Shown one piece after another: positions 1 to 37,920 of a stretch of 37,920 bases of DNA (positions within the stretch are counted from its first letter, which is position 1; each line of letters begins with the position of its first letter). The notes under the pieces are model-generated. The model was not told the origin of the DNA and ran no database searches. It was given only the letters and a program-made list of their open reading frames with translations. This stretch comes from a phage. Where the stretch lies: the NCBI GenBank assembly GCA_033178465.1, contig GCA_033178465.1_4726.4; one strand, 5' to 3'. Both the position numbers and the translations under genes were made by a program.

Positions 1-3
1 ACA

Positions 4-25
4 GGCTCTCCAATGAAGGAGAGCC
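4..25 (-). terminator. Hairpin downstream of minus-strand gene 38-739
   Basis: Perfect inverted repeat GGCTCTCC / GGAGAGCC with 6-nt loop directly after the stop at 38; any U-tract would lie beyond the window edge. Confidence 0.3.
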
Positions 26-37
26 GTGACCGTCAGT

Positions 38-739
38 TTAAGATGCAGATAATCTCGCGTACTTCTGGCGAACATGGTTCTTACGGCGAACTTCGTCGTC
101 CTCGTCACGCCATTCGAGGTAAGCAACGAATCGACGTAACTGCGCCGCCGTCATCGTTGACGAGCGGTCTTCTACGTCTAGAACAACGTAACGAACGTCA
201 CCAACACCATCGCAATCAACGTAACTGAATACCAAAAGACCATCACCGTATTCAACGATGGTAACTTCGAATCGTTTATTGAACAAATAAAACAGTTCCG
301 ATTCAATGATCATCGGAATGACGCATAAATCAGCACGATTGAGGATTTCCATCATCACCCGTAACGCGCGAGGAGTATGGCGAGCGAACTGGTCGTTAAA
401 ACGTTGTTTCATCGCTTGTTCCACGCCATCTGTTTTTGTTCCAAACCACGGACGTACTACAGATTTCGGTGGTGTAAGACGAAAGCGATATGCTTGTATA
501 AACAACAGAATATCAGCGACGTTGGGAAATTCTTCCTGGTCTTCGTATATCTTGCGGATAATATCCGGAATCGTAACCATCAAGTATTTCTTATCGCCTC
601 CTACTTTCTCGAGATTAGCAATATGTCCTTCTACCACCGGCTGGTAAATGAAATTATACCAATGACGGTATCTTGCAGTACGTTGGTAGTTTGGGATAAA
701 ATTAAGAATAATACTCACTGCGCGTTTTAACGGGTTCAT
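38..739 (-). CDS. Hypothetical protein (233 aa)
   Basis: Long ORF; ATG at 739 preceded by AAGGA about 7 nt upstream; no recognisable motifs. Confidence 0.6.
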   Translation of the reverse strand: MNPLKRAVSIILNFIPNYQRTARYRHWYNFIYQPVVEGHIANLEKVGGDKKYLMVTIPDIIRKIYEDQEEFPNVADILLFIQAYRFRLTPPKSVVRPWFGTKTDGVEQAMKQRFNDQFARHTPRALRVMMEILNRADLCVIPMIIESELFYLFNKRFEVTIVEYGDGLLVFSYVDCDGVGDVRYVVLDVEDRSSTMTAAQLRRFVAYLEWRDEDDEVRRKNHVRQKYARLSAS

Positions 740-753
740 CGAAAGGATCCTTC

Positions 754-1167
754 TTATGTTTTAATATGCACATCGTCAATCCCCTCGGTAATCCAGCCGA
801 TGGGAAGGACAATCGTTGTTATCGTGTTATGGGTGTAGTGGTTGAGAAAATGGAAATAGTAATTTTTGTTAGACTGTTCGATCCTTAGGTCGAGATGCGC
901 GTCTTCAGGTAACCGTAACCAAGCACCGTACAGTTCATTAAACTTACGCTGAATTTTACCGGGGTTCATTGGAACCCCACGACCACGACGATGTAGCTGA
1001 CGTAATGATTCAATCAAACACTCAGAGATACCCGTTGTCGTTCCGTTATCGCTTGTATCAATAACGATGAACTCTCGTGACCCACGACCGAGATAAAAGC
1101 CAGCGACAAAAGCTGCAGCAACAAAAATTATCGTACCGATACCAATATACCAATAGTAAGTATCCAT
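754..1167 (-). CDS. Hypothetical membrane protein with N-terminal transmembrane segment
   Basis: ORF 754-1188; preferred ATG at 1167 (MDTYYWY...) has GAGG 5 nt upstream and lies after the upstream stop at 1179; hydrophobic stretch YIGIGTIIFVAAAFVAGFYLG. Confidence 0.55.
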   Translation of the reverse strand: MDTYYWYIGIGTIIFVAAAFVAGFYLGRGSREFIVIDTSDNGTTTGISECLIESLRQLHRRGRGVPMNPGKIQRKFNELYGAWLRLPEDAHLDLRIEQSNKNYYFHFLNHYTHNTITTIVLPIGWITEGIDDVHIKT

Positions 1168-1178
1168 AACGACCTCAC

Positions 1179-1706
1179 TTATACCCAATAGTCGGCAAGC
1201 GGTTTTACCTTATTAATGGGCAACTGTACTTTACCGATGTTCTCTACATCCGCATCTGCGTAGAGAACAATTTTATCATCGTCTCTTTCCCAACGAATAA
1301 TAAATCGACCAGGAAGAAGATTACTCTGTTCAAGAGACGCAGTAACCTGCTGCGTCAAAACAGACAACCAAGCAGGCATCAATGTTGCAATATCTAAGTC
1401 ATTTGACCACTCAGCACGTTGCTCCACTGGACGTAACATACGTTCGACGGTGCGTTGAACCGTTGCGGTGATATAGCCTTTATCTTCGTCACTGATTGGA
1501 TCAGGACGAGACACAAAACGTTCAGCAGGCTTGTGGGTAATATATTCATGCAAATCGATGAGTGGTGTTGTCATAGTACTCGCTCCATCAGAATGTAATT
1601 GGGTAACCCGCAGGGTTGTCTGCATGCTATTCAGAAGCGCAAAAGCGCCATAAACAACAACGATACCAAGTACGACCAAAACAGAAATCATTAACGTGTA
1701 TTGCAT
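1179..1706 (-). CDS. Hypothetical membrane-anchored protein
   Basis: ORF 1179-1754; preferred ATG at 1706 (MQYT...) has GGGGAG 6 nt upstream; N-terminal hydrophobic segment LMISVLVVLGIVVVYGAFALL. Confidence 0.55.
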   Translation of the reverse strand: MQYTLMISVLVVLGIVVVYGAFALLNSMQTTLRVTQLHSDGASTMTTPLIDLHEYITHKPAERFVSRPDPISDEDKGYITATVQRTVERMLRPVEQRAEWSNDLDIATLMPAWLSVLTQQVTASLEQSNLLPGRFIIRWERDDDKIVLYADADVENIGKVQLPINKVKPLADYWV

Positions 1707-1774
1707 TGTCATCTCCCCTTCATACGCATCTTGAAGATCGGTTAAAAACAACAAAAGAAAAAACGATATAAAGC

Positions 1775-1800
1775 AAGGTCCTCTGATATCAGAGGACCTT
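1775..1800 (-). terminator. Intrinsic terminator candidate (perfect 12-bp inverted repeat)
   Basis: AAGGTCCTCTGA-TA-TCAGAGGACCTT; on the minus strand it is followed by a T-rich run (complement of 1741-1774); sits between gene 1808-2464 and gene 1179-1706. Confidence 0.45.
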
Positions 1801-1807
1801 GGATCAA

Positions 1808-2464
1808 TTAGCTTGCAGCTTCTTCATTTGTATCAGGTTTGCTTCCCCCTAACAAACCGTCAAACAGACCCGTATGTTTCAGGTAGAAGAGAGCGATAGC
1901 GCCCATTGCTGCTGCGCTCGTCGCCGTTAACGCAACCCCGGCACGATACTGCCATTTACGGTCAGGCTTTTGATCAAGAGCCATACGACGCATGTATTCA
2001 GCCTCTGCTTCATTCCGATGAATTTCGGATTCAGCCAAGCGGGCTAAGGTATCGCGGTCAAGGTTATCATAACGTACGTTCATGGTGGTTTCCTCTTGTT
2101 TGGAAGTTGATTGCTTAATGGATTCTTGGTCAACAGTCGTTTCAGATGGTTCAAACGGCTGGTTGTTCATTTTCTGATCTTTATTGGTCATGATAGACTC
2201 CTTCGATTTTTGAGATGAAATTGATTTAAACCATCGTGGATGGCGGTATTCTGTTTTACATGTACAGTTAAGTTTCTCGTGTAGGAAAGCGTAAAAACGT
2301 TTTGCGCCTACACGTAAGGCTTTCAGCATTACCCATCCACGAGCACTCAAACGGTGTAGCTGTTGCGGTATGTCTAGTTTCCTAGCCAAGCGAAAGTATC
2401 TTTCAATCACTTCGATAGGAAACCATTGTTGTTCCACATCGGTGAGACTGAAAGTCTTATCCAT
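1808..2464 (-). CDS. Hypothetical protein with C-terminal transmembrane segment; possible alternative internal start at 2191
   Basis: 218-aa ORF; basic N-terminal part; in-frame ATG at 2191 preceded by a strong AAGGAG 6 nt upstream; C-terminal hydrophobic stretch VALTATSAAAMGAIALFYL. Confidence 0.5.
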   Translation of the reverse strand: MDKTFSLTDVEQQWFPIEVIERYFRLARKLDIPQQLHRLSARGWVMLKALRVGAKRFYAFLHEKLNCTCKTEYRHPRWFKSISSQKSKESIMTNKDQKMNNQPFEPSETTVDQESIKQSTSKQEETTMNVRYDNLDRDTLARLAESEIHRNEAEAEYMRRMALDQKPDRKWQYRAGVALTATSAAAMGAIALFYLKHTGLFDGLLGGSKPDTNEEAAS

Positions 2465-2495
2465 GAATGAAATCTCGCTGGCTTACTTCACTTAA

Positions 2496-2512
2496 GTAAT
2501 ATAGCCGTGAAA
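2496..2512. promoter_or_regulatory. Conserved 17-mer GTAATATAGCCGTGAAA (copy 1), candidate phage promoter or operator
   Basis: Identical 17-mer recurs at 15029-15045; both copies lie in intergenic DNA upstream of a minus-strand operon start. Confidence 0.3.
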
Positions 2513-2614
2513 AATGTTGGATTAAGTTAAATACTGCAACCGTAACTGATTTTATGGGCTTTTAGCCTAAACCAATCATCTTCGGAATCATCATCTTTGA
2601 AACAGGAACCTATC

Positions 2615-3436
2615 ATGGAAAAAGTATTTGTTTGTAAGTTGTTTACTAACGGCAATAGCCAACCAATGTACCTGACCGATCCAGTTCTAGGTAATCGGAA
2701 CAGCACCGTATTCAAAGAAGCTTTTGAGTACGCTAAAAATAAAGCCGTGAGAACACTGACGTCCGATGACTGTATCAACGGTATCACGTGGGCAGAGTTA
2801 TTCGGTGATGCTGTTAGACACTTCGTTCGGGACGCAAGAAAACGGGAAATCTGTCTCACGACTATCGTTGTGCGCGAAAACGCAGAAATTTTATCAAACG
2901 TTTTGGTTGATTTTAATGACGTTTGCGTGTTTAATCCAGAGAACACGTTTGAACAATATCTTACTGCCCTGAACAACCAGCTCGGTAAAGATATTCATCC
3001 CGAATTCGCCAAGTTAACGTATCAAGTGCTTTTTAACGACGTCGATCCAAATACGAAGATCGATACCAGCTTATCGCCCCTGGTAAAGAAATACGGATCG
3101 GTTCTCGCTACGGCAACACCCACCACCGATGGCGGTTATGATATCGAATTGGATGGTCCATTAAAAGAACAAGAGCCTACTGGGGTTCGGGCGGTACATC
3201 ACAACCTCGTCGTTAAATCTGATGGATGCGATGAACATTACGCTATGATGAACGATGAAAACAATTACCGTTTAAGTCAAGCGATTGGTGTTCTACGCTA
3301 TACCGAACCAACCGTTGTAGACGATTATACATCGACAACAACACACACCACGTGTTTCATTTTCATCTATCCCAATGAAAGTGTGTACATTACCGACTGC
3401 TACGGCAACACCGTAGATAGCTTACGTCGTTATTGA
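2615..3436 (+). CDS. Hypothetical protein (274 aa from ATG 2615)
   Basis: ORF 2597-3436 in track begins with TTG; first ATG at 2615 has AGGA upstream; followed by a classic terminator. Confidence 0.6.
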   Translation: MEKVFVCKLFTNGNSQPMYLTDPVLGNRNSTVFKEAFEYAKNKAVRTLTSDDCINGITWAELFGDAVRHFVRDARKREICLTTIVVRENAEILSNVLVDFNDVCVFNPENTFEQYLTALNNQLGKDIHPEFAKLTYQVLFNDVDPNTKIDTSLSPLVKKYGSVLATATPTTDGGYDIELDGPLKEQEPTGVRAVHHNLVVKSDGCDEHYAMMNDENNYRLSQAIGVLRYTEPTVVDDYTSTTTHTTCFIFIYPNESVYITDCYGNTVDSLRRY

Positions 3437-3442
3437 TTATCG

Positions 3443-3469
3443 AGCCTGTCCTTCGGGGCAGGCTTTTTA
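3443..3469 (+). terminator. Rho-independent terminator
   Basis: Stem AGCCTGTCC / GGGCAGGCT with UUCG tetraloop followed by TTTTT, directly after the stop at 3436. Confidence 0.75.
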
Positions 3470-3545
3470 TGCTGTTAAATATCAGGAATAAGAATTAACA
3501 AAATAGGAAAATGGTGTGAATATAACACAAAGGAGGGAGATGATT

Positions 3546-3662
3546 ATGTTACTCATTCTAATGGAGAGAGCATTGCTGGCGGGTATCTGCGCATTCTCTG
3601 TTAAACACGCTGTTGCTATCATGGCTGAAGAAAGGCGTAATACGCATAATGTATTACGCTGA
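3546..3662 (+). CDS. Small ORF (39 aa), hydrophobic peptide candidate
   Basis: ATG at 3546 (in-frame ATG also at 3540) preceded by strong AAGGAGGGAG; translation MLLILMERALLAGICAFSVKHAVAIMAEERRNTHNVLR; below the 60-aa cutoff of the track. Confidence 0.3.
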   Translation: MLLILMERALLAGICAFSVKHAVAIMAEERRNTHNVLR

Positions 3663-3771
3663 AAACACTGTGTGCATTAGTGTATGACGAGAAATCGTCG
3701 AGGCCCCCGTCTTCACGAGGGCCAACACCTATGCATGATTATCCATCGTCTGTTAAACAAAGGTTATAAAC

Positions 3772-4080
3772 ATGAGCAATTTGAACGTTGAATTTACTTC
3801 AACAACGCCTGTCATGAATGGTGTTGGCACTGAAACCAAAATCGTATTAGAACCCATTCCGGGGTTACGCGATCTCGGTGATTTTTATCCACTGATGCCG
3901 CGTATACGGAAGGCCTTAAACAGTATCGATCTTGATTCCAATAAAGATTTCCAACACGATACAGAAAATACCGATCATGTATTGCTGCCATCAGGGATCG
4001 CAAAATTCACCTACACGCAAACATTGAAAGCCTCTGATGGTGAAATCCGTCGTTTTATCGTTGAAGTAGAAAGCGCATAA
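3772..4080 (+). CDS. Hypothetical protein (102 aa)
   Basis: ORF with ATG at 3772; weak AAAGG upstream; followed by a conserved hairpin. Confidence 0.55.
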   Translation: MSNLNVEFTSTTPVMNGVGTETKIVLEPIPGLRDLGDFYPLMPRIRKALNSIDLDSNKDFQHDTENTDHVLLPSGIAKFTYTQTLKASDGEIRRFIVEVESA

Positions 4081-4084
4081 AAAC

Positions 4085-4116
4085 CATCCTCCCAACCCGT
4101 AAGGGAAGGGAGGATG
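4085..4116. terminator. Conserved hairpin at convergent gene junction (loop AACCCGTAAGGGAA)
   Basis: Stem CATCCTCCC / GGGAGGATG (9 bp) enclosing a 14-nt loop with inner CCC-GUAA-GGG; an identical loop recurs at 28864-28877. Confidence 0.45.
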
Positions 4117-4133
4117 AAATATGCCGTTAAACG

Positions 4134-4763
4134 TTATTCAACAAACCCTGCATTCAACAGATTGTCGTAAACACGATTAGCGACATCAACAGGAGAATGT
4201 GTGTTACTGGTATCTATACGCAGCGTTTTCGCGTCGCCGAGATAGTCCATAAAATCCATGTAACGATAACGTCGTTTATTGAATGTCGCTTCATCGATGT
4301 TATCAAACATCTGATGTTTAGCGTGACGAACACGGAACCGTCTTAAATACGTAGGATAGTCGATATCCAGATAAACATAGTAAGACGGCATGATAATCGA
4401 CGGTAGGTTCGGCAACAATGCGTCAAACAACTTAACGTTAGCATCATTAACCTGATAAACATACGTCGAAGCAATCGAACGATCGCTAAGCACAGTCTTC
4501 CCTTCGTTAAGGGCTGGATGAATCACCTTGTTGAAGAGATGATTACGTTGCGACATCATCGCCAACAGCTCGGTTTCCGGATCGAATCTGTTTGTTGGTG
4601 TTTGGTCTTCCAGGATAAGTTTACGAATTGCTTCTCCGTAGAGCGTACCACCGGGTTCGCGTACAACACAGACATTGTTTAAACGGCTGTGTAAAGACGA
4701 GATAACCGAACTCTTTCCTGAATAATCCAAACCTTCAATAACGATATACTTATTACGAGACAT
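4134..4763 (-). CDS. tmk: Thymidylate kinase-like nucleotide kinase
   Basis: P-loop IVIEGLDYSGKSS, REPGGT motif and DRSIASTYVYQ motif in the order typical of thymidylate kinases; ATG at 4763 with GGAG 6 nt upstream (track ORF begins at a TTG at 4775). Confidence 0.7.
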   Translation of the reverse strand: MSRNKYIVIEGLDYSGKSSVISSLHSRLNNVCVVREPGGTLYGEAIRKLILEDQTPTNRFDPETELLAMMSQRNHLFNKVIHPALNEGKTVLSDRSIASTYVYQVNDANVKLFDALLPNLPSIIMPSYYVYLDIDYPTYLRRFRVRHAKHQMFDNIDEATFNKRRYRYMDFMDYLGDAKTLRIDTSNTHSPVDVANRVYDNLLNAGFVE

Positions 4764-4779
4764 TCCCCGCTCCAATTAA

Positions 4780-6009
4780 CTACTTCGTTTTTGCCGCCAA
4801 CGGCTGCGATACTGTAATCTCTACCCGATTCTCATCAGTACGTTTAACGGTGATAAGGCTGCGTTCATCACCGAATGGTTCTGCTACCTTGGAAGCCTCT
4901 TTAAGATTTTCAAGAATCTCGCCAGAGGGTTCAAACACCGCGAAACCGGAGCTGGTGTCGGTTCTTATTAAACCTACGCGCGTACCATTTACGGTAATGA
5001 TGTCATCCGTCTTGAACCCGCAGCAGGAGGGTAGACAGAACTGGCCGTTAACGCAGTTAGCTAGGTATGCCTCACCGCCGAACATTTCTATTAACGTTAC
5101 CGGTTTAAATGTTTTCTCTGGGAAAGCGCTATTAAGAGTATCGTTTCCATTTACGAACCAGATCATTACTTTATCTTCGGAATACGTTAGCCGGTACGGT
5201 TGGGTTGCGGACGCTTGCGCTTTATGCTGATTAAATAACTTTGATTTCGTCGCAAGCACAGCACGACCTTCAGCATCAAAGTACAGAACTTCATATCTAA
5301 CACATCCGATAAACACGCGACGGTTATTAAGTTCCGGAATTCTGACTAATAACGCATCACCGTTTTCAGTAGGAACGATACCCCGTAGGATGATCGATTC
5401 ATTGTTCAATACCGAGTTGTTCACGGCGATGCTTCGCATTACCGCTGGCGTCACTATTTTATCTACTGCAGGTTCAAGTTGCTCCGATGTTACAACCATG
5501 GAGCTTTCTTCGTTTTCAACCGACTGATTAAAGATTATTTTATTAAGACAAACAATCGGTAGAATCCGGTCTACCCGCACCATCTCATCGAAAATCGCAG
5601 GAAAGCGACAAATATACGGAACAAAAACATCAATATCGTCGGTTGCTTTTTCAAGCATATTAGCATATTCAATTGCTTTAGAACGACCGTTGAGAAGAAT
5701 AACCGCATAAATAACACTATCTTCCAACCATGCGTTAGTTGTACGTCCGATAATACGATGGGTGTCTATTTCCGCGCGCTGGGGCTCCGGCGACCACTTT
5801 ATTGAGTTAACGCCGTCTACAACCACGTCAGCGCCATCATCACACAAACTTCGTATGAACCGACTGACGGTTTCCACATCGATCTGAATCCCTGTCTCCT
5901 CAATTTTCATCAGTGGAATAATGAACTCATTGTTACCACACTTCTTTGCTCCGCGAATAACAGGAGTACTCTTCTTGTTTTTAAGAGATCCCCAGATAAC
6001 TTTAGTCAT
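4780..6009 (-). CDS. Hypothetical protein (409 aa)
   Basis: Long ORF; ATG at 6009 with AAGGA 7 nt upstream; no motif recognised. Confidence 0.6.
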   Translation of the reverse strand: MTKVIWGSLKNKKSTPVIRGAKKCGNNEFIIPLMKIEETGIQIDVETVSRFIRSLCDDGADVVVDGVNSIKWSPEPQRAEIDTHRIIGRTTNAWLEDSVIYAVILLNGRSKAIEYANMLEKATDDIDVFVPYICRFPAIFDEMVRVDRILPIVCLNKIIFNQSVENEESSMVVTSEQLEPAVDKIVTPAVMRSIAVNNSVLNNESIILRGIVPTENGDALLVRIPELNNRRVFIGCVRYEVLYFDAEGRAVLATKSKLFNQHKAQASATQPYRLTYSEDKVMIWFVNGNDTLNSAFPEKTFKPVTLIEMFGGEAYLANCVNGQFCLPSCCGFKTDDIITVNGTRVGLIRTDTSSGFAVFEPSGEILENLKEASKVAEPFGDERSLITVKRTDENRVEITVSQPLAAKTK

Positions 6010-6042
6010 TTTCTGTTTCCTTCTTGGGTTTTGTACGAGTTT

Positions 6043-6657
6043 CTAACGGCGTTTTGTACCGACCTTCCCATTTCGATGGTCATCAAGAATACGCCATTCT
6101 TCGAACAAGAGTTCAGCAGCGAAATAACCTACGGCAATGCTGTCTATCGCATGCTCATCGAGATTCGCTAACACAACACCATTCTTGGGTGTGATGTTCA
6201 TGAGGTTCAACACTTTCTGGCGGACATCGTCCTTACCAACACGGGATGTCATGATCCCAACGGCGCGTTTTGCGCTTCGGTTATCAACCCCTAAGAAAGA
6301 CACCGTAGGGTCAAAATCGATAACCGTTGTCTGAATCGCTGAAAACAGTTCGCTGAGCGCCATACCGCTTTGCTTGAAACGACCGATGAATGGTGTCTCA
6401 CAAGCAACCGCTTGCGGCTGGTACTCTTGCAATAACGTTGTCAGCGAACGACGGTGTTCTTGGATACGTGCGGCACGATTACCGTATCCAAGCGCAATAT
6501 CGCCATCGGGATCATATCGACGTGAAGCGTGCCATGTCCCTGCATACAGCAGTTCAATATCTTCGACACGCACGTCCAAACGTAGTAACGACGCACCGAG
6601 TGTATCGGTGCCAGGGTCGATTGCCAGAATATCGTAAGCGTATTCTGGTGGGATCAT
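6043..6657 (-). CDS. RuvC-like (RNase H fold) nuclease, putative Holliday junction resolvase
   Basis: N-terminal ILAIDPGTDTLGAS resembles the RuvC first acidic motif; later ACETPF and DEHAIDSIAVGYF acidic motifs; ATG at 6657 overlaps the upstream stop as ATGA (translational coupling). Confidence 0.5.
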   Translation of the reverse strand: MIPPEYAYDILAIDPGTDTLGASLLRLDVRVEDIELLYAGTWHASRRYDPDGDIALGYGNRAARIQEHRRSLTTLLQEYQPQAVACETPFIGRFKQSGMALSELFSAIQTTVIDFDPTVSFLGVDNRSAKRAVGIMTSRVGKDDVRQKVLNLMNITPKNGVVLANLDEHAIDSIAVGYFAAELLFEEWRILDDHRNGKVGTKRR

Positions 6658-7466
6658 GGTGTTACAACAGCCTCTACTGACCATGGGAAGGTTTTCGCAA
6701 CAACACCTTCCAGGAAGCGTTCAACTTCCGATTGCTCATACACCGAAAGCTTTTCGAACGGCGTTTGGTCTTCGGTTAAACCTACCGCATGAATAGGACC
6801 CAAATCTTTAACCAGGGTAACTTCGCCTTTAACGCCTTCACGTTTAACGATGACTGCATGGTCATTAACCTTGGGATCGTACAGCACGCGCATCATGGTT
6901 ACTGCATCATCCGGTTCATAACCGAAATCGATGGCAACACGAGCATTCGTCCCTTCATCGTCCAGAAGCTTGCTTAGCGCCTTACAACGGTCTTCAATCC
7001 AATCCAACGCAACCACGGTTTCTTGGCGTAGCTGAACCTCAACCTCTTTTCCTTGTTCATCGATACGTTTCACGGTAACAAAATCGTGTAATAAACGGTC
7101 AGGAAGGAGAGAAGCAATAAGTTCAACGTTGGGTTCAGGTTTATCGTTTTCCAGAATGATGGTCGCTTGTGCATCCAGATGTTCTTTAAAACGGATGTAG
7201 CGTGTTAATCGTAGAACTTCATCCTGGGATTTTGCATCTTCGGGAATAATCTCCGTCATGACGTTATAGATCTTTTCAGCGAACGTAGGAATTACGGTGA
7301 TGGTAATTCGTGCTGGTGTGCCACGCTCCTGGTACTCATCGGCTAACTTCTTTGCCATCCCGTTAAAGTAGGTTTGGAGAAACGGCTGCTGCGTTAAAAA
7401 CATTTTCTCCAGATCGGAATAGCGATGCTTGCGTGCATGGCCTAGCTTCTTCATGGGCTTTTTCAT
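6654..7466 (-). CDS. Hypothetical protein (about 270 aa), translationally coupled to the RuvC-like gene
   Basis: ORF 6654-7469 begins at TTG; ATG at 7466 has AAGGA 9 nt upstream; no Mre11/SbcD phosphoesterase motifs found. Confidence 0.55.
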   Translation of the reverse strand: MKKPMKKLGHARKHRYSDLEKMFLTQQPFLQTYFNGMAKKLADEYQERGTPARITITVIPTFAEKIYNVMTEIIPEDAKSQDEVLRLTRYIRFKEHLDAQATIILENDKPEPNVELIASLLPDRLLHDFVTVKRIDEQGKEVEVQLRQETVVALDWIEDRCKALSKLLDDEGTNARVAIDFGYEPDDAVTMMRVLYDPKVNDHAVIVKREGVKGEVTLVKDLGPIHAVGLTEDQTPFEKLSVYEQSEVERFLEGVVAKTFPWSVEAVVTP

Positions 7467-7487
7467 CAACAGAAATCCTTATTTGTC

Positions 7488-10007
7488 TTAAATAATCGTG
7501 ACGTGTTCGTTATATGTTTCAGGGAGAATGATGTTCGTTTTATCAAGAACCATACACTCGGCTTTACGGAATGATGCGTGGTTGATAACATAGTGGCTGA
7601 TGAACCACACTTGGCTTACACGGTGACCGTCAACCAAACGACGAACAAAATCCATGGCATTAGATTGGTGCTGCGGATCAAATGTTGATGCGAATTCATC
7701 TAACATCAACGGATAATCCGTGAACCCTTTGTAATGCATCATCGCGATGATGAACGCGATATTGATAATTTCCTTTTGTCCCTTACTCCCATAAACAATA
7801 TCTTTTCGCGGTGTCGGATACTTCTCAGTTAAAAGCGGAAAACGATAGTTCAATCCTTGCGCATCGATAGCACATGGGAGTATCTGAAGTTGGTATTCCC
7901 AAATACTCGCAATGATACCGTTCATGTACTCAACGAACGCGTTGATGGGACCCGCAATTGTTTCGGCAATCAGGCCGTTGGATGGACTTAACTCATCCAG
8001 AACAAGTTGTGCATAACCGAGTTGTTCTTCCACCTCTTTTTGTGTCGTTTCCAGCTGAGCCAGAAGCTGTTGGTCGGTTTTAGCTTCCTGTAACTGCTGT
8101 TCGACATGGCTTATTCGGCGAACCGTATCAGACATCGCAGCACGTAACGATTTCGTGTAGAGGTGTTGCAGATACTCTAGCCACAGTTGCGTTAACGCTT
8201 TATCGCTGTTATCAGAACGTACCCGATCTTCCATAATCGCCGTAATGGTTTCCAATCTACCTTCCGTAGCTGTGATGGCTTGTGTTAACCGCTCAACGGT
8301 TGTTAACAACTCTGTCCTGTTCTTATAAAGCAATTCTCGACGTTGCTGTAACGGTTCAACATCAACCGCTTGTACCCGTTCGAGCATACCTTGAAGATGC
8401 TTCCGTTCCTGTTCGGCTTGTGTGTAACGCGCAAGTTTCTCAAACGCAAGCAACCAATCATTAATGATTCCAATACTGCGAAACCCTAATCCGTTTTTAC
8501 GGCCTTCTTCCAGCAGATTATCCCACATGGGTTTAATGGCGTAATAATCCTTCGTCCAACGTGTTAACTGACGATGCTGTTCCATCCAGAGCGTATAGCG
8601 CTGCACCTTCTCGCTAAGCTCAGCTAACGATTTCTCTTGTTCTTCAACCCAAGCACGGCCCTTCTGAATACGTTGTTCAATACCCGCTTTGCTGGTCTTT
8701 TCTGTTTCACCAACGTGAAAGCGATAATTGCATTTTGGACAGCTGGTCTGGGGTTGATGATTCAGGTGGTCAAGATGCGCTTCCAAATCGGCTAACGCAT
8801 GTTTCGCGTTACGCAAACGCATTCTTGCTGCCTCTTCCTCCTTGATGTAAGCTTCAGCATCGTAAACATGATAGGTGTTGTCGGTATCAATCCATTCTTG
8901 CAATAGTTCTGTTAACGGAGCCTGAACTTGCGTGAGCTGTTGTAAACAAACCGCAGCGTCCAGATTCATTGTTAAAAGCTCACCTGGATGATCTTGCTGA
9001 AGTTGTTCGTCCAAACAGGCAAGGCGGGCTTTAATCTGATCGATATCACCTTCGCCAGACTGTTTCAACTGGTCAAGGATATTATCGATACCCAACAGCT
9101 CGTCAACCTGACTTTCGAGTTTCGCATTCGCATTCGCGAGTTGTTCTCTTAGTTCAGCCAGATTCTGCTGTTCTTGTTGCGATGTTCCTCCCTGGTAACG
9201 AACAACCGCACGAAGAAGTTCGCGATTAAAATGATGGGCACGTTGTGCGGATTCCAGAAGCTGTCGTTGATCAACATCGCTATCGAATAACGGCAATCCC
9301 ATCATCGCTTCGAGCGCTGAGCGTTGCTGCTTTAACTCTGCTTCCAATCCCTGGTGGTCGGTTCCGGTGTATTTCGCTTCAATGCGCTGTGATGTTTCAA
9401 CCAACTTATTCAGCGTGTGCTCATTCACCGCTTTCAGTGAACGTACTTGTTGCTTAACCACCTGAAACAACTCGAGTGCGTAATCGACGTTAACCGGACA
9501 TATCTGCGTTAATCGTTCGCGACGTTTCATCGGTCCCATTTCGGTGAACTGGTAAGCCGTTTCGTAACCTAACAACAAACGAATGGTGTCATCATTAAGT
9601 TCAAAATGTTCTTCGATCAGTTTCCACTGGGCCGGTTGTGTGCCACCACCATTCAGGTTCTCGCTGTCGTTAACGTAGAACTCATGCTTAAACCCTTTTT
9701 CTAAACGACTGATAAGACGGTATTGCTTATTACGGTGTTCGCAGCGGTACTCGTAATACCCGTCTTTATCAAAATCGGCACGCTCAGGAACGGTCGGATA
9801 CAGCAAAGGCAATAGACTACTCTTACCGGAACCATTACTACCTAAAATGAGTTGTACGGGATTATCTGGCCGGATGACCAGCTCCCGAATCATCCCGGTA
9901 TCAAAACGATTGAATCCACGTAAGTGGAGATAGGTGCATCGCATGCTATGATAATCCTTCTTCGATACCTTCTGAACCACGGGTTCAGAATGCGAAGCTG
10001 AAGCCAT
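7488..10007 (-). CDS. Rad50/SbcC-family recombination ATPase (T4 gp46-like architecture)
   Basis: Walker A GSNGSGKSS near N-terminus, long coiled-coil-like Q/E/L-rich middle with a CPKC zinc-hook-like motif, signature-like GSKGQKE, Walker B LMLDEFA and H-loop ISH near C-terminus; start uncertain (ATG 10007 lacks an SD; ATG 9944 has AAGGA upstream). Confidence 0.75.
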   Translation of the reverse strand: MASASHSEPVVQKVSKKDYHSMRCTYLHLRGFNRFDTGMIRELVIRPDNPVQLILGSNGSGKSSLLPLLYPTVPERADFDKDGYYEYRCEHRNKQYRLISRLEKGFKHEFYVNDSENLNGGGTQPAQWKLIEEHFELNDDTIRLLLGYETAYQFTEMGPMKRRERLTQICPVNVDYALELFQVVKQQVRSLKAVNEHTLNKLVETSQRIEAKYTGTDHQGLEAELKQQRSALEAMMGLPLFDSDVDQRQLLESAQRAHHFNRELLRAVVRYQGGTSQQEQQNLAELREQLANANAKLESQVDELLGIDNILDQLKQSGEGDIDQIKARLACLDEQLQQDHPGELLTMNLDAAVCLQQLTQVQAPLTELLQEWIDTDNTYHVYDAEAYIKEEEAARMRLRNAKHALADLEAHLDHLNHQPQTSCPKCNYRFHVGETEKTSKAGIEQRIQKGRAWVEEQEKSLAELSEKVQRYTLWMEQHRQLTRWTKDYYAIKPMWDNLLEEGRKNGLGFRSIGIINDWLLAFEKLARYTQAEQERKHLQGMLERVQAVDVEPLQQRRELLYKNRTELLTTVERLTQAITATEGRLETITAIMEDRVRSDNSDKALTQLWLEYLQHLYTKSLRAAMSDTVRRISHVEQQLQEAKTDQQLLAQLETTQKEVEEQLGYAQLVLDELSPSNGLIAETIAGPINAFVEYMNGIIASIWEYQLQILPCAIDAQGLNYRFPLLTEKYPTPRKDIVYGSKGQKEIINIAFIIAMMHYKGFTDYPLMLDEFASTFDPQHQSNAMDFVRRLVDGHRVSQVWFISHYVINHASFRKAECMVLDKTNIILPETYNEHVTII

Positions 10008-10058
10008 ACTTCAGCGTTATTTTCTATATCGTTATTTAAATCAGTAGGAGATTACAGC

Positions 10059-11147
10059 ATGAGCGATCTGGCAACAGACAATCGCACAAAAGGGAGTCAG
10101 CTAGCTCCAGACAACAACGTAAGCGTTTTCCGTATCTATGCCTTGGGTACTGTTGCTGCCGACTTTTCCAATAAAAGTCTGGAGGAAGATCCTAACCAGA
10201 CGCTGGAGGTCTTTCTTGATGAGATGATGTCAGGCGCTGATGGGAAAGTTGAAGCGGCGGGAAGCGTTAAAGAAGTCAGTGCAACAGACGCTCAAGGGAA
10301 CAGCTATACGGCGAAAGCGGCAACAACAACCAGCGTACAGTGTTACTGGTTACCTTTCGGCAGTAACCGGATGACGGCACCTAACTTGAGGAAAGGTCAG
10401 CGTGTGGTGGTCTGGCGTACCGCTGATGAAGAACAGCTCTACTGGCAGCCCAAAGGAGGGGATAGTGAGCTGATGACCATGGAATCGGTTATCCTCACCG
10501 TCAGCGCACGTCCTAGCGCTAAGAAGGACCGTAAATCGATTTCAACGGAAGACTGCTATTACCTAATGGTTGATACCTTCCTCAAGAAAGCGGTTATCGG
10601 CACCAGCGCACAGCTTGGTGAAGTTACCCAAGTCTACATGGAACTTAATCTGGACGAGGGTTACCTACAGGTTGCGGACAGCGTCCATCAAAATCTGCTG
10701 TTACTCCATTTCGTTGAACATATGCTGCGTTATCAAAACCAGGATGACAGCATCATCGACGTGACAAAAAAGAACATCACATTCCAGTGCGAGGATACGC
10801 TCAAAGCAATCGCTAAGAACGATATCCGAATGAAAGCAAAAAATATTTATACGGAATGTGAGAACTTCGAGCGTACTAGCAAAACAGAAAGCGTTACGAG
10901 TCAGAATGTTTCTTTGAAGTGTGATCGTTACACCGCGCAAGTATCAGGACAGACCACGTTTAAATGTCCGAATACGGTATTCACTGGAGCTGTAAGCTTC
11001 ACAGGTGAAGACGGAAACACGATGACGCTGAATGGGAACTTCATACACATCGCAGGCTCTTGGCGTTCACCAACCGGAACAAACGTATACACCCACGATC
11101 ACGGTGGTGTAGATCGTGGCAGCGGTCGTACAGACCCGTTCCAATAA
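10059..11147 (+). CDS. Putative baseplate central spike protein (gpV-like), tentative
   Basis: ATG at 10059 with AGGAG 8 nt upstream; C-terminus YTHDHGGVDRGSGRTDP resembles the His-rich apex of gpV/gp45-type spikes as I recall them; not verified. Confidence 0.35.
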   Translation: MSDLATDNRTKGSQLAPDNNVSVFRIYALGTVAADFSNKSLEEDPNQTLEVFLDEMMSGADGKVEAAGSVKEVSATDAQGNSYTAKAATTTSVQCYWLPFGSNRMTAPNLRKGQRVVVWRTADEEQLYWQPKGGDSELMTMESVILTVSARPSAKKDRKSISTEDCYYLMVDTFLKKAVIGTSAQLGEVTQVYMELNLDEGYLQVADSVHQNLLLLHFVEHMLRYQNQDDSIIDVTKKNITFQCEDTLKAIAKNDIRMKAKNIYTECENFERTSKTESVTSQNVSLKCDRYTAQVSGQTTFKCPNTVFTGAVSFTGEDGNTMTLNGNFIHIAGSWRSPTGTNVYTHDHGGVDRGSGRTDPFQ

Positions 11148-11166
11148 AAAAGAAATGCTATACAAC

Positions 11167-11200
11167 CTCCTTCCCTAGCCGTCAAGGCCGGGGAAGGAGG
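11167..11200. terminator. Conserved GGAGG-rich hairpin at convergent junction
   Basis: Stem CCTCCTTCCC / GGGAAGGAGG (10 bp), loop TAGCCGTCAAGGCC; between stop 11147 (plus) and stop 11216 (minus). Confidence 0.45.
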
Positions 11201-11215
11201 ATTATAGTTTATTTA

Positions 11216-11605
11216 TTAACGCGTTGCATTCTGGATGATTTCTTTTCCGATCTTAACCAAAGCGGGTATCTGTACAGCGGTTGCGCCTCGATGACGAAAC
11301 GCAGTCGTTAACGCGGTATCGATACTCACCGCACGTCCGTGAAGACGATCGAAATAGACTTGAGTGATTGCGGTAGCGTAATCCTTTCGCTGTTTCTTGG
11401 TTTGGCTCAACAGCGCCGCACTATGACTAACGATGAAGTAAGCGATTAAGAAGAACGCCGCTGACCGCGAACCAGGTAGAAAACCTTGTCGCTTAGGAAG
11501 CATCTCACAATCGCGAACACTATTATCGTTCGCCAGCTCTTCCATATCAACACAGCATAATTTTGCATAGGTGTGGAGATAGTGGGTAAAAGTTGAATTT
11601 AACAT
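11216..11605 (-). CDS. Hypothetical protein (129 aa from ATG 11605)
   Basis: Track ORF begins at GTG 11653; ATG at 11605 has GAGGAAAG upstream; hydrophobic central segment. Confidence 0.5.
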   Translation of the reverse strand: MLNSTFTHYLHTYAKLCCVDMEELANDNSVRDCEMLPKRQGFLPGSRSAAFFLIAYFIVSHSAALLSQTKKQRKDYATAITQVYFDRLHGRAVSIDTALTTAFRHRGATAVQIPALVKIGKEIIQNATR

Positions 11606-11711
11606 TTTTCTTTCCTCGATTACAATGAGTTCAATGTATAGCTTAAACGTCACAGAACGACGTATAACGGTTTGTTTTAATTTCTAATGGGTTTCCTTAT
11701 CTAAGATTGAA

Positions 11712-12074
11712 TTAAAGCGCTCTGAAGAGTTCTGTAGCGTTCTCGTCACGTAGACAGGCTTCGTTCAACAATTCAGCTAACAGCTTCGACCGAACTTCAA
11801 CAAATGTCCTGAGGCGATGCTCCCATTCTAAACGGATGGTGTAAGTATTATCCAGGTTTTTGTAATCAACGACAGATACCGAGCAGCGGGGTTCACGTTT
11901 GTTCACAGCACTCCAAACATCACGGATAACCGTCACGCCTTTCTTGGTGCATGTAAACGTTAAAATACAGCGGTTATTCGCAGCTTCTTCACGGACATGA
12001 CTAAATTCACTTCGTAACGATGAGACTTTGATCAGTCGGTCAATAGCTAACGATAAACCGATACGTTGTTGCAT
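11712..12074 (-). CDS. Hypothetical small protein (120 aa)
   Basis: ATG 12074 with AGAGGGGA 6 nt upstream; start lies 1 nt from the upstream stop. Confidence 0.55.
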   Translation of the reverse strand: MQQRIGLSLAIDRLIKVSSLRSEFSHVREEAANNRCILTFTCTKKGVTVIRDVWSAVNKREPRCSVSVVDYKNLDNTYTIRLEWEHRLRTFVEVRSKLLAELLNEACLRDENATELFRAL

Positions 12075-12075
12075 A

Positions 12076-12504
12076 TCAAATCCCCTCTTTCAGAATCTCA
12101 TCGAGGCTATTAGCAACCGCATCTAACTTCGTGCTGATTACTTTTGGTGTCAATCCGTATATTTTCCAAACTATCTGCGGTTGACGTATTCCATTTGTCT
12201 GACAATACATCTCGATCGACAACACCATATCGTCGGTGAACGTCGTGCTTTCGCAACAACGAAGATAGGCAGCCTCGAGCAACGTCTTTCCTAACGTGGT
12301 ACACACAAAAGTCAATCGAACGCAACGCATAGACAACGTGTTCGCATTCATTGATGCTGAGATCGGCTGAATGTGTTCACTCAGTTTTTCGTCTTCACGT
12401 AAAAGTGATAGGGTGCGATGTAAGCTGGTATGCTGAGCAACCAGCGAATGATAAAGACCAACGCGCGCTGCAGTTGCTGCTGATTCGGGCCATTTAATTT
12501 TCAT
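12076..12504 (-). CDS. Hypothetical small protein (142 aa)
   Basis: ATG 12504 with GAGGAA 6 nt upstream. Confidence 0.55.
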   Translation of the reverse strand: MKIKWPESAATAARVGLYHSLVAQHTSLHRTLSLLREDEKLSEHIQPISASMNANTLSMRCVRLTFVCTTLGKTLLEAAYLRCCESTTFTDDMVLSIEMYCQTNGIRQPQIVWKIYGLTPKVISTKLDAVANSLDEILKEGI

Positions 12505-12519
12505 GTTCGATTCCTCGTA

Positions 12520-12963
12520 TTAACACTGTGTTCCATTCGATAAGCGGGTGGTATCAAAACGATCCAGTTGGTGTACAATGCTATTAGCAACACGATGCAA
12601 ATAGTGTATTTTGTCCATTCGTGAAATCGCAGAAATCGTCCAGCAAGCCTCTGACGTCCAATAGGTGCCGTCTTCACTAAGGCTAACGTTATAAACTAAT
12701 TTCGTCATCACATTTCTCGCCTTATGCTCAGCAGACCAGAATATGTTTTCTAACACATCCTTCCCCGTTTGTGAAAACACGAACCCAAGCTTCACGTCGA
12801 AGTCGGATGCTTCAAGATTAACGAAGTGAAGATGATTCTCCAAAGGCGCAAAAGAGGCTAAACGTTCCAGCGCGTTTTGCAGCGTGGGATGATCGAGCTT
12901 TTCGAGATCATCTACAGGTTGTTCAGGTACAATCGCGATCGATTTACAGAATTTAATTTCCAT
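12520..12963 (-). CDS. Hypothetical small protein (147 aa)
   Basis: ATG 12963 with AAGAGGAA upstream. Confidence 0.55.
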   Translation of the reverse strand: MEIKFCKSIAIVPEQPVDDLEKLDHPTLQNALERLASFAPLENHLHFVNLEASDFDVKLGFVFSQTGKDVLENIFWSAEHKARNVMTKLVYNVSLSEDGTYWTSEACWTISAISRMDKIHYLHRVANSIVHQLDRFDTTRLSNGTQC

Positions 12964-12993
12964 GGTAGGTTCCTCTTGATAGATGGTAGTAAC

Positions 12994-13013
12994 GGGGATA
13001 CCGCGGTATCCCC
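12994..13013. promoter_or_regulatory. Perfect 20-bp palindrome GGGGATACCGCGGTATCCCC
   Basis: Exact palindrome about 30 nt upstream of the RBS of gene 12520-12963; a related palindrome occurs at 27492-27509. Confidence 0.35.
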
Positions 13014-13071
13014 TAAGTCTTTATAACACACCCCAAGCCATATTGGGTACAGGCTCGTTACGTTCGATGAA

Positions 13072-13473
13072 TCACATCAGTTGTTCTTTAAGTTGGGTTA
13101 ACTTATTTGCAACGATGTTCTCAACGTCGATCATCTTGTTCATGTTGTCGAGGGTATCCTGCCAGATGAAAATATCCACGGAACCGGTTCCGGCTAACGC
13201 GTTCTCAGGACGATGGTCGCGGGTCACGTAGCGTGGTCTCTGCGGGCAGGTTTGTAACTCGATCCAAAGCGCATCTAACGGACCGTGGTCCGTGACACCT
13301 AAGGCGAAGAATTCACCTCGTACGACCAGAACATCATCAGCCGTCCTGACACGGGTTGATCCTTCGTACACCAATTCCATCTTTGCTCGGCAGGACGGGT
13401 TCCCGTTCCACGCCTGGACGGCATCGGCAAGGGCTATTGACGTTGCGGTGGTGTTCGTTTGATCATGTTGCAT
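13072..13473 (-). CDS. Hypothetical small protein (133 aa)
   Basis: ATG 13473 with AGGAG 7 nt upstream. Confidence 0.55.
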   Translation of the reverse strand: MQHDQTNTTATSIALADAVQAWNGNPSCRAKMELVYEGSTRVRTADDVLVVRGEFFALGVTDHGPLDALWIELQTCPQRPRYVTRDHRPENALAGTGSVDIFIWQDTLDNMNKMIDVENIVANKLTQLKEQLM

Positions 13474-13550
13474 TCTAAGCTCCTGTAACGCTCTATAAGC
13501 GTCGTTTTAAGTTAAGGTATAGTTTCCCTTCTTTGGATTCGTTTATTGCG

Positions 13551-13826
13551 TTATACGGCTTTTCTGTGCGCGTAGAACGCCTTCGTTCCGTTGTTGATTG
13601 CTTCAACCACATCCGGGGTTAACACAACGGCGTTATCGCTTCGAGATGACGGTGCGTAATACCCTTCACCGTTCTCGGTAATCAGGCGATAACGGACTAA
13701 GCCTATGCTCGGTTCAACACGTAGCACCTTCTCAAGTTTGTATTTGATGATCTTCGTCAGGCTGACTGTGTCTGACGCGTAGATTGCTTTATAAACCTTG
13801 TTCTTTGCTGTCGGTTTCATCAACAT
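13551..13826 (-). CDS. Hypothetical small protein (91 aa)
   Basis: ORF with ATG 13826; weak RBS. Confidence 0.45.
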   Translation of the reverse strand: MLMKPTAKNKVYKAIYASDTVSLTKIIKYKLEKVLRVEPSIGLVRYRLITENGEGYYAPSSRSDNAVVLTPDVVEAINNGTKAFYAHRKAV

Positions 13827-13866
13827 GATTTCTGTTGTATTTTCCTTTTCGTTTGTTGGTGATGGA

Positions 13867-14166
13867 TTAAGGTTTAGGTTCCGTTTTGTGTTGTGCGAGT
13901 AGTGTGTTGATCTGCTCCCGTTGTTCTTTTAAGCATGCGGGAAGCTGGTCTTCCCGCACCGTTCCGATTTCCAACGTGATGTACCAACGTTGTTCGGAAG
14001 CCTGCCATTGAAAACTGCTCTGTAAACGTAGGATGTTAGGATCGTGTACCTTGCTTGCGCTGTAGCGGTTGAACCAATCCAGGTAAGCTGCTTTCCCCTC
14101 CTCATCGGCAACGTAACGCTGCACGCTGTTCTTCCCTTTGTTTTCGTATCCCGTTGCACGTATCAT
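13867..14166 (-). CDS. Hypothetical small protein (99 aa from ATG 14166)
   Basis: Track ORF 13867-14223 overlaps the upstream gene; the only in-frame ATG (14166) has AAGGAG upstream and removes the overlap. Confidence 0.5.
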   Translation of the reverse strand: MIRATGYENKGKNSVQRYVADEEGKAAYLDWFNRYSASKVHDPNILRLQSSFQWQASEQRWYITLEIGTVREDQLPACLKEQREQINTLLAQHKTEPKP

Positions 14167-14189
14167 GCGAATGTTTCTCCTTGGTTGTA

Positions 14190-14939
14190 TTAGGGATGGC
14201 GCAACATAGTCACATCCCAGCATACCAGCTTGCTTTTCTCAAGCATCTTCTGCGCGATATCGACGCTAACTCTAGGATGCATGACAGGTAGCCAACGTTC
14301 GTTAAGTACCTTCGCTTCCAGGCGTTGCTTGCGCTTATTGTAACGTACCTCGCTAACCCATGCGTAACCAAAAGGATGGATAACCCGTGGGTAGTAACGT
14401 TTAAGCATCATCAGTCTTTGCTGATAAAGTTTATCGGAACCCTCGCTAACGAATAAGGCAACCCGTTCCAACCGCTTGGTGTAATACGTTCCGGTGGTAT
14501 GATTGATCCAACCAGGAAGTGCGCGTACGTCATTTTCGAGTGTTCCTGATACGTTGTGCACTTCACCGCTATACACCGTCCCAACAACCTGATTCGCTGC
14601 GCCCACCATCGACCGTGGCAAAGCATCCGCGGTAGGATACAACCATGCGTCCCCAAGCTGCTCTCCCGACGCAAGTACGCGTAGTCCGCTTGCGCTCATC
14701 CGTTGCGGATGCTGGCTCTTATGCGCACGCAACTGCACCACAGATAAGTCCGCTGGATAGGCGACGCAACAACCTCGCTGACGGAACAGTCCAACCTCAC
14801 CATCCATCCCTTCGATCATGCTTCCTTCCGAACCGTTCCACCAACGCTTAACCTTCACGCATTCCGCTTGCACAGCCTCAGGCAACGTTAGATAATCGTG
14901 CTCGATAAACACCACATCAAAAATTAATTCATTGTTCAT
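14190..14939 (-). CDS. Hypothetical protein (249 aa), first gene of the small-gene cassette
   Basis: ATG 14939 with AGAGGA upstream; immediately downstream of the AT-rich regulatory region. Confidence 0.55.
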   Translation of the reverse strand: MNNELIFDVVFIEHDYLTLPEAVQAECVKVKRWWNGSEGSMIEGMDGEVGLFRQRGCCVAYPADLSVVQLRAHKSQHPQRMSASGLRVLASGEQLGDAWLYPTADALPRSMVGAANQVVGTVYSGEVHNVSGTLENDVRALPGWINHTTGTYYTKRLERVALFVSEGSDKLYQQRLMMLKRYYPRVIHPFGYAWVSEVRYNKRKQRLEAKVLNERWLPVMHPRVSVDIAQKMLEKSKLVCWDVTMLRHP

Positions 14940-15190
14940 TTAAAAAGATCCTCTGTTTCACGTTAATTAAACAACGTATTGATTTCTATTCGACAACAAT
15001 ACGAACATTGTCCGTATGCATCATAGAGGTAATATAGCCGTGAAAGGATTTGTGTTACAGAAAGGGTTTTGTTGTGTTTTAAGAAGGGATGGATTTAGAA
15101 GAGGTGTTTCAAGGAAGGTAAACGAGGATGGTTATTTTAATTTAAGTAAGTAAGATGTTATCTGTATTTGTTAAAAGTGTATTGTCCATG

Positions 15191-15254
15191 TTATCTTGTT
15201 TATCTTAGGTTTAATCGTTTTATCTTTGTATGTTTAAGTTGTTTTATTTATCTT
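15191..15254. repeat. Iteron-like TTATCTT heptamer repeats (4 copies)
   Basis: TTATCTT at 15191, 15200, 15220 and 15248. Confidence 0.4.
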
Positions 15255-15738
15255 GTTTGTATATTTAAATTAAATCAATAAGCGTATCTTCAAAACAATG
15301 GATAACATGTGTTTACTACCTTAATGGTAACACATGTCATCTGTGCATTACACTCCGTTATCACTTCGTTACATGCTTATATGTTGGATAACTCAAAAAA
15401 CCATTTGTGATACTCTTCTTCACGTTGTTCATCAGAGTATCTCGTCTATACTCATTGCATTCGTATACGACATAACCGTTATACGCTAACGCTACGCTTA
15501 TAGCTTGATAACTCTAAGGATAAAAACATAAACTCGCTTCGCTCGTTTAGTTTTTCTTTTTCTTAGAGTTATCCTGTTGCTCGTCTCTAAAGGACTTCGC
15601 TCCTCCCCCGTCCCCCGAAGGGGCCGAGGTCGTGGAAATTTTACTTTCCAAATACATTTACAACATCTGTAAACTTTTACTCCAGGTACTTAATCTTATC
15701 ATTAGAAATTATAAAGAGAAGAATAAACACAAACATAA

Positions 15739-15763
15739 ACCTTCCCCCGACCCAACAGGGAAG
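15739..15763 (-). terminator. Intrinsic terminator candidate after gene 15783-16676
   Basis: Stem CCTTCCC / GGGAAGG with 11-nt loop; on the minus strand it is followed by a T-rich tract (complement of 15721-15738). Confidence 0.45.
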
Positions 15764-15782
15764 GAGGAAGGGAGAGATTAAA

Positions 15783-16676
15783 TTATTCGGAAACGTTGTA
15801 ACCGAATACGGCTTTACCGTAGGTGTGGGTACCGTCAGCTAACGACACCACTAGCACATGGTTGTATGTGGCGTTAACACCCTTGTCGGTAGACTCGGTG
15901 GTAGCACCGTTATAGACAAAGGTAGCTGTTTGCAGATTGGCTTTCAGCTCGGTGATGATCTCCTCACTTACACCCGTCTGCTCTTTGATCAGCGTAGTCA
16001 GGTTACCTGCCAGGGTATCATCGATCTTGGTTTCATTACTGGTAATCGCCTGTAAGCCTACAGTGTAGGTGCTGAAGTCTAACGGATAGGTTAACAGACG
16101 TGCTGACGTTTTGGTACCATCGCCTTCATCAACGTAGGTTAAGTTACCCAGGTTGGTAACCTTGATGATGTTAGCCAGATCCAGCGTGGTGTTATAAACT
16201 TTAACTTGAACAGAACCATACCACGCCAACGAATCTTCTTTGGCTTCCAGGGTGATCGTCTGGATACCATGATCGTCGAAGGTAACAGGATTAGCTAACG
16301 TATCGGCTTTGATGTCTTTCGCTTTATCCAGGAACTTCTCACCGGAAGGCGTGATCATACCGTAGCGTTGAGCTACAAGGTCAACCACATCACCGATGGT
16401 GGTGTTCGCTTCAACGTTAACACGTACAGCGATCTTCTGGAACCACTTAGCCAGATCCAGACGATGGTAGGTAACATCGCGTTCATTGAAGTAAGGGGTA
16501 CCTTCACCAGGGCTAAGCGTTAAAGTTGCTTCTGGAGCAGAAGCGCTTTTGGATTTAAGAACGTATTTAAGATCACTGTATTGGAAGCTGGCACCAGTGT
16601 CGGCGTTGAGCTGGTTGATCTCATCAACGATAAGTTGCCAAGGTGTTTTTAAAGTAAGTGAAACTTGAGTTGCCAT
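15783..16676 (-). CDS. Paralog-family protein (297 aa), probable virion structural protein
   Basis: ATG 16676 with GAGGT upstream; shares the motifs TYHRLDL, LVAQRYGM and SLAWYGSVQV with the tandem paralogs at 28896-32515 and with the 180-aa protein; moderately optimised codon usage. Confidence 0.65.
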   Translation of the reverse strand: MATQVSLTLKTPWQLIVDEINQLNADTGASFQYSDLKYVLKSKSASAPEATLTLSPGEGTPYFNERDVTYHRLDLAKWFQKIAVRVNVEANTTIGDVVDLVAQRYGMITPSGEKFLDKAKDIKADTLANPVTFDDHGIQTITLEAKEDSLAWYGSVQVKVYNTTLDLANIIKVTNLGNLTYVDEGDGTKTSARLLTYPLDFSTYTVGLQAITSNETKIDDTLAGNLTTLIKEQTGVSEEIITELKANLQTATFVYNGATTESTDKGVNATYNHVLVVSLADGTHTYGKAVFGYNVSE

Positions 16677-16721
16677 TTTCTACCTCTATGGTTGTTACAT
16701 CACTCTCAAAAGATGTAAGTG

Positions 16722-16750
16722 TTTACAGAAATTAATATATTTTATATTAA
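16722..16750 (+). promoter_or_regulatory. Sigma70-like promoter candidate for gene 16819-17361
   Basis: TTTACA (16722-16727), 17-nt spacer, TATTAA (16745-16750); about 60 nt upstream of the ATG. Confidence 0.35.
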
Positions 16751-16818
16751 TGTAAATAATATGGAGAACGACTCCGAATCTCCTTTTCGACCATCAAAAA
16801 ATCAGAGGACACACAATC

Positions 16819-17361
16819 ATGGCCTTAGACTTTAACAAAGCAGCGAAATCCCTTCTGCTTGATCTTATCAACACCAAAGCGACCCGCACGCTGACCGAAG
16901 AAGAACTGCAGTTCGGTACTCCGGCGGCATCTTCCGAACATTCTAAGAACACCGTTATTCAGCTGGATGCTGCAGTTGGTGCAGAAAACCTGCAGGGTAC
17001 TCAGCAGTTCTACTACGATCGTCTGGCTCTGTCCGACGTTTTCGCTGATGTAACTGGCGATGTTACTTTCGAACTGCCGCACGGTACCGACAGCATCCAG
17101 GCTTCTGAACTGGTAAGCAAGCTGGTCACCAAATTCGGCCTGGCTTCCCTGAACGGTGAAATCAAAGAAGAAACCTTCCAGCTGTCTGCAGGTACTGTTG
17201 CTCAGGTAACTCTGAACGCGATCGAGAATGGCATGGTATATACCGGCACTCTGCAGGTTGCTCTGACCTATGCAGCAGCACCGAAAGATGACCTGGCAAC
17301 CGTTCTGGCGGATAACGTAGCCGATGGCTTCGTGAAACCGACCGTTAGCGTTGTTGGCTAA
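16819..17361 (+). CDS. Highly expressed small paralog-family protein (180 aa), probable major virion component
   Basis: ATG 16819 with AGAGGA upstream; strong bias to CTG, CCG, GGT, AAC and TTC codons (the most host-optimised gene in the window); contains family motifs FYYDRLAL, LVTKFGL and MVYTGTLQV. Confidence 0.75.
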   Translation: MALDFNKAAKSLLLDLINTKATRTLTEEELQFGTPAASSEHSKNTVIQLDAAVGAENLQGTQQFYYDRLALSDVFADVTGDVTFELPHGTDSIQASELVSKLVTKFGLASLNGEIKEETFQLSAGTVAQVTLNAIENGMVYTGTLQVALTYAAAPKDDLATVLADNVADGFVKPTVSVVG

Positions 17362-17560
17362 TAAGCACATAGAGCAATAGTATGGGTTTTGTACAGCTCG
17401 GCTATTGCTCTTCTACAATTTGGTTGTAACAATCTGCGTGGTTGCACGCTTATCTTTCTCATTGAGCGCTTCGTATGAAGCGTGGTGTTGAAAGGGTTGT
17501 GGATCTCCTCAAGCGGCCAGGGACCCAGACCAACCTGAATAAACACGAACACCTATTAAG

Positions 17561-17592
17561 CCCCTCCTCATCCGTTATTGGGTGAGGAGGGG
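17561..17592. terminator. Conserved GGAGG-rich hairpin at convergent junction
   Basis: Perfect 10-bp stem CCCCTCCTCA / TGAGGAGGGG with 12-nt loop; between stop 17361 (plus) and stop 17656 (minus). Confidence 0.45.
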
Positions 17593-17655
17593 TCTTATAC
17601 GTCTTTATGCGTTCCGTTCGTTCTGGAGCGTTTTAGGACGGTTTACTGCAAGGTT

Positions 17656-18291
17656 TTATTCAACACTGAAACCGTTCAAACAGATGGCTTCATAACGCTT
17701 ACGTTCACGACGTTTACGCGCCTGCCAGCCGTAAATGAACTTCTCGTCTTTCTCACGACGTTCCGCTAATTCGATGTAATAGGTGCTCTGCATGTCCAGC
17801 ATCGCATCGATGAGATAATCCTTACCGGTTGCGCCACGCTTAGCGATGTAGGCATCAAGAGCCGCCAGTGATTTGGGACCCATTGCACCATCGGCGTCAA
17901 TATCTTTCCAGTAAGTTTGACGGTTGTTCATGACGTTCAGGTAACGCTGAAGGTTCTTAACCGCAACCGTTTTACCTGCATTGATACCCAGGTCAAAGAG
18001 ACGGTCAGCTAAAAACACAGAACGTTTCATGACTTCGTCAAGTTTCATCTTATCCCAGAAGTGAGTCTTGTAGATAAAGAACGCCATTTCCGTGGTAAGG
18101 TTACGCATGTTACCGTTCCAGCCGAATTTCGTTTTCAGCGTGGTTTTATATTGGTTTGCTAAAGCTTGCGTAATGCCATGGTTCGTACATTTTCCGCTAT
18201 CATCTGGGTCATCAATATACCCGCCTTCAACATCGGTTTTGTCGCGGATGATAAATTCGCAGGTAAAATCTTTTTCAGTAATTTTAGCCAT
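17656..18291 (-). CDS. Endolysin, GH108-type muramidase-like with probable peptidoglycan-binding C-terminus
   Basis: N-terminal VEGGYIDDPDDSGKCTNHGIT matches the conserved EGGY..D..D.G..T..GIT motif of GH108 phage lysozymes; ATG 18291 with GAGGT upstream. Confidence 0.7.
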   Translation of the reverse strand: MAKITEKDFTCEFIIRDKTDVEGGYIDDPDDSGKCTNHGITQALANQYKTTLKTKFGWNGNMRNLTTEMAFFIYKTHFWDKMKLDEVMKRSVFLADRLFDLGINAGKTVAVKNLQRYLNVMNNRQTYWKDIDADGAMGPKSLAALDAYIAKRGATGKDYLIDAMLDMQSTYYIELAERREKDEKFIYGWQARKRRERKRYEAICLNGFSVE

Positions 18292-18302
18292 AGGAACCTC
18301 TA

Positions 18303-19412
18303 ATGGAGTTACGTGTTTGTAAATGTTGCGGAGTGGAGAAATCTATTATTGAGTTCAAACCTACCACATCCGGGTATTACACAAGAACGTGTAAAAAGTG
18401 TTTGGTGGCATACAAGAAACAATGGAGGAAACTCAACCCAGATAAAGAACGTGCACAAATCAAACGTTATATGGAGAAATGTAAAAACAGAACAGGAGAT
18501 GTTAAGCTGGCTTACATCAGATCGTTGCAACCGGCGCTGCGTGTTAAGGCAAAAATAGACTACCCTGAAAATATTCTTCTCTTACATTGCTTTAAATGCG
18601 ATGGAGTTAAGCCGGTGGATAGTTTTGCTTTGGCTGCTGCTAGACCAACCGGTAGGTCGAATATTTGTCGAGCATGTTTGCAACAACACACCCACAACAG
18701 GAAATATCTCCCTACGGAACAGTTTTATCGGTGCCAACGTTGTGGTAAAACGAAACCAGCCGATCAATTTAGAGATCGATCCTCTGTGATTCGTGGAAAA
18801 CATTCTTACTGTTTAGATTGTGAAAAAGACGTTAAAGAAGAATTGTTGCGACGCAGAACTCCTGAATATCAGATTGAGAAACTAAAAGAGAAAAGTGTAT
18901 TGCTTGCGTGTAAACATGGACTGGATCCGGATAAGCTCTGGAAGAAATGCTCGAGTTGCGGCGAGATAAAACGACCATCCGATTTTTCTCGCAATTGCCG
19001 TGCAATAGATGGATACCAGTCTATTTGTAAACACTGTCGCTCGGCCAGTAGCGAAACATTCGCTGGATTCAGGAGACGTATCCATGCCGCCGTCGGTCAT
19101 GCGACGACCGTTGGTAAACTAACACGTCCTGATACATGCGAAGAGTGTGGCTGTAACGCATACACTGAGGCACACCATGACAACTATCTTAAACCTTTCG
19201 ATGTTCGCTGGTTATGCCGTAGCTGCCATCGTAAAGTCCATTTGAATTACGTATTTGTTGAAATACGTTATTTCAAGGAAAAAGGTTTAACGGTTGAAGA
19301 AGTTGTGCGTCGAGCTTACCCTGACGCTTTTGATTGGGTGGTGGTTAACCCGGAAGATAAGAATGCGCTAGTTATCGTCCGAGTACCACCACAGTTACGA
19401 GAGTTAGATTAA
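18303..19412 (+). CDS. HNH endonuclease with four N-terminal zinc-ribbon-like repeats (homing-endonuclease-like)
   Basis: C-terminal CEECG...HHDNY...WLCRSCHRKVH HNH motif; four repeats of C-x2-C-G-x2-K-x4-F...C-x2-C; visibly AT-richer than neighbours; opposite orientation to both flanking genes; start only 11 bp from the endolysin start. Confidence 0.7.
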   Translation: MELRVCKCCGVEKSIIEFKPTTSGYYTRTCKKCLVAYKKQWRKLNPDKERAQIKRYMEKCKNRTGDVKLAYIRSLQPALRVKAKIDYPENILLLHCFKCDGVKPVDSFALAAARPTGRSNICRACLQQHTHNRKYLPTEQFYRCQRCGKTKPADQFRDRSSVIRGKHSYCLDCEKDVKEELLRRRTPEYQIEKLKEKSVLLACKHGLDPDKLWKKCSSCGEIKRPSDFSRNCRAIDGYQSICKHCRSASSETFAGFRRRIHAAVGHATTVGKLTRPDTCEECGCNAYTEAHHDNYLKPFDVRWLCRSCHRKVHLNYVFVEIRYFKEKGLTVEEVVRRAYPDAFDWVVVNPEDKNALVIVRVPPQLRELD

Positions 19413-19420
19413 TGTCGAAT

Positions 19421-19444
19421 AAGAGGGAGTGGCAGCTCCCTCTT
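19421..19444 (+). terminator. Terminator candidate after the HNH gene
   Basis: Stem AAGAGGGAG / CTCCCTCTT (9 bp) with 6-nt loop, followed by a partly T-rich run. Confidence 0.4.
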
Positions 19445-19488
19445 TATGCCGTGTTGTTAAATACTGGATTTAGAGGAACAGGAAGGGT

Positions 19489-19563
19489 CTAGAACGCGAT
19501 AAACGATTTAATCCAGGCAAACCCCAGGTTAAACTTTTCGAAGCGTTACAACGCGTTCTAGAG
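19489..19563. repeat. 11-bp perfect inverted repeat pair TCTAGAACGCG ... CGCGTTCTAGA separated by 52 bp
   Basis: Copies at 19489-19499 and 19553-19563, between the HNH gene and the stop of the tail-fibre gene at 19571. Confidence 0.4.
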
Positions 19564-19570
19564 CGCAATA

Positions 19571-21619
19571 TCAAATACCTTTGGTTCCCTTCACGTGATG
19601 TGCGATTTCTTCAACCATTGCACGCAGGGCACGAAGCTGTTGGTCGTGTTCGTACCAACCGCCTAACAGAACCCCGCTATACACCATGGTGTCAAGACTT
19701 AACAGTCCTTTATCTGATACGTTGATCATTTCAGGGAACTGTTCTTGAACACGCTGTGCGATAACACCGATCTTCTCGACATCAGGATCGTAGTTGTGAC
19801 GGAAACGGGCAAGCCCGCTGCGCGCCATTTCGCGTAAACGTTCACTGAGAGATTCCGGATGATCTTTCAGATAACGAATGTCGTGTTTACTACGCTCATC
19901 TGAACGGATGTAAGCGTTAGGAACATCGATGTTGCTGTTGAAGTACAGCGCACTACCACCGCCTGCAGAGTTCCCCCAATAGAAGCGTGTGATCTCACCG
20001 CCGCCATTTTCCGTGATGATAACATGTTTACCTAAACGCGTACCACCGTTACCATCAACGAAGACCAGTTTGTTTCCGCTGTAAGAACCCCAGAACAAGC
20101 GTGTATCGATGATGTGTGTTGCAGCGAGACGGGCGTTACGTGGTGTAGAATACACGGTGTTAACATCTTGCTGCGCATGTGCATCGGAAGCGATACCATA
20201 GTTCTGTACGTTACCCAATCCCACCTGCGCTTTTGTAACAGCATGCGGGTTATCCCGACGGTTAGCGTGAGCGTTAACCAGATCACCCGCTAATTTCTGA
20301 ATTGCCCAGTTGGTAGACTGTGGTGTCATGTAACGGTTCGTTGCAGAACCACCTTGCGCTTCAGCTTGGTTAGCGGTTGGGTAGTTCTCAACACTTCCTA
20401 ACCCTACTTGTGCCTTAGACACTTGGTGTGGGTTATTCTTATCGGCGATGTGTGCATTAAGCGGAACTAACGCAAAGGTCTCAATGGACGCTTTGGTTGT
20501 GTTCGGTGCCATTAATCGGTTAGCTGCAACACCAGCACGCGCTTCTTCTTCAGAAGCCATTGGGTAGTCTTGCACATTCCCTAACCCAACCTGTGCTTTG
20601 GTCACCCTGTGTGGGTTGTTGTAATCGGCTTTATGCGCATTAAGCGGAATCAGTGCGAACTGTTCAATCGCTGCAACAGTACGTAGCGGCGTCATGAAAC
20701 GGTTGTTCGCTGTACCCGCTTTTGCTTCAGAGTCCGACGCTGTCGGGAAGTTATCAACGTTCCCAAGGTTAACCTGTGCTTTGGTGACGCTATGCGGGTT
20801 ATCCCGGCGGTTAGCATGCGCGTCGACCAGATCGCCTGCCAGTTTAGCAATCGCCCAGCCAACCGTCTGTGCTGTCATGTAACGGTCAGGTGCAGTACCG
20901 GCTTCTGCCTCCGCCTTGTTTGCGGTAGGGTAGTTCTGTACGTTACCTAGTCCGACTTGGGCTTTTGTTACTTCGTGCGGGTTATCGGTACGGTTAGCAT
21001 GTGCGTAATGCAGATCGGTCAGATCTTTATCCGCCGCTTGCATGTCTTTGCGTAGCTGATCGATTGCCGCCCAGAGACGGTTATCGGACGCAGCATCACC
21101 GATAAGTATTGCAGCTTTTAACGAATAGATCGCTAAGCAAAGATGCTCGGTACCGTAGATGGCGCTAACGTGGTGGATGTGTGGTTCAGGCGGATAGAGT
21201 TCTGGTTTGTTCTTGATGTCGTCCCAGTTGATCGGACGATCGTCAAGTTTGAGTTCTTCGATAGCCTGATATAACGCGTCAATAAGACTTACGTAAACAC
21301 CACCGATGATACGATAGTCGTTAACTAACGTACCCTCGATATCATCGTTGATGATGGCGATGGCTGCACAGATTTCTTTACCAGCGTAAAGCGTAGCGTC
21401 CTGATACAAGAAGATGGGCTTATAATCCACGCCTCGTACCAGTGTCTTACCGGTAAGCTTTTCAGTGATGACCAGACTTTCGGTGAAGAACGGTCCGCCA
21501 TCAAGGGCGTAACATTTATTCTCGGTTCGTGGAACGGTATGCTCTTCACCAACGATGTGGTTGCTGGCGAGTGTACCGGTCCAGTCCTCGGGGTACTTCA
21601 GGGTAATTGGTGTCGACAT
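19571..21619 (-). CDS. Tail fibre protein with about five tandem 61-aa repeats and C-terminal intramolecular-chaperone (peptidase S74-like) domain
   Basis: Five repeats with core NPHxVTKAQVGLGNVxNY...YMTP; C-terminal SDERSKHDIRYLKD...GLLSLDTMVY matches the self-cleaving chaperone domain known from endosialidases and L-shaped tail fibres; N-terminus similar to gene 25306-27459. Confidence 0.8.
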   Translation of the reverse strand: MSTPITLKYPEDWTGTLASNHIVGEEHTVPRTENKCYALDGGPFFTESLVITEKLTGKTLVRGVDYKPIFLYQDATLYAGKEICAAIAIINDDIEGTLVNDYRIIGGVYVSLIDALYQAIEELKLDDRPINWDDIKNKPELYPPEPHIHHVSAIYGTEHLCLAIYSLKAAILIGDAASDNRLWAAIDQLRKDMQAADKDLTDLHYAHANRTDNPHEVTKAQVGLGNVQNYPTANKAEAEAGTAPDRYMTAQTVGWAIAKLAGDLVDAHANRRDNPHSVTKAQVNLGNVDNFPTASDSEAKAGTANNRFMTPLRTVAAIEQFALIPLNAHKADYNNPHRVTKAQVGLGNVQDYPMASEEEARAGVAANRLMAPNTTKASIETFALVPLNAHIADKNNPHQVSKAQVGLGSVENYPTANQAEAQGGSATNRYMTPQSTNWAIQKLAGDLVNAHANRRDNPHAVTKAQVGLGNVQNYGIASDAHAQQDVNTVYSTPRNARLAATHIIDTRLFWGSYSGNKLVFVDGNGGTRLGKHVIITENGGGEITRFYWGNSAGGGSALYFNSNIDVPNAYIRSDERSKHDIRYLKDHPESLSERLREMARSGLARFRHNYDPDVEKIGVIAQRVQEQFPEMINVSDKGLLSLDTMVYSGVLLGGWYEHDQQLRALRAMVEEIAHHVKGTKGI
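20190..21010 (-). repeat. Tandem in-frame repeats, about 183 bp period, 5 copies (tail-fibre repeat)
   Basis: Recurrent plus-strand block resembling GTTCTG-ACGTT-CC-A-CC-AC-TG-GCTTTGGT-AC at about 20198, 20383, 20567, 20750 and 20933. Confidence 0.75.
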
Positions 21620-21632
21620 AACCTGGAGGTCC

Positions 21633-24236
21633 TTATAACGTGACTGTACCTAATTTGGTTGTCTTATTGAGATTAATGACAGAGATCTGGGTATCGCTGG
21701 TCGTGATGGTGCCAATATTAACACGTTGTCCTTTATCATCTTCTTGCTTGTAGATGGTTAACTCCAGTTCTAACTGGTCGCCATTAGGAACAACGGAAAC
21801 GTACCATGTTTTATTACCCGGGGAGCTATTATAGTCTTTTAGGTTATAATGGCCTTTAGGTAAGGTCATGACCTTACCGGCAAACAAGCAAGTGATGTCT
21901 TCGTTGATGTAGATATCGTAGCCGGAAGCAGCAACGACCGTAGAAACCATGTAACGGTTTTTAACGGCGAGAGCTTTATATTCCGCGACGGAATTGCCCA
22001 CGACATTAAAGACTTGACCGCCATTTCCCATCACCGTAGAGACTGCGGTATCAACATAACCGATTCCCCACACCGGATGCACGTTCCAACGATAGCCGTT
22101 TGTCTGTAGGTAAGCATACATCCCTTCAAATGCGATGGTTGTCCAGTTTCCATCGTTCTGCCGTCCAGCTCGGAACTGATAGGTGTTTTGATTTCCTGCA
22201 GACTGACGGGAACACGGAACGTGCCCAGCAACAAGCCATCCATCACTCACCTTCTTGTACGCGAGTACGCCCCACGCAACATCTTGAGTTCCGATATTTG
22301 ATGTATCGCCGTCTTCGACATAACCCAGCAGTTTGGTTACGCCTGTCACGGTGATAGCGCCTTTACGTGCGGATACGGTAACCTCCGCGGCGATTCGTCC
22401 ATGTACGCGTGTTTCGGTATTACAACCAACAACAAACAGAATACAGGGTGCGTTCGTACCGTCTGGAGGTACCGCTAACGCATGCCGCCACCGACTTACC
22501 CCTGATAACTTAGATCCTGTATATGCGTTCCACACAAGCTGACCACCTGCTTGCAGATTCGCTGCGGTTATGCTGATAGCTTCTCCGGAAGGCGTAAGTT
22601 TGGTTGCGTCGTAACCTATTTTGTTTGTTAGGATCACATCGGTTAAATAAGACCCGCTAACTACCGTATTATCGTCGCTTAAATGCACGGTTAGGAAAGG
22701 TAACGACATTTGACCTGTTCTAACCACCACGTTGTTGGAAGGCGGGAAACCGTAAACATCAATACCCTCGCCTTGATAATGGTAGTTGAGGTCCCAGTCA
22801 TAGGTCACTAGACGAGCCTCAAAATTACCCTGTCCGCCACCCGTACGTGAGTTAACGAAAACCTTGTTTTTAGAAAAGAAACCCAGGTAACCATGGGACG
22901 CCAGTGCGCCTACGACACGATCACCGACGTTTTTCCAGTATGAATCGTACTGTATTCCACCAGTAGGACCGAGTTTGGCGAGTTCGTCGAACACGTTTCC
23001 AGAGAAACCGTTGATAGTGTACGATCGCGCTTGGGGGGCGGATAAGTTGTCGTTTTGGATAATGGCTACCTGACCACGTTCGTTGATTTCGATATTCCCG
23101 GTACCGTTACCCGAACCCCATTGCCAGAAACCGTCGTTATATCCGCTTGTCCCTTCCGTTGTGTTGGAAGGTCCTATCCAATCAATACCACTGCTGGTCG
23201 ATGTGTAGGTCGATTGTCCAGCGCCAGGGTTCATGCTGTAACTGTTGTTGGTGGTTTCAAAATCCAAATAGAACTGATGCAGCCCGTTTTTAGATCGGTT
23301 GTTACGGTTGTTCGTCCACCACGCCGAAGCAATCAGAATACGTGCTTTAGTACCTTTGGTTGCTGCGAACATACGAATCTGAGCACGCCAGACGGTTTGA
23401 CCGATCCCGTCAGAAGGGAAATCGTTCGTAGTTATACGGTTGCAGACAATCATCTCGGCACTGTTGCTTATCGCCGTTCCTTCTATCGTTCTACCGCTAA
23501 TATTCGTAAGCTGTGTAGCTGCTACGCTGCCACCGCTGGGACCGATGGAAGATTTCGTTACGGTATAAACATTTAAGTAGAGTTTATAACTGTTAGTGCC
23601 AGCAATAGCGATGTAGATTTTACCGTTAATTTCCCAACAGCAGACATTCGGTGACGTATCAACAAAGTTGGCAAGACTACCATCAAGATACATGGCGACA
23701 TGTTTGGATGCGTCAAACGTTCCGTCTGTCAATGCGATAAACATTTTAGGGCTGCTACCGTCTTCAAAAGCAGCTTGACCTAACATGATACCGTTCTGGT
23801 GACAGTATATCACCGTAGGAATACGATCGAGCGTTGCGGGCTCATAGCGACGGCTGGTTGGAATAACTTCAGTGATCTGTCCGTTTTGATTTGTTTTACA
23901 GATAACGTAGTAAACCCCTTTCTTTACGCTGTTCGTTGCCGAACGCAGTAACACGATAGTGCCGTCGGATTCACGGCATACGCCGTAACGACGGTATTTG
24001 TCGTTTAGACAGATAGCACCATCAGCGGAGCCTTCAATTGCCAGAGGAAAATAACTTTGGTCCCCAACCTGTTCGATATCGGTTACGCCAATATCGATAT
24101 ATTTTTCCATCTCAGCGTTGAACTCAGCGGTACTGTAGGCCCCAAGATCGCTCGCTTTCAGTCCCGTTGGGTTGTCGCGACTGGCGATACGCGTATTAAC
24201 GCTACTCACCAGTTCGCTGAACTTTTTCATTGCCAT
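21633..24236 (-). CDS. Large tail fibre or tailspike-like protein (867 aa), putative receptor-binding protein
   Basis: Lies between the fibre genes; N-terminal KKFSELVSSVNTRIASRDNPTGLKASD resembles the N-termini of the two small downstream genes; Gly/Ser/Thr/Asn-rich beta-type composition; ATG 24236 with GAGGTG upstream. Confidence 0.55.
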   Translation of the reverse strand: MAMKKFSELVSSVNTRIASRDNPTGLKASDLGAYSTAEFNAEMEKYIDIGVTDIEQVGDQSYFPLAIEGSADGAICLNDKYRRYGVCRESDGTIVLLRSATNSVKKGVYYVICKTNQNGQITEVIPTSRRYEPATLDRIPTVIYCHQNGIMLGQAAFEDGSSPKMFIALTDGTFDASKHVAMYLDGSLANFVDTSPNVCCWEINGKIYIAIAGTNSYKLYLNVYTVTKSSIGPSGGSVAATQLTNISGRTIEGTAISNSAEMIVCNRITTNDFPSDGIGQTVWRAQIRMFAATKGTKARILIASAWWTNNRNNRSKNGLHQFYLDFETTNNSYSMNPGAGQSTYTSTSSGIDWIGPSNTTEGTSGYNDGFWQWGSGNGTGNIEINERGQVAIIQNDNLSAPQARSYTINGFSGNVFDELAKLGPTGGIQYDSYWKNVGDRVVGALASHGYLGFFSKNKVFVNSRTGGGQGNFEARLVTYDWDLNYHYQGEGIDVYGFPPSNNVVVRTGQMSLPFLTVHLSDDNTVVSGSYLTDVILTNKIGYDATKLTPSGEAISITAANLQAGGQLVWNAYTGSKLSGVSRWRHALAVPPDGTNAPCILFVVGCNTETRVHGRIAAEVTVSARKGAITVTGVTKLLGYVEDGDTSNIGTQDVAWGVLAYKKVSDGWLVAGHVPCSRQSAGNQNTYQFRAGRQNDGNWTTIAFEGMYAYLQTNGYRWNVHPVWGIGYVDTAVSTVMGNGGQVFNVVGNSVAEYKALAVKNRYMVSTVVAASGYDIYINEDITCLFAGKVMTLPKGHYNLKDYNSSPGNKTWYVSVVPNGDQLELELTIYKQEDDKGQRVNIGTITTSDTQISVINLNKTTKLGTVTL

Positions 24237-24248
24237 TATTCACCTCGA

Positions 24249-24734
24249 TTAAATAGGCGAGTCGGGTAGCTGACCATCATCGATCTCGATGGTGGCCACC
24301 TTACGTGTTGCAGCAAGATGTGATGTACCCTGGATTTTGTTCCAGGTGCCGATACGCATGGCGTTTTTGTAGCTGCTATCGCTATCGTTCAGCGTGTAAA
24401 CAAAACCGCTATCGGTTACGGCAAGATAGATCCAGCCTACAGACTCACTGATGCCCGACACGTCCAAAGTTGCTGCTGGTACCGTCCCTACCACCGTGTT
24501 GTATTCCGCTGTACCTTGACCAATGCTGATCCGTCCGTTGCTGTAAGTGGCTGCCGGAAGCGTTTTATTTCGACTGAAGAAAAGAAACGGAAGGTAACGC
24601 TGAGTAACAAGCGGTGCAAGTTTAGAAGCCACTTCGGTCTTAACGTAGACATCTGTTTGTGCTGGCGTTACCTCGTGAGGGTTCTTTTGGGTAAGATACG
24701 TCCCCCATTCAGAAAGCAGTGTTGATAGCTTCAT
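24249..24734 (-). CDS. Small fibre-associated protein (161 aa) with N-terminal NPHEVTPAQ docking-like motif
   Basis: N-terminus MKLSTLLSEWGTYLTQKNPHEVTPAQTD copies the repeat core of the large fibres; paralog of 24739-25248. Confidence 0.55.
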   Translation of the reverse strand: MKLSTLLSEWGTYLTQKNPHEVTPAQTDVYVKTEVASKLAPLVTQRYLPFLFFSRNKTLPAATYSNGRISIGQGTAEYNTVVGTVPAATLDVSGISESVGWIYLAVTDSGFVYTLNDSDSSYKNAMRIGTWNKIQGTSHLAATRKVATIEIDDGQLPDSPI

Positions 24735-24738
24735 GCGG

Positions 24739-25248
24739 TTACCCCATGTAACGTTTTTGGCCGAGGATGAAGACTTTGTTAAATACCACCGAAGTGATTC
24801 CTGTTGCGTTACAGCTCACCTGCCCGACGCGAATTGCTGTTGATGTATCGACCCCAGCGCTACTCTGCCAGATCCAATCGATCGATCCGTCTTTCTGACG
24901 AATGAAAAGATAACCGGTTTTGTTCGCCCAGTCGGAAGTAAGTTTTTTGATGTCTAGCGTTCCTTTCGCCAGAATATAGTCGGTACCCGCAATCATGACG
25001 GGTATTTCAGGATACGAGATCACCGTACCGCTAGCAGTAACGTTGCTGATGCGATCACTACGAATATCGGTACAATCACCGAAATACGCTACGGGGAGTA
25101 TCCCCTTAGGTAGCTTTTTGCCGATTCTCGTATCGATCGTGTTTTTATCGGGTGCATCGATTTGTGCTGCGGTGACTTGGTTAGGGTTATCCTTCCTTGC
25201 GTACCATGTCGTCATGCGAGCACCCAATTCACTCATTTTTGTGCCCAT
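24739..25248 (-). CDS. Small fibre-associated protein (about 169 aa) with N-terminal DNPNQVTAAQ motif
   Basis: Track ORF begins at GTG 25254; ATG 25248 has AGGA upstream; N-terminus MSELGARMTTWYARKDNPNQVTAAQID. Confidence 0.55.
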   Translation of the reverse strand: MGTKMSELGARMTTWYARKDNPNQVTAAQIDAPDKNTIDTRIGKKLPKGILPVAYFGDCTDIRSDRISNVTASGTVISYPEIPVMIAGTDYILAKGTLDIKKLTSDWANKTGYLFIRQKDGSIDWIWQSSAGVDTSTAIRVGQVSCNATGITSVVFNKVFILGQKRYMG

Positions 25249-25261
25249 TTTCACATCCTAT

Positions 25262-25300
25262 CGAAAAATAAAAAGAAGGAAAGGTGGGTAGAACCCACCC
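25262..25300 (-). terminator. Rho-independent terminator after tail-fibre gene 25306-27459
   Basis: Stem GGTGGGT / ACCCACC with short loop; on the minus strand it is followed by a long T-rich tract (complement of 25262-25282). Confidence 0.7.
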
Positions 25301-25305
25301 ATCCG

Positions 25306-27459
25306 TTATAACGTTTCGAAGTCGGTTGCTTTGATAACCGCGTTGAAGTTGGCAAGGAATTCCTTAAGCAGTGCTTGGAAGACATCACGAAACGCCGTGT
25401 TCGTCTGCAAGCTGGTTAAATAATCGTTCTTAAGGTAATCACTCAGCTTACCGATCTTCTGCATCTTCTCGCCGTCTTGGTTCTCTCCAGGTTCTTGGCT
25501 GTTGATGTTAACCCATTTGATCCCTTCGAGATCGCCATCGGCAAGGAAGTTAGCGGGCGTCTCATCGTCGTTCAGGATTTTAATTGTGTCGCTGGATTCA
25601 ATGCCACCGTAAGCTTCCAGAAGCTGGTTGACTGTTAGCGTGTTGGTGTTGATTGAACCATTGACACCATCAATACCGATGCCTGCACCTGTGATGGATG
25701 TCGCCGAAAGATCGATCGGTCCGGTTAACTTACCACCGTTGATCGGTAACGCACCAACTTGCTCAGCGGTGTGGGTGTGGTTGGCTAACGCCGCAAATGC
25801 CACAATTGACTTGTAAGTCGAGTACGGTGTCATGTACGTCGTTTGGTTAGTCTTGTCGGCAGCTTGCGTGTCGGTGGCGACAGTAAAGTCCTGCACGTTC
25901 CCCAGACCAACTTGAGCCTTGGTTACACCATGGGGGTTGCTCTTATCGACAACGTGTGCTGCAAAACCATCACCTGCTAAAGCGATGATTGCCGCTTTTG
26001 TCGCAGCCGGTGTCATATAGCGGTTGGTTGCTTCACCCGTTTGCGCCTCTTCGTCGGAAGCAACAGGATAGTTCTCAACGCTCCCCAAACCGACCTGAGA
26101 TTTTGTTACTTGGTGTGGGTTTTCGGTATTCGCGATATGACTACTGAACCCTTGACCAGCCAGTTGCTCGATTGCGTAACGAACAAGTATTGGCGTCATG
26201 TACTTGTTGTTAACCTGACCATCGATAGCTTCTTGGGTGGTGGCAACCCCGAAGTTTTGCACGCTCCCCAACCCAACTTGAGCTTTCGTAACAGCGTGGG
26301 GGTTATTGGTGTTACCGATGTGATCGGTAACCGTTGGGGTGATTAATCCTGCGATAGCGGCTGCCGTGGTCGCAGGGGTCATGTATTTATCGTTAGCAAC
26401 ACCCGCAGCAGCTTCTACGTTAGATGCTACACCGTAGTTCAATACATTTCCTAACCCAACTTGAGCTTTGGTTACCCCGTGGGGGTTGTTCTTGTCTCCG
26501 GTATGGGTTGTCAACGTAGCGTTAACGTTATCGATACGCGTGCTTAAGCCATCGGTGATTGCTTTGATTGCGGCTCGTACACCCGCTGGTGTCGTGTACA
26601 GATTGGTGGCCGTACCGGTAATGGTTGCATTACTATCGGCTGTACCGTAGTTCTCAACGTTTCCGAGTCCCACCTGGGCTTTAGTTACCTTGTGTGGGTT
26701 GTTGTAGTTGCTGATGTGCGCAGCAGCACTATCACCACTCAGGTTAGCGATCATCTTACGCGTCATCGCCAACGTCATGTACAGATTTTCACCGATGGTT
26801 TCCAGATCGCTCTCGGTCGCCGTTGTGAAGTTCTGAACATTCCCCAATCCAACTTGAGCCTTGGTTACACCATGGGGGTTATCGCGACGATTCTCGTGTT
26901 GTAGCAATGCGGTCATTGCTTTATTGAACCCTTCTTCAAGCGGTTCTTTCAATGATTCGATTGCCGCCACCACATCGTCCCACGTCATTGTGTCGGTTTC
27001 GACATTATGTTGGTGGTTGATTGGCGGGAATACGGAAGGAACGTCAGCAACCTTTTCCCAGAACGTAACGCGGGGATCGTAAAGGTTGTTGGCTAAAACG
27101 TTAAGAATTTGTTGTTGATCAAGTGTAAACTCACCCCCCAGTGAATAGTAGTTCAGTTGCAACTGTCCACTGAATGCGGTGTCCAACAGCATGATGGAAC
27201 CGTATAATTCCAGGCCGGTCAGCGCAGCCATGGCACGGAAGGGGTGAGTGCATAAAAAGTCAACGCCTTCTTCCAGATACGCGTTTGTTTCAGGGTTGTA
27301 GATCTTTAACCCATTACGAAAATATGGCGCGTATTTAGGAACGAGAAAGTTAAATCCGGTCCCCGTGGAAGGACGGACAGTGACGAGTTCTTCTGGAACC
27401 CATGCGCCATCCAAATTCCCCTGCGGGTTATACGGAAGGCGTTTAATTTCATCTGTCAT
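25306..27459 (-). CDS. Tail fibre protein with about six tandem 61-aa repeats (717 aa)
   Basis: Six repeats with core NPHxVTKAQVGLGNVxN...YMTP; N-terminal domain similar to gene 19571-21619; no S74 domain at the C-terminus. Confidence 0.75.
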   Translation of the reverse strand: MTDEIKRLPYNPQGNLDGAWVPEELVTVRPSTGTGFNFLVPKYAPYFRNGLKIYNPETNAYLEEGVDFLCTHPFRAMAALTGLELYGSIMLLDTAFSGQLQLNYYSLGGEFTLDQQQILNVLANNLYDPRVTFWEKVADVPSVFPPINHQHNVETDTMTWDDVVAAIESLKEPLEEGFNKAMTALLQHENRRDNPHGVTKAQVGLGNVQNFTTATESDLETIGENLYMTLAMTRKMIANLSGDSAAAHISNYNNPHKVTKAQVGLGNVENYGTADSNATITGTATNLYTTPAGVRAAIKAITDGLSTRIDNVNATLTTHTGDKNNPHGVTKAQVGLGNVLNYGVASNVEAAAGVANDKYMTPATTAAAIAGLITPTVTDHIGNTNNPHAVTKAQVGLGSVQNFGVATTQEAIDGQVNNKYMTPILVRYAIEQLAGQGFSSHIANTENPHQVTKSQVGLGSVENYPVASDEEAQTGEATNRYMTPAATKAAIIALAGDGFAAHVVDKSNPHGVTKAQVGLGNVQDFTVATDTQAADKTNQTTYMTPYSTYKSIVAFAALANHTHTAEQVGALPINGGKLTGPIDLSATSITGAGIGIDGVNGSINTNTLTVNQLLEAYGGIESSDTIKILNDDETPANFLADGDLEGIKWVNINSQEPGENQDGEKMQKIGKLSDYLKNDYLTSLQTNTAFRDVFQALLKEFLANFNAVIKATDFETL
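25880..26930 (-). repeat. Tandem in-frame repeats, about 180-190 bp period, 6 copies (tail-fibre repeat)
   Basis: Recurrent plus-strand block at about 25888, 26075, 26253, 26438, 26650 and 26830; source of the repeated antisense pseudo-ORFs in the track. Confidence 0.75.
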
Positions 27460-27491
27460 GATGCGCCCTTTACAAGTTGTTAGTAAGTATG

Positions 27492-27509
27492 GGATACCCT
27501 GGGGTATCC
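27492..27509. promoter_or_regulatory. Near-perfect palindrome GGATACCC-TG-GGGTATCC in divergent intergenic region
   Basis: 8-bp arms; related to the perfect palindrome at 12994-13013; lies between the divergent starts at 27459 and 27564. Confidence 0.35.
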
Positions 27510-27563
27510 TGTGTTAACAGCGGTAAAATATTACTGTAACTATAAAATAAGGGGGCCTCTCCC

Positions 27564-28844
27564 ATGTATACATTGGTAAAAACTTACGGATTACCCGTAG
27601 GTTCTGGCACGGCCTGGACAGCGCTTGAGGCGGGTGAAAGTGTCCTGAGTACGTTGTTCTCAACGTATCAAAAACTCAAGATCCAGGTCCATGAAAGTTA
27701 TGCTGATCAGCAACAAGTTATTGATCTGTACGCGTTCCAATCCGAGCTTCAAAACAGTAGCGATACGCTTAATGCGTGGCTGAAGGCGAAATCGGATGCG
27801 CACACCAACCTTCGAGGACAGCCTGGTGAACTGTCGATTAAAACCCACAAGCTTTATTGCCATGACGTTGTTACTGTAGGCTTTCTCCCTAAAGTCGGTA
27901 ATAGCGGTTATCATCCGAGCAACGCGATCCCTGAGTCGGAACGCACCGATATCCTGTTGACGAAAGCGAATACGAATTACGAAAATATCGGCAAACACTG
28001 CTTGTTCACCGTAGGCGGTTATGTTCATCCTCACGTCTACGGTAAAGACGTTGGTGTCTATATCCAAGGTGGGTTCAAGACGGCACAGCGTAGCCAAGAA
28101 AACGATATCGGCATGATTGATTTTAGCCGTATCGGGAGTTTGGAAATCCATGCTATCACAGAAGAGATGATTGCTGATTCCACGAAGCTCTTGCCGTATA
28201 AGGACGAGATGTACTTGCGGTTACCGCGAAAGGTCGCCGAAGATGAAACCGTCGCGCTGGTGTTCGGGGGATATTTACATCTTCTTGACGATTGTTACAC
28301 GATCGTTAGTGACACGACAGCGAAAATAAACTGCATTAACATGTTTCTTTATGAAAGATACTTCCGTTCCCGCAAATACCTTGATCTAACATCTCTTGGT
28401 ATTCTGTTGACTGAGGAAGACCCACAGTCCGACATTGTTGCCAATCGTTTATTGTCCGATAAAGCATTAAAAGCGTGGGTGACGCATCCTTGCAGTTTCT
28501 GGGTGTATATCAAAGCAACATCAATTCAGGTTACACAAGAACCTTTGCCACGAAGTGGTGTACCAGGACAATATTTCTTAGGTAAGAAACCGGAAGGATT
28601 GATTCGAGCTGATCTCGGCGAGTTACCGGCTTACGTGCAGACCTATGAAAAACCGTTATGGGTACTTCACTCGCGCTGGGGACTTCGTAAAAACATGCTG
28701 TTTGAAAACACATTGTACAAACATACCCGCGTTAAGCGGCTTAACGATACGCCTTATCTTCACCAGGTCTGGTTGGAAACGCATGCAACGTTGCAGACAG
28801 TACACAAGCTTGAATTGATCGATTCCAGTCAGAAAAACAAATAA
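27564..28844 (+). CDS. Hypothetical protein (426 aa), lone plus-strand gene inside the structural block
   Basis: ATG 27564 with AGGGGG about 9 nt upstream; no motif recognised. Confidence 0.6.
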   Translation: MYTLVKTYGLPVGSGTAWTALEAGESVLSTLFSTYQKLKIQVHESYADQQQVIDLYAFQSELQNSSDTLNAWLKAKSDAHTNLRGQPGELSIKTHKLYCHDVVTVGFLPKVGNSGYHPSNAIPESERTDILLTKANTNYENIGKHCLFTVGGYVHPHVYGKDVGVYIQGGFKTAQRSQENDIGMIDFSRIGSLEIHAITEEMIADSTKLLPYKDEMYLRLPRKVAEDETVALVFGGYLHLLDDCYTIVSDTTAKINCINMFLYERYFRSRKYLDLTSLGILLTEEDPQSDIVANRLLSDKALKAWVTHPCSFWVYIKATSIQVTQEPLPRSGVPGQYFLGKKPEGLIRADLGELPAYVQTYEKPLWVLHSRWGLRKNMLFENTLYKHTRVKRLNDTPYLHQVWLETHATLQTVHKLELIDSSQKNK

Positions 28845-28854
28845 CCAAACATAA

Positions 28855-28886
28855 CCCTCCTCCAACCCGTAAGGGAAGGAGGAGGG
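28855..28886. terminator. Conserved hairpin at convergent gene junction (loop AACCCGTAAGGGAA)
   Basis: Stem CCCTCCTCC / GGAGGAGGG (9 bp); 14-nt loop identical to the one at 4094-4107. Confidence 0.45.
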
Positions 28887-28895
28887 AATATGCTG

Positions 28896-29801
28896 TTATG
28901 CTACATATAACGTTAGATAACCATCGATGAGCGTATTCATCACACTGAGTTGGAGTACGACAGCTTTACTAACATCCGTACGTACACCGAACGGTAGTGT
29001 TTTGAATTGCTCTGGATCGGCTATTACTTGCGCATTCTGCAAGTTGAGCGGTCCAGGCACTGCTGACAGTACCCAGCGATCGTTGACCATAAGGCCGTCG
29101 ATCTCTTCAGAGAGACCCAATTGCAGTGTGTTCATTTCTGCGATTAGTGCCTCCGATTGCGTATCGCCCGAGGTTAACGTATATCCATCGGTAAGTGATG
29201 CCAGAACACCAGCAGATACGAACCAGTTGTACGAAACAATAGCGCCTGGGAGTTTACTGCTATCTCGATCGATGATATAATTCAACCCAGCCAACATATT
29301 GTTGCGAACGAGGTTGTTGAGGTCGTTATGTCCTGAGGTTAACTCAACAAGTAACTGACCAACCCATACTTGGTTACCGGGTTTAGGTGTTATCACAACC
29401 TGTATCGGTGACTTGGACTTATCCAGATCCGCGTCGACAATCTCGGTTTTGTTGAGAAGGATACCGTACGTCGATGCTAAGACAGGTAATATCTCAGAGA
29501 CCTTGGTTAATGCATCTAAGGTTTCGATCTCGATGGGCCAGTGGTGCTGTCCGCCAGACCAAGTACCCAGTTTACCAAGATCGATGCGGTTATAATAGAT
29601 GTCGACAGAGTTCACCAGCCCTGAACCCGGTTGGGGATGCACGGTTAACTTGCTGTTACGCTTGTACCCTGTGCTTTCAGAAGCTTCACCGATAACCAGT
29701 TTATCCAGCGTTACGCCTCGAGCATCGAAATCGCTATGCTTTCGAATCAGCCGAAAGAGGATTTCTTTCGATTCTAACCCCAGGATTTCACTGTACTCCA
29801 T
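28896..29801 (-). CDS. Paralog-family protein (301 aa), probable structural
   Basis: ATG 29801 with AAGGGG upstream; family motifs YYNRIDLG, LASTYGILL and VWVGQLLV. Confidence 0.65.
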   Translation of the reverse strand: MEYSEILGLESKEILFRLIRKHSDFDARGVTLDKLVIGEASESTGYKRNSKLTVHPQPGSGLVNSVDIYYNRIDLGKLGTWSGGQHHWPIEIETLDALTKVSEILPVLASTYGILLNKTEIVDADLDKSKSPIQVVITPKPGNQVWVGQLLVELTSGHNDLNNLVRNNMLAGLNYIIDRDSSKLPGAIVSYNWFVSAGVLASLTDGYTLTSGDTQSEALIAEMNTLQLGLSEEIDGLMVNDRWVLSAVPGPLNLQNAQVIADPEQFKTLPFGVRTDVSKAVVLQLSVMNTLIDGYLTLYVA

Positions 29802-29816
29802 TTAACACCCCTTAGG

Positions 29817-30701
29817 TTACGGTAGGATTTCTGCGCCCGTCGGGCCTGCCTTACGAGCTTCCAACGCACCAAGGTCGTATTTCAATGTCAGCGTATCGTT
29901 GGTAGTATAAAGGTTGTGGTAAGTCGAAATCAGATCGGTAACCTGCGCACCGACGATTTCGTTCATGTCGAAGGCCGAACCTTGACCATCATCAGCACGA
30001 ATGATTTTATCGCCCGCAGAGACCATCCCAATTTCAGAAATAACCGCGTACTCTTCACCACCTTCGGTGAGTTTAGCCACATTGAGATATTCGTTAATAT
30101 CCCACGGCGTCCAAACCAAAGAGACTTTACAGCTGTAGTCGTAGTACTCTCCGGTCGCTACCAGAATTCCGGTTGTTGGAATATCTGGTCGGGTGGGGTT
30201 GAGGTTTGCGTCGGTTGGATGCCATTCGATGGTCTGAGCGACGCCGTCGACGTATTTGGTATAACGCATGGAGCGGACAACGTTATCGAAATCGATGCGA
30301 CGACCGTAATAACAGATATACTTTTTACCGCTTTCCAGTGTCTCAATACGACGTAACCCAAATTTAGCGCGTTCGTCTGTGGTCAAATCGTTACCAACTT
30401 CACGCATCACGAACGGCTTGATTTTCCACGGTGAAAGATCGCTTGCTTCGTGAGCGATCGGCATCGAGGAAGGGATACCGTTAGCGTTGCGGATAAATTC
30501 ATGACCTTGGTTGCCGATACAGAAGTAACGTACAGCAGGATTACCCTCGGGGTAAACCTTTGATTGAATCTGAAGCTTTTCATTCAAGGTGCTGTGTTCT
30601 TCCCATGCATGAGGAAGACCGAGCGTAAGGTTAGTTTGTACTTGACCGCCGATAATCGTACGGACGATACGATCGGTAGCACGGATTTGTGTAGAAGCCA
30701 T
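29817..30701 (-). CDS. Hypothetical protein (294 aa), possibly a divergent member of the paralog family
   Basis: ATG 30701 with AGGAAA upstream; weak family-like motifs YYGRRIDFDNV and VSLVWTPW at similar spacing; membership uncertain. Confidence 0.55.
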   Translation of the reverse strand: MASTQIRATDRIVRTIIGGQVQTNLTLGLPHAWEEHSTLNEKLQIQSKVYPEGNPAVRYFCIGNQGHEFIRNANGIPSSMPIAHEASDLSPWKIKPFVMREVGNDLTTDERAKFGLRRIETLESGKKYICYYGRRIDFDNVVRSMRYTKYVDGVAQTIEWHPTDANLNPTRPDIPTTGILVATGEYYDYSCKVSLVWTPWDINEYLNVAKLTEGGEEYAVISEIGMVSAGDKIIRADDGQGSAFDMNEIVGAQVTDLISTYHNLYTTNDTLTLKYDLGALEARKAGPTGAEILP

Positions 30702-30717
30702 GTCTTTTCCTATTTAA

Positions 30718-31569
30718 TCAGTTGTATTGCATCAACAGGATACCGCCGTAGTTCGTGCAGTAATCTTGGCTAAGCGTAACGATAACAGCGTTAGCAAACG
30801 CAGGGTTAACAGGATAACCCTGTGCGATAAGTTCTGTTGTTTTACCGGTCGCGAGCACGGTGGCTCCGTAAAGGTTGTTTTCGTCTTCACGGCCGTTATA
30901 AACCCATGGGGTTGGTGCAACGTTGTTGAATAAGCTAACCAATGCGCTTAAGTTACCGCCAACTTTTAACCCAGCAAGATCGGAACGGATCGCCGTACAG
31001 TCTATAGCGTAACTGTAGACCAGTGCTTGGATACGATTTGCGGTGTAGTACGGGAAATTGAGACCGGTCATCACCGAAGTCTTCATCATCCCCGCAATAT
31101 CGTGGGCACTATCGAGGAGATAGAACGTAACACTTCCCGTCCAAGCCAATCCGGTTGTTTTCAACTCTACGGTGTGAGGGAACGGATATTCATCACCTCG
31201 TACAATCGGAGAATCGACGCAGCTATCCTGATCGATAACGATTCCGTACGTTGATTGAATCAGAGGGATAAGATCGTGCGTCGTTTTAACCCCAGCATCG
31301 ATAGCAAGCTTCGGTTCCATTCCCAAGAAGAAGTCTTGAATAGGGATACGATCGTACCACACGTAGCTGCTTTCACGGTATTGTGCTGGTGTTACTGTTG
31401 CCGAAGGCGATACCTTAGCGCGTGTGTTCCGTTTATACGCATGGTTTCCGTTTTCAGCAACATCCGTGATATCAAGTGCATCGAAGTTAAAGTCGAAGTC
31501 AGGATTGGCCGCCTGAATAAGTTCAGCGACCAGTACTTTAGGACTTTTGTTTAACAATTTCTGACTCAT
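30718..31569 (-). CDS. Paralog-family protein (283 aa), probable structural
   Basis: ATG 31569 with AAGGAA upstream; motifs WYDRIPIQDF, LIQSTYGIV, GLAWTGSVTF and DYCTNYGG. Confidence 0.65.
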   Translation of the reverse strand: MSQKLLNKSPKVLVAELIQAANPDFDFNFDALDITDVAENGNHAYKRNTRAKVSPSATVTPAQYRESSYVWYDRIPIQDFFLGMEPKLAIDAGVKTTHDLIPLIQSTYGIVIDQDSCVDSPIVRGDEYPFPHTVELKTTGLAWTGSVTFYLLDSAHDIAGMMKTSVMTGLNFPYYTANRIQALVYSYAIDCTAIRSDLAGLKVGGNLSALVSLFNNVAPTPWVYNGREDENNLYGATVLATGKTTELIAQGYPVNPAFANAVIVTLSQDYCTNYGGILLMQYN

Positions 31570-31579
31570 TGTTTATTCC

Positions 31580-32515
31580 TTAGCCTTGTTCTTCTGGAGA
31601 ACGACCCTGGAGGCTTGCGGTATGTCCGTCGACGTTGTAATAGAAAATCAATGGACCGCCGACGGCAGTACAGTAGTTTTCATCCAGACCGATCTCGATA
31701 CCGTATTGGTAACCTGCTCGTGCTGGAATACGTCCGCCTAACTCGCCGTTGAAAGCCACTTTAGCGTTATACAGGTTATACGGTGCGATGTTGTCGTCTA
31801 ATACCCAACGATCGGCGGTCATTTCAGCCAGAAGATCGGCGACCACCACATCGCTAATGACCGTACCTGTTACCAGCGAAGCCAGCAGTTCACCGTAATC
31901 AGAAGTATCACGACTGTAACTGTAGATCTCACCGCTGGCACGTACGCCTTGACCGAAGAACTTAAGACCGTCCAGTTCCTTGATTGCGATAATATCATCA
32001 AGATTCGGTACACGCGACTTCATCAAGATACGAACACTTCCCGTCCAAGCCAGGCAATTAGATGCGACACGAAGCAATTGTCCGTTAACGGTATCCCAGT
32101 TAAGTTCGTCGTTGACAATTTCTTCTGCGGTAAGGCCGAGACCGAAACGTTCTTTGATGATAGGCCAGATATCACGCATCTTGGTGGCGTCTGGTGCATC
32201 GATAAGAATAGGTGCTACGTTACGCAGATACGCACCGATGTTAATACGATCGTAATACAGCGTCGTCGAACCTTCGTAATCGTCTAACTCAGTAAGCTTA
32301 GCGGTTGCTGTCGCCGTAATCTGGGTGTCGCGCTCGTAGGCGCTTTGGTTGGTGGTTGGTGTTCCTAAAACCAATAATTCAGGGGTTAGAACATGCTCTC
32401 CGTTCTGAGGTGGGTTATCGTGGTTGATAAGACCATACACGAGATCGGATGAGGGTAAAGAGACGTCGACCGGGTAAAGTTCGGTGTCGTCAATAGTTGT
32501 TACCGTATCACTCAC
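31580..32515 (-). CDS. Paralog-family protein (311 aa), probable structural
   Basis: GTG start at 32515 with strong GAGGAGG 5 nt upstream; motifs YYDRINIG, IKERFGLGL, LAWTGSVRI and NYCTAVGG. Confidence 0.65.
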   Translation of the reverse strand: MSDTVTTIDDTELYPVDVSLPSSDLVYGLINHDNPPQNGEHVLTPELLVLGTPTTNQSAYERDTQITATATAKLTELDDYEGSTTLYYDRINIGAYLRNVAPILIDAPDATKMRDIWPIIKERFGLGLTAEEIVNDELNWDTVNGQLLRVASNCLAWTGSVRILMKSRVPNLDDIIAIKELDGLKFFGQGVRASGEIYSYSRDTSDYGELLASLVTGTVISDVVVADLLAEMTADRWVLDDNIAPYNLYNAKVAFNGELGGRIPARAGYQYGIEIGLDENYCTAVGGPLIFYYNVDGHTASLQGRSPEEQG

Positions 32516-32574
32516 GGTGACCTCCTCGCCGGGAATTAGATAAAAAAGACTTTACGATTTGCTGCGCTATCACG

Positions 32575-34986
32575 TTAAACGTCCTCGATAGGCAAAGGTT
32601 TAACAATCAAACGATTGAGCGGATTCGATAGACGCATACTGATAGGCTTATACGCAACATGATTCGTCTCACTTAGAGCCACTGATCTGAAACGACCGTT
32701 CAACTGTTTGTAAATCGGTTCTATCCAAAGACCTCGAAGGTCGTGTTTGCGGAAACGTTGTTCGAACGGTTTGATCGGAGTTACAGTCAACCCACGCAAC
32801 GACTCTGCCGGTAAACGCTCACGAAGGTCGCGTGGTGCCCGACCTGGGAACGGTGCAAGCCACAAACCATCGAGCGGATTTTTACGGAAACGCAACGAGA
32901 CAGGATCGCTAATGACTTGTGCCCAATATTGCGTACTGAATCGAACCGTTTGGGTATTCTCGTAACCGCTACAATCGCACCAGGTTGGTTTCGGAGGCGC
33001 TTCCAAACTTTCAACCGCTGATTCACGCCAGTTCGTCATCGGGTTGTTATCATGCACGAATTTGATAACTTCCGTAGCCTGGTTATCCGTATCATGAACG
33101 TTTGCTTGCGCCCAGTCTTCCCACAGTTCTTCACTACCGCTTACTAAACTCGAACCAAGACGAACGGCGATTTTGTTTAGTGGTTTGATTGGATCGCTGT
33201 TGATTGTCTGGATAAAATGGATGGTGTAACTGCTCAATGTCTTAAGCAGCTGCAGCATTCCGTATTGAATATCCTTAAGACTGGTAACATCTTCCAAATC
33301 TTGACCGGTGGCCTTTGTGAAGATATCGAGAGCCAGAATTCCCGCCTCTTCTTGACTGATTGCGTCAAGCTCCCAATCCATCGCTAAGAACCATTCCTTG
33401 TAAAGCTGCCCAATACCGAAGTCGACACCAACATCCATGTAGAAATTCTCAACGATCGCTTCAGCCATGCCTCGAGCTTGATAATGCTCTTGGAGCTGAT
33501 ACATGAATTGATGGCGACGCCAGCCCTGGTAGATCTCGGTAACGGCGTTGAGAAACTCTTCAGTGCTGACGACCGGACGCAATGTTACTTGCTTATCCAA
33601 ACACCACCAGATCAGTTTATCGGGAATGATAGCCGGATCGGTAATGCTACGGAGATGGTCGAATGTCGGTAGTGTTAACACCCTGACATGGTTAGCATGG
33701 ATCTTAGGTACTTCAATCAGCGTCATGCCCATCGAATAGTTCAGCAAGTACAAGAACAGCTTGTATGCATCTTTCATCGACATCGTCATGGCATCACCCG
33801 TCACCGGGTTGGTTGTCGTTAACCGTGACTGATACATGCCTATTGCGCTAAGATGAATCCATTCATTCAGCAGGAAATCGTACTTAGGATACAATTCACT
33901 GTCTGTAAGGTCTTCGGCTTCACTTTCCAACACCTTGGTCGTTAAGGTATTGTTGTCATGCATCGACATCTTCTCTATCGTGCGGTTAAGCTCGGTATAA
34001 TACTCCGCCTCGTTATCCCGCGCTAAAGGGAACTGTTGCTGCATCACGGTGGTGACCTTACGTCTTACCGTGCCATTACCGACGATCTCTTGAAGGTTAA
34101 GCGGTTTACGCTCCATGTAAACTGCAGGTTTTAACGTCTGGGGTATCTCGGAAGCGTCTTGTTTGATCGAGAACGCACCGATTGGAATCCCACGATCGGT
34201 TAATACCTTTTGAATGAGCTTATCGTAGTTTTCCGTTCTGCCCATGTTTCTTTCAACGTAAGCGATGTTACGATAGAACCAGAGCATTTGGGATTCGGTC
34301 ATGTATCGCTTGAATCGATCGAGACCTTGATGGCTTGCCAGATAACTCCAGATATGGAAGCTATGGGCATAATGGGTATGACAGTTTTCCCAACGAATAC
34401 CTTTTATCATCTCAGGTATTTGTGTGAATAGGATGGCGTATAGCGCAGGCCAATGAAGCATATCGACGCTCTCATATGCCGGATGTTCCCAGCGTCTGAA
34501 GTAATCGTCGATTTCTTGCTGTAAACGTGGAATAAGATTGGCCTCGCGTGACTCAACCTCTTGTGTATCGTACCAGAGAATCTCATGATTGCGTGCCGCA
34601 ATTGCTTTCTCGATATCGATGGGGTTAAGGATACCCAAGATCAACATACGTTGTTCCGGGTACCGCGCAATTAAACGATTGAAATAATCTCCACCATACG
34701 CGTATTCCCTTGCCGTCATGCGATGCCGTAACATGTTTTCCTTGGTGAACTCGATCTCTTCGAGCGTATCCAGGGAATTTACGGTCATCATTGTCTGACA
34801 AGGATGATACTCGCCAGCGAGATTCATGTAGTATAACCACGTGCGTGGGTCGTCCCCGACGGCCATCTGGTAGACTTCGGAAACCTTGAGGTTTAACCGT
34901 TCTGCCGTGATGTCGCTTTTAATAATCAGGGTGTCCGTTAGACGCTGCACGCTTTCCGAATAAAGCTGATAGTCAGTGTTGGACAC
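32575..34986 (-). CDS. Large hypothetical protein (about 800 aa), probable structural
   Basis: Uninterrupted frame 32575-35055; proposed GTG start at 34986 has GGAGG 7 nt upstream, whereas the track start at 35055 is TTG with no SD; no motif recognised. Confidence 0.55.
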   Translation of the reverse strand: MSNTDYQLYSESVQRLTDTLIIKSDITAERLNLKVSEVYQMAVGDDPRTWLYYMNLAGEYHPCQTMMTVNSLDTLEEIEFTKENMLRHRMTAREYAYGGDYFNRLIARYPEQRMLILGILNPIDIEKAIAARNHEILWYDTQEVESREANLIPRLQQEIDDYFRRWEHPAYESVDMLHWPALYAILFTQIPEMIKGIRWENCHTHYAHSFHIWSYLASHQGLDRFKRYMTESQMLWFYRNIAYVERNMGRTENYDKLIQKVLTDRGIPIGAFSIKQDASEIPQTLKPAVYMERKPLNLQEIVGNGTVRRKVTTVMQQQFPLARDNEAEYYTELNRTIEKMSMHDNNTLTTKVLESEAEDLTDSELYPKYDFLLNEWIHLSAIGMYQSRLTTTNPVTGDAMTMSMKDAYKLFLYLLNYSMGMTLIEVPKIHANHVRVLTLPTFDHLRSITDPAIIPDKLIWWCLDKQVTLRPVVSTEEFLNAVTEIYQGWRRHQFMYQLQEHYQARGMAEAIVENFYMDVGVDFGIGQLYKEWFLAMDWELDAISQEEAGILALDIFTKATGQDLEDVTSLKDIQYGMLQLLKTLSSYTIHFIQTINSDPIKPLNKIAVRLGSSLVSGSEELWEDWAQANVHDTDNQATEVIKFVHDNNPMTNWRESAVESLEAPPKPTWCDCSGYENTQTVRFSTQYWAQVISDPVSLRFRKNPLDGLWLAPFPGRAPRDLRERLPAESLRGLTVTPIKPFEQRFRKHDLRGLWIEPIYKQLNGRFRSVALSETNHVAYKPISMRLSNPLNRLIVKPLPIEDV

Positions 34987-35013
34987 GATCGGTCCTCCAA
35001 GGAGCCAGTGTAA

Positions 35014-37920
35014 ATGAACGATATAAATAAAGGGCGCGTCGCCCTCGAACGTCAAATGAGCAATAATGACGTTGCGAAGGCACTCATGAACAAATTTGTC
35101 GCTCCTGCTCCGCAGTCACGTCTTTATAATACACGTGATGCGGAAGGAGCGAACGGTCGTTTCGGGTTAGTTGTTCCCGACCAAATGACGATGAACACGG
35201 TTACGCGTGCGACCGCGACAAACATCGAGGATAATAAAAACATCCTCGAGTTGTTCCCTGAACTTAAACGCGTGATGCAGATCTATGTTGCCGCGTTGAC
35301 GAACCCTAACGATCTTAAGACGGTCGAGATGTTTATCGACAGCGAAGATTTCCCCGGCAGAGTCGCAGAAATCGTTCAGCCGATGATCGATACCATCGAC
35401 ACGCATTTTAAGAATATCTATAAAATAAAGACGCTTATCCCTCGTATCATCGAAGACGTCTTCTTTATCAAGGGCAGTTATAACTTCGTTGTTCTGCCAG
35501 AAAGCACGCTCGACCGCGCCATTAATGGTAACGGTCAACTGAAACTTGAAGAATACGGTTTTAAAGACAACCATTTTGCAAGTTGGGGACTTTTAGGTAA
35601 CGACAGTCGCAAACGCCACGAAAATCAATTACCTGCAACAGTTTCGATGGAAGATTATTTCTCAGGCGTTAATGAAACCATACCGTACGATCCTGTTGTT
35701 CGCATAGACAGCATTAAATTTACCAATACCCTGCTTCGTGATAAGGATGGTAAATTCATTGAAGCGAAGATCGATATTCCGGATATGGTTACGGTTGTCG
35801 ATAACCCAGATATCCTCCGCATGCCCATTCTGCATCAACGTCGAGCAGCGACCGCGGTACAACGTGCGTTACGCGCAAACACGTTAGGAGGTAGTGGTTT
35901 GGTAACGCTGTCAGGCGATCCGACCCTAACCGCTAACCGACGTGAGCTGACGCAAGAACAGGTTAATGAGATCTGGAATAAACTCAACATCCAGCGTCAC
36001 ACCAAGATATCTCCCGTTTACGCGCTGGCAACCCCAGATACACTCGATCGTCAAAGCGTCGGTCATCCTGGTGTGATGCACGTACCACCTGAGGCATTAG
36101 AACCTGTACATGCGCCTGGTGATCCGGAGAACCATATCGGATATTTGGTTCAGTTGGATGAGTTTGGTTATCCGGTGCGTTTGGTTGAAGATGCTGCGTA
36201 TTACAAGCAGTTGGAAGGTCGGTTGTCGAAGATCACCGCGGATATCGCGGGTACTTCAAGCAACGGCATGGCGAGCGAGATGATCGGTGCAGCCAAGAAC
36301 ATGATCCAAGGTACGTCATGTAATCAGGTAGACATGTCGGCCTTCGTATCGTCGTACGAATCGCTGATGCAACGTTACATCGTTGAACGTATTGTCAACG
36401 GTTATCTTGGTAGTGCGGTGGAAATCGGCGCGACATCATCGTTTTATCTGTCGATGCTTGCCCGTAGCCTCGCTCACAAGCAGACCCGTGTTTTGTTTAT
36501 TCCTCGAGAGATGGTGACTTACATCGCTTATGAATACAACAAATACGGTATCGGTCGTTCGCTGCTTGAAAGTACGAAGATGATCTCGTCGCAACGAGCC
36601 ATGCTCATGGTTCAAGAACTGATGGCAAAAATCAAAAGTTCGTTGAACTATACGACGCTAAGCGTAATGCTTGAAGACACCGACAGAAACCCGGTCGATA
36701 CCGTCGAACAAGCGCTGCATAGTTTCGCTCGCGTCTACCAGTCTGGTTTCCCGTTGGGTGAAACTAACCCAATGGATATCATCAACGCGTATGAACGAAG
36801 CTCGATTCGATTGAAGGTTGAGGGGAATAACCCACGCTTCCCGAAATTGAATACAGACGTCAGTGTTGAGCAGCGTAACTATCAGTCTCCTGATAATGAG
36901 CTGATGGATCGTTACCGTCGTGACCATTTCATGGGTTTGGGTGTGTCTCCGGAGATTATCGATACTTCCTACCAATCTGAATTCGCAGCTTCTGTGATTA
37001 CAGCTAACGCGATGCAAGAGAAACAGTTCACGGTTTGTCGTGAGGTGATCACGAATGGATTATCGGACCACATCAAGAAATATACGGCATACAGTCCCGT
37101 GTTGTTGACGTCGTTACGAAACACGGTTCGTGCGAACATGTCTAAGCTTTCCCAGGCGCAATTGAAGCAGCTTTTTGGTAGCGATTTCGAAAACGGTGTT
37201 ATCCGTAACGTTAACGCCTATCAGGAGATTGACGACCAATCAGCAACAATGGATCTGGATTACACTAAACCAGAAGTCCAGGAAGTTATTGCCGATGCTT
37301 ATGTGTCCATGTTCTTAAACAGCCTGCGTGTGCGTTTACCGGACAGCAATGCTCGTCGCCTTGAAGATCAGGTACGCGAATATAATCAGTACAAGGAAGC
37401 GATTACTGCGCAACTTGATGATTATTTAACGCCTGATTACGTCATGGGTCTGGGTGGGGTTGATGAAACAACGCTGCAGATGATCCGCGCATGCATTATT
37501 GGTACCGCGATGCGTACGTGGGCAAAAGAGAACAACTTCAATCAGGAGCTGGCTGATCTCTTCAGTCTTGACGATAAGAAGAATGCCGTGCAAGATTGGA
37601 AACGTATGTCCATGGAGCATATTGAAGTCATGGGTAAATGCATGGGTGATTTTGCATTGTATATTCAGAATCTGACGAAGAAGATTGAAGAGAAGATGGG
37701 AGCTCAAGCACAGGACGGTAGCGTTTCATCTGATGGTTCGTGGTCATCCGATTCAAGTAGCGATACCGGTTCTTCTGATGACTTCGGTGGCGGTGACGAT
37801 TTCGGAGATACCGATTTCGATACCGAAACGATGGAGGAAACCTCAACAGAAGAAACAACTACATCTGAGGAAACGACGACCGACACAACGTCAGAAGACG
37901 ATACTTCAGGTGACATTGTC
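35014..37920 (+). CDS. Large hypothetical protein, 3'-truncated by the window edge (at least 969 aa), with acidic Ser/Thr/Asp/Glu-rich C-terminal region
   Basis: Open frame from ATG 35014 (AAGGAG 9 nt upstream) to position 37920 with no stop; absent from the track because it has no stop in the window; spot-checked in frame at 35401, 36001, 36301, 37021, 37681 and 37861; no P-loop seen. Confidence 0.6.
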   Translation, partial: MNDINKGRVALERQMSNNDVAKALMNKFVAPAPQSRLYNTRDAEGANGRFGLVVPDQMTMNTVTRATATNIEDNKNILELFPELKRVMQIYVAALTNPNDLKTVEMFIDSEDFPGRVAEIVQPMIDTIDTHFKNIYKIKTLIPRIIEDVFFIKGSYNFVVLPESTLDRAINGNGQLKLEEYGFKDNHFASWGLLGNDSRKRHENQLPATVSMEDYFSGVNETIPYDPVVRIDSIKFTNTLLRDKDGKFIEAKIDIPDMVTVVDNPDILRMPILHQRRAATAVQRALRANTLGGSGLVTLSGDPTLTANRRELTQEQVNEIWNKLNIQRHTKISPVYALATPDTLDRQSVGHPGVMHVPPEALEPVHAPGDPENHIGYLVQLDEFGYPVRLVEDAAYYKQLEGRLSKITADIAGTSSNGMASEMIGAAKNMIQGTSCNQVDMSAFVSSYESLMQRYIVERIVNGYLGSAVEIGATSSFYLSMLARSLAHKQTRVLFIPREMVTYIAYEYNKYGIGRSLLESTKMISSQRAMLMVQELMAKIKSSLNYTTLSVMLEDTDRNPVDTVEQALHSFARVYQSGFPLGETNPMDIINAYERSSIRLKVEGNNPRFPKLNTDVSVEQRNYQSPDNELMDRYRRDHFMGLGVSPEIIDTSYQSEFAASVITANAMQEKQFTVCREVITNGLSDHIKKYTAYSPVLLTSLRNTVRANMSKLSQAQLKQLFGSDFENGVIRNVNAYQEIDDQSATMDLDYTKPEVQEVIADAYVSMFLNSLRVRLPDSNARRLEDQVREYNQYKEAITAQLDDYLTPDYVMGLGGVDETTLQMIRACIIGTAMRTWAKENNFNQELADLFSLDDKKNAVQDWKRMSMEHIEVMGKCMGDFALYIQNLTKKIEEKMGAQAQDGSVSSDGSWSSDSSSDTGSSDDFGGGDDFGDTDFDTETMEETSTEETTTSEETTTDTTSEDDTSGDIV

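Follow-up and report, generated by a model that had tools for sequence, protein, structure and literature searches.

The phage DNA analyzed here (GCA_033178465.1_4726.4, 37,920 nt, called the window throughout) encodes a 180-aa protein which is the bulk member of the DUF7941 family, with 5 paralogs in the window and 10 in phage Goslar. The ribosomal-protein-grade codon adaptation of its gene matches the approximately 2,000 copies of the Goslar ortholog gp23 per virion. We consider it rather probable that the gene encodes a very highly expressed short-form virion protein of this family, which would chain into filaments seeded at the baseplate. The observation of codon bias and abundance in the initial annotation was correct, yet it is already explained by the 2026 literature: a preprint has described the family with its gp22/gp23 paralogy, the absence of the C-terminal domain, the high abundance, and a filament model (Basu et al., bioRxiv 10.64898/2026.04.21.720040; below, Basu et al.). 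That preprint is silent on codon optimization (the word "codon" occurs 0 times), tandem arrays, and family-wide conservation of the tail. New in the present analysis are the position of gp23 within a five-gene codon-optimized elite of Goslar, the tracking of copy number by the codon adaptation index (CAI), the retention of the tail motif across the family, and natural module arrays without the C-terminal domain.

Organization of the Locus

The two divergent genes of the initial annotation were both present as open reading frames at their positions and on their strands, with products of 297 and 180 aa and a 142-bp spacer between them (Table 1), and FYYDRLAL, LVTKFGL, and MVYTGTLQV were all found in the 180-aa translation. 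The spacer contains GAGG-type ribosome-binding sites, one toward each flanking gene, and an AT-rich inverted repeat (TTAATATA-TTT-TATATTAA, 16732-16750). TATGG (16760-16764), which precedes the ATG of the 180-aa gene by about 55 nt, is a candidate late promoter, and a cTATGg-like motif is also located upstream of the Goslar genes for MCP, gp58, gp214, sheath, and gp88, though a motif of 4-5 nt is too short to count as evidence. A sigma-70 promoter scan of positions 14900-17700 returned 6 sites against 5.2 expected, with no enrichment over shuffles; it is uninformative here, as expected of a phage that has RNA polymerases of its own. The GC-rich hairpin between the convergent 180-aa and endolysin genes corresponds to an annotated Goslar terminator (17603-17637) and is probably the terminator of one or both transcripts. 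Rfam and tRNA scans of the entire window found no RNA genes. An 840-bp gap without genes adjoins the locus, and no Rfam or tRNA match was located there.

Opposite the 180-aa gene lies a 181-aa open reading frame, which was rejected as a gene. Antisense stops in this frame arise solely from sense TTA, CTA, and TCA codons. The sole codon of this kind is codon 3 (TTA, 16825-16827), exactly where the antisense frame stops, and the frame is thus a shadow of the codon bias of the sense strand.

Table 1. Coordinates of the DUF7941 genes and neighboring elements in the window.
Feature	Position	Strand	Description
Short-form DUF7941 gene	16819..17361	+	180 aa; ortholog of Goslar gp23; ORF and translation
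N-terminal globular domain of the 180-aa protein	nt 16819-17271		aa 1-151
C-terminal tail ("linker") of the 180-aa protein	nt 17272-17358		aa 152-180; conserved
Full-length DUF7941 gene	15783..16676	-	297 aa; ortholog of Goslar gp22
Divergent intergenic control region	16677..16818	.	142-bp spacer between the 180-aa and 297-aa genes
GC-rich hairpin	17560..17593	.	Inverted repeat I1; between the convergent 180-aa and endolysin genes
Terminator-like hairpin	15743..15762	-	Immediately downstream of the 297-aa gene; terminator scan
Antisense "shadow" ORF	16825..17370	-	181 aa; codon-aligned with the sense 180-aa gene
DUF7941 paralog	28896..29801	-	301 aa; ortholog of Goslar gp31 (99.0% identity); PF25613 E = 2.3e-56
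DUF7208 gene	29817..30701	-	Ortholog of Goslar gp32 and phiKZ gp139; PF23838 E = 7e-97
DUF7941 paralog	30718..31569	-	283 aa; ortholog of Goslar gp33 (98.2% identity); PF25613 E = 1.4e-47
DUF7941 paralog	31580..32515	-	311 aa; ortholog of Goslar gp34 (99.0% identity); PF25613 E = 5.7e-63

Homology to the Longer Paralogs and Relationship to Goslar

The 180-aa protein matched PF25613 (DUF7941) with 74.7 bits (cut-off 27, E = 1.1e-20) over profile positions 4-174 of 276. Since the match ends at position 174, the protein is without the C-terminal globular domain (profile positions ~176-276). This domain is present in the 297-aa neighbor, which consists of N-terminal domain, linker, and C-terminal domain and matched with 175.6 bits (E = 1.9e-51, positions 4-275 of 276). 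The 180-position profile phrog_2935 also matched the 180-aa protein (E = 8e-21). The short architecture is common, being found in 48 of the 192 retrieved proteins, in phrog_2935, and in many BFVD matches of 148-190 aa. The distant homologs were gathered by an exhaustive search of representatives; a word-indexed profile search with the five paralogs, limited to 8,000 candidates, added little diversity.

The kinship of the 180-aa protein with the ~300-aa paralogs, proposed before from shared motifs, was borne out by several results. BLASTP gave E = 7e-8 against the 311-aa paralog and E = 0.007 against the 297-aa neighbor, the motifs have counterparts in the four longer paralogs (YYDR[IL], [FY]G[ILM], and [AV]W.G[ST]), and Y66, R68, G107, and G143 are invariant in the alignment of all five proteins. 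Three of the five members are located at 28.9-32.5 kb, where they flank the DUF7208 gene, a homolog of phiKZ gp139. The latter is the baseplate "spoke" protein of phiKZ, and its outermost dimer touches the DUF7941 protein gp127 (Nat Commun 2026, PMC13250141).

On sequence comparison, the window comes from a close relative of Goslar, a nucleus-forming E. coli jumbo phage. It presents a chimallivirus context, with 92.4% nucleotide identity to Goslar, conserved gene order, and baseplate and fiber genes nearby, and the named structural homologs in BFVD were all from phiKZ-like jumbo phages. The five window proteins are 90-99% identical to their Goslar orthologs; the 180-aa protein shares 93.9% of its residues with gp23, in syntenic position, and the 297-aa protein 90.2% with gp22. 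The lengths of gp22 and gp23 (297 and 180 aa), their divergent layout, and their neighbors (endolysin and gp21) are the same in both phages, and both short forms are without the C-terminal domain. Yet the phages differ: at 92% nucleotide identity, no more than 73% of the 6-kb region could be aligned, the window has an extra HNH gene near the locus, and the gp22 and gp23 orthologs diverge faster than their structural neighbors (95.7-99.7% identical).

Fold of the N-Terminal Domain

The initial annotation had left the family without a fold. The family profile matched chain 0 of PDB entry 9XQD (PHIKZ127) with E = 1.5e-18, and the N-terminal domain folds like phiKZ gp127, so the claim no longer holds for this domain; what stands of it is that PDB searches returned nothing above noise besides phiKZ gp127. 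Single-sequence phmmer searches of the PDB with the 180-aa and 311-aa proteins gave no match, gp127 being reached by the profile only. Of the window paralogs, the 297-aa protein came closest to phiKZ gp127 (phmmer E = 7e-11). The AF2 model of the 180-aa protein had a pLDDT of 89.2. In the phiKZ virion, gp139 dimers form a band that terminates in gp127, at the outer end of the baseplate spokes (PMC13250141). A further phiKZ protein, gp126 (147 aa), aligns with the N-terminal domain only and stops where the tail would start, although this alignment scores poorly (hhalign probability 35%, E = 4e-4).

Codon Adaptation and Virion Copy Number

As reference for the CAI weights we used 4,857 codons of E. 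coli K-12 (29 ribosomal-protein, tufA, and fusA genes), on the assumption that the host is E. coli or closely related to it. The CAI of the 180-aa gene was 0.745 (Nc 32.9), compared to a mean of 0.370 (sd 0.063, maximum 0.558) for the other 37 ORFs of the window. With z = 6.0 it is the most host-optimized gene of the window, as had been claimed. When the same protein was simulated 5,000 times with window-average codons, the top CAI was 0.488, and E. coli ribosomal-protein genes range from 0.64 to 0.84 on the same scale. The 297-aa gene had the third highest CAI of the window (0.542). An ortholog with 49% identity, at a locus with the same divergent pair and the same endolysin synteny, retains the bias (CAI 0.661 compared to 0.24-0.53 in its neighbors). 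A distant short-form gene in a different context (P0046, locus L009) was free of E. coli-type codon bias, with a CAI of 0.316 on an E. coli scale that may not be that of its host. In Goslar, five genes stand apart at the top of the CAI scale, namely MCP (0.797), gp58 (0.783), gp214 (0.719), gp23 (0.716), and chimallin (0.691); the next gene reaches 0.57, and the median is 0.359.

Label-free MS of Goslar virions gave a median of ~2,144 copies of gp23, which is 72% of the DUF7941 total (Basu et al.). There were ~577 copies of gp22, 112 of gp33, 27 of gp34, and 8.5 of gp31, and the eight paralogs besides gp22 and gp23 ranged from 1 to 112 copies (Basu et al., Table S4). The accuracy of such LFQ values is only about ±50%; on these copy numbers, gp23 exceeds all remaining paralogs summed by ~2.5 to 1. 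One abundant subunit with minor longer paralogs, the pattern suggested by the initial annotation, is therefore matched by the Goslar data, and the codon analysis gives it independent support. CAI correlated with virion copy number in Goslar, with a Spearman rho of 0.82 both for 25 virion proteins and for the 10 paralogs.

The term "structural subunit" fared less evenly. The high copy number in the Goslar virion preparation supports it, but the cryo-EM maps of Goslar have no density for any DUF7941 protein, and the CsCl preparation used for MS also held chimallin, ChmC, and PhuZ, the authors stating that large assemblies were captured (Basu et al.). With such non-virion assemblies in the sample, the co-purification of gp23 is no proof of attachment. 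High-copy association with the virion was measured by LFQ-MS for the Goslar ortholog only; for the window protein, CAI gives indirect support.

Conserved Tail and Tandem Modules

The tail of the 180-aa protein (DDLATVLADNVADGFVKPT) carries the family motif D-L ... L-x-G-[LF]-x-Y-P. In 208 modules from ~150 diverse representatives, the linker residues L159, L168, G170, and Y173 were 80-87% conserved, like the core motifs, and G170 was at least 90% conserved in short and long members alike. Among orthologs, conservation is far higher at both ends than in the core, the entropy being 0.45 for the tail (aa 157-175) and 0.40 for the N-terminus (aa 1-33), compared to 1.04 for the core. Moreover, natural tandem arrays made up 37 of the 192 retrieved proteins, each with 2-3 modules of N-domain plus linker and without the C-terminal domain. 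The AF model of a two-module protein (P0057) had a pTM of 0.48 with low pLDDT in module 2, and its homologs covered module 1 only. Purified Goslar gp22 formed filaments in negative stain, which was shown for gp22 only, and AlphaFold 3 predicts head-to-tail oligomers of both gp22 and gp23 via the linker (Basu et al.).

Discussion

On the account that we favor, the 180-aa gene would be a monocistronic late gene of very high expression, head-to-head with the full-length gp22 ortholog. The short subunits would both accept and donate, giving a head-to-tail polymer in the form of long flexible filaments. Full-length paralogs may seed these filaments at the peripheral baseplate, and rarer paralogs with sugar-binding or LRR domains may decorate them, which would enlarge the capture radius for host cells. 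The codon optimization would then reflect the need for thousands of gp23-type copies per particle. A more specific version is put forward tentatively, with the odds somewhat against it. The N-terminal domain plus tail may be the minimal self-propagating polymer unit, working through a donated C-terminal peptide, with gp126-type proteins as end caps and the tandem proteins as covalent oligomers. In Goslar-like phages, ~2,000 copies could build micron-scale host-capture filaments, whose length would be set by expression level, hence the codon optimization, and not by a tape measure. It would fit this scheme if phiKZ, which is without a high-copy short form, used gp126 as a non-propagating end unit.

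Other readings of the same data were weighed against this account. The gp23-type protein might form an intracellular assembly, such as a late cytoplasmic filament or scaffold, that merely co-purifies with virions, in which case the codon bias would reflect intracellular demand. The captured assemblies and the lack of DUF7941 density in the cryo-EM maps described above are in line with this, as are the polymerization of gp22 alone in vitro and the presence of chimallin, a non-virion protein, in the same codon-optimized class as gp23. We nevertheless regard it as unlikely: in phiKZ, the homologous gp127 has been resolved on the baseplate of the virion, receptor-binding-type domains occur as fusions in paralogs, whose genes lie among those for baseplate and fibers, and gp23 gave ~17-fold the molar signal of chimallin (LFQ area per mass) in one and the same preparation. 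Of lower probability still is that the short form acts as a chain terminator or length regulator capping filaments of full-length paralogs, and is not the bulk propagating subunit. The excess of gp23 over the other paralogs summed argues against a cap, and so does the family-wide conserved donor tail, which the short form keeps. Furthermore, the tandem arrays show the C-terminal domain to be dispensable for chaining, and gp23 homo-oligomers are predicted.

Packaging of the gp23-type protein within the capsid, among the inner-body or ejected proteins and perhaps complexed 1:1 with the PF12699 protein gp58, seems equally improbable to us. The LFQ areas per mass of gp58 and gp23 are almost the same (229.7 and 229.0; ~2,150 and 2,144 copies), and both proteins are unmodelled, disordered, of high copy number, and in the top codon class. 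On the other hand, the 180-aa protein had no PF12699 match at E ≤ 0.1, its fold matches that of a baseplate protein, and its gene adjoins endolysin and tail-fiber genes outside the gp53-58 cluster. Propeptide removal is typical of phiKZ-type internal head proteins. The 90% peptide coverage of gp23 in the Goslar MS (Basu et al.) argues against such removal.

The 180-aa gene may encode the external protein with the highest copy number in a nucleus-forming jumbo phage, equal to or above that of the capsid protein, and a self-propagating module, if true, would make a novel class of polymeric virion appendage. The conserved tail, the tandem arrays, and the tail-less phiKZ gp126 lead to testable predictions on how filaments grow and stop. 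For genome scanning, CAI alone, computed from raw sequence, flagged the top unmodelled virion component found by MS, and it also separates the five-gene high-abundance class in Goslar.

In comparison with known systems, each star lobe of phiKZ has a single gp127, hence six modelled per virion, and no high-copy member is reported (PMC13250141); its gp126 and gp127 genes are co-oriented, in contrast to the divergent pair of the window. Membership in the PF12699 inner-body family was rejected for lack of a match at the threshold given above. That family (Goslar gp53-gp58) has an unrelated fold and Pfam family, and its proteins are inside the capsid and ejected, but its population structure resembles that of DUF7941: one dominant codon-optimized paralog (gp58, ~2,150 copies, CAI 0.783) is accompanied by several of minor abundance (50-330 copies). 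Membership among the chaperone-usher or donor-strand pilins was also rejected, as there is no incomplete Ig-like pilin fold and the PDB searches returned nothing but phiKZ gp127 above noise. Chaperone-usher pili offer a functional analogy only, in that the logic proposed here is theirs: a short terminal extension completes or binds the next globular domain, and one major subunit is joined by minor tip or adaptor subunits. Unlike these pili, the DUF7941 system has no chaperone or usher, and its donor is C-terminal, with docking that is predicted.

The Short Gene Encodes a DUF7941 Protein

Both ORFs of the initial annotation were present in divergent orientation, and the 180-aa product contained all three motifs ascribed to it (FYYDRLAL, LVTKFGL, and MVYTGTLQV). 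Its proposed homology to the longer paralogs was borne out by pairwise BLASTP, in which it aligned significantly with the 311-aa paralog (E = 7e-8); the 297-aa neighbor gave E = 0.007. When all five window paralogs were aligned, the 180-aa protein paired with roughly the first 170 residues of the four longer ones (~300 aa) and ended there; Y66, R68, G107, and G143 were invariant throughout. All five matched PF25613 (DUF7941), the long paralogs over the whole profile (E = 1e-47 to 1e-63) and the 180-aa protein over positions 4-174 of 276 (E = 1.1e-20). The two architectures had distinct PHROGs profiles, phrog_2935 (short, 180 positions) and phrog_1037 (long, 290 positions), which were both annotated as virion structural protein. 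The AlphaFold2 model of the 180-aa protein reached a mean pLDDT of 89.2 and a pTM of 0.76. The protein's identity, family, and fold are established.

Relationship to Goslar and Gene Neighborhood

When the 6-kb region around the short gene was searched at the nucleotide level, the sole match was Escherichia phage vB_EcoM_Goslar, a jumbo phage that forms a nucleus and belongs to the proposed family Chimalliviridae; 73% of the query aligned, with 92.4% identity. The gene correspondences in the table follow from the identical gene order of the window and Goslar. At the amino acid level, the gp22 homolog was 90.2% and the gp23 homolog 93.9% identical to Goslar, while nearby structural genes reached 95.7-99.7% at a similar synonymous divergence. 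The window phage is therefore a distinct member of Goslar's genus, and these identities suggest that the gp22 and gp23 homologs evolve faster as proteins than their neighbors, a pattern to be expected for exposed host-facing components.

Features of the short-gene region and the codon-optimized genes of Goslar
Feature	Position	Strand	Remark
gp022 counterpart	15783-16676	-	gene order shared with Goslar
gp023 counterpart	16819-17361	+	gene order shared with Goslar
GH108 endolysin, gp024 counterpart	17656-18291	-	gene order shared with Goslar
gp031-gp034 counterparts	28896-32515		gene order shared with Goslar
Divergent spacer between gp22 and gp23 homologs	142 bp		GAGG ribosome-binding sites for both genes, from sequence
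AT-rich inverted repeat	16732-16750		inside the spacer, from sequence
TATGG	16760-16764		inside the spacer, from sequence
GC-rich hairpin	17560-17593		between convergent short gene and endolysin gene; matches Goslar's annotated terminator
Five codon-optimized Goslar genes	16862-17404, 43439-45661, 63769-65091, 171003-172898, 201334-201813 (Goslar record)		loci L001, L003, L005, L006

With the spacer elements on its 5' side and the hairpin on its 3' side, the short gene looks like a monocistronic unit. Several Goslar late genes are preceded by cTATGg motifs similar to the TATGG of the spacer; both resemble the TATG late-promoter element described for phiKZ, a resemblance that serves as a lead only.

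Two further features were seen nearby. Between the endolysin gene and the gp25 homolog lies a 369-aa ORF (18303-19412, plus strand) with Stc1, HNH, and endonuclease VII-type matches, in a place where Goslar has no gene (there, the endolysin gene runs to 18335 and gp025 follows from 18462). Its low CAI (0.318) and GC3 (0.373) suggest an inserted homing endonuclease. The AT-rich stretch at 14940-15782 (about 840 bp, GC about 0.38) contained no ORF above 51 aa, tRNA, or Rfam match, and Goslar has a comparable gap at 14971-15826. As the gp21 homolog next to it shares only 44.7% identity with Goslar, this stretch is a hypervariable junction.

Codon Adaptation

The reference set for the CAI weights consisted of 29 E. 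coli K-12 genes (those of ribosomal proteins, tufA, and fusA; 4,857 codons). The short gene, which had been singled out as the most host-optimized in the window, indeed showed a very high adaptation, with a CAI of 0.745 (Nc 32.9) compared to a mean of 0.370 (sd 0.063, maximum 0.558) in the remaining 37 ORFs (z = 6.0). When the protein was re-drawn 5,000 times with window-average codon usage, the top CAI was 0.488. On the same scale, E. coli r-protein genes reached 0.64-0.84 and weakly expressed gsp genes 0.32-0.38. The gp22 homolog was third in the window (0.542). A 181-aa antisense ORF spanning the whole short gene (16825-17370, minus strand) was rejected as an artifact of the codon bias, because sense TTA, CTA, and TCA codons are the sole source of codon-aligned antisense stops; the short gene has a single one, the TTA at codon 3, and the antisense ORF ends exactly there.

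A survey of 226 non-overlapping ORFs in 232 kb of Goslar sequence revealed a discrete class of five codon-optimized genes, namely the MCP gene gp41 (0.797), gp58 (0.783), gp214 (0.719), gp23 (0.716), and the chimallin gene (0.691), followed by a gene at 0.57 and a median of 0.359. CAI correlated with MS copy number, with a Spearman rho of 0.82 both for 25 virion proteins (p = 6.5e-7) and for the ten DUF7941 paralogs (p = 0.004). Moreover, a 241-kb metagenomic relative retained the divergent pair and the endolysin, and its short gene, whose product is only 49% identical, was again the most optimized (CAI 0.661 vs 0.24-0.53 in neighbors), so selection maintains this codon bias. Within the class, gp214, a 159-aa protein with about 865 copies in each virion, may be worth the same attention as gp23. 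In Goslar, ATATTACCTA occurs about 65 nt before gp246 (chimallin) and about 125 nt before gp214; we take it to be similar to the phiKZ early-promoter consensus TATATTAC.

Abundance in Virions

The Goslar virion was recently studied by cryo-EM and quantitative MS (bioRxiv 10.64898/2026.04.21.720040, April 2026). That preprint recognized gp22 and gp23 as DUF7941 paralogs together with eight further members (gp31, 33, 34, 86, 91, 92, 93, and 161), three of which carry fused carbohydrate-binding, glycosidase, or LRR domains. According to its Table S4 (median estimates per virion, accurate only to about ±50%), gp23 is abundant in virion preparations, with 2,144 copies (range 1,428-3,368; 90% peptide coverage; 12.9% of all protein molecules), followed by gp22 (577), gp33 (112), gp161 (111), gp34 (27), gp31 (8.5), gp92, gp93, and gp86 (about 5 each), and gp91 (about 1). 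The initial annotation had proposed precisely such a pattern of one major and several minor paralogs; its observation is correct and its interpretation is supported. The phenomenon is already on record for the Goslar ortholog (94% identity), although the preprint makes no mention of codon usage. Purified gp22 formed filaments in negative stain, AlphaFold 3 predicted head-to-tail oligomers of gp22 and gp23, and a filament "cloud" anchored to the peripheral baseplate was proposed (same preprint).

Conserved Tail and Tandem Modules

Among 20 orthologs, the entropy was 0.45 for residues 157-175 and 0.40 for residues 1-33, compared to 1.04 for the core, so both segments are far better conserved than the core. 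L159, L168, G170, and Y173 of the linker were 80-87% conserved in 208 instances of the module, drawn from about 150 representatives that share no more than 50% identity, a level comparable to that of the YxR and WxG motifs of the core. Judged by this conservation, the tail is probably more than a mere linker. The DUF7941 family is large and modular: at E ≤ 1e-3 it comprised 3,345 cluster representatives, and of the 192 retrieved proteins, 91 were full-length, 48 were short, and 37 consisted of two or three N-domain-plus-linker modules in tandem, without the C-terminal domain. As such natural concatemers exist, the gp23-type module is chainable in series without that domain. One tandem protein is encoded in a phage locus along with a second DUF7941 protein, a DUF7208 protein, and a GH108 endolysin. 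The tandem-module proteins (metagenomic P0049, P0050, P0056, and P0057; also locus L010, 10001-11026) have acidic, glycine-rich C-terminal tails with repeated GF-D / F-D-G-G motifs.

Proposed Assembly and Comparison With phiKZ

The arrangement that we favor, and consider rather probable, is a head-to-tail polymer of gp23-type subunits, in which the conserved C-terminal peptide of one subunit would be donated to the N-domain of the next. The chains would begin at the baseplate spokes and would occasionally carry receptor-binding paralogs. An intracellular assembly co-purifying with virions is unlikely. In its favor, the Goslar MS preparation also contained the non-virion assemblies chimallin, ChmC, and PhuZ, and DUF7941 density was not visible in the cryo-EM maps (bioRxiv 10.64898/2026.04.21.720040).

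A capsid-internal gp23 would fit the near-identical LFQ signals of gp58 and gp23, and we hold it to be quite improbable. In Table S4, the LFQ area per mass was 229.70 for gp58 and 229.03 for gp23, which are 0.3% apart and imply a stoichiometry of about 1:1; this may be a coincidence or a hint of shared assembly. Just as improbable is gp23 as a chain cap instead of the bulk subunit, because it accounts for 72% of the DUF7941 copies (Table S4) and retains the donor tail. By contrast, phiKZ gp126 (147 aa, encoded directly downstream of gp127) aligned weakly (E = 4e-4) and over the N-domain only, stopping where the tail would start, and on this alignment it looks like an end unit.

A 33-sequence family profile matched chain 0 ("PHIKZ127") of PDB 9XQD (E = 1.5e-18), the outer peripheral baseplate of phiKZ, in which each of six "star lobes" has a band of five gp139 dimers ending at gp127 (Nat Commun 2026, PMC13250141). 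The code is printed as 9QXD in the Goslar preprint and as 9XQD in PMC13250141 and the PDB copy. With gp127 placed in this structure, the DUF7941 family is structurally anchored at the outer baseplate for this one phiKZ member only. Furthermore, phiKZ gp139 is a homolog of Goslar gp32 (DUF7208), and the DUF7208 spoke gene of the window (29817-30701) is flanked by DUF7941 paralogs among the gp031-gp034 counterparts, a DUF7941-DUF7208-DUF7941 gene order that parallels the way gp139 physically touches gp127 in the baseplate of phiKZ.

What the first reader, a model, noticed from the sequence alone, without database searches (positions are those of the whole stretch)
18303..19412. HNH endonuclease gene with four zinc-ribbon repeats inserted head-to-head beside the endolysin gene
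This is the only plus-strand gene between two minus-strand structural genes. It is AT-richer than its neighbours, and its ATG lies only 11 bp from the endolysin ATG on the other strand, leaving no room for separate promoters. Four repeats of C-x2-C-G-x2-K-x4-F...C-x2-C precede a C-terminal HNH motif. It looks like a recently acquired freestanding homing endonuclease with an unusual tandem zinc-ribbon DNA-binding array.
Basis: partly seen in the sequence, partly recalled or inferred. Interest (0 to 1): 0.5.

Follow-up and report, generated by a model that had tools for sequence, protein, structure and literature searches.

The report
Freestanding HNH homing endonuclease gene
A 1.15-kb selfish DNA-cutting gene sits between the endolysin and tail-fibre genes of this Goslar-like E. 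coli jumbo phage; three of nine related genomes carry it at exactly this spot, so it is a good but fairly ordinary example of a mobile phage nuclease gene.

Summary
ORF 18303..19412 (+, 369 aa) starts 11 nt from the endolysin ATG. It has four in-register C-x2-C...K-x4-F...C-x2-C zinc ribbons, then a C-x2-C...HH...C-x2-C-H-x3-H module.

The window is a relative of Escherichia phage Goslar (93-97% nt), a nucleus-forming jumbo phage. Goslar and five other Goslar-like genomes lack the gene. They have a conserved 21-nt empty site where the window and two other genomes carry the same ~1150-bp cassette (ORF plus hairpin).

- No target-site duplication, terminal inverted repeats or intron.
- Only about 8 flanking sites, all within 20 bp, co-segregate with the cassette.
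- Between the window and L003, synonymous divergence is 0.13 in the cassette and 0.35-0.47 in the flanks.

"Recently acquired" is not shown: alleles differ by up to 10% nt, and a 33%-identical homologue sits at the same junction in a distant jumbo phage. The four-ribbon array is rare, not unique. Verdict: new member of a known kind, modest interest.

The parts
18303..19412 (+). Homing endonuclease ORF, 369 aa (stop included)
   Evidence: ORF list and sequence. PHROG phrog_2340 'endonuclease' E=3e-35. Intact in three alleles with dN/dS 0.11-0.15.
18318..18401 (+). Zinc ribbon 1 (aa 6-33, C6/C9/C30/C33)
   Evidence: Regex and alignment of the four repeats.
18588..18677 (+). Zinc ribbon 2 (aa 96-125)
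18732..18821 (+). Zinc ribbon 3 (aa 144-173)
18948..19037 (+). Zinc ribbon 4 (aa 216-245); best Pfam Stc1 stretch is aa 192-246
19059..19250 (+). HNH (beta-beta-alpha-metal) module, aa 253-316. Leading helix, then C279-x2-C282, H291-H292 at the end of strand 1, C305-x2-C308, H309-x3-H313
19251..19409 (+). C-terminal beta-alpha-beta-beta-alpha domain (aa 317-369), function unknown, shared by the multi-ribbon subfamily
19421..19444 (+). 10-bp-stem hairpin 9 nt after the stop codon, inside the cassette; probable terminator
   Evidence: Fold -21 kcal/mol, z -3.55. Conserved in all three HEG+ genomes and absent from HEG- genomes. Not called by the simple terminator scan because the T tract is short.
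18292..18302 (.). 11-nt spacer between the two divergent start codons. AGGAACCTCTA in HEG+ genomes, TAGAACTCCTC in HEG- genomes. Carries AGGA (+ strand, for the HEG) and GAGG (- strand, for the endolysin)
   Evidence: Five of the 11 positions are fixed differences between HEG+ and HEG- genomes. The Shine-Dalgarno reading is inference.
18303..19452 (.). Inserted cassette (~1150 bp), refined boundaries. BLAST-defined non-homologous stretch is 18298-19466, replacing 16 bp of Goslar
17656..18291 (-). Endolysin (GH108 + PG_binding_3), left flank. Synonymous wobble at 18283 co-segregates with the cassette
19467..19570 (.). Conserved intergenic region also present in HEG- genomes, with a perfect 11-bp inverted repeat at 19488-19498 / 19552-19562. 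The cassette now separates it from the endolysin
19571..21619 (-). Tail-fibre / peripheral-baseplate protein (Goslar gp25 homologue), right flank
   Evidence: gp25 was detected in Goslar virions (bioRxiv 10.64898/2026.04.21.720040).

Best explanation
The ORF is a freestanding homing endonuclease gene (HEG) of the HNH (beta-beta-alpha-metal) superfamily. It travels as a ~1.15-kb cassette (ORF plus 3' hairpin) in the spacer between the endolysin start codon and the region downstream of the tail-fibre gene.

Proposed mechanism. The fold and the genetics are shown; the biochemistry is inferred.
1. The four N-terminal Cys4 zinc ribbons, and possibly the C-terminal alpha/beta domain, bind a long asymmetric DNA site.
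2. The HNH module uses H292 as general base and H309/H313 for the catalytic metal, with a structural zinc on C279/C282/C305/C308. It nicks or cuts the empty allele at or near ...AATCTTAGCCAT|TAGAACTCCTC|GTTGGAATAAC...
3. During co-infection, recombinational repair from the HEG+ genome copies the cassette with very little flanking sequence.
4. The HEG+ allele is immune because the site is split by the cassette and changed at 6 linked positions on the left.

In a nucleus-forming phage the enzyme would have to enter the phage nucleus to reach its target.
For: Presence/absence:
- Window, L003 and L008/L020 carry the cassette at identical junctions.
- Goslar, L009 and L021-L024 have a conserved 21-nt empty site.

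Not a transposon or intron:
- No target-site duplication or terminal inverted repeats.
- No Rfam family or tRNA in the window.

Moves as a discrete unit:
- Of 234 + 167 variable columns in 1 kb on each side, only 18283, 18292/93/98/99, 18302, 19453 and 19455 (plus 19628) separate HEG+ from HEG- genomes.
- The window's flanks are closest to HEG- Goslar, but its HEG is closest to L003.
- For window vs L003, dS is 0.13 in the HEG, 0.47 in the endolysin and 0.35 in the fibre gene.

Functional:
- dN/dS is 0.11-0.15. Every zinc ligand and H291/H292/H309/H313 is kept in all three alleles.

HNH fold:
- AF2 model with pLDDT 90 shows strand-strand-helix with H292 at the end of strand 1.
- The motif maps onto Gme HNH D53-H54 / C73-x2-C76-N77 (PMC3765158).

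Family behaves like HEGs:
- Relatives sit between dCMP deaminase and DNA ligase, after an RNA polymerase beta' gene next to chimallin, and beside fibre genes.
- Three relatives are fused to GIY-YIG, one of them also with NUMOD3 and a weak, sub-threshold I-TevI DNA-binding-domain hit.

Foreign to the backbone:
- The whole Goslar genome has no relative of the family.
- GC3 is the lowest of 33 ORFs in the window.
Against: - No nuclease activity, target site or homing has been measured.
- No curated HNH model matches this protein. Only 2 of 128 relatives touch Pfam HNH, at E~1e-3, and PDB sequence searches find no HNH.
- The canonical central Asn is Asp300 here and varies across the family.
- Goslar-like genomes are mosaic everywhere, so the discordance could come from ordinary recombination.
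- No promoter has been identified for the gene.
Confidence: 0.75

Rival explanations
1. The gene is ancestral to the Goslar group and its relatives. It is inherited vertically and was lost by deletion in Goslar and the other HEG- genomes. The nuclease serves the phage, for example in competition with co-infecting relatives or in DNA processing, and is not an actively homing element.
For: - A 33%-identical, same-length homologue lies at the same head-to-head junction (spacer ...ACCTCNAATG) beside a 54%-identical endolysin and upstream of a 35%-identical fibre gene in a distant jumbo phage. HEG divergence there is similar to that of its neighbours.
- HEG alleles differ by up to 10% nt and are under purifying selection.
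- For window vs L020, HEG dS (0.35) is similar to endolysin dS (0.31).
Against: - All seven empty sites, including the divergent L009, L022, L024 and L025, share one identical junction. That requires a single clean deletion followed by recombination anyway.
- HEG+ genomes are not a clade in the flanks.
- Linkage to the flanks decays within 20 bp.
- For window vs L003, HEG dS is about 3-fold lower than in the flanks.
- A benefit through interference competition is compatible with homing and does not exclude it (PMC11620839).
Confidence: 0.12
2. The protein is mainly a sequence-specific zinc-ribbon DNA- or RNA-binding regulator. Its HNH-like module has lost catalysis. It may regulate the divergent endolysin or the fibre operon.
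For: - No curated HNH model matches.
- The central Asn is not conserved.
- Small relatives pair the module with RHH, Arc or HTH DNA-binding domains.
- In three relatives a separate GIY-YIG nuclease is present, which could mean the HNH-like part only binds DNA.
- The gene overlaps the endolysin's translation-initiation region.
Against: - H292, H309 and the four Cys are invariant in 128 relatives, and position 313 is His or Asp. That is the pattern of an active beta-beta-alpha-metal site.
- The presence/absence pattern and the lack of any relative in Goslar fit a dispensable mobile gene better than a regulator of essential late genes.
Confidence: 0.08
3. It is a packaging-associated HNH protein of the kind that stimulates terminase (HK97 gp74 / zinc-ribbon HNH nickases next to cos sites).
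For: The closest solved folds include the phage GVE2 HNH, which its authors describe as a component of the DNA-packaging machinery (abstract of PMC5304195). Zinc-ribbon HNH nickases are common beside terminase genes (PMC3592412).
Against: - The gene is ~170 kb from the terminase large subunit in the Goslar map (gp222 at ~190 kb).
- It is absent from six of nine otherwise collinear genomes, one of which (Goslar) is an isolated, viable phage, so it cannot be needed for packaging.
Confidence: 0.02

Closest known systems
Freestanding HNH and GIY-YIG homing endonuclease genes of T-even phages (Mob and Seg families; 'intronless homing', Belle et al. 2002, cited in PMC12908238)
   Same: - Intergenic, promoter-poor cassette between conserved genes.
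- Presence/absence polymorphism among close relatives.
- No target-site duplication or terminal repeats.
- Short linked flanks, and immunity of the occupied allele through site disruption.
   Different: - Different domain architecture: four N-terminal Cys4 zinc ribbons, then a C-terminal HNH, then an extra alpha/beta domain. From my own knowledge, not checked here, characterised Mob/I-HmuI-type enzymes use HNH with NUMOD/HTH modules.
- The host is a nucleus-forming jumbo phage.
- Cleavage and marker exclusion have not been shown.
PhiPA3 gp210, intron-encoded nicking HNH homing endonuclease of a chimallivirus (PMC11620839), and Goslar's own HNH_3 endonucleases gp069, gp186 and gp206
   Same: HNH-superfamily homing nucleases in nucleus-forming jumbo phages. 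They must act inside the phage nucleus and could serve in competition between co-infecting relatives.
   Different: - The Goslar enzymes are annotated HNH_3 or phiKZ ORF179-like (gp069 also NUMOD1). PhiPA3 gp210 lies in a group I intron within an RNA polymerase gene; Goslar gp186 and gp206 lie next to annotated group I introns in RNA polymerase genes, and gp069 follows a DNA polymerase gene.
- This one is freestanding, belongs to a different and Pfam-uncovered HNH subfamily, and has no relative in Goslar.
Zinc-ribbon HNH nicking endonucleases of phages and prophages (Xu & Gupta 2013, PMC3592412); Gme HNH (4h9d), GVE2 HNH (5h0o), T5 SciA (9qgx)
   Same: - Minimal HNH core with a [CxxC]2 structural zinc.
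- His at the end of strand 1, and His/Asn right after the second CxxC.
- Extra zinc ribbons for DNA recognition.
- These are the best structural matches.
   Different: - Per PMC3592412 they have one zinc-ribbon domain with one or two zinc sites and 3-7 bp specificity, and typically sit by the terminase/cos region. Here there are four ribbons and an unrelated locus.
- Sequence similarity is too low for any profile match.
Pfam Stc1 domain (PF12898)
   Same: The ribbon array scores above the family's gathering threshold. It shares the paired C-x2-C ... C-x2-C pattern.
   Different: Only the second half of the Stc1 profile is matched (positions 30-83 of 84). From my own knowledge, the name comes from a fission-yeast chromatin protein. 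The resemblance is at the level of a small zinc module and implies nothing about function.
I-TevIII (HNH plus zinc fingers; Robbins et al. 2007, cited in PMC12908238)
   Same: By my recollection, an HNH homing endonuclease that uses zinc-finger modules for DNA binding. The paper's title states that dimerisation produces the double-strand break.
   Different: Intron-encoded. By my recollection the domain order is the opposite. No sequence relationship was tested here.

Membership tests
HNH / beta-beta-alpha-metal (His-Me finger) endonuclease superfamily | Two-stranded hairpin followed by a helix (beta-beta-alpha) that holds the metal site | tested here: met
HNH / beta-beta-alpha-metal (His-Me finger) endonuclease superfamily | Invariant His (general base) at the end of strand 1 | tested here: met
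   H292 is invariant in 128 aligned relatives and lies at the end of strand 1. It corresponds to Gme H54.
HNH / beta-beta-alpha-metal (His-Me finger) endonuclease superfamily | [CxxC]2 structural zinc site bracketing the hairpin, with His/Asn directly after the second CxxC | tested here: met
   C305, C308 and H309 are invariant and C279 and C282 nearly invariant (>=90%) in the 128-sequence alignments; all were invariant among the 17 closer sequences. Position 313 is His or Asp.
HNH / beta-beta-alpha-metal (His-Me finger) endonuclease superfamily | Conserved central Asn (the 'N' of HNH) | tested here: not met
   The equivalent position, 5 residues before C305, is D300 here. In relatives it is D, S, R, K, N or E.
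HNH / beta-beta-alpha-metal (His-Me finger) endonuclease superfamily | Match to a curated HNH sequence model | tested here: not met
   No Pfam or NCBIfam HNH hit for this protein at E<=0.1-1. Two of 128 relatives hit PF01844 at E~1e-3. No HNH chain appears in PDB sequence searches. Only PHROG families annotated 'endonuclease' or 'HNH endonuclease' match.
HNH / beta-beta-alpha-metal (His-Me finger) endonuclease superfamily | Metal-dependent DNA nicking or cleavage | not testable with these tools
   Needs purified protein.
Freestanding homing endonuclease gene (intronless homing) | Present or absent at one identical site among otherwise collinear close relatives | tested here: met
   3 HEG+ and 6 HEG- Goslar-like genomes, all with identical junctions.
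Freestanding homing endonuclease gene (intronless homing) | Not inside an intron or intein, and no transposon hallmarks | tested here: met
   Intergenic position. No Rfam family. No target-site duplication or terminal inverted repeats.
Freestanding homing endonuclease gene (intronless homing) | History of the cassette differs from that of its flanks; short co-converted flanks | tested here: met
   Identity matrix and dS. Fixed HEG-linked sites lie only within 20 bp. Caveat: these genomes are mosaic in general.
Freestanding homing endonuclease gene (intronless homing) | Endonuclease cleaves the HEG-less allele near the insertion site and biases inheritance | not testable with these tools
   Needs a cleavage assay and phage crosses.
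Pfam Stc1 domain (PF12898) | Score at or above the family's gathering threshold | tested here: met
   32.5 bits against a cut-off of 24.8, two stretches, best at aa 192-246. Only profile positions 30-83 are covered.
Terminase-associated zinc-ribbon HNH nickases | Located next to the terminase/cos region and needed for packaging | tested here: not met
   Terminase gp222 lies at ~190 kb in Goslar. The gene is absent from six collinear genomes, including the isolated phage Goslar.
Intron-encoded HNH endonucleases (PhiPA3 gp210; Goslar gp186/gp206 type) | Embedded in a self-splicing group I intron within a conserved gene | tested here: not met
   No group I intron in the window, and the cassette lies between genes.

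The most novel reading that the evidence does not exclude
The multi-ribbon + HNH + C-terminal-domain proteins may form a distinct, uncharacterised homing endonuclease lineage. It would have a modular zinc-ribbon recognition array (1-6 units, sometimes with a second GIY-YIG nuclease) and recur in nucleus-forming jumbo phages: the window, L007, and L038 next to chimallin and an RNA polymerase gene. Members would be adapted to enter the phage nucleus. In Goslar-like phages the cassette would act as a weapon in competition between co-infecting relatives. It would also rewire endolysin expression, because it separates the endolysin from its upstream region by 1.15 kb of antisense sequence and a hairpin.
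Probability: 0.15. Interest if true: 0.55.

Novelty: new member of a known kind. Interest (0 to 1): 0.3.

Why it matters
Goslar is the E. coli model for nucleus-forming jumbo phages. From the PhiPA3/PhiKZ work summarised in the review PMC12908238 and in PMC11620839, homing endonucleases can act as weapons between co-infecting chimalliviruses, and nuclear import specificity decides who is hit.

A natural polymorphism in Goslar-like phages gives a ready-made pair for that question. The 21-nt empty site is sharply defined, and the ~1150-bp occupied allele carries only about 8 linked flanking changes. This would let one test three things in a tractable host:
- homing;
- marker exclusion around the endolysin and fibre genes;
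- nuclear import of a freestanding endonuclease.

The nuclease belongs to a large HNH-like subfamily: 18,059 cluster representatives at E<=1e-3 to the full-length protein, some of which may match only the zinc ribbons. No Pfam model covers its HNH module. Its tandem zinc ribbons might be a modular recognition code. Otherwise this is an ordinary kind of selfish phage gene.

Tried and rejected
- Sequence route to HNH. Pfam, NCBIfam and three PDB sequence/profile searches gave no HNH match. The best PDB sequence hits were ribosomal zinc ribbons (S27ae, L28) and are not significant.
- Co-conversion seen as a local dip in identity to Goslar. The dip next to the junction (90-92% against ~96%) is within the genome-wide mosaic noise. 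The fixed-site test replaced it.
- Transposon or IS reading. No target-site duplication, terminal repeats or DNA-level repeats.
- Intron reading. No Rfam hit.
- Paralogues. None in the window, in the distant endolysin loci L011-L019 and L027-L035, or anywhere in Goslar.
- Sigma-70 promoter scan. It found fewer sites than in shuffled sequence. From general knowledge of phiKZ-like phages, not checked here, chimalliviruses transcribe with their own RNA polymerases, so the scan may not apply.
- Megablast of L007 against annotated phages found nothing. A protein search places L007 among jumbo phages at <=45% identity.
Full report
**What is at the coordinates.**
The ORF 18303..19412 (+) encodes 369 aa and opens right after an in-frame stop. 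The gene to its left, 17656..18291 (-), is a GH108 + PG_binding_3 endolysin. The gene to its right, 19571..21619 (-), is a tail-fibre-like virion protein with a Peptidase_S74 chaperone end. The two divergent ATGs are separated by exactly 11 nt (18292-18302).

Four zinc ribbons lie at aa 6-33, 96-125, 144-173 and 216-245. They align in register with C, C, K, F, C, C invariant. Together they pass Pfam's threshold for Stc1. They are repeats at the protein level only; there is no DNA-level repeat.

Composition differs modestly from the surroundings. GC is 43.1% against 46.4% for the window, the 12th percentile of equal-sized windows. GC3 is 0.374, the lowest of 33 ORFs, about 2 sd below the mean.

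**Where the window comes from, and the empty site.**
The window is collinear with the first 37 kb of Escherichia phage vB_EcoM_Goslar at 93-97% identity. Goslar is a nucleus-forming jumbo phage. There are three breaks in the alignment, one of them at 18298-19466, where 1169 bp replace 16 bp of Goslar.

I gathered nine Goslar-like genomes from the public collections.
- Carrying the gene at the same junctions: the window, L003 (a 244-kb ENA contig; protein 96% identical) and L008/L020 (IMG/VR; 89% identical).
- Lacking it: Goslar, L009, L021, L022, L023 and L024.

The empty site is CAT|TAGAACTCCTC|GTTGGAATAAC|GATTTAGAGG. It is almost invariant even in genomes only 86-90% identical in the flanks, and it also occurs in L025, which has a different upstream gene. 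The occupied site is CAT|AGGAACCTCTA|[ATG...ORF...hairpin...GCCGT]|GTTGTTAAATAAC|GATTTAGAGG.

The cassette is therefore about 18303-19452: the ORF plus a 10-bp-stem hairpin at 19421-19444 (-21 kcal/mol, z -3.55). There is no target-site duplication, no terminal inverted repeat, and no intron or other Rfam family.

**Is it mobile?**
Three results say the cassette has a history of its own.
- In 1 kb on each side there are 234 and 167 variable alignment columns among the nine genomes. The only columns that separate carriers from non-carriers are 18283, 18292, 18293, 18298, 18299, 18302, 19453 and 19455, plus one isolated site at 19628. Linkage is lost within 20 bp.
- The window's endolysin, intergenic region and fibre gene are closest to HEG-less Goslar (94.8%, 99.0%, 96.7%). 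Its cassette is closest to L003 (96.2%), whose flanks are only 90-93% identical to the window's.
- For window vs L003, synonymous divergence is 0.13 in the cassette, 0.47 in the endolysin and 0.35 in the fibre gene.

The caveat is that these genomes are mosaic everywhere. Ordinary recombination contributes, and homing itself has not been demonstrated.

The gene is not decaying. All three alleles are full length, dN/dS is 0.11-0.15, and every zinc ligand and the four key histidines are kept.

**'Recently acquired' is not supported.**
Alleles differ by up to 10% nt. For window vs L020 the cassette is as diverged as the flanks.

P0002 is the only other full-length relative with E<1e-30 among 1.84 billion cluster representatives (33-35% identity, 365 aa). 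It lies in L007, head-to-head with an endolysin 54% identical to the window's. It is 13 nt from that endolysin's ATG, with a similar spacer (ACCTCAAATG against ACCTCTAATG). It is upstream of a fibre gene 35% identical to the window's. L007's fibre protein matches only jumbo phages, at <=45% identity.

The association of this nuclease lineage with this junction is therefore old. Either the element was inherited for a long time with losses, or it homes across diverged phages that share the target.

**Is it an HNH nuclease?**
Sequence databases do not say so. There is no Pfam or NCBIfam HNH hit, and PDB sequence and profile searches return no HNH chain. Only PHROG families labelled 'endonuclease', 'HNH endonuclease' or 'endonuclease VII' match.

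The module at aa ~253-316 belongs to a very large family of mostly 60-190-aa proteins without Pfam coverage. A profile search found 2380 proteins. An exhaustive HMMER search found 18,059 representatives at E<=1e-3. H292, Y295, W303, C305, C308 and H309 are invariant and C279/C282 nearly so (>=90%) in 128 sequences, and position 313 is His or Asp.

The arrangement maps onto Gme D53-H54 / N68 / C73-x2-C76-N77 as H291-H292 / D300 / C305-x2-C308-H309 (PMC3765158). The classical central Asn is not conserved.

I file the protein in the HNH superfamily on fold and catalytic-site pattern. I note that two defining features fail: the curated sequence model and the central Asn.

**Rest of the protein and the family.**
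Residues 317-369 form a confidently predicted beta-alpha-beta-beta-alpha domain. It has only weak ferredoxin/RRM-like structural matches and no known function. One possibility, which is inference only, is dimerisation.

The usual architecture in the family is zero or one ribbon plus the HNH module. Proteins with three to six ribbons are a small minority of the best 150 hits, so four is rare but not unique.

Relatives occupy typical homing-endonuclease niches:
- between dCMP deaminase and NAD ligase (L039);
- directly after an RNA polymerase beta' gene, two genes from chimallin, in another nucleus-forming phage (L038);
- beside a DUF4376 gene, in tandem with a second copy (L040/L041).

P0137, P0140 and P0151 fuse the whole ribbon-HNH-C-terminal unit to a GIY-YIG catalytic domain. 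P0151 also has a NUMOD3 motif and a weak, sub-threshold hit to the I-TevI DNA-binding domain.

Goslar has no relative of this family anywhere in its 237,307 bp. Its annotated endonucleases gp069, gp186 and gp206 are of the HNH_3 / phiKZ ORF179-like type, and gp186 and gp206 lie next to annotated group I introns in RNA polymerase genes.

**How it most likely works.**
Shown here:
- a discrete, intact cassette under selection, with present/absent alleles and its own history;
- an HNH-fold module with an intact active-site pattern;
- four Cys4 ribbons.

Inferred:
- the ribbons bind a long site;
- the enzyme nicks or cuts the empty allele around the endolysin start and spacer;
- repair from the occupied genome copies the cassette;
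- the occupied allele is protected because the site is split and changed at six linked positions on the left.

The changes in the 11-nt spacer turn TAGAAC into AGGAAC, a possible ribosome-binding site for the nuclease. They keep a GAGG on the other strand for the endolysin. This reading is also inference.

**Open point.**
The cassette brings no recognisable promoter. Its transcript must start inside the endolysin's 5' coding region. The endolysin is now cut off from the conserved intergenic region 19467-19570 by 1.15 kb of antisense sequence and a hairpin. That region carries a perfect 11-bp inverted repeat. How both genes are transcribed in HEG+ phages is unknown. The sigma-70 scan found fewer sites than in shuffled sequence, and from general knowledge these phages transcribe with their own RNA polymerases.

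**Verdict.**
This is a real feature and it was correctly recognised. It is a freestanding HNH homing endonuclease gene of an uncharacterised, Pfam-uncovered subfamily, polymorphic among Goslar-like phages. That makes it a new member of a known kind. Interest is modest. It rises somewhat because Goslar is an experimental model and homing endonucleases are known to mediate competition between nucleus-forming phages (PMC11620839, PMC12908238).

Noticed in passing
window 14940-15782: About 840 nt with no ORF longer than 51 aa, AT-rich (GC 0.32 at 15001-15500), and unannotated in Goslar (record 14972-15825). It is 100% identical to Goslar over 15400-15699, while neighbouring 100-nt blocks are 81-88%. 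No tRNA or Rfam hit. It contains TTATCT-rich direct repeats (15183-15254) and a 20-nt inverted repeat (15507-15526 / 15554-15573). It could be a regulatory region, an origin or an unknown RNA.
   Followed up: partly
window 5484-6016 and 14396-14851: Two further stretches with no BLAST-level similarity to Goslar, inside the homologues of gp009 and gp021. The second aligns to L009 at ~90%. These look like allele replacements, showing that the genomes are mosaic.
   Followed up: partly
window 19467-19570: Intergenic region conserved in all Goslar-like genomes, with a perfect 11-bp inverted repeat TCTAGAACGCG (19488-19498 / 19552-19562) that is unique in the window. In HEG+ genomes the cassette separates it from the endolysin. 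Its role (fibre-gene terminator or endolysin promoter region) is unknown.
   Followed up: partly
L007 1496-1975 (-): In the distant jumbo-phage contig, the gene directly downstream of the HEG homologue is a 159-aa protein matching phrog_2297 'DNA endonuclease'. A gp38-like adhesin follows. The endolysin-fibre junction may be a hot spot for nuclease genes.
   Followed up: partly
proteins P0137, P0140, P0151 (L043 for P0137): Relatives in which the ribbon-HNH-C-terminal unit is fused to a GIY-YIG catalytic domain. P0151 also has NUMOD3 and a weak, sub-threshold I-TevI DNA-binding-domain hit. These are putative two-nuclease homing enzymes.
   Followed up: partly
L038 5001-6086: P0138 is a 361-aa relative (28% identity, full length). 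It lies directly after an RNA polymerase beta' (Rpb1_2) gene and two genes from a chimallin gene in another nucleus-forming phage. Intron-encoded HNH enzymes occupy the same kind of locus in PhiPA3 and Goslar.
   Followed up: no
L040 and L041, 18-497 and 633-1553: Two tandem copies of the family, one cut off by the contig end, next to a DUF4376 gene.
   Followed up: no
Goslar record 81279-82469, 168235-169645, 211817-213710 (L045, L047, L048): Goslar's annotated endonucleases are of a different type (HNH_3 / NUMOD1 / phiKZ ORF179-like). gp069 follows a DNA polymerase gene. gp186 and gp206 sit beside annotated group I introns in RNA polymerase genes.
   Followed up: no
L025 96-1052: In this divergent Goslar-like contig the gene upstream of the endolysin is an unknown 318-aa ORF on the same strand, not the fibre gene. 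The empty-site sequence next to the endolysin ATG is nevertheless conserved.
   Followed up: partly
window 20190-21016: The fibre gene contains several diverged tandem copies of a ~60-aa unit (motif NPH..TKAQVGLGNV.N). They appear as off-diagonal BLAST hits and as repeated alignments to the L007 fibre.
   Followed up: no

Follow-up and report, generated by a model that had tools for sequence, protein, structure and literature searches.

Two repeat-containing genes and the genes around them

The window, that is, the whole 37,920-nucleotide stretch of phage DNA that was analysed, is ~95% identical to Escherichia phage Goslar. Two large genes, referred to here as A and B, lie on its minus strand with three further genes between them, and a gene for a phiKZ gp130 homologue diverges from B (Table 1). 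A preliminary description had recognized two tail-fibre genes at this locus, and both ORFs are present with the extents given for them. A is 99.6% identical at the protein level to Goslar gp25 (YP_009820710) and B is 97.4% identical to gp29 (YP_009820714), with 13 of the 19 substitutions in B concentrated in unit 6 of its repeat array. The gene order gp24 to gp30 is preserved, the one difference being an extra HNH endonuclease gene that adjoins the gp25 orthologue in the window. Their identity as tail fibres was borne out by this orthology, by the label "Tail fiber" that both Goslar proteins carry in the mass spectrometry table for purified virions in the 2026 Goslar structure preprint, and by their gp131-family N-terminal domains. 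The genes themselves are already known, and the observation made at the outset is correct and largely ordinary; the repeat architecture of gp25 and gp29 is absent from the Goslar records and from the available sections of the preprint text.

Table 1. Positions in the window of the two fibre genes, their domains and the neighbouring genes.
Feature	Coordinates	Strand	Details
Fibre gene A	19571..21619	(-)	682-aa ORF; orthologue of Goslar gp25; matches phrog_2163 and phrog_13857
A, Peptidase_S74 intramolecular chaperone	19571..19903	(-)	aa 573-682; self-cleavage predicted at Ser573
A, glycine-rich distal tip	19904..20080	(-)	aa 514-572, between unit 5 and S74; putative mature C-terminus
A, five tandem 61-aa units	20081..20995	(-)	aa 209-513; unit profile matches every unit at E 2e-26 to 8e-32
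A, gp131-like N-terminal anchor domain and linker	20996..21619	(-)	aa 1-208
867-aa protein (Goslar gp26)	21633..24236	(-)	half-unit at the N-terminus (about aa 15-50; nt 24087-24194), then beta-propeller body
161-aa protein (Goslar gp27)	24249..24734	(-)	starts with half-unit KNPHEVTPAQ, about nt 24612-24689; profile E 6.6e-6
171-aa protein (Goslar gp28)	24739..25254	(-)	starts with half-unit KDNPNQVTAAQ, about nt 25105-25203; profile E 2.6e-9
Fibre gene B	25306..27459	(-)	717-aa ORF; orthologue of Goslar gp29
B, degenerate half-unit (NHTHTAEQVGAL) and C-terminal domain	25306..25767	(-)	aa 565-717; half-unit matches the profile
B, six tandem units	25768..26892	(-)	aa 190-564; unit lengths 60, 71, 61, 61, 61, 61 aa
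B, gp131-like N-terminal anchor domain and long linker helix	26893..27459	(-)	aa 1-189
426-aa phiKZ gp130 homologue	27564..28844	(+)	BLASTP E 6.9e-26 over 343 aa; divergent from B

Tandem units in the gene frame

The motif NPH recurs in A at residues 213, 274, 335, 396 and 457 (spacing 61, 61, 61, 61) and in B at residues 194, 254, 325, 386, 447 and 508 (spacing 60, 71, 61, 61, 61), and every unit copy in both genes is in the gene frame. Self-identity at the protein level was maximal at a lag of 61 in A (155 matches versus 54 +/- 3 for shuffled sequence; z = 34) and in B (133 versus 61 +/- 3; z = 22), and the same lag test gave z = 1.2 for the neighbouring 867-aa gene. DNA self-identity had its maxima at 183, 366 and 549 bp, where it reached 0.40 in A and 0.35 in B against a median of 0.25. 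These results demonstrate the repeat anatomy that had been proposed, namely, 5 to 6 tandem in-frame repeats of ~61 aa with a period of ~183 bp. The core of the repeat had been called invariant; it is nearly but not strictly so, reading NPHxV[TS]K[AS]QV[GN]LG[NS]V across the 11 units. A "common shaft" had also been suggested, which is apt in that the two proteins have the same kind of shaft but not in the sense of one shaft, as each protein owns its array.

Such periodicity could in principle belong to a DNA-level element, either a CRISPR-like array or a satellite, with the long ORFs being accidental. Only the 183-bp period speaks for this reading; we give it next to no probability, and the results that follow refute it. 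Pairwise, whole units are 33 to 67% identical in protein and 60 to 74% identical in DNA, and it was because of this divergence that Tandem Repeats Finder reported nothing on either array. The copies lack the conserved-repeat/unique-spacer pattern and the other hallmarks of a CRISPR, being 60 to 74% identical over 88 to 237 nt, contiguous, in frame and translated. Conservation is stronger in protein than in DNA, repeat-derived peptides have been detected in virions, and the protein homologues number in the thousands. The earlier view that the repeats are coding and not CRISPR is therefore upheld by copies that are in frame, diverged in DNA and conserved in protein. The antisense ORFs of the region had been ascribed to the repeats, and some of them do overlap the arrays; however, the longest (173 aa, 23055-23576) lies inside the 867-aa gene, which is nonrepetitive, and the repeats can therefore not be singled out as the cause of such ORFs.

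A widespread unit with two invariant histidines

A further invariant histidine, overlooked in the preliminary description, precedes the NPH histidine by 8 residues. Residues N5, P6, H7, L16, V19 and H60 are conserved in 98 to 99% of 616 units. The unit matched about 10,000 protein-cluster representatives, and the repeat was matched in 480 phage records; 120 homologues had 3 to 13 units each, mostly 6 to 9. The period in these proteins was predominantly 61, and 22 to 592 aa remained at the C-terminal end. A search of the repeat array for a curated family gave no Pfam match even at E <= 10 (Phage_fiber_2, PF03406, included) and no meaningful NCBIfam match, nearly all the 120 homologues had "-" as their precomputed Pfam entry, and the unit is without a PDB entry. 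This very widespread 61-residue unit with its two invariant histidines, found here in genes that are already known, has neither a curated family nor a solved structure.

A conservation of 98 to 99% across the 616 units exceeds what is usual for purely structural repeats, which would suit independently folding, lectin-like modules that bind a ligand multivalently, with the invariant residues forming the binding site rather than part of a shaft. We nevertheless consider it improbable that the units are such modules. The same invariant core occurs in fibres of phages with unrelated hosts (among them Bacillus SPbeta, Lactococcus TP712, FelixO1-like and Pseudomonas phages), which argues against a shared ligand, and the unit is predicted to consist of coil and a long helix, without a compact hydrophobic domain, its best fold matches being fibre shafts.

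Predicted fold of the unit

In an AlphaFold2 (AF2) model of the monomer, with a mean pLDDT of 70 and about 56 to 60 around the NPH motif, every unit was predicted to run in the same order, with a coil, a strand, a 5-residue helix, a second strand and a ~20-residue helix that starts at T41-P42 and ends at the conserved histidine. The 10-aa insert in unit 2 of B falls within a predicted long helix (H291-321). The best Foldseek matches were phage fibres, namely, a Klebsiella phage KP1 baseplate chain (E 3e-5), T4 gp12 (5iv5_AI, E 5.6e-5; 5lye, E 0.013) and T4 gp34 (5nxh, E 0.09), TM-scores being meaningless for such extended chains. The gp34/gp12 repeat is built from a glycine turn, a beta-strand, a 5-residue helix, a loop, a short strand, a Ser/Thr-Pro N-cap and an axial helix that enters a three-helix bundle (Granell et al. 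2017, PMC5537660). The unit profile matched T4 gp34 (9x3r) at E 2.9, which is not significant, and five gp34 repeats aligned in one shared register to unit positions 24 to 46 (A25, E29, G33, T41, P42). From the modelled fold and this local pattern, the unit looks like an alpha/beta fibre repeat of the T4 gp34/gp12 type.

Each shaft would then comprise 5 or 6 units of gp34/gp12-like layout with a Thr-Pro-capped axial helix of ~20 residues, and the axial helices of a putative trimer probably pack as a three-helix bundle. Each helix would end in the invariant histidine and be followed, 8 residues on, by the Asn-Pro-His of the VTKAQVGLGNV turn of the next unit.

An N-terminal anchor of the gp131 family

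The N-terminal domain of A matched phiKZ gp135, gp131, gp134 and gp133 (BLASTP E 1.5e-31 to 2e-21), and that of B matched phiKZ gp131 (E 1.3e-42). The two domains are 24% identical to each other over 131 aa (E 8e-11) and match the same PHROG N-terminal profile. AF2 gave a pLDDT of about 90 for aa 11-110 of B and a helix at 160-190. A tblastn search with the B domain found 287 phage records, essentially all of them phiKZ-like jumbo phages; PhiPA3 gene 150 was one of the matches. In a six-frame scan of the Goslar genome, the N-domain together with units was found in gp25 and gp29 only (the N-domain profile matched the A-type protein at E 1.4e-47) and the half-unit in gp26 to gp28 only. The divergent pair of a gp130 homologue and a gp131-type gene has the same arrangement in phiKZ and PhiPA3. 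These homologies and the synteny are demonstrated by our analysis.

Cryo-EM of phiKZ placed the gp131-family N-domains as the fibre base on the rim of the baseplate, with gp130 as a rim protein beneath which the fibres dock. By the same geometry, an anchor made of the ~150-aa beta-rich N-domain and a ~30-residue helix could hold each fibre under the gp130 homologue. The Goslar authors place gp25 and gp29 in those parts of the peripheral baseplate and tail fibres that their reconstruction did not resolve, and leave the cryo-EM tail-fibre density unassigned. It is therefore conceivable, and genes for DUF7941 proteins close by within the window would fit, that A and B are virion fibres away from the baseplate (for example at the collar, as whiskers, on the head, or as part of the DUF7941 "fibre cloud"). 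We regard this as very improbable, given that the N-domain is homologous to a phiKZ fibre base docked into baseplate density, that the syntenic counterpart of the gene pair is gp130/gp131, and that, according to the same preprint, the Goslar collar filaments are gp126 and the fibre cloud consists of DUF7941 proteins, which are unrelated to A and B.

Different distal ends

The claim that the two proteins have related N-termini but different C-termini was supported, the N-domains aligning as above and the C-termini showing no similarity (E 8.3). A ends in a Peptidase_S74 domain (PF13884; score of 26 bits where the cutoff is 22, with residues 573 to 631 covering profile positions 1 to 56 of 58), and its match to phrog_1699, "long tail fiber distal subunit," spans aa 405 to 672. 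B has no Peptidase_S74 match, and its C-terminal domain has no Pfam match. In the part of the Goslar virion peptide list that the analysis covered, the A tryptic peptides AMVEEIAHHVK and DHPESLSER from the S74 domain were absent and shaft peptides were present; absent peptides are weak evidence, and the data are consistent with removal of the S74 domain. For B, the C-terminal peptide ATDFETL was among those detected in virions, and therefore its C-terminal end is not cleaved off. We infer that self-cleavage of the chaperone at Ser573 would leave A with a small, glycine-rich mature tip, and that B retains on the virion an unrelated distal domain of ~150 aa.

Three intervening genes that carry the half-unit

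The preliminary description had overlooked that the three genes between A and B share the module. The half-unit of the gp26 orthologue matched the profile at E 2e-4, and its motif RIAS..NP.GL.A.D...Y stays unchanged across 17 orthologues with identities as low as 34%. By AF2 and Foldseek, the body of this protein resembled beta-propellers of the GH43 and neuraminidase kinds (E 3e-5 to 1e-3), suggesting that one of the three proteins is a glycosidase-like beta-propeller. The gp27 and gp28 half-unit proteins are conserved in the relative L002, and the gp28 peptide DNPNQVTAAQIGAPDK was among those reported from Goslar virions. Because gp26 to gp28 all start with the half-unit, the five genes appear to form one host-recognition module in which these three proteins lack an anchor and are carried with the virion at lower copy number.

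Copy numbers and fibre assembly

Presence in the virion is taken from the literature. The mass spectrometry data in the Goslar preprint give estimated copies per virion (low/median/high) of 57.7/86.7/136 for gp25 and 50.1/75.3/118 for gp29 and of about 9/13/21 for gp26 to gp28, with gp26 at about one sixth of gp25/gp29; label-free quantification is rough, proteins with 48 to 60 known copies having been estimated at 55 to 179. One possible assembly, which we put forward tentatively and at somewhat less than even odds, is not two independent fibres but a composite fibre in which three gp25 and three gp29 chains form a hetero-hexameric base at each docking site, from which two shafts with different tips emerge. 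The model for this is purely the phiKZ base, a hetero-hexamer (gp131x3+gp133+gp134+gp135) with paralogous N-domains and a six-helix bundle. In line with it, exactly two paralogues with the N-domain are encoded by Goslar, a long helix separates the N-domain from the first unit in both proteins (from AF2 for B), and the abundances of gp25 and gp29 are close to 1:1, subject to the roughness of label-free estimates.

Taken together, these results lead us to propose, with a probability of about 0.8, that A and B are paralogous tail fibres borne on the outer baseplate by a Goslar-type chimallivirus (an E. coli jumbo phage), each made of an anchor, a shaft, a half-unit and an exchangeable tip. The terminal half-unit follows the shaft. 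Unit number would determine how far a fibre reaches, and what it binds would depend on its distal end.

Comparison with known fibres

Fibres and spikes with a Peptidase_S74 domain include the K1F endosialidase and the T5 L-shaped fibre pb1. As in the PF13884 "Chaperone of endosialidase" fibres, the domain of A starts with Ser-Asp (S573-D574) right after the tip. Of the two fibres here, A alone has it, and the A-type fibre of L002, which is 64% identical to A up to residue ~493, carries a different C-terminus.

The element order of the T4 gp34/gp12 repeat is like that predicted for the A/B unit, and the register A..E...GT.....TP is common to both. The T4 units, however, are about 33 to 47 aa long with a 4-residue axial helix, compared with 61 aa and a predicted ~20-residue helix in A and B, and the H-x7-NPHxVTKAQVGLG connector is not among the gp34-repeat features described (PMC5537660). 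SPbeta YomR-like and FelixO1-type tail-fibre proteins have the core H-x7-NPHxVTKxQ[VI]GLxxVxN, with both histidines, in common with A and B; they differ in having other N-terminal anchors and in belonging to non-jumbo phages, and, lacking the G....YMTP-helix half, they have a shorter period (34 aa in SPbeta). T4 gp37 carries HxH iron-binding sites. By analogy, the regular placing of histidines along a fibre that is probably trimeric may be a point of likeness, metal binding being a candidate role for the paired histidines, and the terminal half-unit of B, which reads HTHT, recalls the HxH pattern; the spacing in the A/B units is H-x7-H instead.

In phiKZ, gp131, gp133, gp134 and gp135 have an anchor followed by NPH units and a terminal half-unit, as in A and B, and gp132 is a small paralogue (110 aa, one unit) without an anchor. 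The phiKZ fibre proteins have 1 to 2 units compared with 5 to 6 in A and B, and there are four anchor-bearing paralogues in phiKZ versus two here. The seven-bladed propeller that forms the C-domain of phiKZ gp131 was not detectable in A or B, alignments stopping at gp131 residue ~330-345, and the low-confidence AF2 prediction for the C-terminus of B is not a propeller; this domain defines gp131 proper and not its paralogues gp133 to gp135. Unlike in phiKZ gp131, the predicted propeller here sits on a separate protein, gp26.

Two fibre genes carry arrays of a 61-residue coding repeat

The preliminary description had placed two large fibre genes, A and B (encoding orthologues of gp25 and gp29 of phage Goslar), in this region, and we found both open reading frames on the minus strand where it had put them. 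The NPH core of the repeat occurs at residues 213, 274, 335, 396, and 457 of the 682-aa product of A and at residues 194, 254, 325, 386, 447, and 508 of the 717-aa product of B, the spacing being 61 aa throughout save for one interval of 60 and one of 71. The period of ~183 bp that had been claimed was evident as DNA self-identity maxima at 183, 366, and 549 bp. In protein, self-identity at a lag of 61 gave 155 matches in A and 133 in B (z = 34 and 22), the baselines from shuffled sequences being 54 ± 3 and 61 ± 3, respectively; the nonrepetitive neighbor gp26 gave z = 1.2 in this test.

The 11 units are 33 to 67% identical in protein and 60 to 74% identical in DNA. This divergence bears out the earlier view that the arrays are coding and rules out a CRISPR or DNA-element reading, and because the DNA copies are so diverged, Tandem Repeats Finder, run on the window, reported no array in either fibre gene. 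Two details of the preliminary description held only in part. The core described as invariant is near-invariant (NPHxV[TS]K[AS]QV[GN]LG[NS]V over the 11 units), and although antisense open reading frames of 50 to 101 aa do lie inside the arrays, the longest in the region (173 aa) sits in a nonrepetitive gene, so such frames are not specific to the repeats. The unit array is an old coding repeat that has been selectively maintained.

The region is closely related to the fibre region of phage Goslar

At the DNA level, positions 19571 to 27459 are 95.5% identical to Escherichia phage vB_EcoM_Goslar, the only near match in the phage collection searched. Goslar is a jumbo phage of 237 kb that forms a nucleus and belongs to Goslarvirus (Chimalliviridae). 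Gene order follows Goslar gp24 (endolysin) to gp30, and identity between the region's five proteins and Goslar gp25 to gp29 is 95.7 to 99.6%. The Goslar preprint names gp25 and gp29 as likely peripheral baseplate and tail fibre components, and the copy estimates in its Table S4 make the two about equally abundant, each at ~6 times the level of gp26, gp27, or gp28.

Features of the fibre region, with low, median, and high copy estimates for the Goslar proteins
Feature	Coordinates	Strand	Observation	Copies (low / median / high)
DUF7941 (two; Goslar gp31 and gp23 orthologues) and DUF7208 (one; gp32) proteins	28896-29801; 29817-30701; 16819-17361	-; -; +
Endonuclease-like ORF	18303-19412	+	369 aa; between endolysin gene and A
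A (gp25)	19571-21619	-	682 aa; five units	57.7 / 86.7 / 136
gp26	21633-24236	-	867 aa; N-terminal half-unit, E 2e-4; no anchor	8.5 / 12.8 / 20.1
gp27	24249-24734	-	161 aa; N-terminal half-unit, E 6.6e-6; no anchor	9.2 / 13.8 / 21.6
gp28	24739-25254	-	171 aa; N-terminal half-unit, E 2.6e-9; no anchor	9.5 / 14.3 / 22.4
B (gp29)	25306-27459	-	717 aa; six units	50.1 / 75.3 / 118
gp130 homologue	27564-28844	+	426 aa; phiKZ gp130 match, E 6.9e-26
gp30				12 / 18 / 28

The endonuclease-like ORF, on the strand opposite to A, encodes recurring segments that resemble zinc fingers or HNH endonucleases (matches to Pfam Stc1 and to the PHROG endonuclease and endonuclease VII families). At this site, Goslar has only a 126-bp spacer, with flanks that align up to the insertion, and the ORF is probably a homing-endonuclease insertion. 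For the gp28 gene, mechanical ORF calling begins at a GTG that lies two codons upstream of the start annotated in Goslar, an ATG (171 versus 169 aa), and this ATG is probably the true start. The Goslar preprint models gp32 as a baseplate "spoke" and proposes that the DUF7941 proteins form a "fibre cloud," with gp23 estimated at >1,400 copies per virion.

Elsewhere in the Goslar genome (NC_048170, 98471 to 102861) lie genes for a P1 gpS-like tail fibre, gp90 (1,324 aa, unrelated to A and B), and a Caudo_TAP assembly chaperone, gp89, neither of which contains NPH units. Goslar fibre genes are therefore of at least three kinds.

The unit contains two invariant histidines and is widespread

We aligned 616 units from 120 homologues, taking only units with a successor at exactly 61 aa. 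N5, P6, H7, L16, V19, and H60 are conserved at 98 to 99%, and G15, A25, T41, G33, Q13, and N21 are conserved at 92 to 95%. Each unit therefore has two invariant histidines, H7 and H60; the preliminary description had recognized the NPH histidine and overlooked the second. The pair forms an H-x7-H motif that spans the unit boundary (e.g., AHANRRDNPH). In 117 further representative proteins, a histidine lies 8 residues upstream of the NPH histidine in 667 of 810 cores and 9 residues upstream in another 93.

A profile built from the 11 units matched 9,977 cluster representatives among 1.84 billion at E ≤ 1e-3, including 3,114 at E ≤ 1e-10 and 624 at E ≤ 1e-30. In a phage genome collection, 480 records matched, with hosts that include Escherichia, Salmonella, Pseudomonas, Erwinia, Bacillus, and Lactococcus. 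Neither Pfam (E of 0.01, or 10 on isolated segments) nor NCBIfam holds a family for the repeat, the N-terminal domain, or the C terminus of B. Sequence searches of the PDB returned only spurious L18e matches with full-length B and only T4 gp34, below threshold (E 2.9), with the unit profile, and full-text literature searches for the unit motif found no mention of it.

The N-terminal domains are of the phiKZ gp131 type

As had been proposed, the N termini of A and B are related (E 8e-11, with 24% of 131 residues identical), and the two hit a common set of PHROG profiles, in each case in the profile's N-terminal part. This anchor domain occurs in 287 phage records, essentially all of phiKZ-like jumbo phages. 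B matches phiKZ gp131 (E 1.3e-42), and A matches phiKZ gp135, gp131, gp134, and gp133 (E 1.5e-31 to 2e-21). Divergent from B lies the gene for the gp130 homologue, which has no Pfam family match; the arrangement is that of phiKZ and PhiPA3.

In the phiKZ structural atlas, the fibre base sits beneath gp130 at the outer baseplate rim and consists of six N-terminal domains of the gp131 type (three of gp131 and one each of gp133, gp134, and gp135) together with a six-helix bundle. In a six-frame scan of the whole Goslar genome, gp25 and gp29 were the only proteins with the anchor domain and 61-aa units. With exactly two anchor paralogues and a gp25:gp29 ratio of about 1:1, a phiKZ-like heterohexameric base of three gp25 and three gp29 chains is attractive; independent homotrimeric fibres would be the alternative.

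The distal ends are unrelated and probably exchangeable

The C termini of A and B are unrelated (E 8.3), again as described earlier. A ends in a tip rich in glycine (about 60 residues) and, from Ser573, a Peptidase_S74 intramolecular-chaperone domain (26 bits versus a cutoff of 22); the two together resemble the terminal part of PHROG 1699 ("long tail fiber distal subunit"). The array of B closes with a degenerate half-unit (NHTHTAEQVGAL), followed by a domain of ~150 aa that matched no family. In the alphabetical range covered of the peptide table for Goslar virions, peptides from the gp25 shaft and the extreme C-terminal peptide of gp29, ATDFETL, are present and the two S74-domain peptides that belong in this range are absent, a pattern weakly consistent with self-cleavage of A but not of B.

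The 120 homologues have 3 to 13 units, mostly 6 to 9, and C-terminal remainders of 22 to 592 aa. A divergent relative, L002 (a 101-kb Logan SRR33371455 contig; 10001 to 17775), has all five genes in the order B, A, gp28, gp27, gp26, with the A-type gene relocated beside B and the unit counts (six and five) kept. Its A-type fibre is 64% identical to A up to about residue 493, inside unit 5, and then continues into a different C terminus lacking the S74 chaperone. Of the 19 substitutions that separate gp29 of the window from that of Goslar, 13 fall in unit 6 (B residues 505 to 541); gp25 has only 3 differences, all in unit 2. The cluster in unit 6 may mark a patch acquired by recombination or a surface under selection. 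Two close relatives, P0001 and P0002, also differ mainly in unit 6 of B. These patterns of modularity agree with a swapping of distal ends through recombination inside the last units.

A half-unit recurs on the three intervening proteins

In many homologues, the array is closed by a terminal half-unit, H.....NPHxVTAAQVGAY..(E/Q).D..L. A profile of 65 such segments, none taken from the window, matched only five of the window's open reading frames: A, B, gp28, gp27, and gp26. The N termini of the last three are similar to one another, and the motif is kept in their L002 orthologues and is invariant in 17 gp26 orthologues with identities down to 34%. The six-frame scan of Goslar found the half-unit in gp26 to gp28 only. 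The genes for gp26, gp27, and gp28 belong to the fibre module.

The body of gp26 is predicted to be all-beta, and Foldseek matched it to GH43 glycosidase and neuraminidase beta-propellers (E 3e-5 to 1e-3), recalling the propeller that ends phiKZ gp131. On this prediction, gp26 may be a receptor-binding protein that binds or cleaves glycans. We found no fusions of anchor, shaft, and gp26 body, since all 28 gp26 relatives found stand alone at about 865 aa; only the remote PHROG 3573 profile hints at such fusions.

Predicted structure of the shaft

An AlphaFold2 model of B (monomer, 119 sequences, mean pLDDT of 70) has a confident, beta-rich N-terminal domain (pLDDT of about 90) and then a helix at residues 160 to 190. 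Every unit is modeled in the same order: NPH...GLGNV is coil and leads into a short strand and then a 5-residue helix at A..EA, YM forms a second short strand, and a helix running from T41-P42 to H60 comes last, with ~20 residues as a rule and 31 in the 71-aa unit. Unit-length variants aligned with hmmalign carry insertions mostly after profile position ~54, within the long helix. A heptad or hendecad register for these variants was dropped, the alignment output being too noisy for a coiled-coil claim.

The best PDB matches of the model in Foldseek were phage fibres, namely, a Klebsiella phage KP1 baseplate chain, T4 gp12, and T4 gp34. Five T4 gp34 repeats align in one register to unit positions 24 to 46, at a nonsignificant E of 2.9.

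Discussion

A and B are two paralogous fibres, probably of the baseplate, that have one type of anchor and shaft but distinct distal ends, and the initial reading was essentially right. The finding is mostly ordinary, in that Goslar's annotation already includes the genes and the gp131-like family is known; not yet described are the unit, its paired histidines, and the presence of the half-unit on three anchorless virion proteins. The unit has ~10,000 cluster representatives and no Pfam, NCBIfam, or PDB entry, so that a curated family would help to annotate many phage proteins now called "hypothetical." Tail fibres are the one part left unbuilt in the recent cryo-EM atlas of Goslar and largely also in that of phiKZ. 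The domain map (gp131-type anchor, countable 61-aa unit, terminal half-unit, and exchangeable tip, either bearing an S74 chaperone or lacking one) provides a specific model to fit into that density and a basis on which the fibre length or host range of nucleus-forming jumbo phages could be engineered.

Because the H-x7-H pair is invariant and H60 lies at the end of the modeled axial helix, the pair may, by analogy with T4 gp37, be a metal site, a simple and testable hypothesis for metal-stabilized fibres. A far-reaching extension, which we consider unlikely, is that the H-x7-NPH core is an uncurated and very widespread trimer "knot" in which six histidines per layer, the invariant two from each chain, hold an axial metal ion (five or six metal staples per shaft), with the half-unit on gp26, gp27, gp28, and phiKZ gp132 acting as a plug that docks separately encoded receptor-binding proteins to give a branched, one-motif adsorption apparatus.

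Related arrangements occur in other phages. phiKZ gp131 and gp133 to gp135 have one or two NPH units each plus a terminal half-unit, and phiKZ gp132 (110 aa) has a single unit but lacks the anchor. The core H-x7-NPHxVTKxQ[VI]GL..V.N is found with a period of 34 aa in a YomR-like protein of Bacillus SPbeta and in two copies in the FelixO1 tail-fibre protein ORF180. The common repeat of T4 gp34 and gp12 comprises a Gly turn, a strand, a 5-residue helix, a variable loop, a short strand, a Ser/Thr-Pro N-cap, and a helix that enters a three-helix bundle on the trimer axis (PMC5537660). By analogy, the fibres described here would be trimeric, with their long helices forming such a bundle. The order of elements in the modeled 61-aa unit is the same, its axial helix is longer, and we take the histidine connector to be an addition because it is absent from the features that the gp34 paper describes for the repeat. 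Given the shared element order, the Foldseek matches, and the gp34 register, we read the modeled unit as a putative extended variant of the gp34/gp12 repeat.

Follow-up and report, generated by a model that had tools for sequence, protein, structure and literature searches.

The fibre locus and its gene order

The window, a stretch of 37,920 nucleotides of phage DNA, has 95.5% nucleotide identity to the jumbo phage Goslar and covers Goslar gp025 to gp029; by sequence, it is a close relative of Goslar, a giant E. coli phage. The gene order of the locus is that of phiKZ gp130 to gp135. A gene on the plus strand (27564 to 28844) is the homologue of Goslar gp030 and phiKZ gp130 and diverges from the fibre operon. 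Its product is 24% identical over 343 aa to phiKZ gp130 (E = 1e-26, BLASTP), the baseplate protein beneath which the phiKZ fibres attach (PMC13250141). The genes for the three proteins studied here, p169, p161 and p867, all lie on the minus strand of this operon, between two tail-fibre genes.

The upstream fibre, f717 (25306 to 27459, minus strand), corresponds to Goslar gp029 and, by position and sequence, to phiKZ gp131. Its N-terminal anchor domain (aa 1 to 170, nt 26950 to 27459) is 28% identical to the N-domain of phiKZ gp131 (E = 2.4e-29) and is followed by a shaft of six repeats of about 61 aa (aa ~180 to 568, nt 25756 to 26922). The half unit HTHTAEQVGA lies distal to the repeats, ahead of a C-terminal domain with helices at its end. 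The downstream fibre, f682 (19571 to 21619, minus strand), corresponds to Goslar gp025 and phiKZ gp135 (31% identity of the N-domain, E = 8e-28); its N-terminal anchor domain is followed by five shaft repeats and, at the C terminus, by a Peptidase_S74 intramolecular chaperone (aa 573 to 631, nt 19727 to 19903). The latter was the only significant Pfam match in the two fibres, and a T4gp10-like branching domain was not found in either of them by Pfam. An HMM of the gp131-like anchor domain, which has about 170 aa and closes with the motif W..I..kP..fPP.pH.H, matched f717 and f682 with E values of about 1e-62 each but did not match p169, p161 or p867 (best E, 0.4 to 0.9).

p169 (24739 to 25248, minus strand; Goslar gp028) has 169 aa if translated from an ATG that is preceded by an AGGA ribosome-binding site 7 nt upstream, or 171 aa from an upstream GTG. 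Between f717 and p169 lies a putative terminator-like hairpin (25272 to 25300, minus strand), GGGTGGGTTCTACCCACC, with an 8-bp stem containing 5 GC pairs and followed by a T-rich tail; it is the first terminator-like site listed for the locus. p161 (24249 to 24734, minus strand; Goslar gp027; 161 aa) is, judged from a family-to-family comparison (E = 2.8e-5 over 121 columns, hhalign), a divergent paralogue of p169. p867 (21633 to 24236, minus strand; Goslar gp026; 867 aa) has a p169-like domain close to its C terminus (aa 767 to 864, nt 21645 to 21938; E = 2.5e-6 against p169). In PHROG families of jumbo-phage structural proteins, p867 matched phrog_3573 (E = 4.4e-79, aa 25 to 864), a family of large proteins, and p169 matched phrog_26864 (E = 7.9e-10, aa 22 to 168), a family of small ones; for p161, no match was found in PHROG.

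The order of anchored fibre, small protein and large protein is kept in PCH45, in SPLA10 and in one metagenomic contig, and the gene layout of PhiEaH1 and pEa_SNUABM_54 is likewise anchored fibre, small, large. A distant Goslar-like contig has the small-small-large trio intact despite rearranged fibres, and the pairing of small and large genes is kept even outside the Goslar-like phages.

The N-terminal module and the fibre-shaft repeats

The original prediction held that the three proteins each begin with a short segment that mimics the NPHxVTKAQ core of the shaft repeats, either as a docking motif or as a result of common ancestry. Indeed, all three open reading frames are where they had been placed and carry the motif near their N termini, but the module is larger than reported. 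It comprises 55 to 75 aa in all three proteins and consists of an amphipathic helix, an NPxxVTxAQ loop, a short helix and an LPxxxFG(D) neck. In p169, it covers aa 1 to 58 (nt 25075 to 25248), with the NP loop KDNPNQVTAAQID at aa 19 to 31 (nt 25156 to 25194). In p161, it covers aa 1 to 55 (nt 24570 to 24734), with the motif QKNPHEVTPAQTD at aa 16 to 28 and the NP loop KNPHEVTPAQTD at nt 24651 to 24686. The p867 module covers aa 1 to 74 (nt 24015 to 24236), with the motif RDNPTGLKASDLG at aa 20 to 32 and the NP loop DNPTGLKASDLG at nt 24141 to 24176; all three modules are encoded on the minus strand. The pattern (D/K)NP..VT.AQ.D given for them earlier fits p169 and p161 literally, but p867 keeps only the NP and the spacing. 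Since the open reading frames start at the first start codon after a stop and no upstream extension is possible, the module is truly N-terminal.

Direct comparison of the N termini gave E values of 2.4e-7 over 55 columns for p169 and p867 and of 1.8e-6 over 52 columns for p169 and p161; at the sequence level, homology among the three N termini extends over about 55 residues. An HMM of the 11 full shaft repeats was run over all of the window's 264 stop-to-stop segments. p161 (E = 0.0012) and p169 (E = 0.01) ranked directly below the two fibres; p867 by itself was not significant (E = 3.3). In profile-profile comparisons, the repeats matched the p169 family (E = 2.9e-5, 22 columns), the p161 family (E = 7.2e-5, 14 columns) and, weakly but in the correct register, the p867 N terminus (E = 2.5e-3), and the proposed alignment of the N termini with the repeat units therefore holds statistically. 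In the reverse direction, we used an HMM made from residues 1 to 60 of 20 small proteins without an anchor, from which p161, p867 and the fibre sequences were left out. It found p867 (aa 3 to 60, 34.7 bits), p161 (aa 2 to 54, 33.0 bits) and every shaft repeat of both fibres, with six matches of 12 to 20 bits in f717 and five matches of 10 to 19 bits in f682. Given these profile statistics and the N-terminal position, the similarity is beyond chance and spans the helix-loop-helix module and not just the 9-residue core. Homology of the module to fibre-shaft units is thus strongly supported by the sequence comparisons.

The same HMM gave 36 to 57 bits over about 40 columns with type-A units (NPHxVTAAQVGAYTKAEVD) of unrelated fibres, compared to 10 to 20 bits over about 22 columns with the phage's own repeats, of which it aligned only the part comprising the helix end and NPHxVTKAQVG. 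The second half of the repeat (GLGNVxNY...YMTP) is missing from the module. Since the module is nearer to the widespread type-A unit than to the phage's own repeats, it is a shared building block rather than a specific mimic, and the mimicry part of the original prediction is not supported. If the N-terminal peptide nevertheless copied the phage's own repeat core, it could dock laterally on the shaft of f717 or f682 or intercalate into it. The NPHxVTKAQ core is indeed common to both, nothing in the fibres but the shaft repeats and anchor domains is conserved among the phages that retain N-modules, and phiKZ gp132, a free, anchorless single-unit protein, hints at a possible assembly of shaft units in trans. 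However, the bit scores and the missing second half speak against a copy, a closed trimeric shaft has no obvious slot, and decoration along a multi-repeat shaft is at odds with the abundance of roughly 1:6 described below; we consider lateral docking by mimicry unlikely.

Conservation was analyzed within the families. The N-module is the most conserved window of the p169 family (rank 1 of 112) and ranks 3 of 794 in the p867 family, where it is 58% identical among distant members, compared to 34%; a docking or oligomerisation role would be the most plausible one for the module. Conservation of the p161 N-module is unremarkable (rank 13 of 107). In an alignment of 39 family sequences, NP is the only invariant pair, and the NP-loop variant of each paralogue (NPN, NPH, NPT) is retained in its orthologues. 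All four proteins of the two small/large pairs in SPLA10 have the N-module. When 1.84 billion representative proteins were scanned with the p169 profile, positions 6 to 44 gave 5 to 7 matches per multi-repeat fibre. Sequence searches did not detect a solved structure of the NPH unit, although the unit is very widespread in phage fibres.

Fused counterparts, predicted folds and virion content

Anchored fibres of Erwinia phage RAY include the distal domains in the same polypeptide: gp18 (420 aa) has an anchor domain, one repeat and then a p169-like domain, and gp19 (1163 aa) has an anchor domain, one repeat and then a p867-like domain. phrog_3573 covers both a fibre segment and the p867 body. 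In phiKZ gp131, gp133, gp134 and gp135, the sequence NPHxVTAxQxxxYTK ends the shaft directly before the C-terminal domain. Together with the homology of module and shaft, these fusions, the span of phrog_3573 and the phiKZ shaft ends strongly support the common ancestry that had been named as the second option. Tail-fibre genes are known to be mosaic, and the motif lies precisely where shaft and tip meet, as would be expected if the motif-coding segments were recombination sites that fuse alternative tips to the fibre by cassette exchange or phase variation. However, the motif segments are only 32 to 49% identical to the repeats at the DNA level and have no exact run above 9 nt in common with them, every open reading frame is translated from a start codon of its own, and the frames are co-oriented with no recombinase nearby, which makes such a function extremely improbable.

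The AF2 model of p169 (pLDDT, 85.7) has a helix at residues 2 to 17, a loop, a second helix at 35 to 45 and a sandwich at 53 to 168. Its best Foldseek matches were the tail fibre of cyanophage A-1(L) (8kec) and the receptor-binding protein (RBP) of lactococcal phage p2 (2wzp/1zru/2bsd), with a probability of 1.0 but TM scores of about 0.38 to 0.45, identities of 12 to 18% and marginal E values of 1e-3 to 6e-2; for the p2-type RBP head, TM was only 0.44 and E was 6e-3 (probability, 1.0). BFVD matches of the model included Lactococcus RBPs (E of about 4e-4). Beyond the N-module, p169 is thus modelled as a beta-sandwich resembling an RBP head. This likeness to the p2 head and the A-1(L) fibre would support a role as receptor-binding tip, but the N-terminal attachment parts of those proteins are unrelated to the N-module. 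The p867 model (pLDDT, 62.9, with low confidence at the N terminus) matched GH43, sialidase and lectin propellers, and the p867 body is predicted to be beta-propeller-rich. The earlier label of accessory receptor-binding proteins fits these predicted folds.

MS of purified Goslar virions identified each of gp026, gp027 and gp028 (Table S4, doi 10.64898/2026.04.21.720040), with 21 peptides for gp026, 5 peptides and 36% coverage for gp027 and 10 peptides and 61% coverage for gp028 (doi 10.64898/2026.04.21.720040). The virion association on which the original prediction depended is therefore borne out for the Goslar counterparts, but since the preparation also held the non-virion assemblies chimallin and PhuZ, the detection is strong and not absolute evidence. 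In the published Goslar proteome, gp026 to gp028 are unnamed rows only. The low LFQ estimates were 9.5 copies for gp028, 9.2 for gp027 and 8.5 for gp026, compared to 50 for gp029 and 58 for gp025, and gp029, the counterpart of f717, was put at roughly 50 to 118 copies by LFQ (doi 10.64898/2026.04.21.720040). From these published values, gp026, gp027 and gp028 are present at about 1:1:1, each at about one sixth of either fibre. Thus, the accessory proteins, being about six-fold fewer than the fibres, do not sit one-to-one on every fibre chain.

The size of p169 and p161 (161 to 169 aa) and their place right after a fibre gene are typical of tail-fibre assembly chaperones or of gp38-like adhesins, which would bind a fibre or p867 at its tip; the conserved small/large pairing also fits such a function. 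However, neither protein had a match to the Tfa/Caudo_TAP or gp38 families in Pfam or PHROG, and their level in the virion preparation equals that of p867, with which they also have the N-terminal shaft unit in common. Moreover, the anchored fibre RAY gp18 and p867 both have the C-terminal domain of p169 and p161 at their distal ends, and this domain is RBP-head-like in the model. A chaperone or gp38-like function is, therefore, very unlikely.

Probable attachment of the three proteins to the fibre complex

We consider it probable (roughly 0.6) that p169, p161 and p867 are anchorless receptor-binding tips, each of which opens with one retained shaft unit as attachment handle. In Goslar-like phages, the anchor domain and the repeat shaft are confined to the two flanking fibres, and the distal domains are made as separate polypeptides that start exactly at the retained unit, which in the fused versions is the last shaft element ahead of the distal domain. 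The retained unit may then serve in both oligomerisation and attachment and may form a short trimeric stalk, helical or beta, that joins the tips to the anchored fibre complex, either end-to-end as in the distal T4 fibre or in the way in which secondary RBPs dock via a short conserved N-terminal peptide.

If the unit were only a vestige of an ancestral shaft, it would serve at most as a self-trimerisation stalk, and attachment would be by other surfaces or by a separate adaptor. That the module is the generic type-A shaft unit of many unrelated fibres fits this, and N-extended relatives carry additional N-terminal coiled-coil segments that may be the real attachment element. Also, a partner surface did not emerge: an obvious docking candidate, the C-terminal domain of the fibre upstream of the trio, is not conserved between Goslar and PCH45, whereas the N-modules are, and the end motif of the f717 C terminus is kept within Goslar-like phages but not in PCH45. 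On the other hand, conservation in p169 and p867 is highest at the extreme N terminus, even where overall identity is 34 to 41%, and there is nothing N-terminal to the module that could anchor the three proteins. A mere vestige is, thus, possible but considerably less probable than a retained handle.

Among the closest known systems, the phiKZ fibre base is a hetero-hexamer under gp130 with six N-terminal anchor domains, in which the phiKZ model places gp133, gp134 and gp135 at 1:1:1 (PMC13250141). The likeness extends from the syntenic locus with its gp130 homologue, and the gp131-like N-domains of the first and last fibre genes, to the NPH shaft units with a type-A unit directly ahead of the distal domain; the propeller-type fold predicted for p867 resembles the distal beta-propeller that phiKZ gp131 carries (PMC13250141). 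However, gp133, gp134 and gp135 keep the anchor domain; p169, p161 and p867 have none and cannot, therefore, join the fibre complex in the same way. In RAY (Agricanvirus), the p169- and p867-like distal domains of gp18 and gp19 are preceded by an NPH unit and the LPxxxFG neck, but they are parts of single polypeptides with anchor and full repeat, whereas p169 and p867 begin at the unit. In Klebsiella phages KP32, K11 and KP34, the conserved N terminus of the secondary RBP is, by experiment, the docking element (PMC6872550, PMC13352976). These branched systems likewise combine an anchored primary RBP with anchorless secondary RBPs that have a short conserved N terminus, but there is no sequence relation, the fibres f717 and f682 have no T4gp10-like branching domain by Pfam, and the handle in p169, p161 and p867, whose docking is putative, derives from a shaft repeat. 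In the long tail fibre of T4 (gp34-gp35-gp36-gp37), the baseplate is bound by the proximal protein alone; the distal ones come from separate genes, encoded in order, and are joined through their N termini, with joints that are stoichiometric on every fibre. The likeness to T4 would be one of arrangement, no homology having been found; p169, p161 and p867, in contrast to the T4 segments, reach only about one sixth of the fibre abundance.

Neither published virion structure of a chimallivirus resolves the tail fibres and the peripheral baseplate: they are unresolved in the Goslar cryo-EM maps, and in phiKZ only the N-terminal segments of the fibres were fitted, by rigid-body docking of predicted models (PMC13250141). 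gp026 to gp028 are three concrete candidates for the unassigned fibre density. In the role assigned to them here, they look like receptor-binding tips that have lost the anchor and retain a single shaft unit. The N-module of about 55 residues is a defined element for mutation or swapping, and if docking runs through it, host-range retargeting of nucleus-forming jumbo phages could naturally start there; in Klebsiella podophages, the conserved docking peptide has already been used for such retargeting.

As a tentative and rather doubtful extension, two small proteins and one large protein could form a 1:1:1 heterotrimer that plugs in trans into the anchored fibre complex. The three different N-terminal units would then jointly form one pseudo-shaft unit and the three homologous C-terminal domains one knob, with the single p867 propeller body projecting from it; chimallivirus fibres would be assembled from shaft units that separate polypeptides contribute. 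The LFQ values, near-identical despite a five-fold difference in size, are consistent with such a trimer, as are the conserved small/large pairing and the N- and C-terminal modules common to small and large proteins. These data are explained as well by three homotrimers in equal numbers. Also consistent with a heterotrimer are the paralogue-specific NP-loop variants, the 1:1:1 ratio of phiKZ gp133, gp134 and gp135 and the free gp132.

The five-gene fibre locus

The region at 19571-27459 shares 95.5% DNA identity with Escherichia phage vB_EcoM_Goslar, and its five genes, all on the minus strand, match Goslar gp025 to gp029. Goslar, a member of the Chimalliviridae, is a nucleus-forming jumbo phage with a 237-kb genome. 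Two of the genes encode anchored tail fibres, f717 (717 aa, 25306-27459, gp029) and f682 (682 aa, 19571-21619, gp025), and between them lie the genes of the anchorless proteins p169 (24739-25248, alternatively 171 aa from a GTG at 25254; gp028), p161 (24249-24734, gp027) and p867 (21633-24236, gp026). Since phiKZ gp130 has a homologue in the divergently transcribed gene at 27564-28844 (24% identity, 343 aa, E=1e-26) and the N-terminal ~170 residues of f717 and f682 match the N-domain of phiKZ gp131 (E=2.4e-29) and phiKZ gp135 (E=8e-28), respectively, the locus is the counterpart of phiKZ gp130 to gp135. An HMM of the anchor domain recognized f717 and f682 at about 1e-62 and found no match in p169, p161 and p867 (0/3). 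Pfam searches with all five proteins left these three without a match except for a sub-threshold Lyase_8 in p161.

The shafts are made of repeats of ~61 aa each, six in f717 and five in f682, with the consensus H-x5-NPHxVTKAQVGLGNVxNY..A...EA..G.....YMTP.....AI. The spacing in f717 (aa 194-325, window 26485-26880) is 60, 71, 61, 61 and 61 residues, the second unit carrying ~10 extra residues (…ITDGLSTRIDNVNATLTTH…); in X724, a distant relative, NPH motifs were found at 194, 325, 386 and 507, the same layout as in f717. The C-terminal end of f682 is a Peptidase_S74 intramolecular chaperone domain (aa 573-631, window 19727-19903). Its orthologue in a distant Goslar-like contig (L010, 4014-5948) is 64% identical through the shaft and has an unrelated C-terminal domain; thus, tips are exchanged downstream of the shaft.

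The N-terminal module and its relation to shaft units

The original prediction was that p169, p161 and p867 begin with a segment, (D/K)NP..VT.AQ.D, that mimics the core of the shaft repeats. p169 (KDNPNQVTAAQID) and p161 (QKNPHEVTPAQTD) indeed fit this pattern literally, but p867 (RDNPTGLKASDLG) keeps only the NP and the spacing. Among all of the window's 264 open segments, an HMM of the full repeat unit ranked p161 (E=0.0012) and p169 (E=0.01) directly below the fibres; p867 alone was not significant (E=3.3). The likeness to the repeat core was borne out by profile-profile alignment of the repeats with the p169 family (E=2.9e-5, 22 columns) and the p161 family (E=7.2e-5, 14 columns) and, weakly but in the correct register, with the N-terminus of p867 (E=2.5e-3). 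The repeat profile gave no N-terminal match with the full-length p867-family alignment; p867 is linked to the repeats only through its N-terminal sub-alignment and an independently built HMM.

That HMM describes what we call the N-module. The element common to the three N-termini is larger than the motif, with ~55 residues: profile-profile comparison gave E=2.4e-7 over 55 columns for p169 versus p867 and E=1.8e-6 over 52 columns for p169 versus p161. The N-module HMM was made from 20 anchorless small proteins (residues 1-60 of each), with p161, p867 and the fibres excluded; it scored residues 3-60 of p867 with 34.7 bits and residues 2-54 of p161 with 33.0 bits and also recognized the corresponding N-termini in other phages' versions of these two proteins. 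Modelled by AlphaFold2 (39 sequences, mean pLDDT 85.7), p169 consists of a helix (2-17), a loop with the NP motif, a second helix (35-45) and a beta-sandwich (53-168), and the p867 model has the same helix-loop-helix at its N-terminus with low confidence. A neck after the second helix, 'LPxxxF(G/S)' or 'QVGD', is present in all three proteins and also in fused relatives. As read from the sequence, the hydrophobic residues of the N-terminal helices have a 3-4-3 spacing (M5/L8/M12/W15 in p169), as would be expected for a helical bundle. Upstream extension of the three ORFs is impossible, and the ATG of p169 is preceded by an AGGA site 7 nt upstream.

Among the 58-residue windows of the p169 family, none is more conserved than the N-module (rank 1/112), and residues 1-29 of 10 homologues with 79-95% identity differ at only three positions (alignment 14, 17 and 30). 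Residues 1-74 of the p867 family (34-96% identity) take rank 3/794 among its windows and hold 33 of the invariant columns, and distant members are 58% identical there versus 34% elsewhere. No excess conservation was found for the p161 N-module (rank 13/107 windows). N21-P22 are the sole invariant residues in a wider-family alignment of 39 sequences. A role of the motif-coding DNA as a recombination cassette was rejected because its identity to the repeats is 32-49%, with exact runs of at most 9 nt.

A scan of 1.84 billion representative proteins with the profile of the p169 family gave 123 hits in four groups: anchorless small proteins of 158-198 aa that start ~20 residues before NP; proteins of ~225-245 aa that have an 'ADNAxxLxG' segment and, at the N-terminus, an additional coiled coil; large proteins of the p867 type (880-1020 aa), matched at both ends; and multi-repeat fibres with 5-7 matches each at profile positions 6-44. 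This exhaustive profile search reached further than a word-indexed homology search, which found close relatives only; a regex-based architecture census under-counted N-extended members and was used qualitatively. The multi-repeat fibres consist of a unit, type-A, with the sequence H-x5-NPHxVTAAQVGAYTKAEVD. The N-module HMM scored type-A units with 36-57 bits over ~40 positions, whereas the repeats of f717 and f682 (type-B), although matched in 11/11 cases, reached only 10-20 bits over ~22. By this difference, the N-module copies a building block that is widespread in shafts and does not specifically imitate the repeats of the fibres next to it, and mimicry specific to this phage's own shaft is not supported. 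No relevant solved structure came up when PDB sequences were searched with f717, p867 and the profiles of the p169 family and type-A, and the whole NPH unit is absent from solved structures as far as these searches show. The 'AYTKxExD' part of type-A, which is the start of the second helix (aa 35-45) in the p169 model, had weak matches to a cell-surface protein (9gh4) and a GCN4-fused conserved hypothetical fragment (7oac).

Fused and separate distal modules

In Erwinia phage RAY, gp18 (420 aa) and gp19 (1163 aa) each have their own anchor domain and one full repeat, followed by a p169-like and a p867-like domain, respectively. The start of PHROG 3573 (1001 positions) matches f717 residues 102-238 and the remainder p867 residues 25-864. 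In phiKZ gp131, gp133, gp134 and gp135, the last element of the shaft is a type-A unit adjoining the distal domain, as in gp131 with NENNPHVVTADQVNAYTKTQVDQLL ahead of the propeller. These three cases place the unit at the shaft/tip junction. The fused versions and the absence of the anchor domain argue that p169, p161 and p867 are distal fibre modules without anchor and shaft that start with the final unit of the shaft. A shared origin with the shaft, which the original prediction had offered as the alternative to mimicry, is well supported by the RAY fusions, PHROG 3573, the placement of the unit in phiKZ and the missing anchor.

phiKZ gp132 (L008 10811-11143, 110 aa, annotated structural) is anchorless and has one helix and a single full type-B repeat (HIAARGNPHNLQPSDIGLGNVANYRPAT...YMTP), which sets a precedent for producing shaft units as polypeptides of their own. 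BLASTP found no similarity between gp132 and p169, and the phiKZ atlas leaves gp132 unplaced (PMC13250141).

In Serratia phage PCH45, the gene order is fibre-159-887-353-fibre, and the 159-aa and 887-aa proteins start with ...RRDNPNEVTAAQAGAYSK and ...SKSNPGQVTAAQLGSYSK, respectively. Salmonella phage SPLA10 (L004 4760-11174) has fibre-182-875-160-906-fibre, with the N-module in 4/4 middle proteins. Here, the residue after NP agrees within pairs (NPT in the 182-aa and 875-aa proteins, NPH in the 160-aa and 906-aa proteins), which, with two pairs only and the agreement absent in Goslar and PCH45, hints at co-variation between partners. PhiEaH1 and pEa_SNUABM_54, known from gene layout alone, have the order fibre, small, large; a metagenomic contig has anchored fibre-185-large, and another contig, in which no anchored fibre gene was seen, has large then small, both N-extended. 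In L010, the two fibre genes lie side by side, followed by the trio 168-153-864 as one block, with 41%, 36% and 34% identity to p169, p161 and p867. The p169 sandwich matches the p867 C-terminus (aa 767-864, E=2.5e-6), and p161 is a divergent p169 paralogue (E=2.8e-5, 121 columns). With the N-module in both and related C-terminal ends, the small proteins are miniature versions of the large one.

The best solved-structure matches of the p169 model were the tail fibre of cyanophage A-1(L) and the receptor-binding protein of lactococcal phage p2 (probability 1.0, TM 0.38-0.45, E 1e-3 to 6e-2). Among predicted viral structures, it matched small jumbo-phage proteins, Lactococcus receptor-binding proteins and, at their C-terminal ends, 'virion structural proteins' of 850-1250 aa. 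The p867 model (mean pLDDT 62.9; confident stretches at ~aa 130-300 and 530-700) matched beta-propeller glycosidases, sialidases and lectins, and its predicted propeller recalls the one at the phiKZ gp131 tip (PMC13250141). A receptor-binding or glycan-processing role of the bodies can reasonably be inferred from these models; that p169 and p161 are chaperones or gp38-like proteins is unlikely.

Virion association and proposed attachment

A Goslar cryo-EM/proteomics preprint, in which tail fibres and peripheral baseplate were not resolved and gp026-028 are undiscussed, lists all five proteins as detected in CsCl-purified virions (Table S4; doi 10.64898/2026.04.21.720040). The fibres gp029 and gp025 were found with 34 and 44 peptides (51% and 59% coverage) and LFQ copies (low/median/high) of 50/75/118 and 58/87/136; gp028, gp027 and gp026 were found with 10, 5 and 21 peptides (61%, 36% and 32% coverage) and 9.5/14/22, 9.2/14/22 and 8.5/13/20 copies. 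This detection is strong, but not absolute, evidence of virion association, because the same preparation also contained chimallin and PhuZ (doi 10.64898/2026.04.21.720040). gp028:gp027:gp026 is close to 1:1:1, each at ~1/6 of each fibre's abundance, but the LFQ scatter (in the low estimate, known 6-copy proteins read 2-11 and a 48-copy protein 119) makes 6, 12 or 18 copies per virion inseparable, and therefore the stoichiometry does not separate homotrimer from heterotrimer. The 57-nt gap between the f717 and p169 genes contains a strong intrinsic-terminator-like hairpin (25272-25300, minus strand; 8-bp stem, 5 GC pairs, T-rich tail), which is not among the annotated terminators of the Goslar stretch examined. 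It could attenuate transcription into gp028-026, which would fit their roughly six-fold lower abundance; against this, gp025, the fibre encoded downstream, equals gp029 in abundance.

The N-module is probably the oligomerisation and attachment handle of the three anchorless tips: the retained shaft-derived unit would tie them into the anchored fibre complex. This proposal starts from the lack of an anchor domain, the conserved shaft-derived helix-loop-helix start, joint evolution and equal amounts with virions. Lateral docking of the N-modules on the shaft by mimicry is disfavoured, since the match to the own repeats is weak and partial, the second half of the repeat is absent from the N-module and the abundance ratio to the fibres is 1:6. 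As to the partner of the handle, conservation of fibre parts wherever the N-module occurs extends only to the anchor domain and the shaft; the C-terminal domain of f717, the upstream fibre, shows no conservation between Goslar and PCH45. Within Goslar-like phages, GKLSDYLK...IKATDFE is conserved at the extreme end of this domain, and this helical-looking C-terminus is a candidate interaction surface. In a relative that is 55% identical overall (L010 1821-3995), KIGKLSDYLK ... IKATDFE from the C-terminal ~55 aa of f717 (window 25306-25480) is kept while the region between diverges; this candidate surface is absent from the PCH45 fibre.

How the handles would oligomerise can be pictured in two ways. 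The two small proteins and p867 might assemble 1:1:1 into a heterotrimer, with their three dissimilar N-units combining into one pseudo-shaft unit and their three homologous C-domains into one knob that would bear the lone propeller body. The near-identical LFQ values of gp026-028, the conserved small/large pairing, the NP loop variant (NPN, NPH, NPT) that each paralogue retains across orthologues, the modelled 1:1:1 ratio of phiKZ gp133:gp134:gp135 (PMC13250141) and the free single-repeat phiKZ gp132 fit this arrangement, but equal numbers of three homotrimers fit equally well, and we regard the heterotrimer as rather improbable. In the phiKZ virion atlas, twelve fibres lie beneath gp130, and each fibre base is modelled with six gp131-like N-domains (gp131 x3, gp133, gp134, gp135) and a six-helix bundle (PMC13250141).

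An anchored primary fibre with anchorless secondary receptor-binding proteins that have a short conserved N-terminus is an established design. The segmented long tail fibre of T4 is one example of an anchored fibre with anchorless parts. In the branched systems of Klebsiella podophages, a conserved N-terminal peptide was shown to be the docking element (PMC6872550, PMC13352976). Unlike in these systems, the handle of p169, p161 and p867 would originate as a retained shaft unit; the phage group also differs, and the fibres have no branching domain recognisable by Pfam, in contrast to the Klebsiella branched proteins. A literature search found no paper describing Goslar gp026-028 or their N-module. 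For the fibre density that is unresolved in chimalliviruses, these proteins offer testable candidates, and nothing established is overturned.

Close to the fibre locus, 16819-17361 (plus strand) encodes a DUF7941 protein (Pfam E=1e-20), a homologue of Goslar gp023, which was reported at >1400 copies per virion and proposed to form a 'fibre cloud' on the peripheral baseplate (doi 10.64898/2026.04.21.720040). Between the endolysin and f682 genes, a 369-aa Cys-rich ORF (18303-19412, plus strand) has a Pfam Stc1 zinc-finger (E=1.3e-7) and, spotted by eye, a C-terminal HNH-like pattern, EAHHDNY...CRSCHRKVH. Since the corresponding gap in Goslar is only 126 nt, it looks like an inserted gene for a free-standing, perhaps homing, endonuclease.

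Follow-up and report, generated by a model that had tools for sequence, protein, structure and literature searches.

Three DUF7941 paralogs within the baseplate gene block of a Goslar-like jumbo phage and their possible baseplate-proximal role

The window, a 37,920-nucleotide stretch of phage DNA (contig GCA_033178465.1_4726.4), is ~97% identical at the nucleotide level to the E. coli jumbo phage Goslar (Chimalliviridae) and represents a Goslar variant that differs by a 1.15 kb insertion elsewhere. The interval under study, positions 28896-32515, corresponds to Goslar gp31-gp34. The open reading frames of this interval were confirmed at the coordinates given below, and all lie on the minus strand. 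The relevant features of the window are as follows.

15783..16676, minus strand: distant DUF7941 paralog, Goslar gp22, full-length form (profile E 1.4e-22; Pfam 175.6 bits)
16819..17361, plus strand: short-form DUF7941 paralog with NTD and linker only, Goslar gp23 (profile E 8e-12; Pfam 74.7 bits, profile positions 4-174)
27564..28844, plus strand: Goslar gp30, whose phiKZ homolog gp130 is a 'star lobe' connector of the outer baseplate (phmmer E 1.3e-27; role from PMC13250141)
28855..28886, minus strand: hairpin resembling a terminator, CCCTCCTCC...GGAGGAGGG and then a T-rich run, read from the sequence; it directly follows the stop codon of gp31, where gp30 and gp31 converge
28896..29801, minus strand: DUF7941 paralog, Goslar gp31 ortholog (301 aa, full-length NTD-linker-CTD form; PF25613 191.7 bits, cutoff 27; phrog_1037; 99.0% amino acid identity to Goslar gp31)
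29817..30701, minus strand: DUF7208 baseplate spoke protein, Goslar gp32 ortholog and phiKZ gp139 homolog (PF23838 324.3 bits)
30718..31569, minus strand: DUF7941 paralog, Goslar gp33 ortholog (283 aa; PF25613 162.9 bits; reciprocal best hit with RAY gp9)
31580..32515, minus strand: DUF7941 paralog, Goslar gp34 ortholog (311 aa, GTG start; PF25613 213.4 bits)
32575..34986, minus strand: upper-wedge baseplate protein, Goslar gp35 ortholog, homolog of phiKZ gp128 (phmmer E 2.7e-114) and SPN3US gp82 (7.8e-69)
35086..37920, plus strand: Goslar gp36, a virion gene transcribed divergently and truncated at the end of the window; homologs are phiKZ gp129 (phmmer E 2.9e-80) and SPN3US gp81 (2.6e-29)

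The co-directional block starts with gp35, which is modelled in the inner baseplate of the Goslar structure. The end of this gene at 34986 was taken from the Goslar annotation; the mechanical reading frame reaches a TTG at 35055. SPN3US gp238, which adjoins the tail-associated gp237, was considered as a gp35 homolog but gave no phmmer match, and the homolog is gp82. The genes for gp31, gp33 and gp34 share this tightly spaced block with wedge gp35 and spoke gp32, and the terminator after gp31 ends it. The hairpin was missed by the terminator scan because its loop exceeds the 8-nt limit of the scan; a terminator is annotated at the corresponding place in Goslar. Sigma-70-like sites numbered 3 compared with 9.5 in shuffled sequence, a count that is uninformative as the phage has its own RNA polymerases.

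The genes at 28896-29801, 30718-31569 and 31580-32515 are true, collinear paralogs. In BLASTP the first matched the second with E 1e-10 and the third with E 1e-12 over 278 columns, and the second matched the third with E 5e-20, at pairwise identities of only 24-26%. The motifs YYDRI, F/YG-L/I and LAWTGSV from which the initial annotation had proposed a family are in register in the alignment of the three proteins and are among the most conserved positions of the family: in gp34 numbering, Y88 is conserved in 92%, R90 in 99%, G125 in 84% and G159 in 91% of 113 aligned members. The same annotation had counted four to five tandem paralogs. Three related genes are present, but the tandem set is confined to these three and is split by an unrelated gene. 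A search with a profile of the trio recovered two further DUF7941 genes, gp22 and gp23, ~12 kb upstream; the 'seven candidates' once listed for alignment do not correspond to any set in the window.

The interposed gene at 29817-30701, formerly suggested to be a more divergent member, belongs to another Pfam family (DUF7208, PF23838) and is unrelated. BLASTP against the trio gave E values of 0.4, 11 and 1.3, the hhalign probability was 0.1%, and there was no DUF7941 Pfam match. The protein instead matches solved spoke structures (PDB 11lx/11pb/36za, E 8e-202; phiKZ gp139 in 9xpg/9xqd, E 8e-43), with 292 of 294 residues identical to 11lx_Aa. It is the DUF7208 baseplate spoke protein orthologous to Goslar gp32. 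The spoke protein gp32/phiKZ gp139 forms five dimers per spoke, and its structure is solved (PMC13250141 for phiKZ).

The trio are full-length DUF7941 virion proteins, orthologous to Goslar gp31, gp33 and gp34 with 98-99% amino acid identity and identical gene order and lengths. They cover positions ~2-275 of the 276-position Pfam DUF7941 profile (PF25613), all far above the curated gathering threshold of 27 bits, and carry no other Pfam domain. The three Goslar proteins were named as DUF7941 proteins and detected in virions by Basu et al. (bioRxiv 10.64898/2026.04.21.720040, April 2026). Thus, the genes are real paralogs that are already known, near-identical copies of catalogued Goslar proteins, and not a new kind of element. 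The initial annotation had named a confident match to a well characterized family as grounds for abandoning its reading; such a match exists in part, as DUF7941 is a named family but only recently and partly characterized.

The AF2 model of gp34 (mean pLDDT 78.4) comprises confident blocks at residues 12-166 and 190-297, with pLDDT <50 at 169-179, and gp31 and gp33 align to gp34 over their full length. The trio are therefore predicted to consist of two globular domains with a linker between them, the architecture of Goslar gp22, in which the linker is disordered in the monomer (10.64898/2026.04.21.720040). A linker motif (L172, L181 and G183 in gp34 numbering) is conserved in the DUF7941 alignment (113 members), and natural polypeptides with two to three tandem DUF7941 modules exist; both lend indirect support to head-to-tail association. 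The predicted fold of a three-module fusion (P0013) contained three NTD folds with a pTM of 0.46 and low-confidence junctions and hence does not demonstrate docking. A phmmer search of the PDB with the single gp34 sequence returned nothing meaningful, and phiKZ gp127 was reached in the PDB only with a seven-sequence profile. The trio family and the NTD of phiKZ gp127 share a common fold, which provides one experimentally placed member: gp127, together with gp126, was modelled in the outer peripheral baseplate, capping the gp139 band (PDB 9XQD; PMC13250141). Identity between gp127 and the trio is only 14-17%. By phmmer, gp127 is closest to Goslar gp22 and then gp33, and gp34 gave no match to it at E<=10. 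The earlier proposal of a probable structural gene without a known fold was apt in that the proteins are virion-structural paralogs with no classical fold match; their only structural neighbor is the 2026 model of phiKZ gp127.

An exhaustive representative search, run without taxonomy, gave a family size of 2756 representatives at E<=1e-3. A word-indexed homolog search returned only six close relatives. By tblastn, DUF7941 occurs at 553 places in 124 phage records with strongly differing copy number, and the matches listed from these records all come from jumbo phages that infect enterobacteria and Vibrio. The family is claimed to be restricted to chimalliviruses (10.64898/2026.04.21.720040); a 2026 paper reported DUF7941 in Spiroplasma Spaid-like proteins.

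The following properties of the Goslar proteins are those published by Basu et al. (10.64898/2026.04.21.720040). By mass spectrometry, copies per virion are ~8.5 for gp31, ~112 for gp33, ~27 for gp34, ~577 for gp22 and ~2144 for gp23, and the family may supply >2,500 subunits per virion. Purified gp22, the only DUF7941 protein purified in that study and the only one shown to form filaments, does so in vitro as seen by negative stain. The authors proposed head-to-tail DUF7941 filaments anchored on the peripheral baseplate as a 'fibre cloud'. The suggestion in the initial annotation of an adaptor or host-interaction role resembles this model, but the notion of a recently duplicated or diversifying set does not hold.

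We consider it somewhat probable that the trio are conserved, baseplate-proximal DUF7941 members of head-to-tail chains, with at least one capping the spoke band. DUF7941 modules would chain head to tail, each subunit docking through its linker/CTD on the NTD of its neighbor, and the low- to mid-copy paralogs of the gp31-gp34 block would be the conserved members closest to the baseplate. In phiKZ, gp127 and gp126 cap the gp139 band; at least one of the trio may likewise cap the gp32 spoke band at its outer end and would thereby give an attachment point to further DUF7941 subunits. On this view, gp31, gp33 or gp34 may themselves be located on the baseplate and polymerize.

A location at the head is a possible, although rather unlikely, alternative: the trio would lie inside the capsid, as candidate ejection or inner-body-associated proteins, or on the capsid exterior away from the baseplate. 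This pattern is known from SPN3US, in which 'paralog family B' (gp83, gp138-154, gp160) was described in 2016-17 (Thomas 2016, Ali 2017, Scheuch 2023). Judged by sequence similarity, family B is the DUF7941 family: the window-protein profile gave E values of 1e-17 to 5e-54 for gp138-145 and gp148 and of 1e-20 for gp83, and revealed nine members in one SPN3US locus. In tailless heads of the tail-tube amber mutant 255(am107), purified twice with CsCl, the family B proteins gp83, gp138-154 and gp160 are kept or enriched, with head/wild-type ratios of 1.1-1.7. Known tail and baseplate proteins amount to <7% in those samples, wedge gp82 and spoke gp84 being depleted to 0.02 and 0.06, and an independent tailless mutant gave the identical assignment. 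The proteins that match the window profile (E 1e-17 to 1e-54) include the best SPN3US matches of gp31, gp33 and gp34; the closest relatives, gp138-143, were all scored 'Head' in the SPN3US head/tail partition. Moreover, the maps of the Goslar baseplate show no DUF7941 density (10.64898/2026.04.21.720040), which counts against a baseplate location of the trio. Set against these data, phiKZ gp127 has been built directly into the outer-baseplate model, SPN3US gp237 is a family member, the only one, that partitions with tails, and no DUF7941 protein is assigned in the high-resolution capsid shells of Goslar or phiKZ. The trio also are co-transcribed with the wedge and spoke genes and share their selection regime, and the lineage-specific expansion in SPN3US leaves one-to-one orthology uncertain.

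The simple idea that DUF7941 genes beside the wedge gene encode baseplate proteins and all others head proteins was discarded. The gene for SPN3US gp83 has the wedge gene on one side and the spoke gene on the other, yet the protein remains with heads, so gene neighborhood does not predict location. A doubtful elaboration is that the family is functionally split: the strongly conserved gp31, gp33 and gp34 of the wedge-spoke block would be position-specific baseplate adaptors, and the abundant, fast-evolving gp22 and gp23 (counterparts SPN3US gp141 and gp160) would be bound to the head and form a structure of their own, which may be a polymer, internal or ejected, or a coat of filaments anchored on the capsid. 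If true, the split would reconcile SPN3US genetics with phiKZ cryo-EM, and the 'fibre cloud' model would be valid only for a minority of members.

That the trio form a recently duplicated, diversifying receptor-binding or host-range set is improbable and already largely refuted. Goslar gp86, gp92 and gp161 do combine DUF7941 with carbohydrate-binding, glycosidase or LRR domains (10.64898/2026.04.21.720040), and the variation in copy number across phages, including the nine-member SPN3US locus, would suit such a role. The trio, in contrast, lack any such additional domain, and share only 24-26% identity with one another. Their dN/dS relative to Goslar is 0.04-0.06, indicating purifying selection in a regime shared with the wedge and spoke genes. 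Erwinia phage RAY and a metagenomic contig share the gene order, and gp34 and RAY gp8, like gp33 and RAY gp9, are reciprocal best hits, so the duplication is ancient; an unusual recent duplication is not borne out. It is very improbable indeed that the trio serve as tail tube, capsid decoration or lysis regulator: short-form phiKZ gp143 (profile E 1.3e-10) adjoins an endolysin gene, as Goslar gp23 adjoins endolysin gp24, and a Tn-seq preprint that finds gp143 non-essential cites another preprint for a lysis regulator role, but that claim is limited to the short form near endolysin and does not concern the baseplate-block trio, the Goslar orthologs of the trio are found in virions by mass spectrometry, the tube and decoration roles that the initial annotation had entertained belong to gp217 and gp77, respectively, in the Goslar virion structure, and fold comparison revealed no similarity to tube or decoration proteins.

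The placement of DUF7941 bears on how nucleus-forming jumbo phages find their hosts and on what they deliver. The location and role are disputed: one model has a fibre cloud of micron scale that is attached to the baseplate and serves to find hosts, the other a polymer associated with the head, and the head partition in SPN3US conflicts with the model for Goslar. Among known systems, RAY has an identical module (wedge gp7, DUF7941 gp8, DUF7941 gp9, DUF7208 gp10, DUF7941 gp11) although identity to the trio is ~33% or less, and the gp31/RAY gp11 relation is ambiguous as RAY gp11 scores higher against gp22. The phiKZ locus has two DUF7941 members, one a 147-aa short form, and the spoke gene gp139 lies elsewhere in the genome. 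The SPN3US family B proteins resemble the trio in size (~30 kDa full-length and ~19 kDa short forms) and the Goslar family in their tandem arrays and very unequal abundances but, unlike the trio, most of the ~20 SPN3US members are encoded in a single array of 17 genes that lies apart from the baseplate genes.

The DNA of the whole region is 97.2% identical to that of the nucleus-forming jumbo phage Escherichia phage vB_EcoM_Goslar, and genes are designated here by their Goslar orthologs. The three genes gp31, gp33 and gp34 (the trio) far exceed the PF25613 (DUF7941) threshold of 27 bits and hit PHROG 1037 ("virion structural protein") as well; their identity and DUF7941 membership are essentially certain. 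The locus is arranged as follows.

27564-28844, convergent with the block: gp30, matching phiKZ gp130 (outer-baseplate connector; E 1e-27)
28855-28886: 9-bp GC-rich hairpin, then a T-rich run, directly past the stop codon of 28896-29801
28896-29801, minus strand: DUF7941 ORF, 301 aa, gp31 (PF25613, 192 bits)
29817-30701, minus strand: DUF7208 spoke ORF, 294 aa, gp32 (DUF7208, 324 bits)
30718-31569, minus strand: DUF7941 ORF, 283 aa, gp33 (PF25613, 163 bits)
31580-32515, minus strand: DUF7941 ORF, 311 aa, GTG start, gp34 (PF25613, 213 bits)
32575-34986, minus strand: 2.4 kb gene upstream of gp34, gp35, matching phiKZ wedge gp128 (E 3e-114)

The co-directional gp31, gp32, gp33 and gp34 ORFs are spaced by 10-16 bp and, as gp35 lies on the same strand and the hairpin and T-rich run follow gp31, gp31-gp35 is a five-gene operon-like block.

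The trio genes are true paralogs with pairwise identities of 24-26% in BLASTP comparisons (gp31 and gp33, E 1e-10; gp31 and gp34, E 1e-12 over 278 columns; gp33 and gp34, E 5e-20). The blocks YYDRI, F/YG-L/I and LAWTGSV that drew attention in the initial annotation are collinear across the trio, and include some of the best-conserved positions in a 113-member alignment (gp34 numbering: Y88, 92%; R90, 99%; G125, 84%; G159, 91%). Thus, the flagged feature is real as a three-gene set, but the proposed count of four to five tandem paralogs was wrong and an unrelated gene interrupts the set: 29817-30701, suggested to be a divergent member, belongs to another Pfam family and showed BLASTP E values of 0.4 to 11 and a profile-profile probability of 0.1%. 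A trio profile search of the window instead recovered 15783-16676 (gp22, E 1.4e-22) and 16819-17361 (gp23, E 8e-12), both ~12 kb from the trio, giving five members in total. The interposed gp32 protein shares 99% identity with a chain of PDB 11lx, 11pb and 36za, and matches phiKZ gp139 (9xpg, 9xqd) with E 8e-43. In Goslar and phiKZ virion structures each "spoke" contains five dimers of the spoke protein arranged end to end, which join the wedges to the peripheral baseplate. By homology, the genes that flank the trio, gp35 and gp30, also encode baseplate parts.

The trio is already known down to individual genes: the family has been named and partly characterized, and the near-identical Goslar has these very genes annotated as members. 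The Goslar family comprises gp22, gp23, gp31, gp33, gp34, gp86, gp91, gp92, gp93 and gp161; AlphaFold3 oligomers are head-to-tail, purified gp22 forms filaments in negative stain, and a "fibre cloud" anchored at the peripheral baseplate was proposed (bioRxiv, April 2026; 10.64898/2026.04.21.720040). Estimated copies per virion are ~8.5 (5.6-13) for gp31, ~112 for gp33, ~27 for gp34, ~577 for gp22 and ~2144 for gp23 (Table S4 therein). That preprint spells the phiKZ entry 9QXD, the PDB copy being 9XQD, and sometimes writes 'DUF4391'. In the phiKZ atlas, a single DUF7941 protein (gp127) is positioned, sitting at the outer end of the gp139 band (PMC13250141). "Paralog family B" of Salmonella phage SPN3US, defined earlier with ~20 members and described as potentially the largest paralog family of any phage, is the same family: the window-derived profile matches SPN3US gp138-145, gp148, gp83 and gp237. 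Spaid-like secreted or membrane proteins of a male-killing Spiroplasma, and some other Spiroplasma species, are reported to contain DUF7941 as well (PMC13375240), and the domain therefore may not be exclusive to chimalliviruses, contrary to the Goslar preprint.

The linker that follows the N-terminal domain (NTD) matches the folded domains in conservation, despite poor prediction in the monomer, and carries the motif DLxxhhxxxxLxGLxYP (L172, 77%; L181, 83%; G183, 74%). Among the best 150 of 2756 family representatives, single metagenomic polypeptides carry two or three tandem NTD-linker modules (P0013, P0021, P0028, P0069, P0088, P0107 and P0129) or a duplicated C-terminal domain in the order NTD-CTD-CTD (P0022, P0072, P0083, P0098 and P0113). 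The conserved linker and natural fusions fit modules whose usual association is head to tail, and the multi-module proteins resemble the proposed chain in covalent form. The fold of the three-module P0013 contained three NTD folds with undefined inter-module geometry (pTM 0.46), and so is no proof of docking.

With modest confidence, we place gp31, gp33 and gp34 at the baseplate. In the most probable mechanism, DUF7941 modules chain head to tail, and the trio of the wedge-spoke block would supply the conserved members close to the baseplate, in low to middle copy number. One or more of the three would cap the gp32 spoke, the role that gp127 has on the gp139 band, and would seed or connect further DUF7941 subunits; the ~8.5 copies of gp31 (5.6-13) would be compatible with 6 or 12 sites. 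Association with the head is a less probable, but serious, rival. Tailless-mutant proteomics assigned SPN3US paralog family B to the head (Table S2, PMC10052503); the Goslar preprint makes no mention of SPN3US. Highly purified heads of a tail-tube amber mutant keep the whole large array, gp160 and gp83 (head/wild-type ratios of 1.1-1.7), whereas wedge gp82 and spoke gp84 are lost (0.02 and 0.06, respectively); of the DUF7941 proteins, only short-form gp237 goes with the tail (0.06). The gp83 gene lies between the wedge and spoke genes, yet its product is retained on heads, and gene neighborhood therefore does not predict location. The closest SPN3US matches of the trio, gp138-143, all scored as head proteins, and no DUF7941 density was seen in Goslar baseplate maps (10.64898/2026.04.21.720040). 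Together these observations keep a head role in serious contention. In SPN3US, at least nine DUF7941 genes stand in a row at 115393-126383, and a minimal module of wedge gp82, short DUF7941 gp83 and spoke gp84 lies separately at 80727-84325; adjoining gp81 (homolog of Goslar gp36 and phiKZ gp129) scored as a head protein, and head and tail genes thus interleave at this conserved locus. Short-form phiKZ gp143 was non-essential in a Tn-seq preprint that cites it as a "lysis regulator", a claim with no bearing on the trio.

Returning to the baseplate block, single pairwise comparisons with Goslar gave dN/dS of 0.04-0.06 for the trio (98-99% amino acid identity), within the range for wedge, spoke and gp30 (0.02-0.10), versus 0.35 for gp22 (90%) and 0.26 for gp23 (94%), an approximately tenfold contrast in dN. 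Of 14 proteins compared with Goslar, the abundant paralogs gp22 and gp23 evolve fastest, and their contrast with the baseplate-block paralogs suggests that the family is functionally divided.

Elsewhere in the window, a 369-aa ORF at 18303-19412 (plus strand) lies on the opposite strand between endolysin gp24 and fibre gene gp25. Goslar lacks this ORF, having only 126 bp there, and blastn matched the flanks only; the protein has a Pfam Stc1 match (E 1e-7). The extra 1.15 kb resembles a mobile insertion, and its gene may be homing-endonuclease-like. Fibre-like gp25 (19571-21619, minus strand) and gp29 (25306-27459, minus strand) contain five to six copies of a ~55-aa repeat (NPHxVTKAQVGLGNV), and gp25 ends in a C-terminal Peptidase_S74 intramolecular chaperone domain.

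The residual interest lies in the head-versus-baseplate conflict, the rate contrast between the trio and gp22/gp23, and the natural multi-module fusions. Recent tandem duplication was rejected as the origin of the trio, as its gene order is shared with other phages. The order recurs in Erwinia phage RAY (wedge gp7, DUF7941 gp8 and gp9, DUF7208 gp10, DUF7941 gp11), with gp34-RAY gp8 and gp33-RAY gp9 as reciprocal best hits, and in a metagenomic contig. As phiKZ also retains gp128-gp127-gp126 and SPN3US retains gp82-gp83-gp84, the arrangement is ancient.
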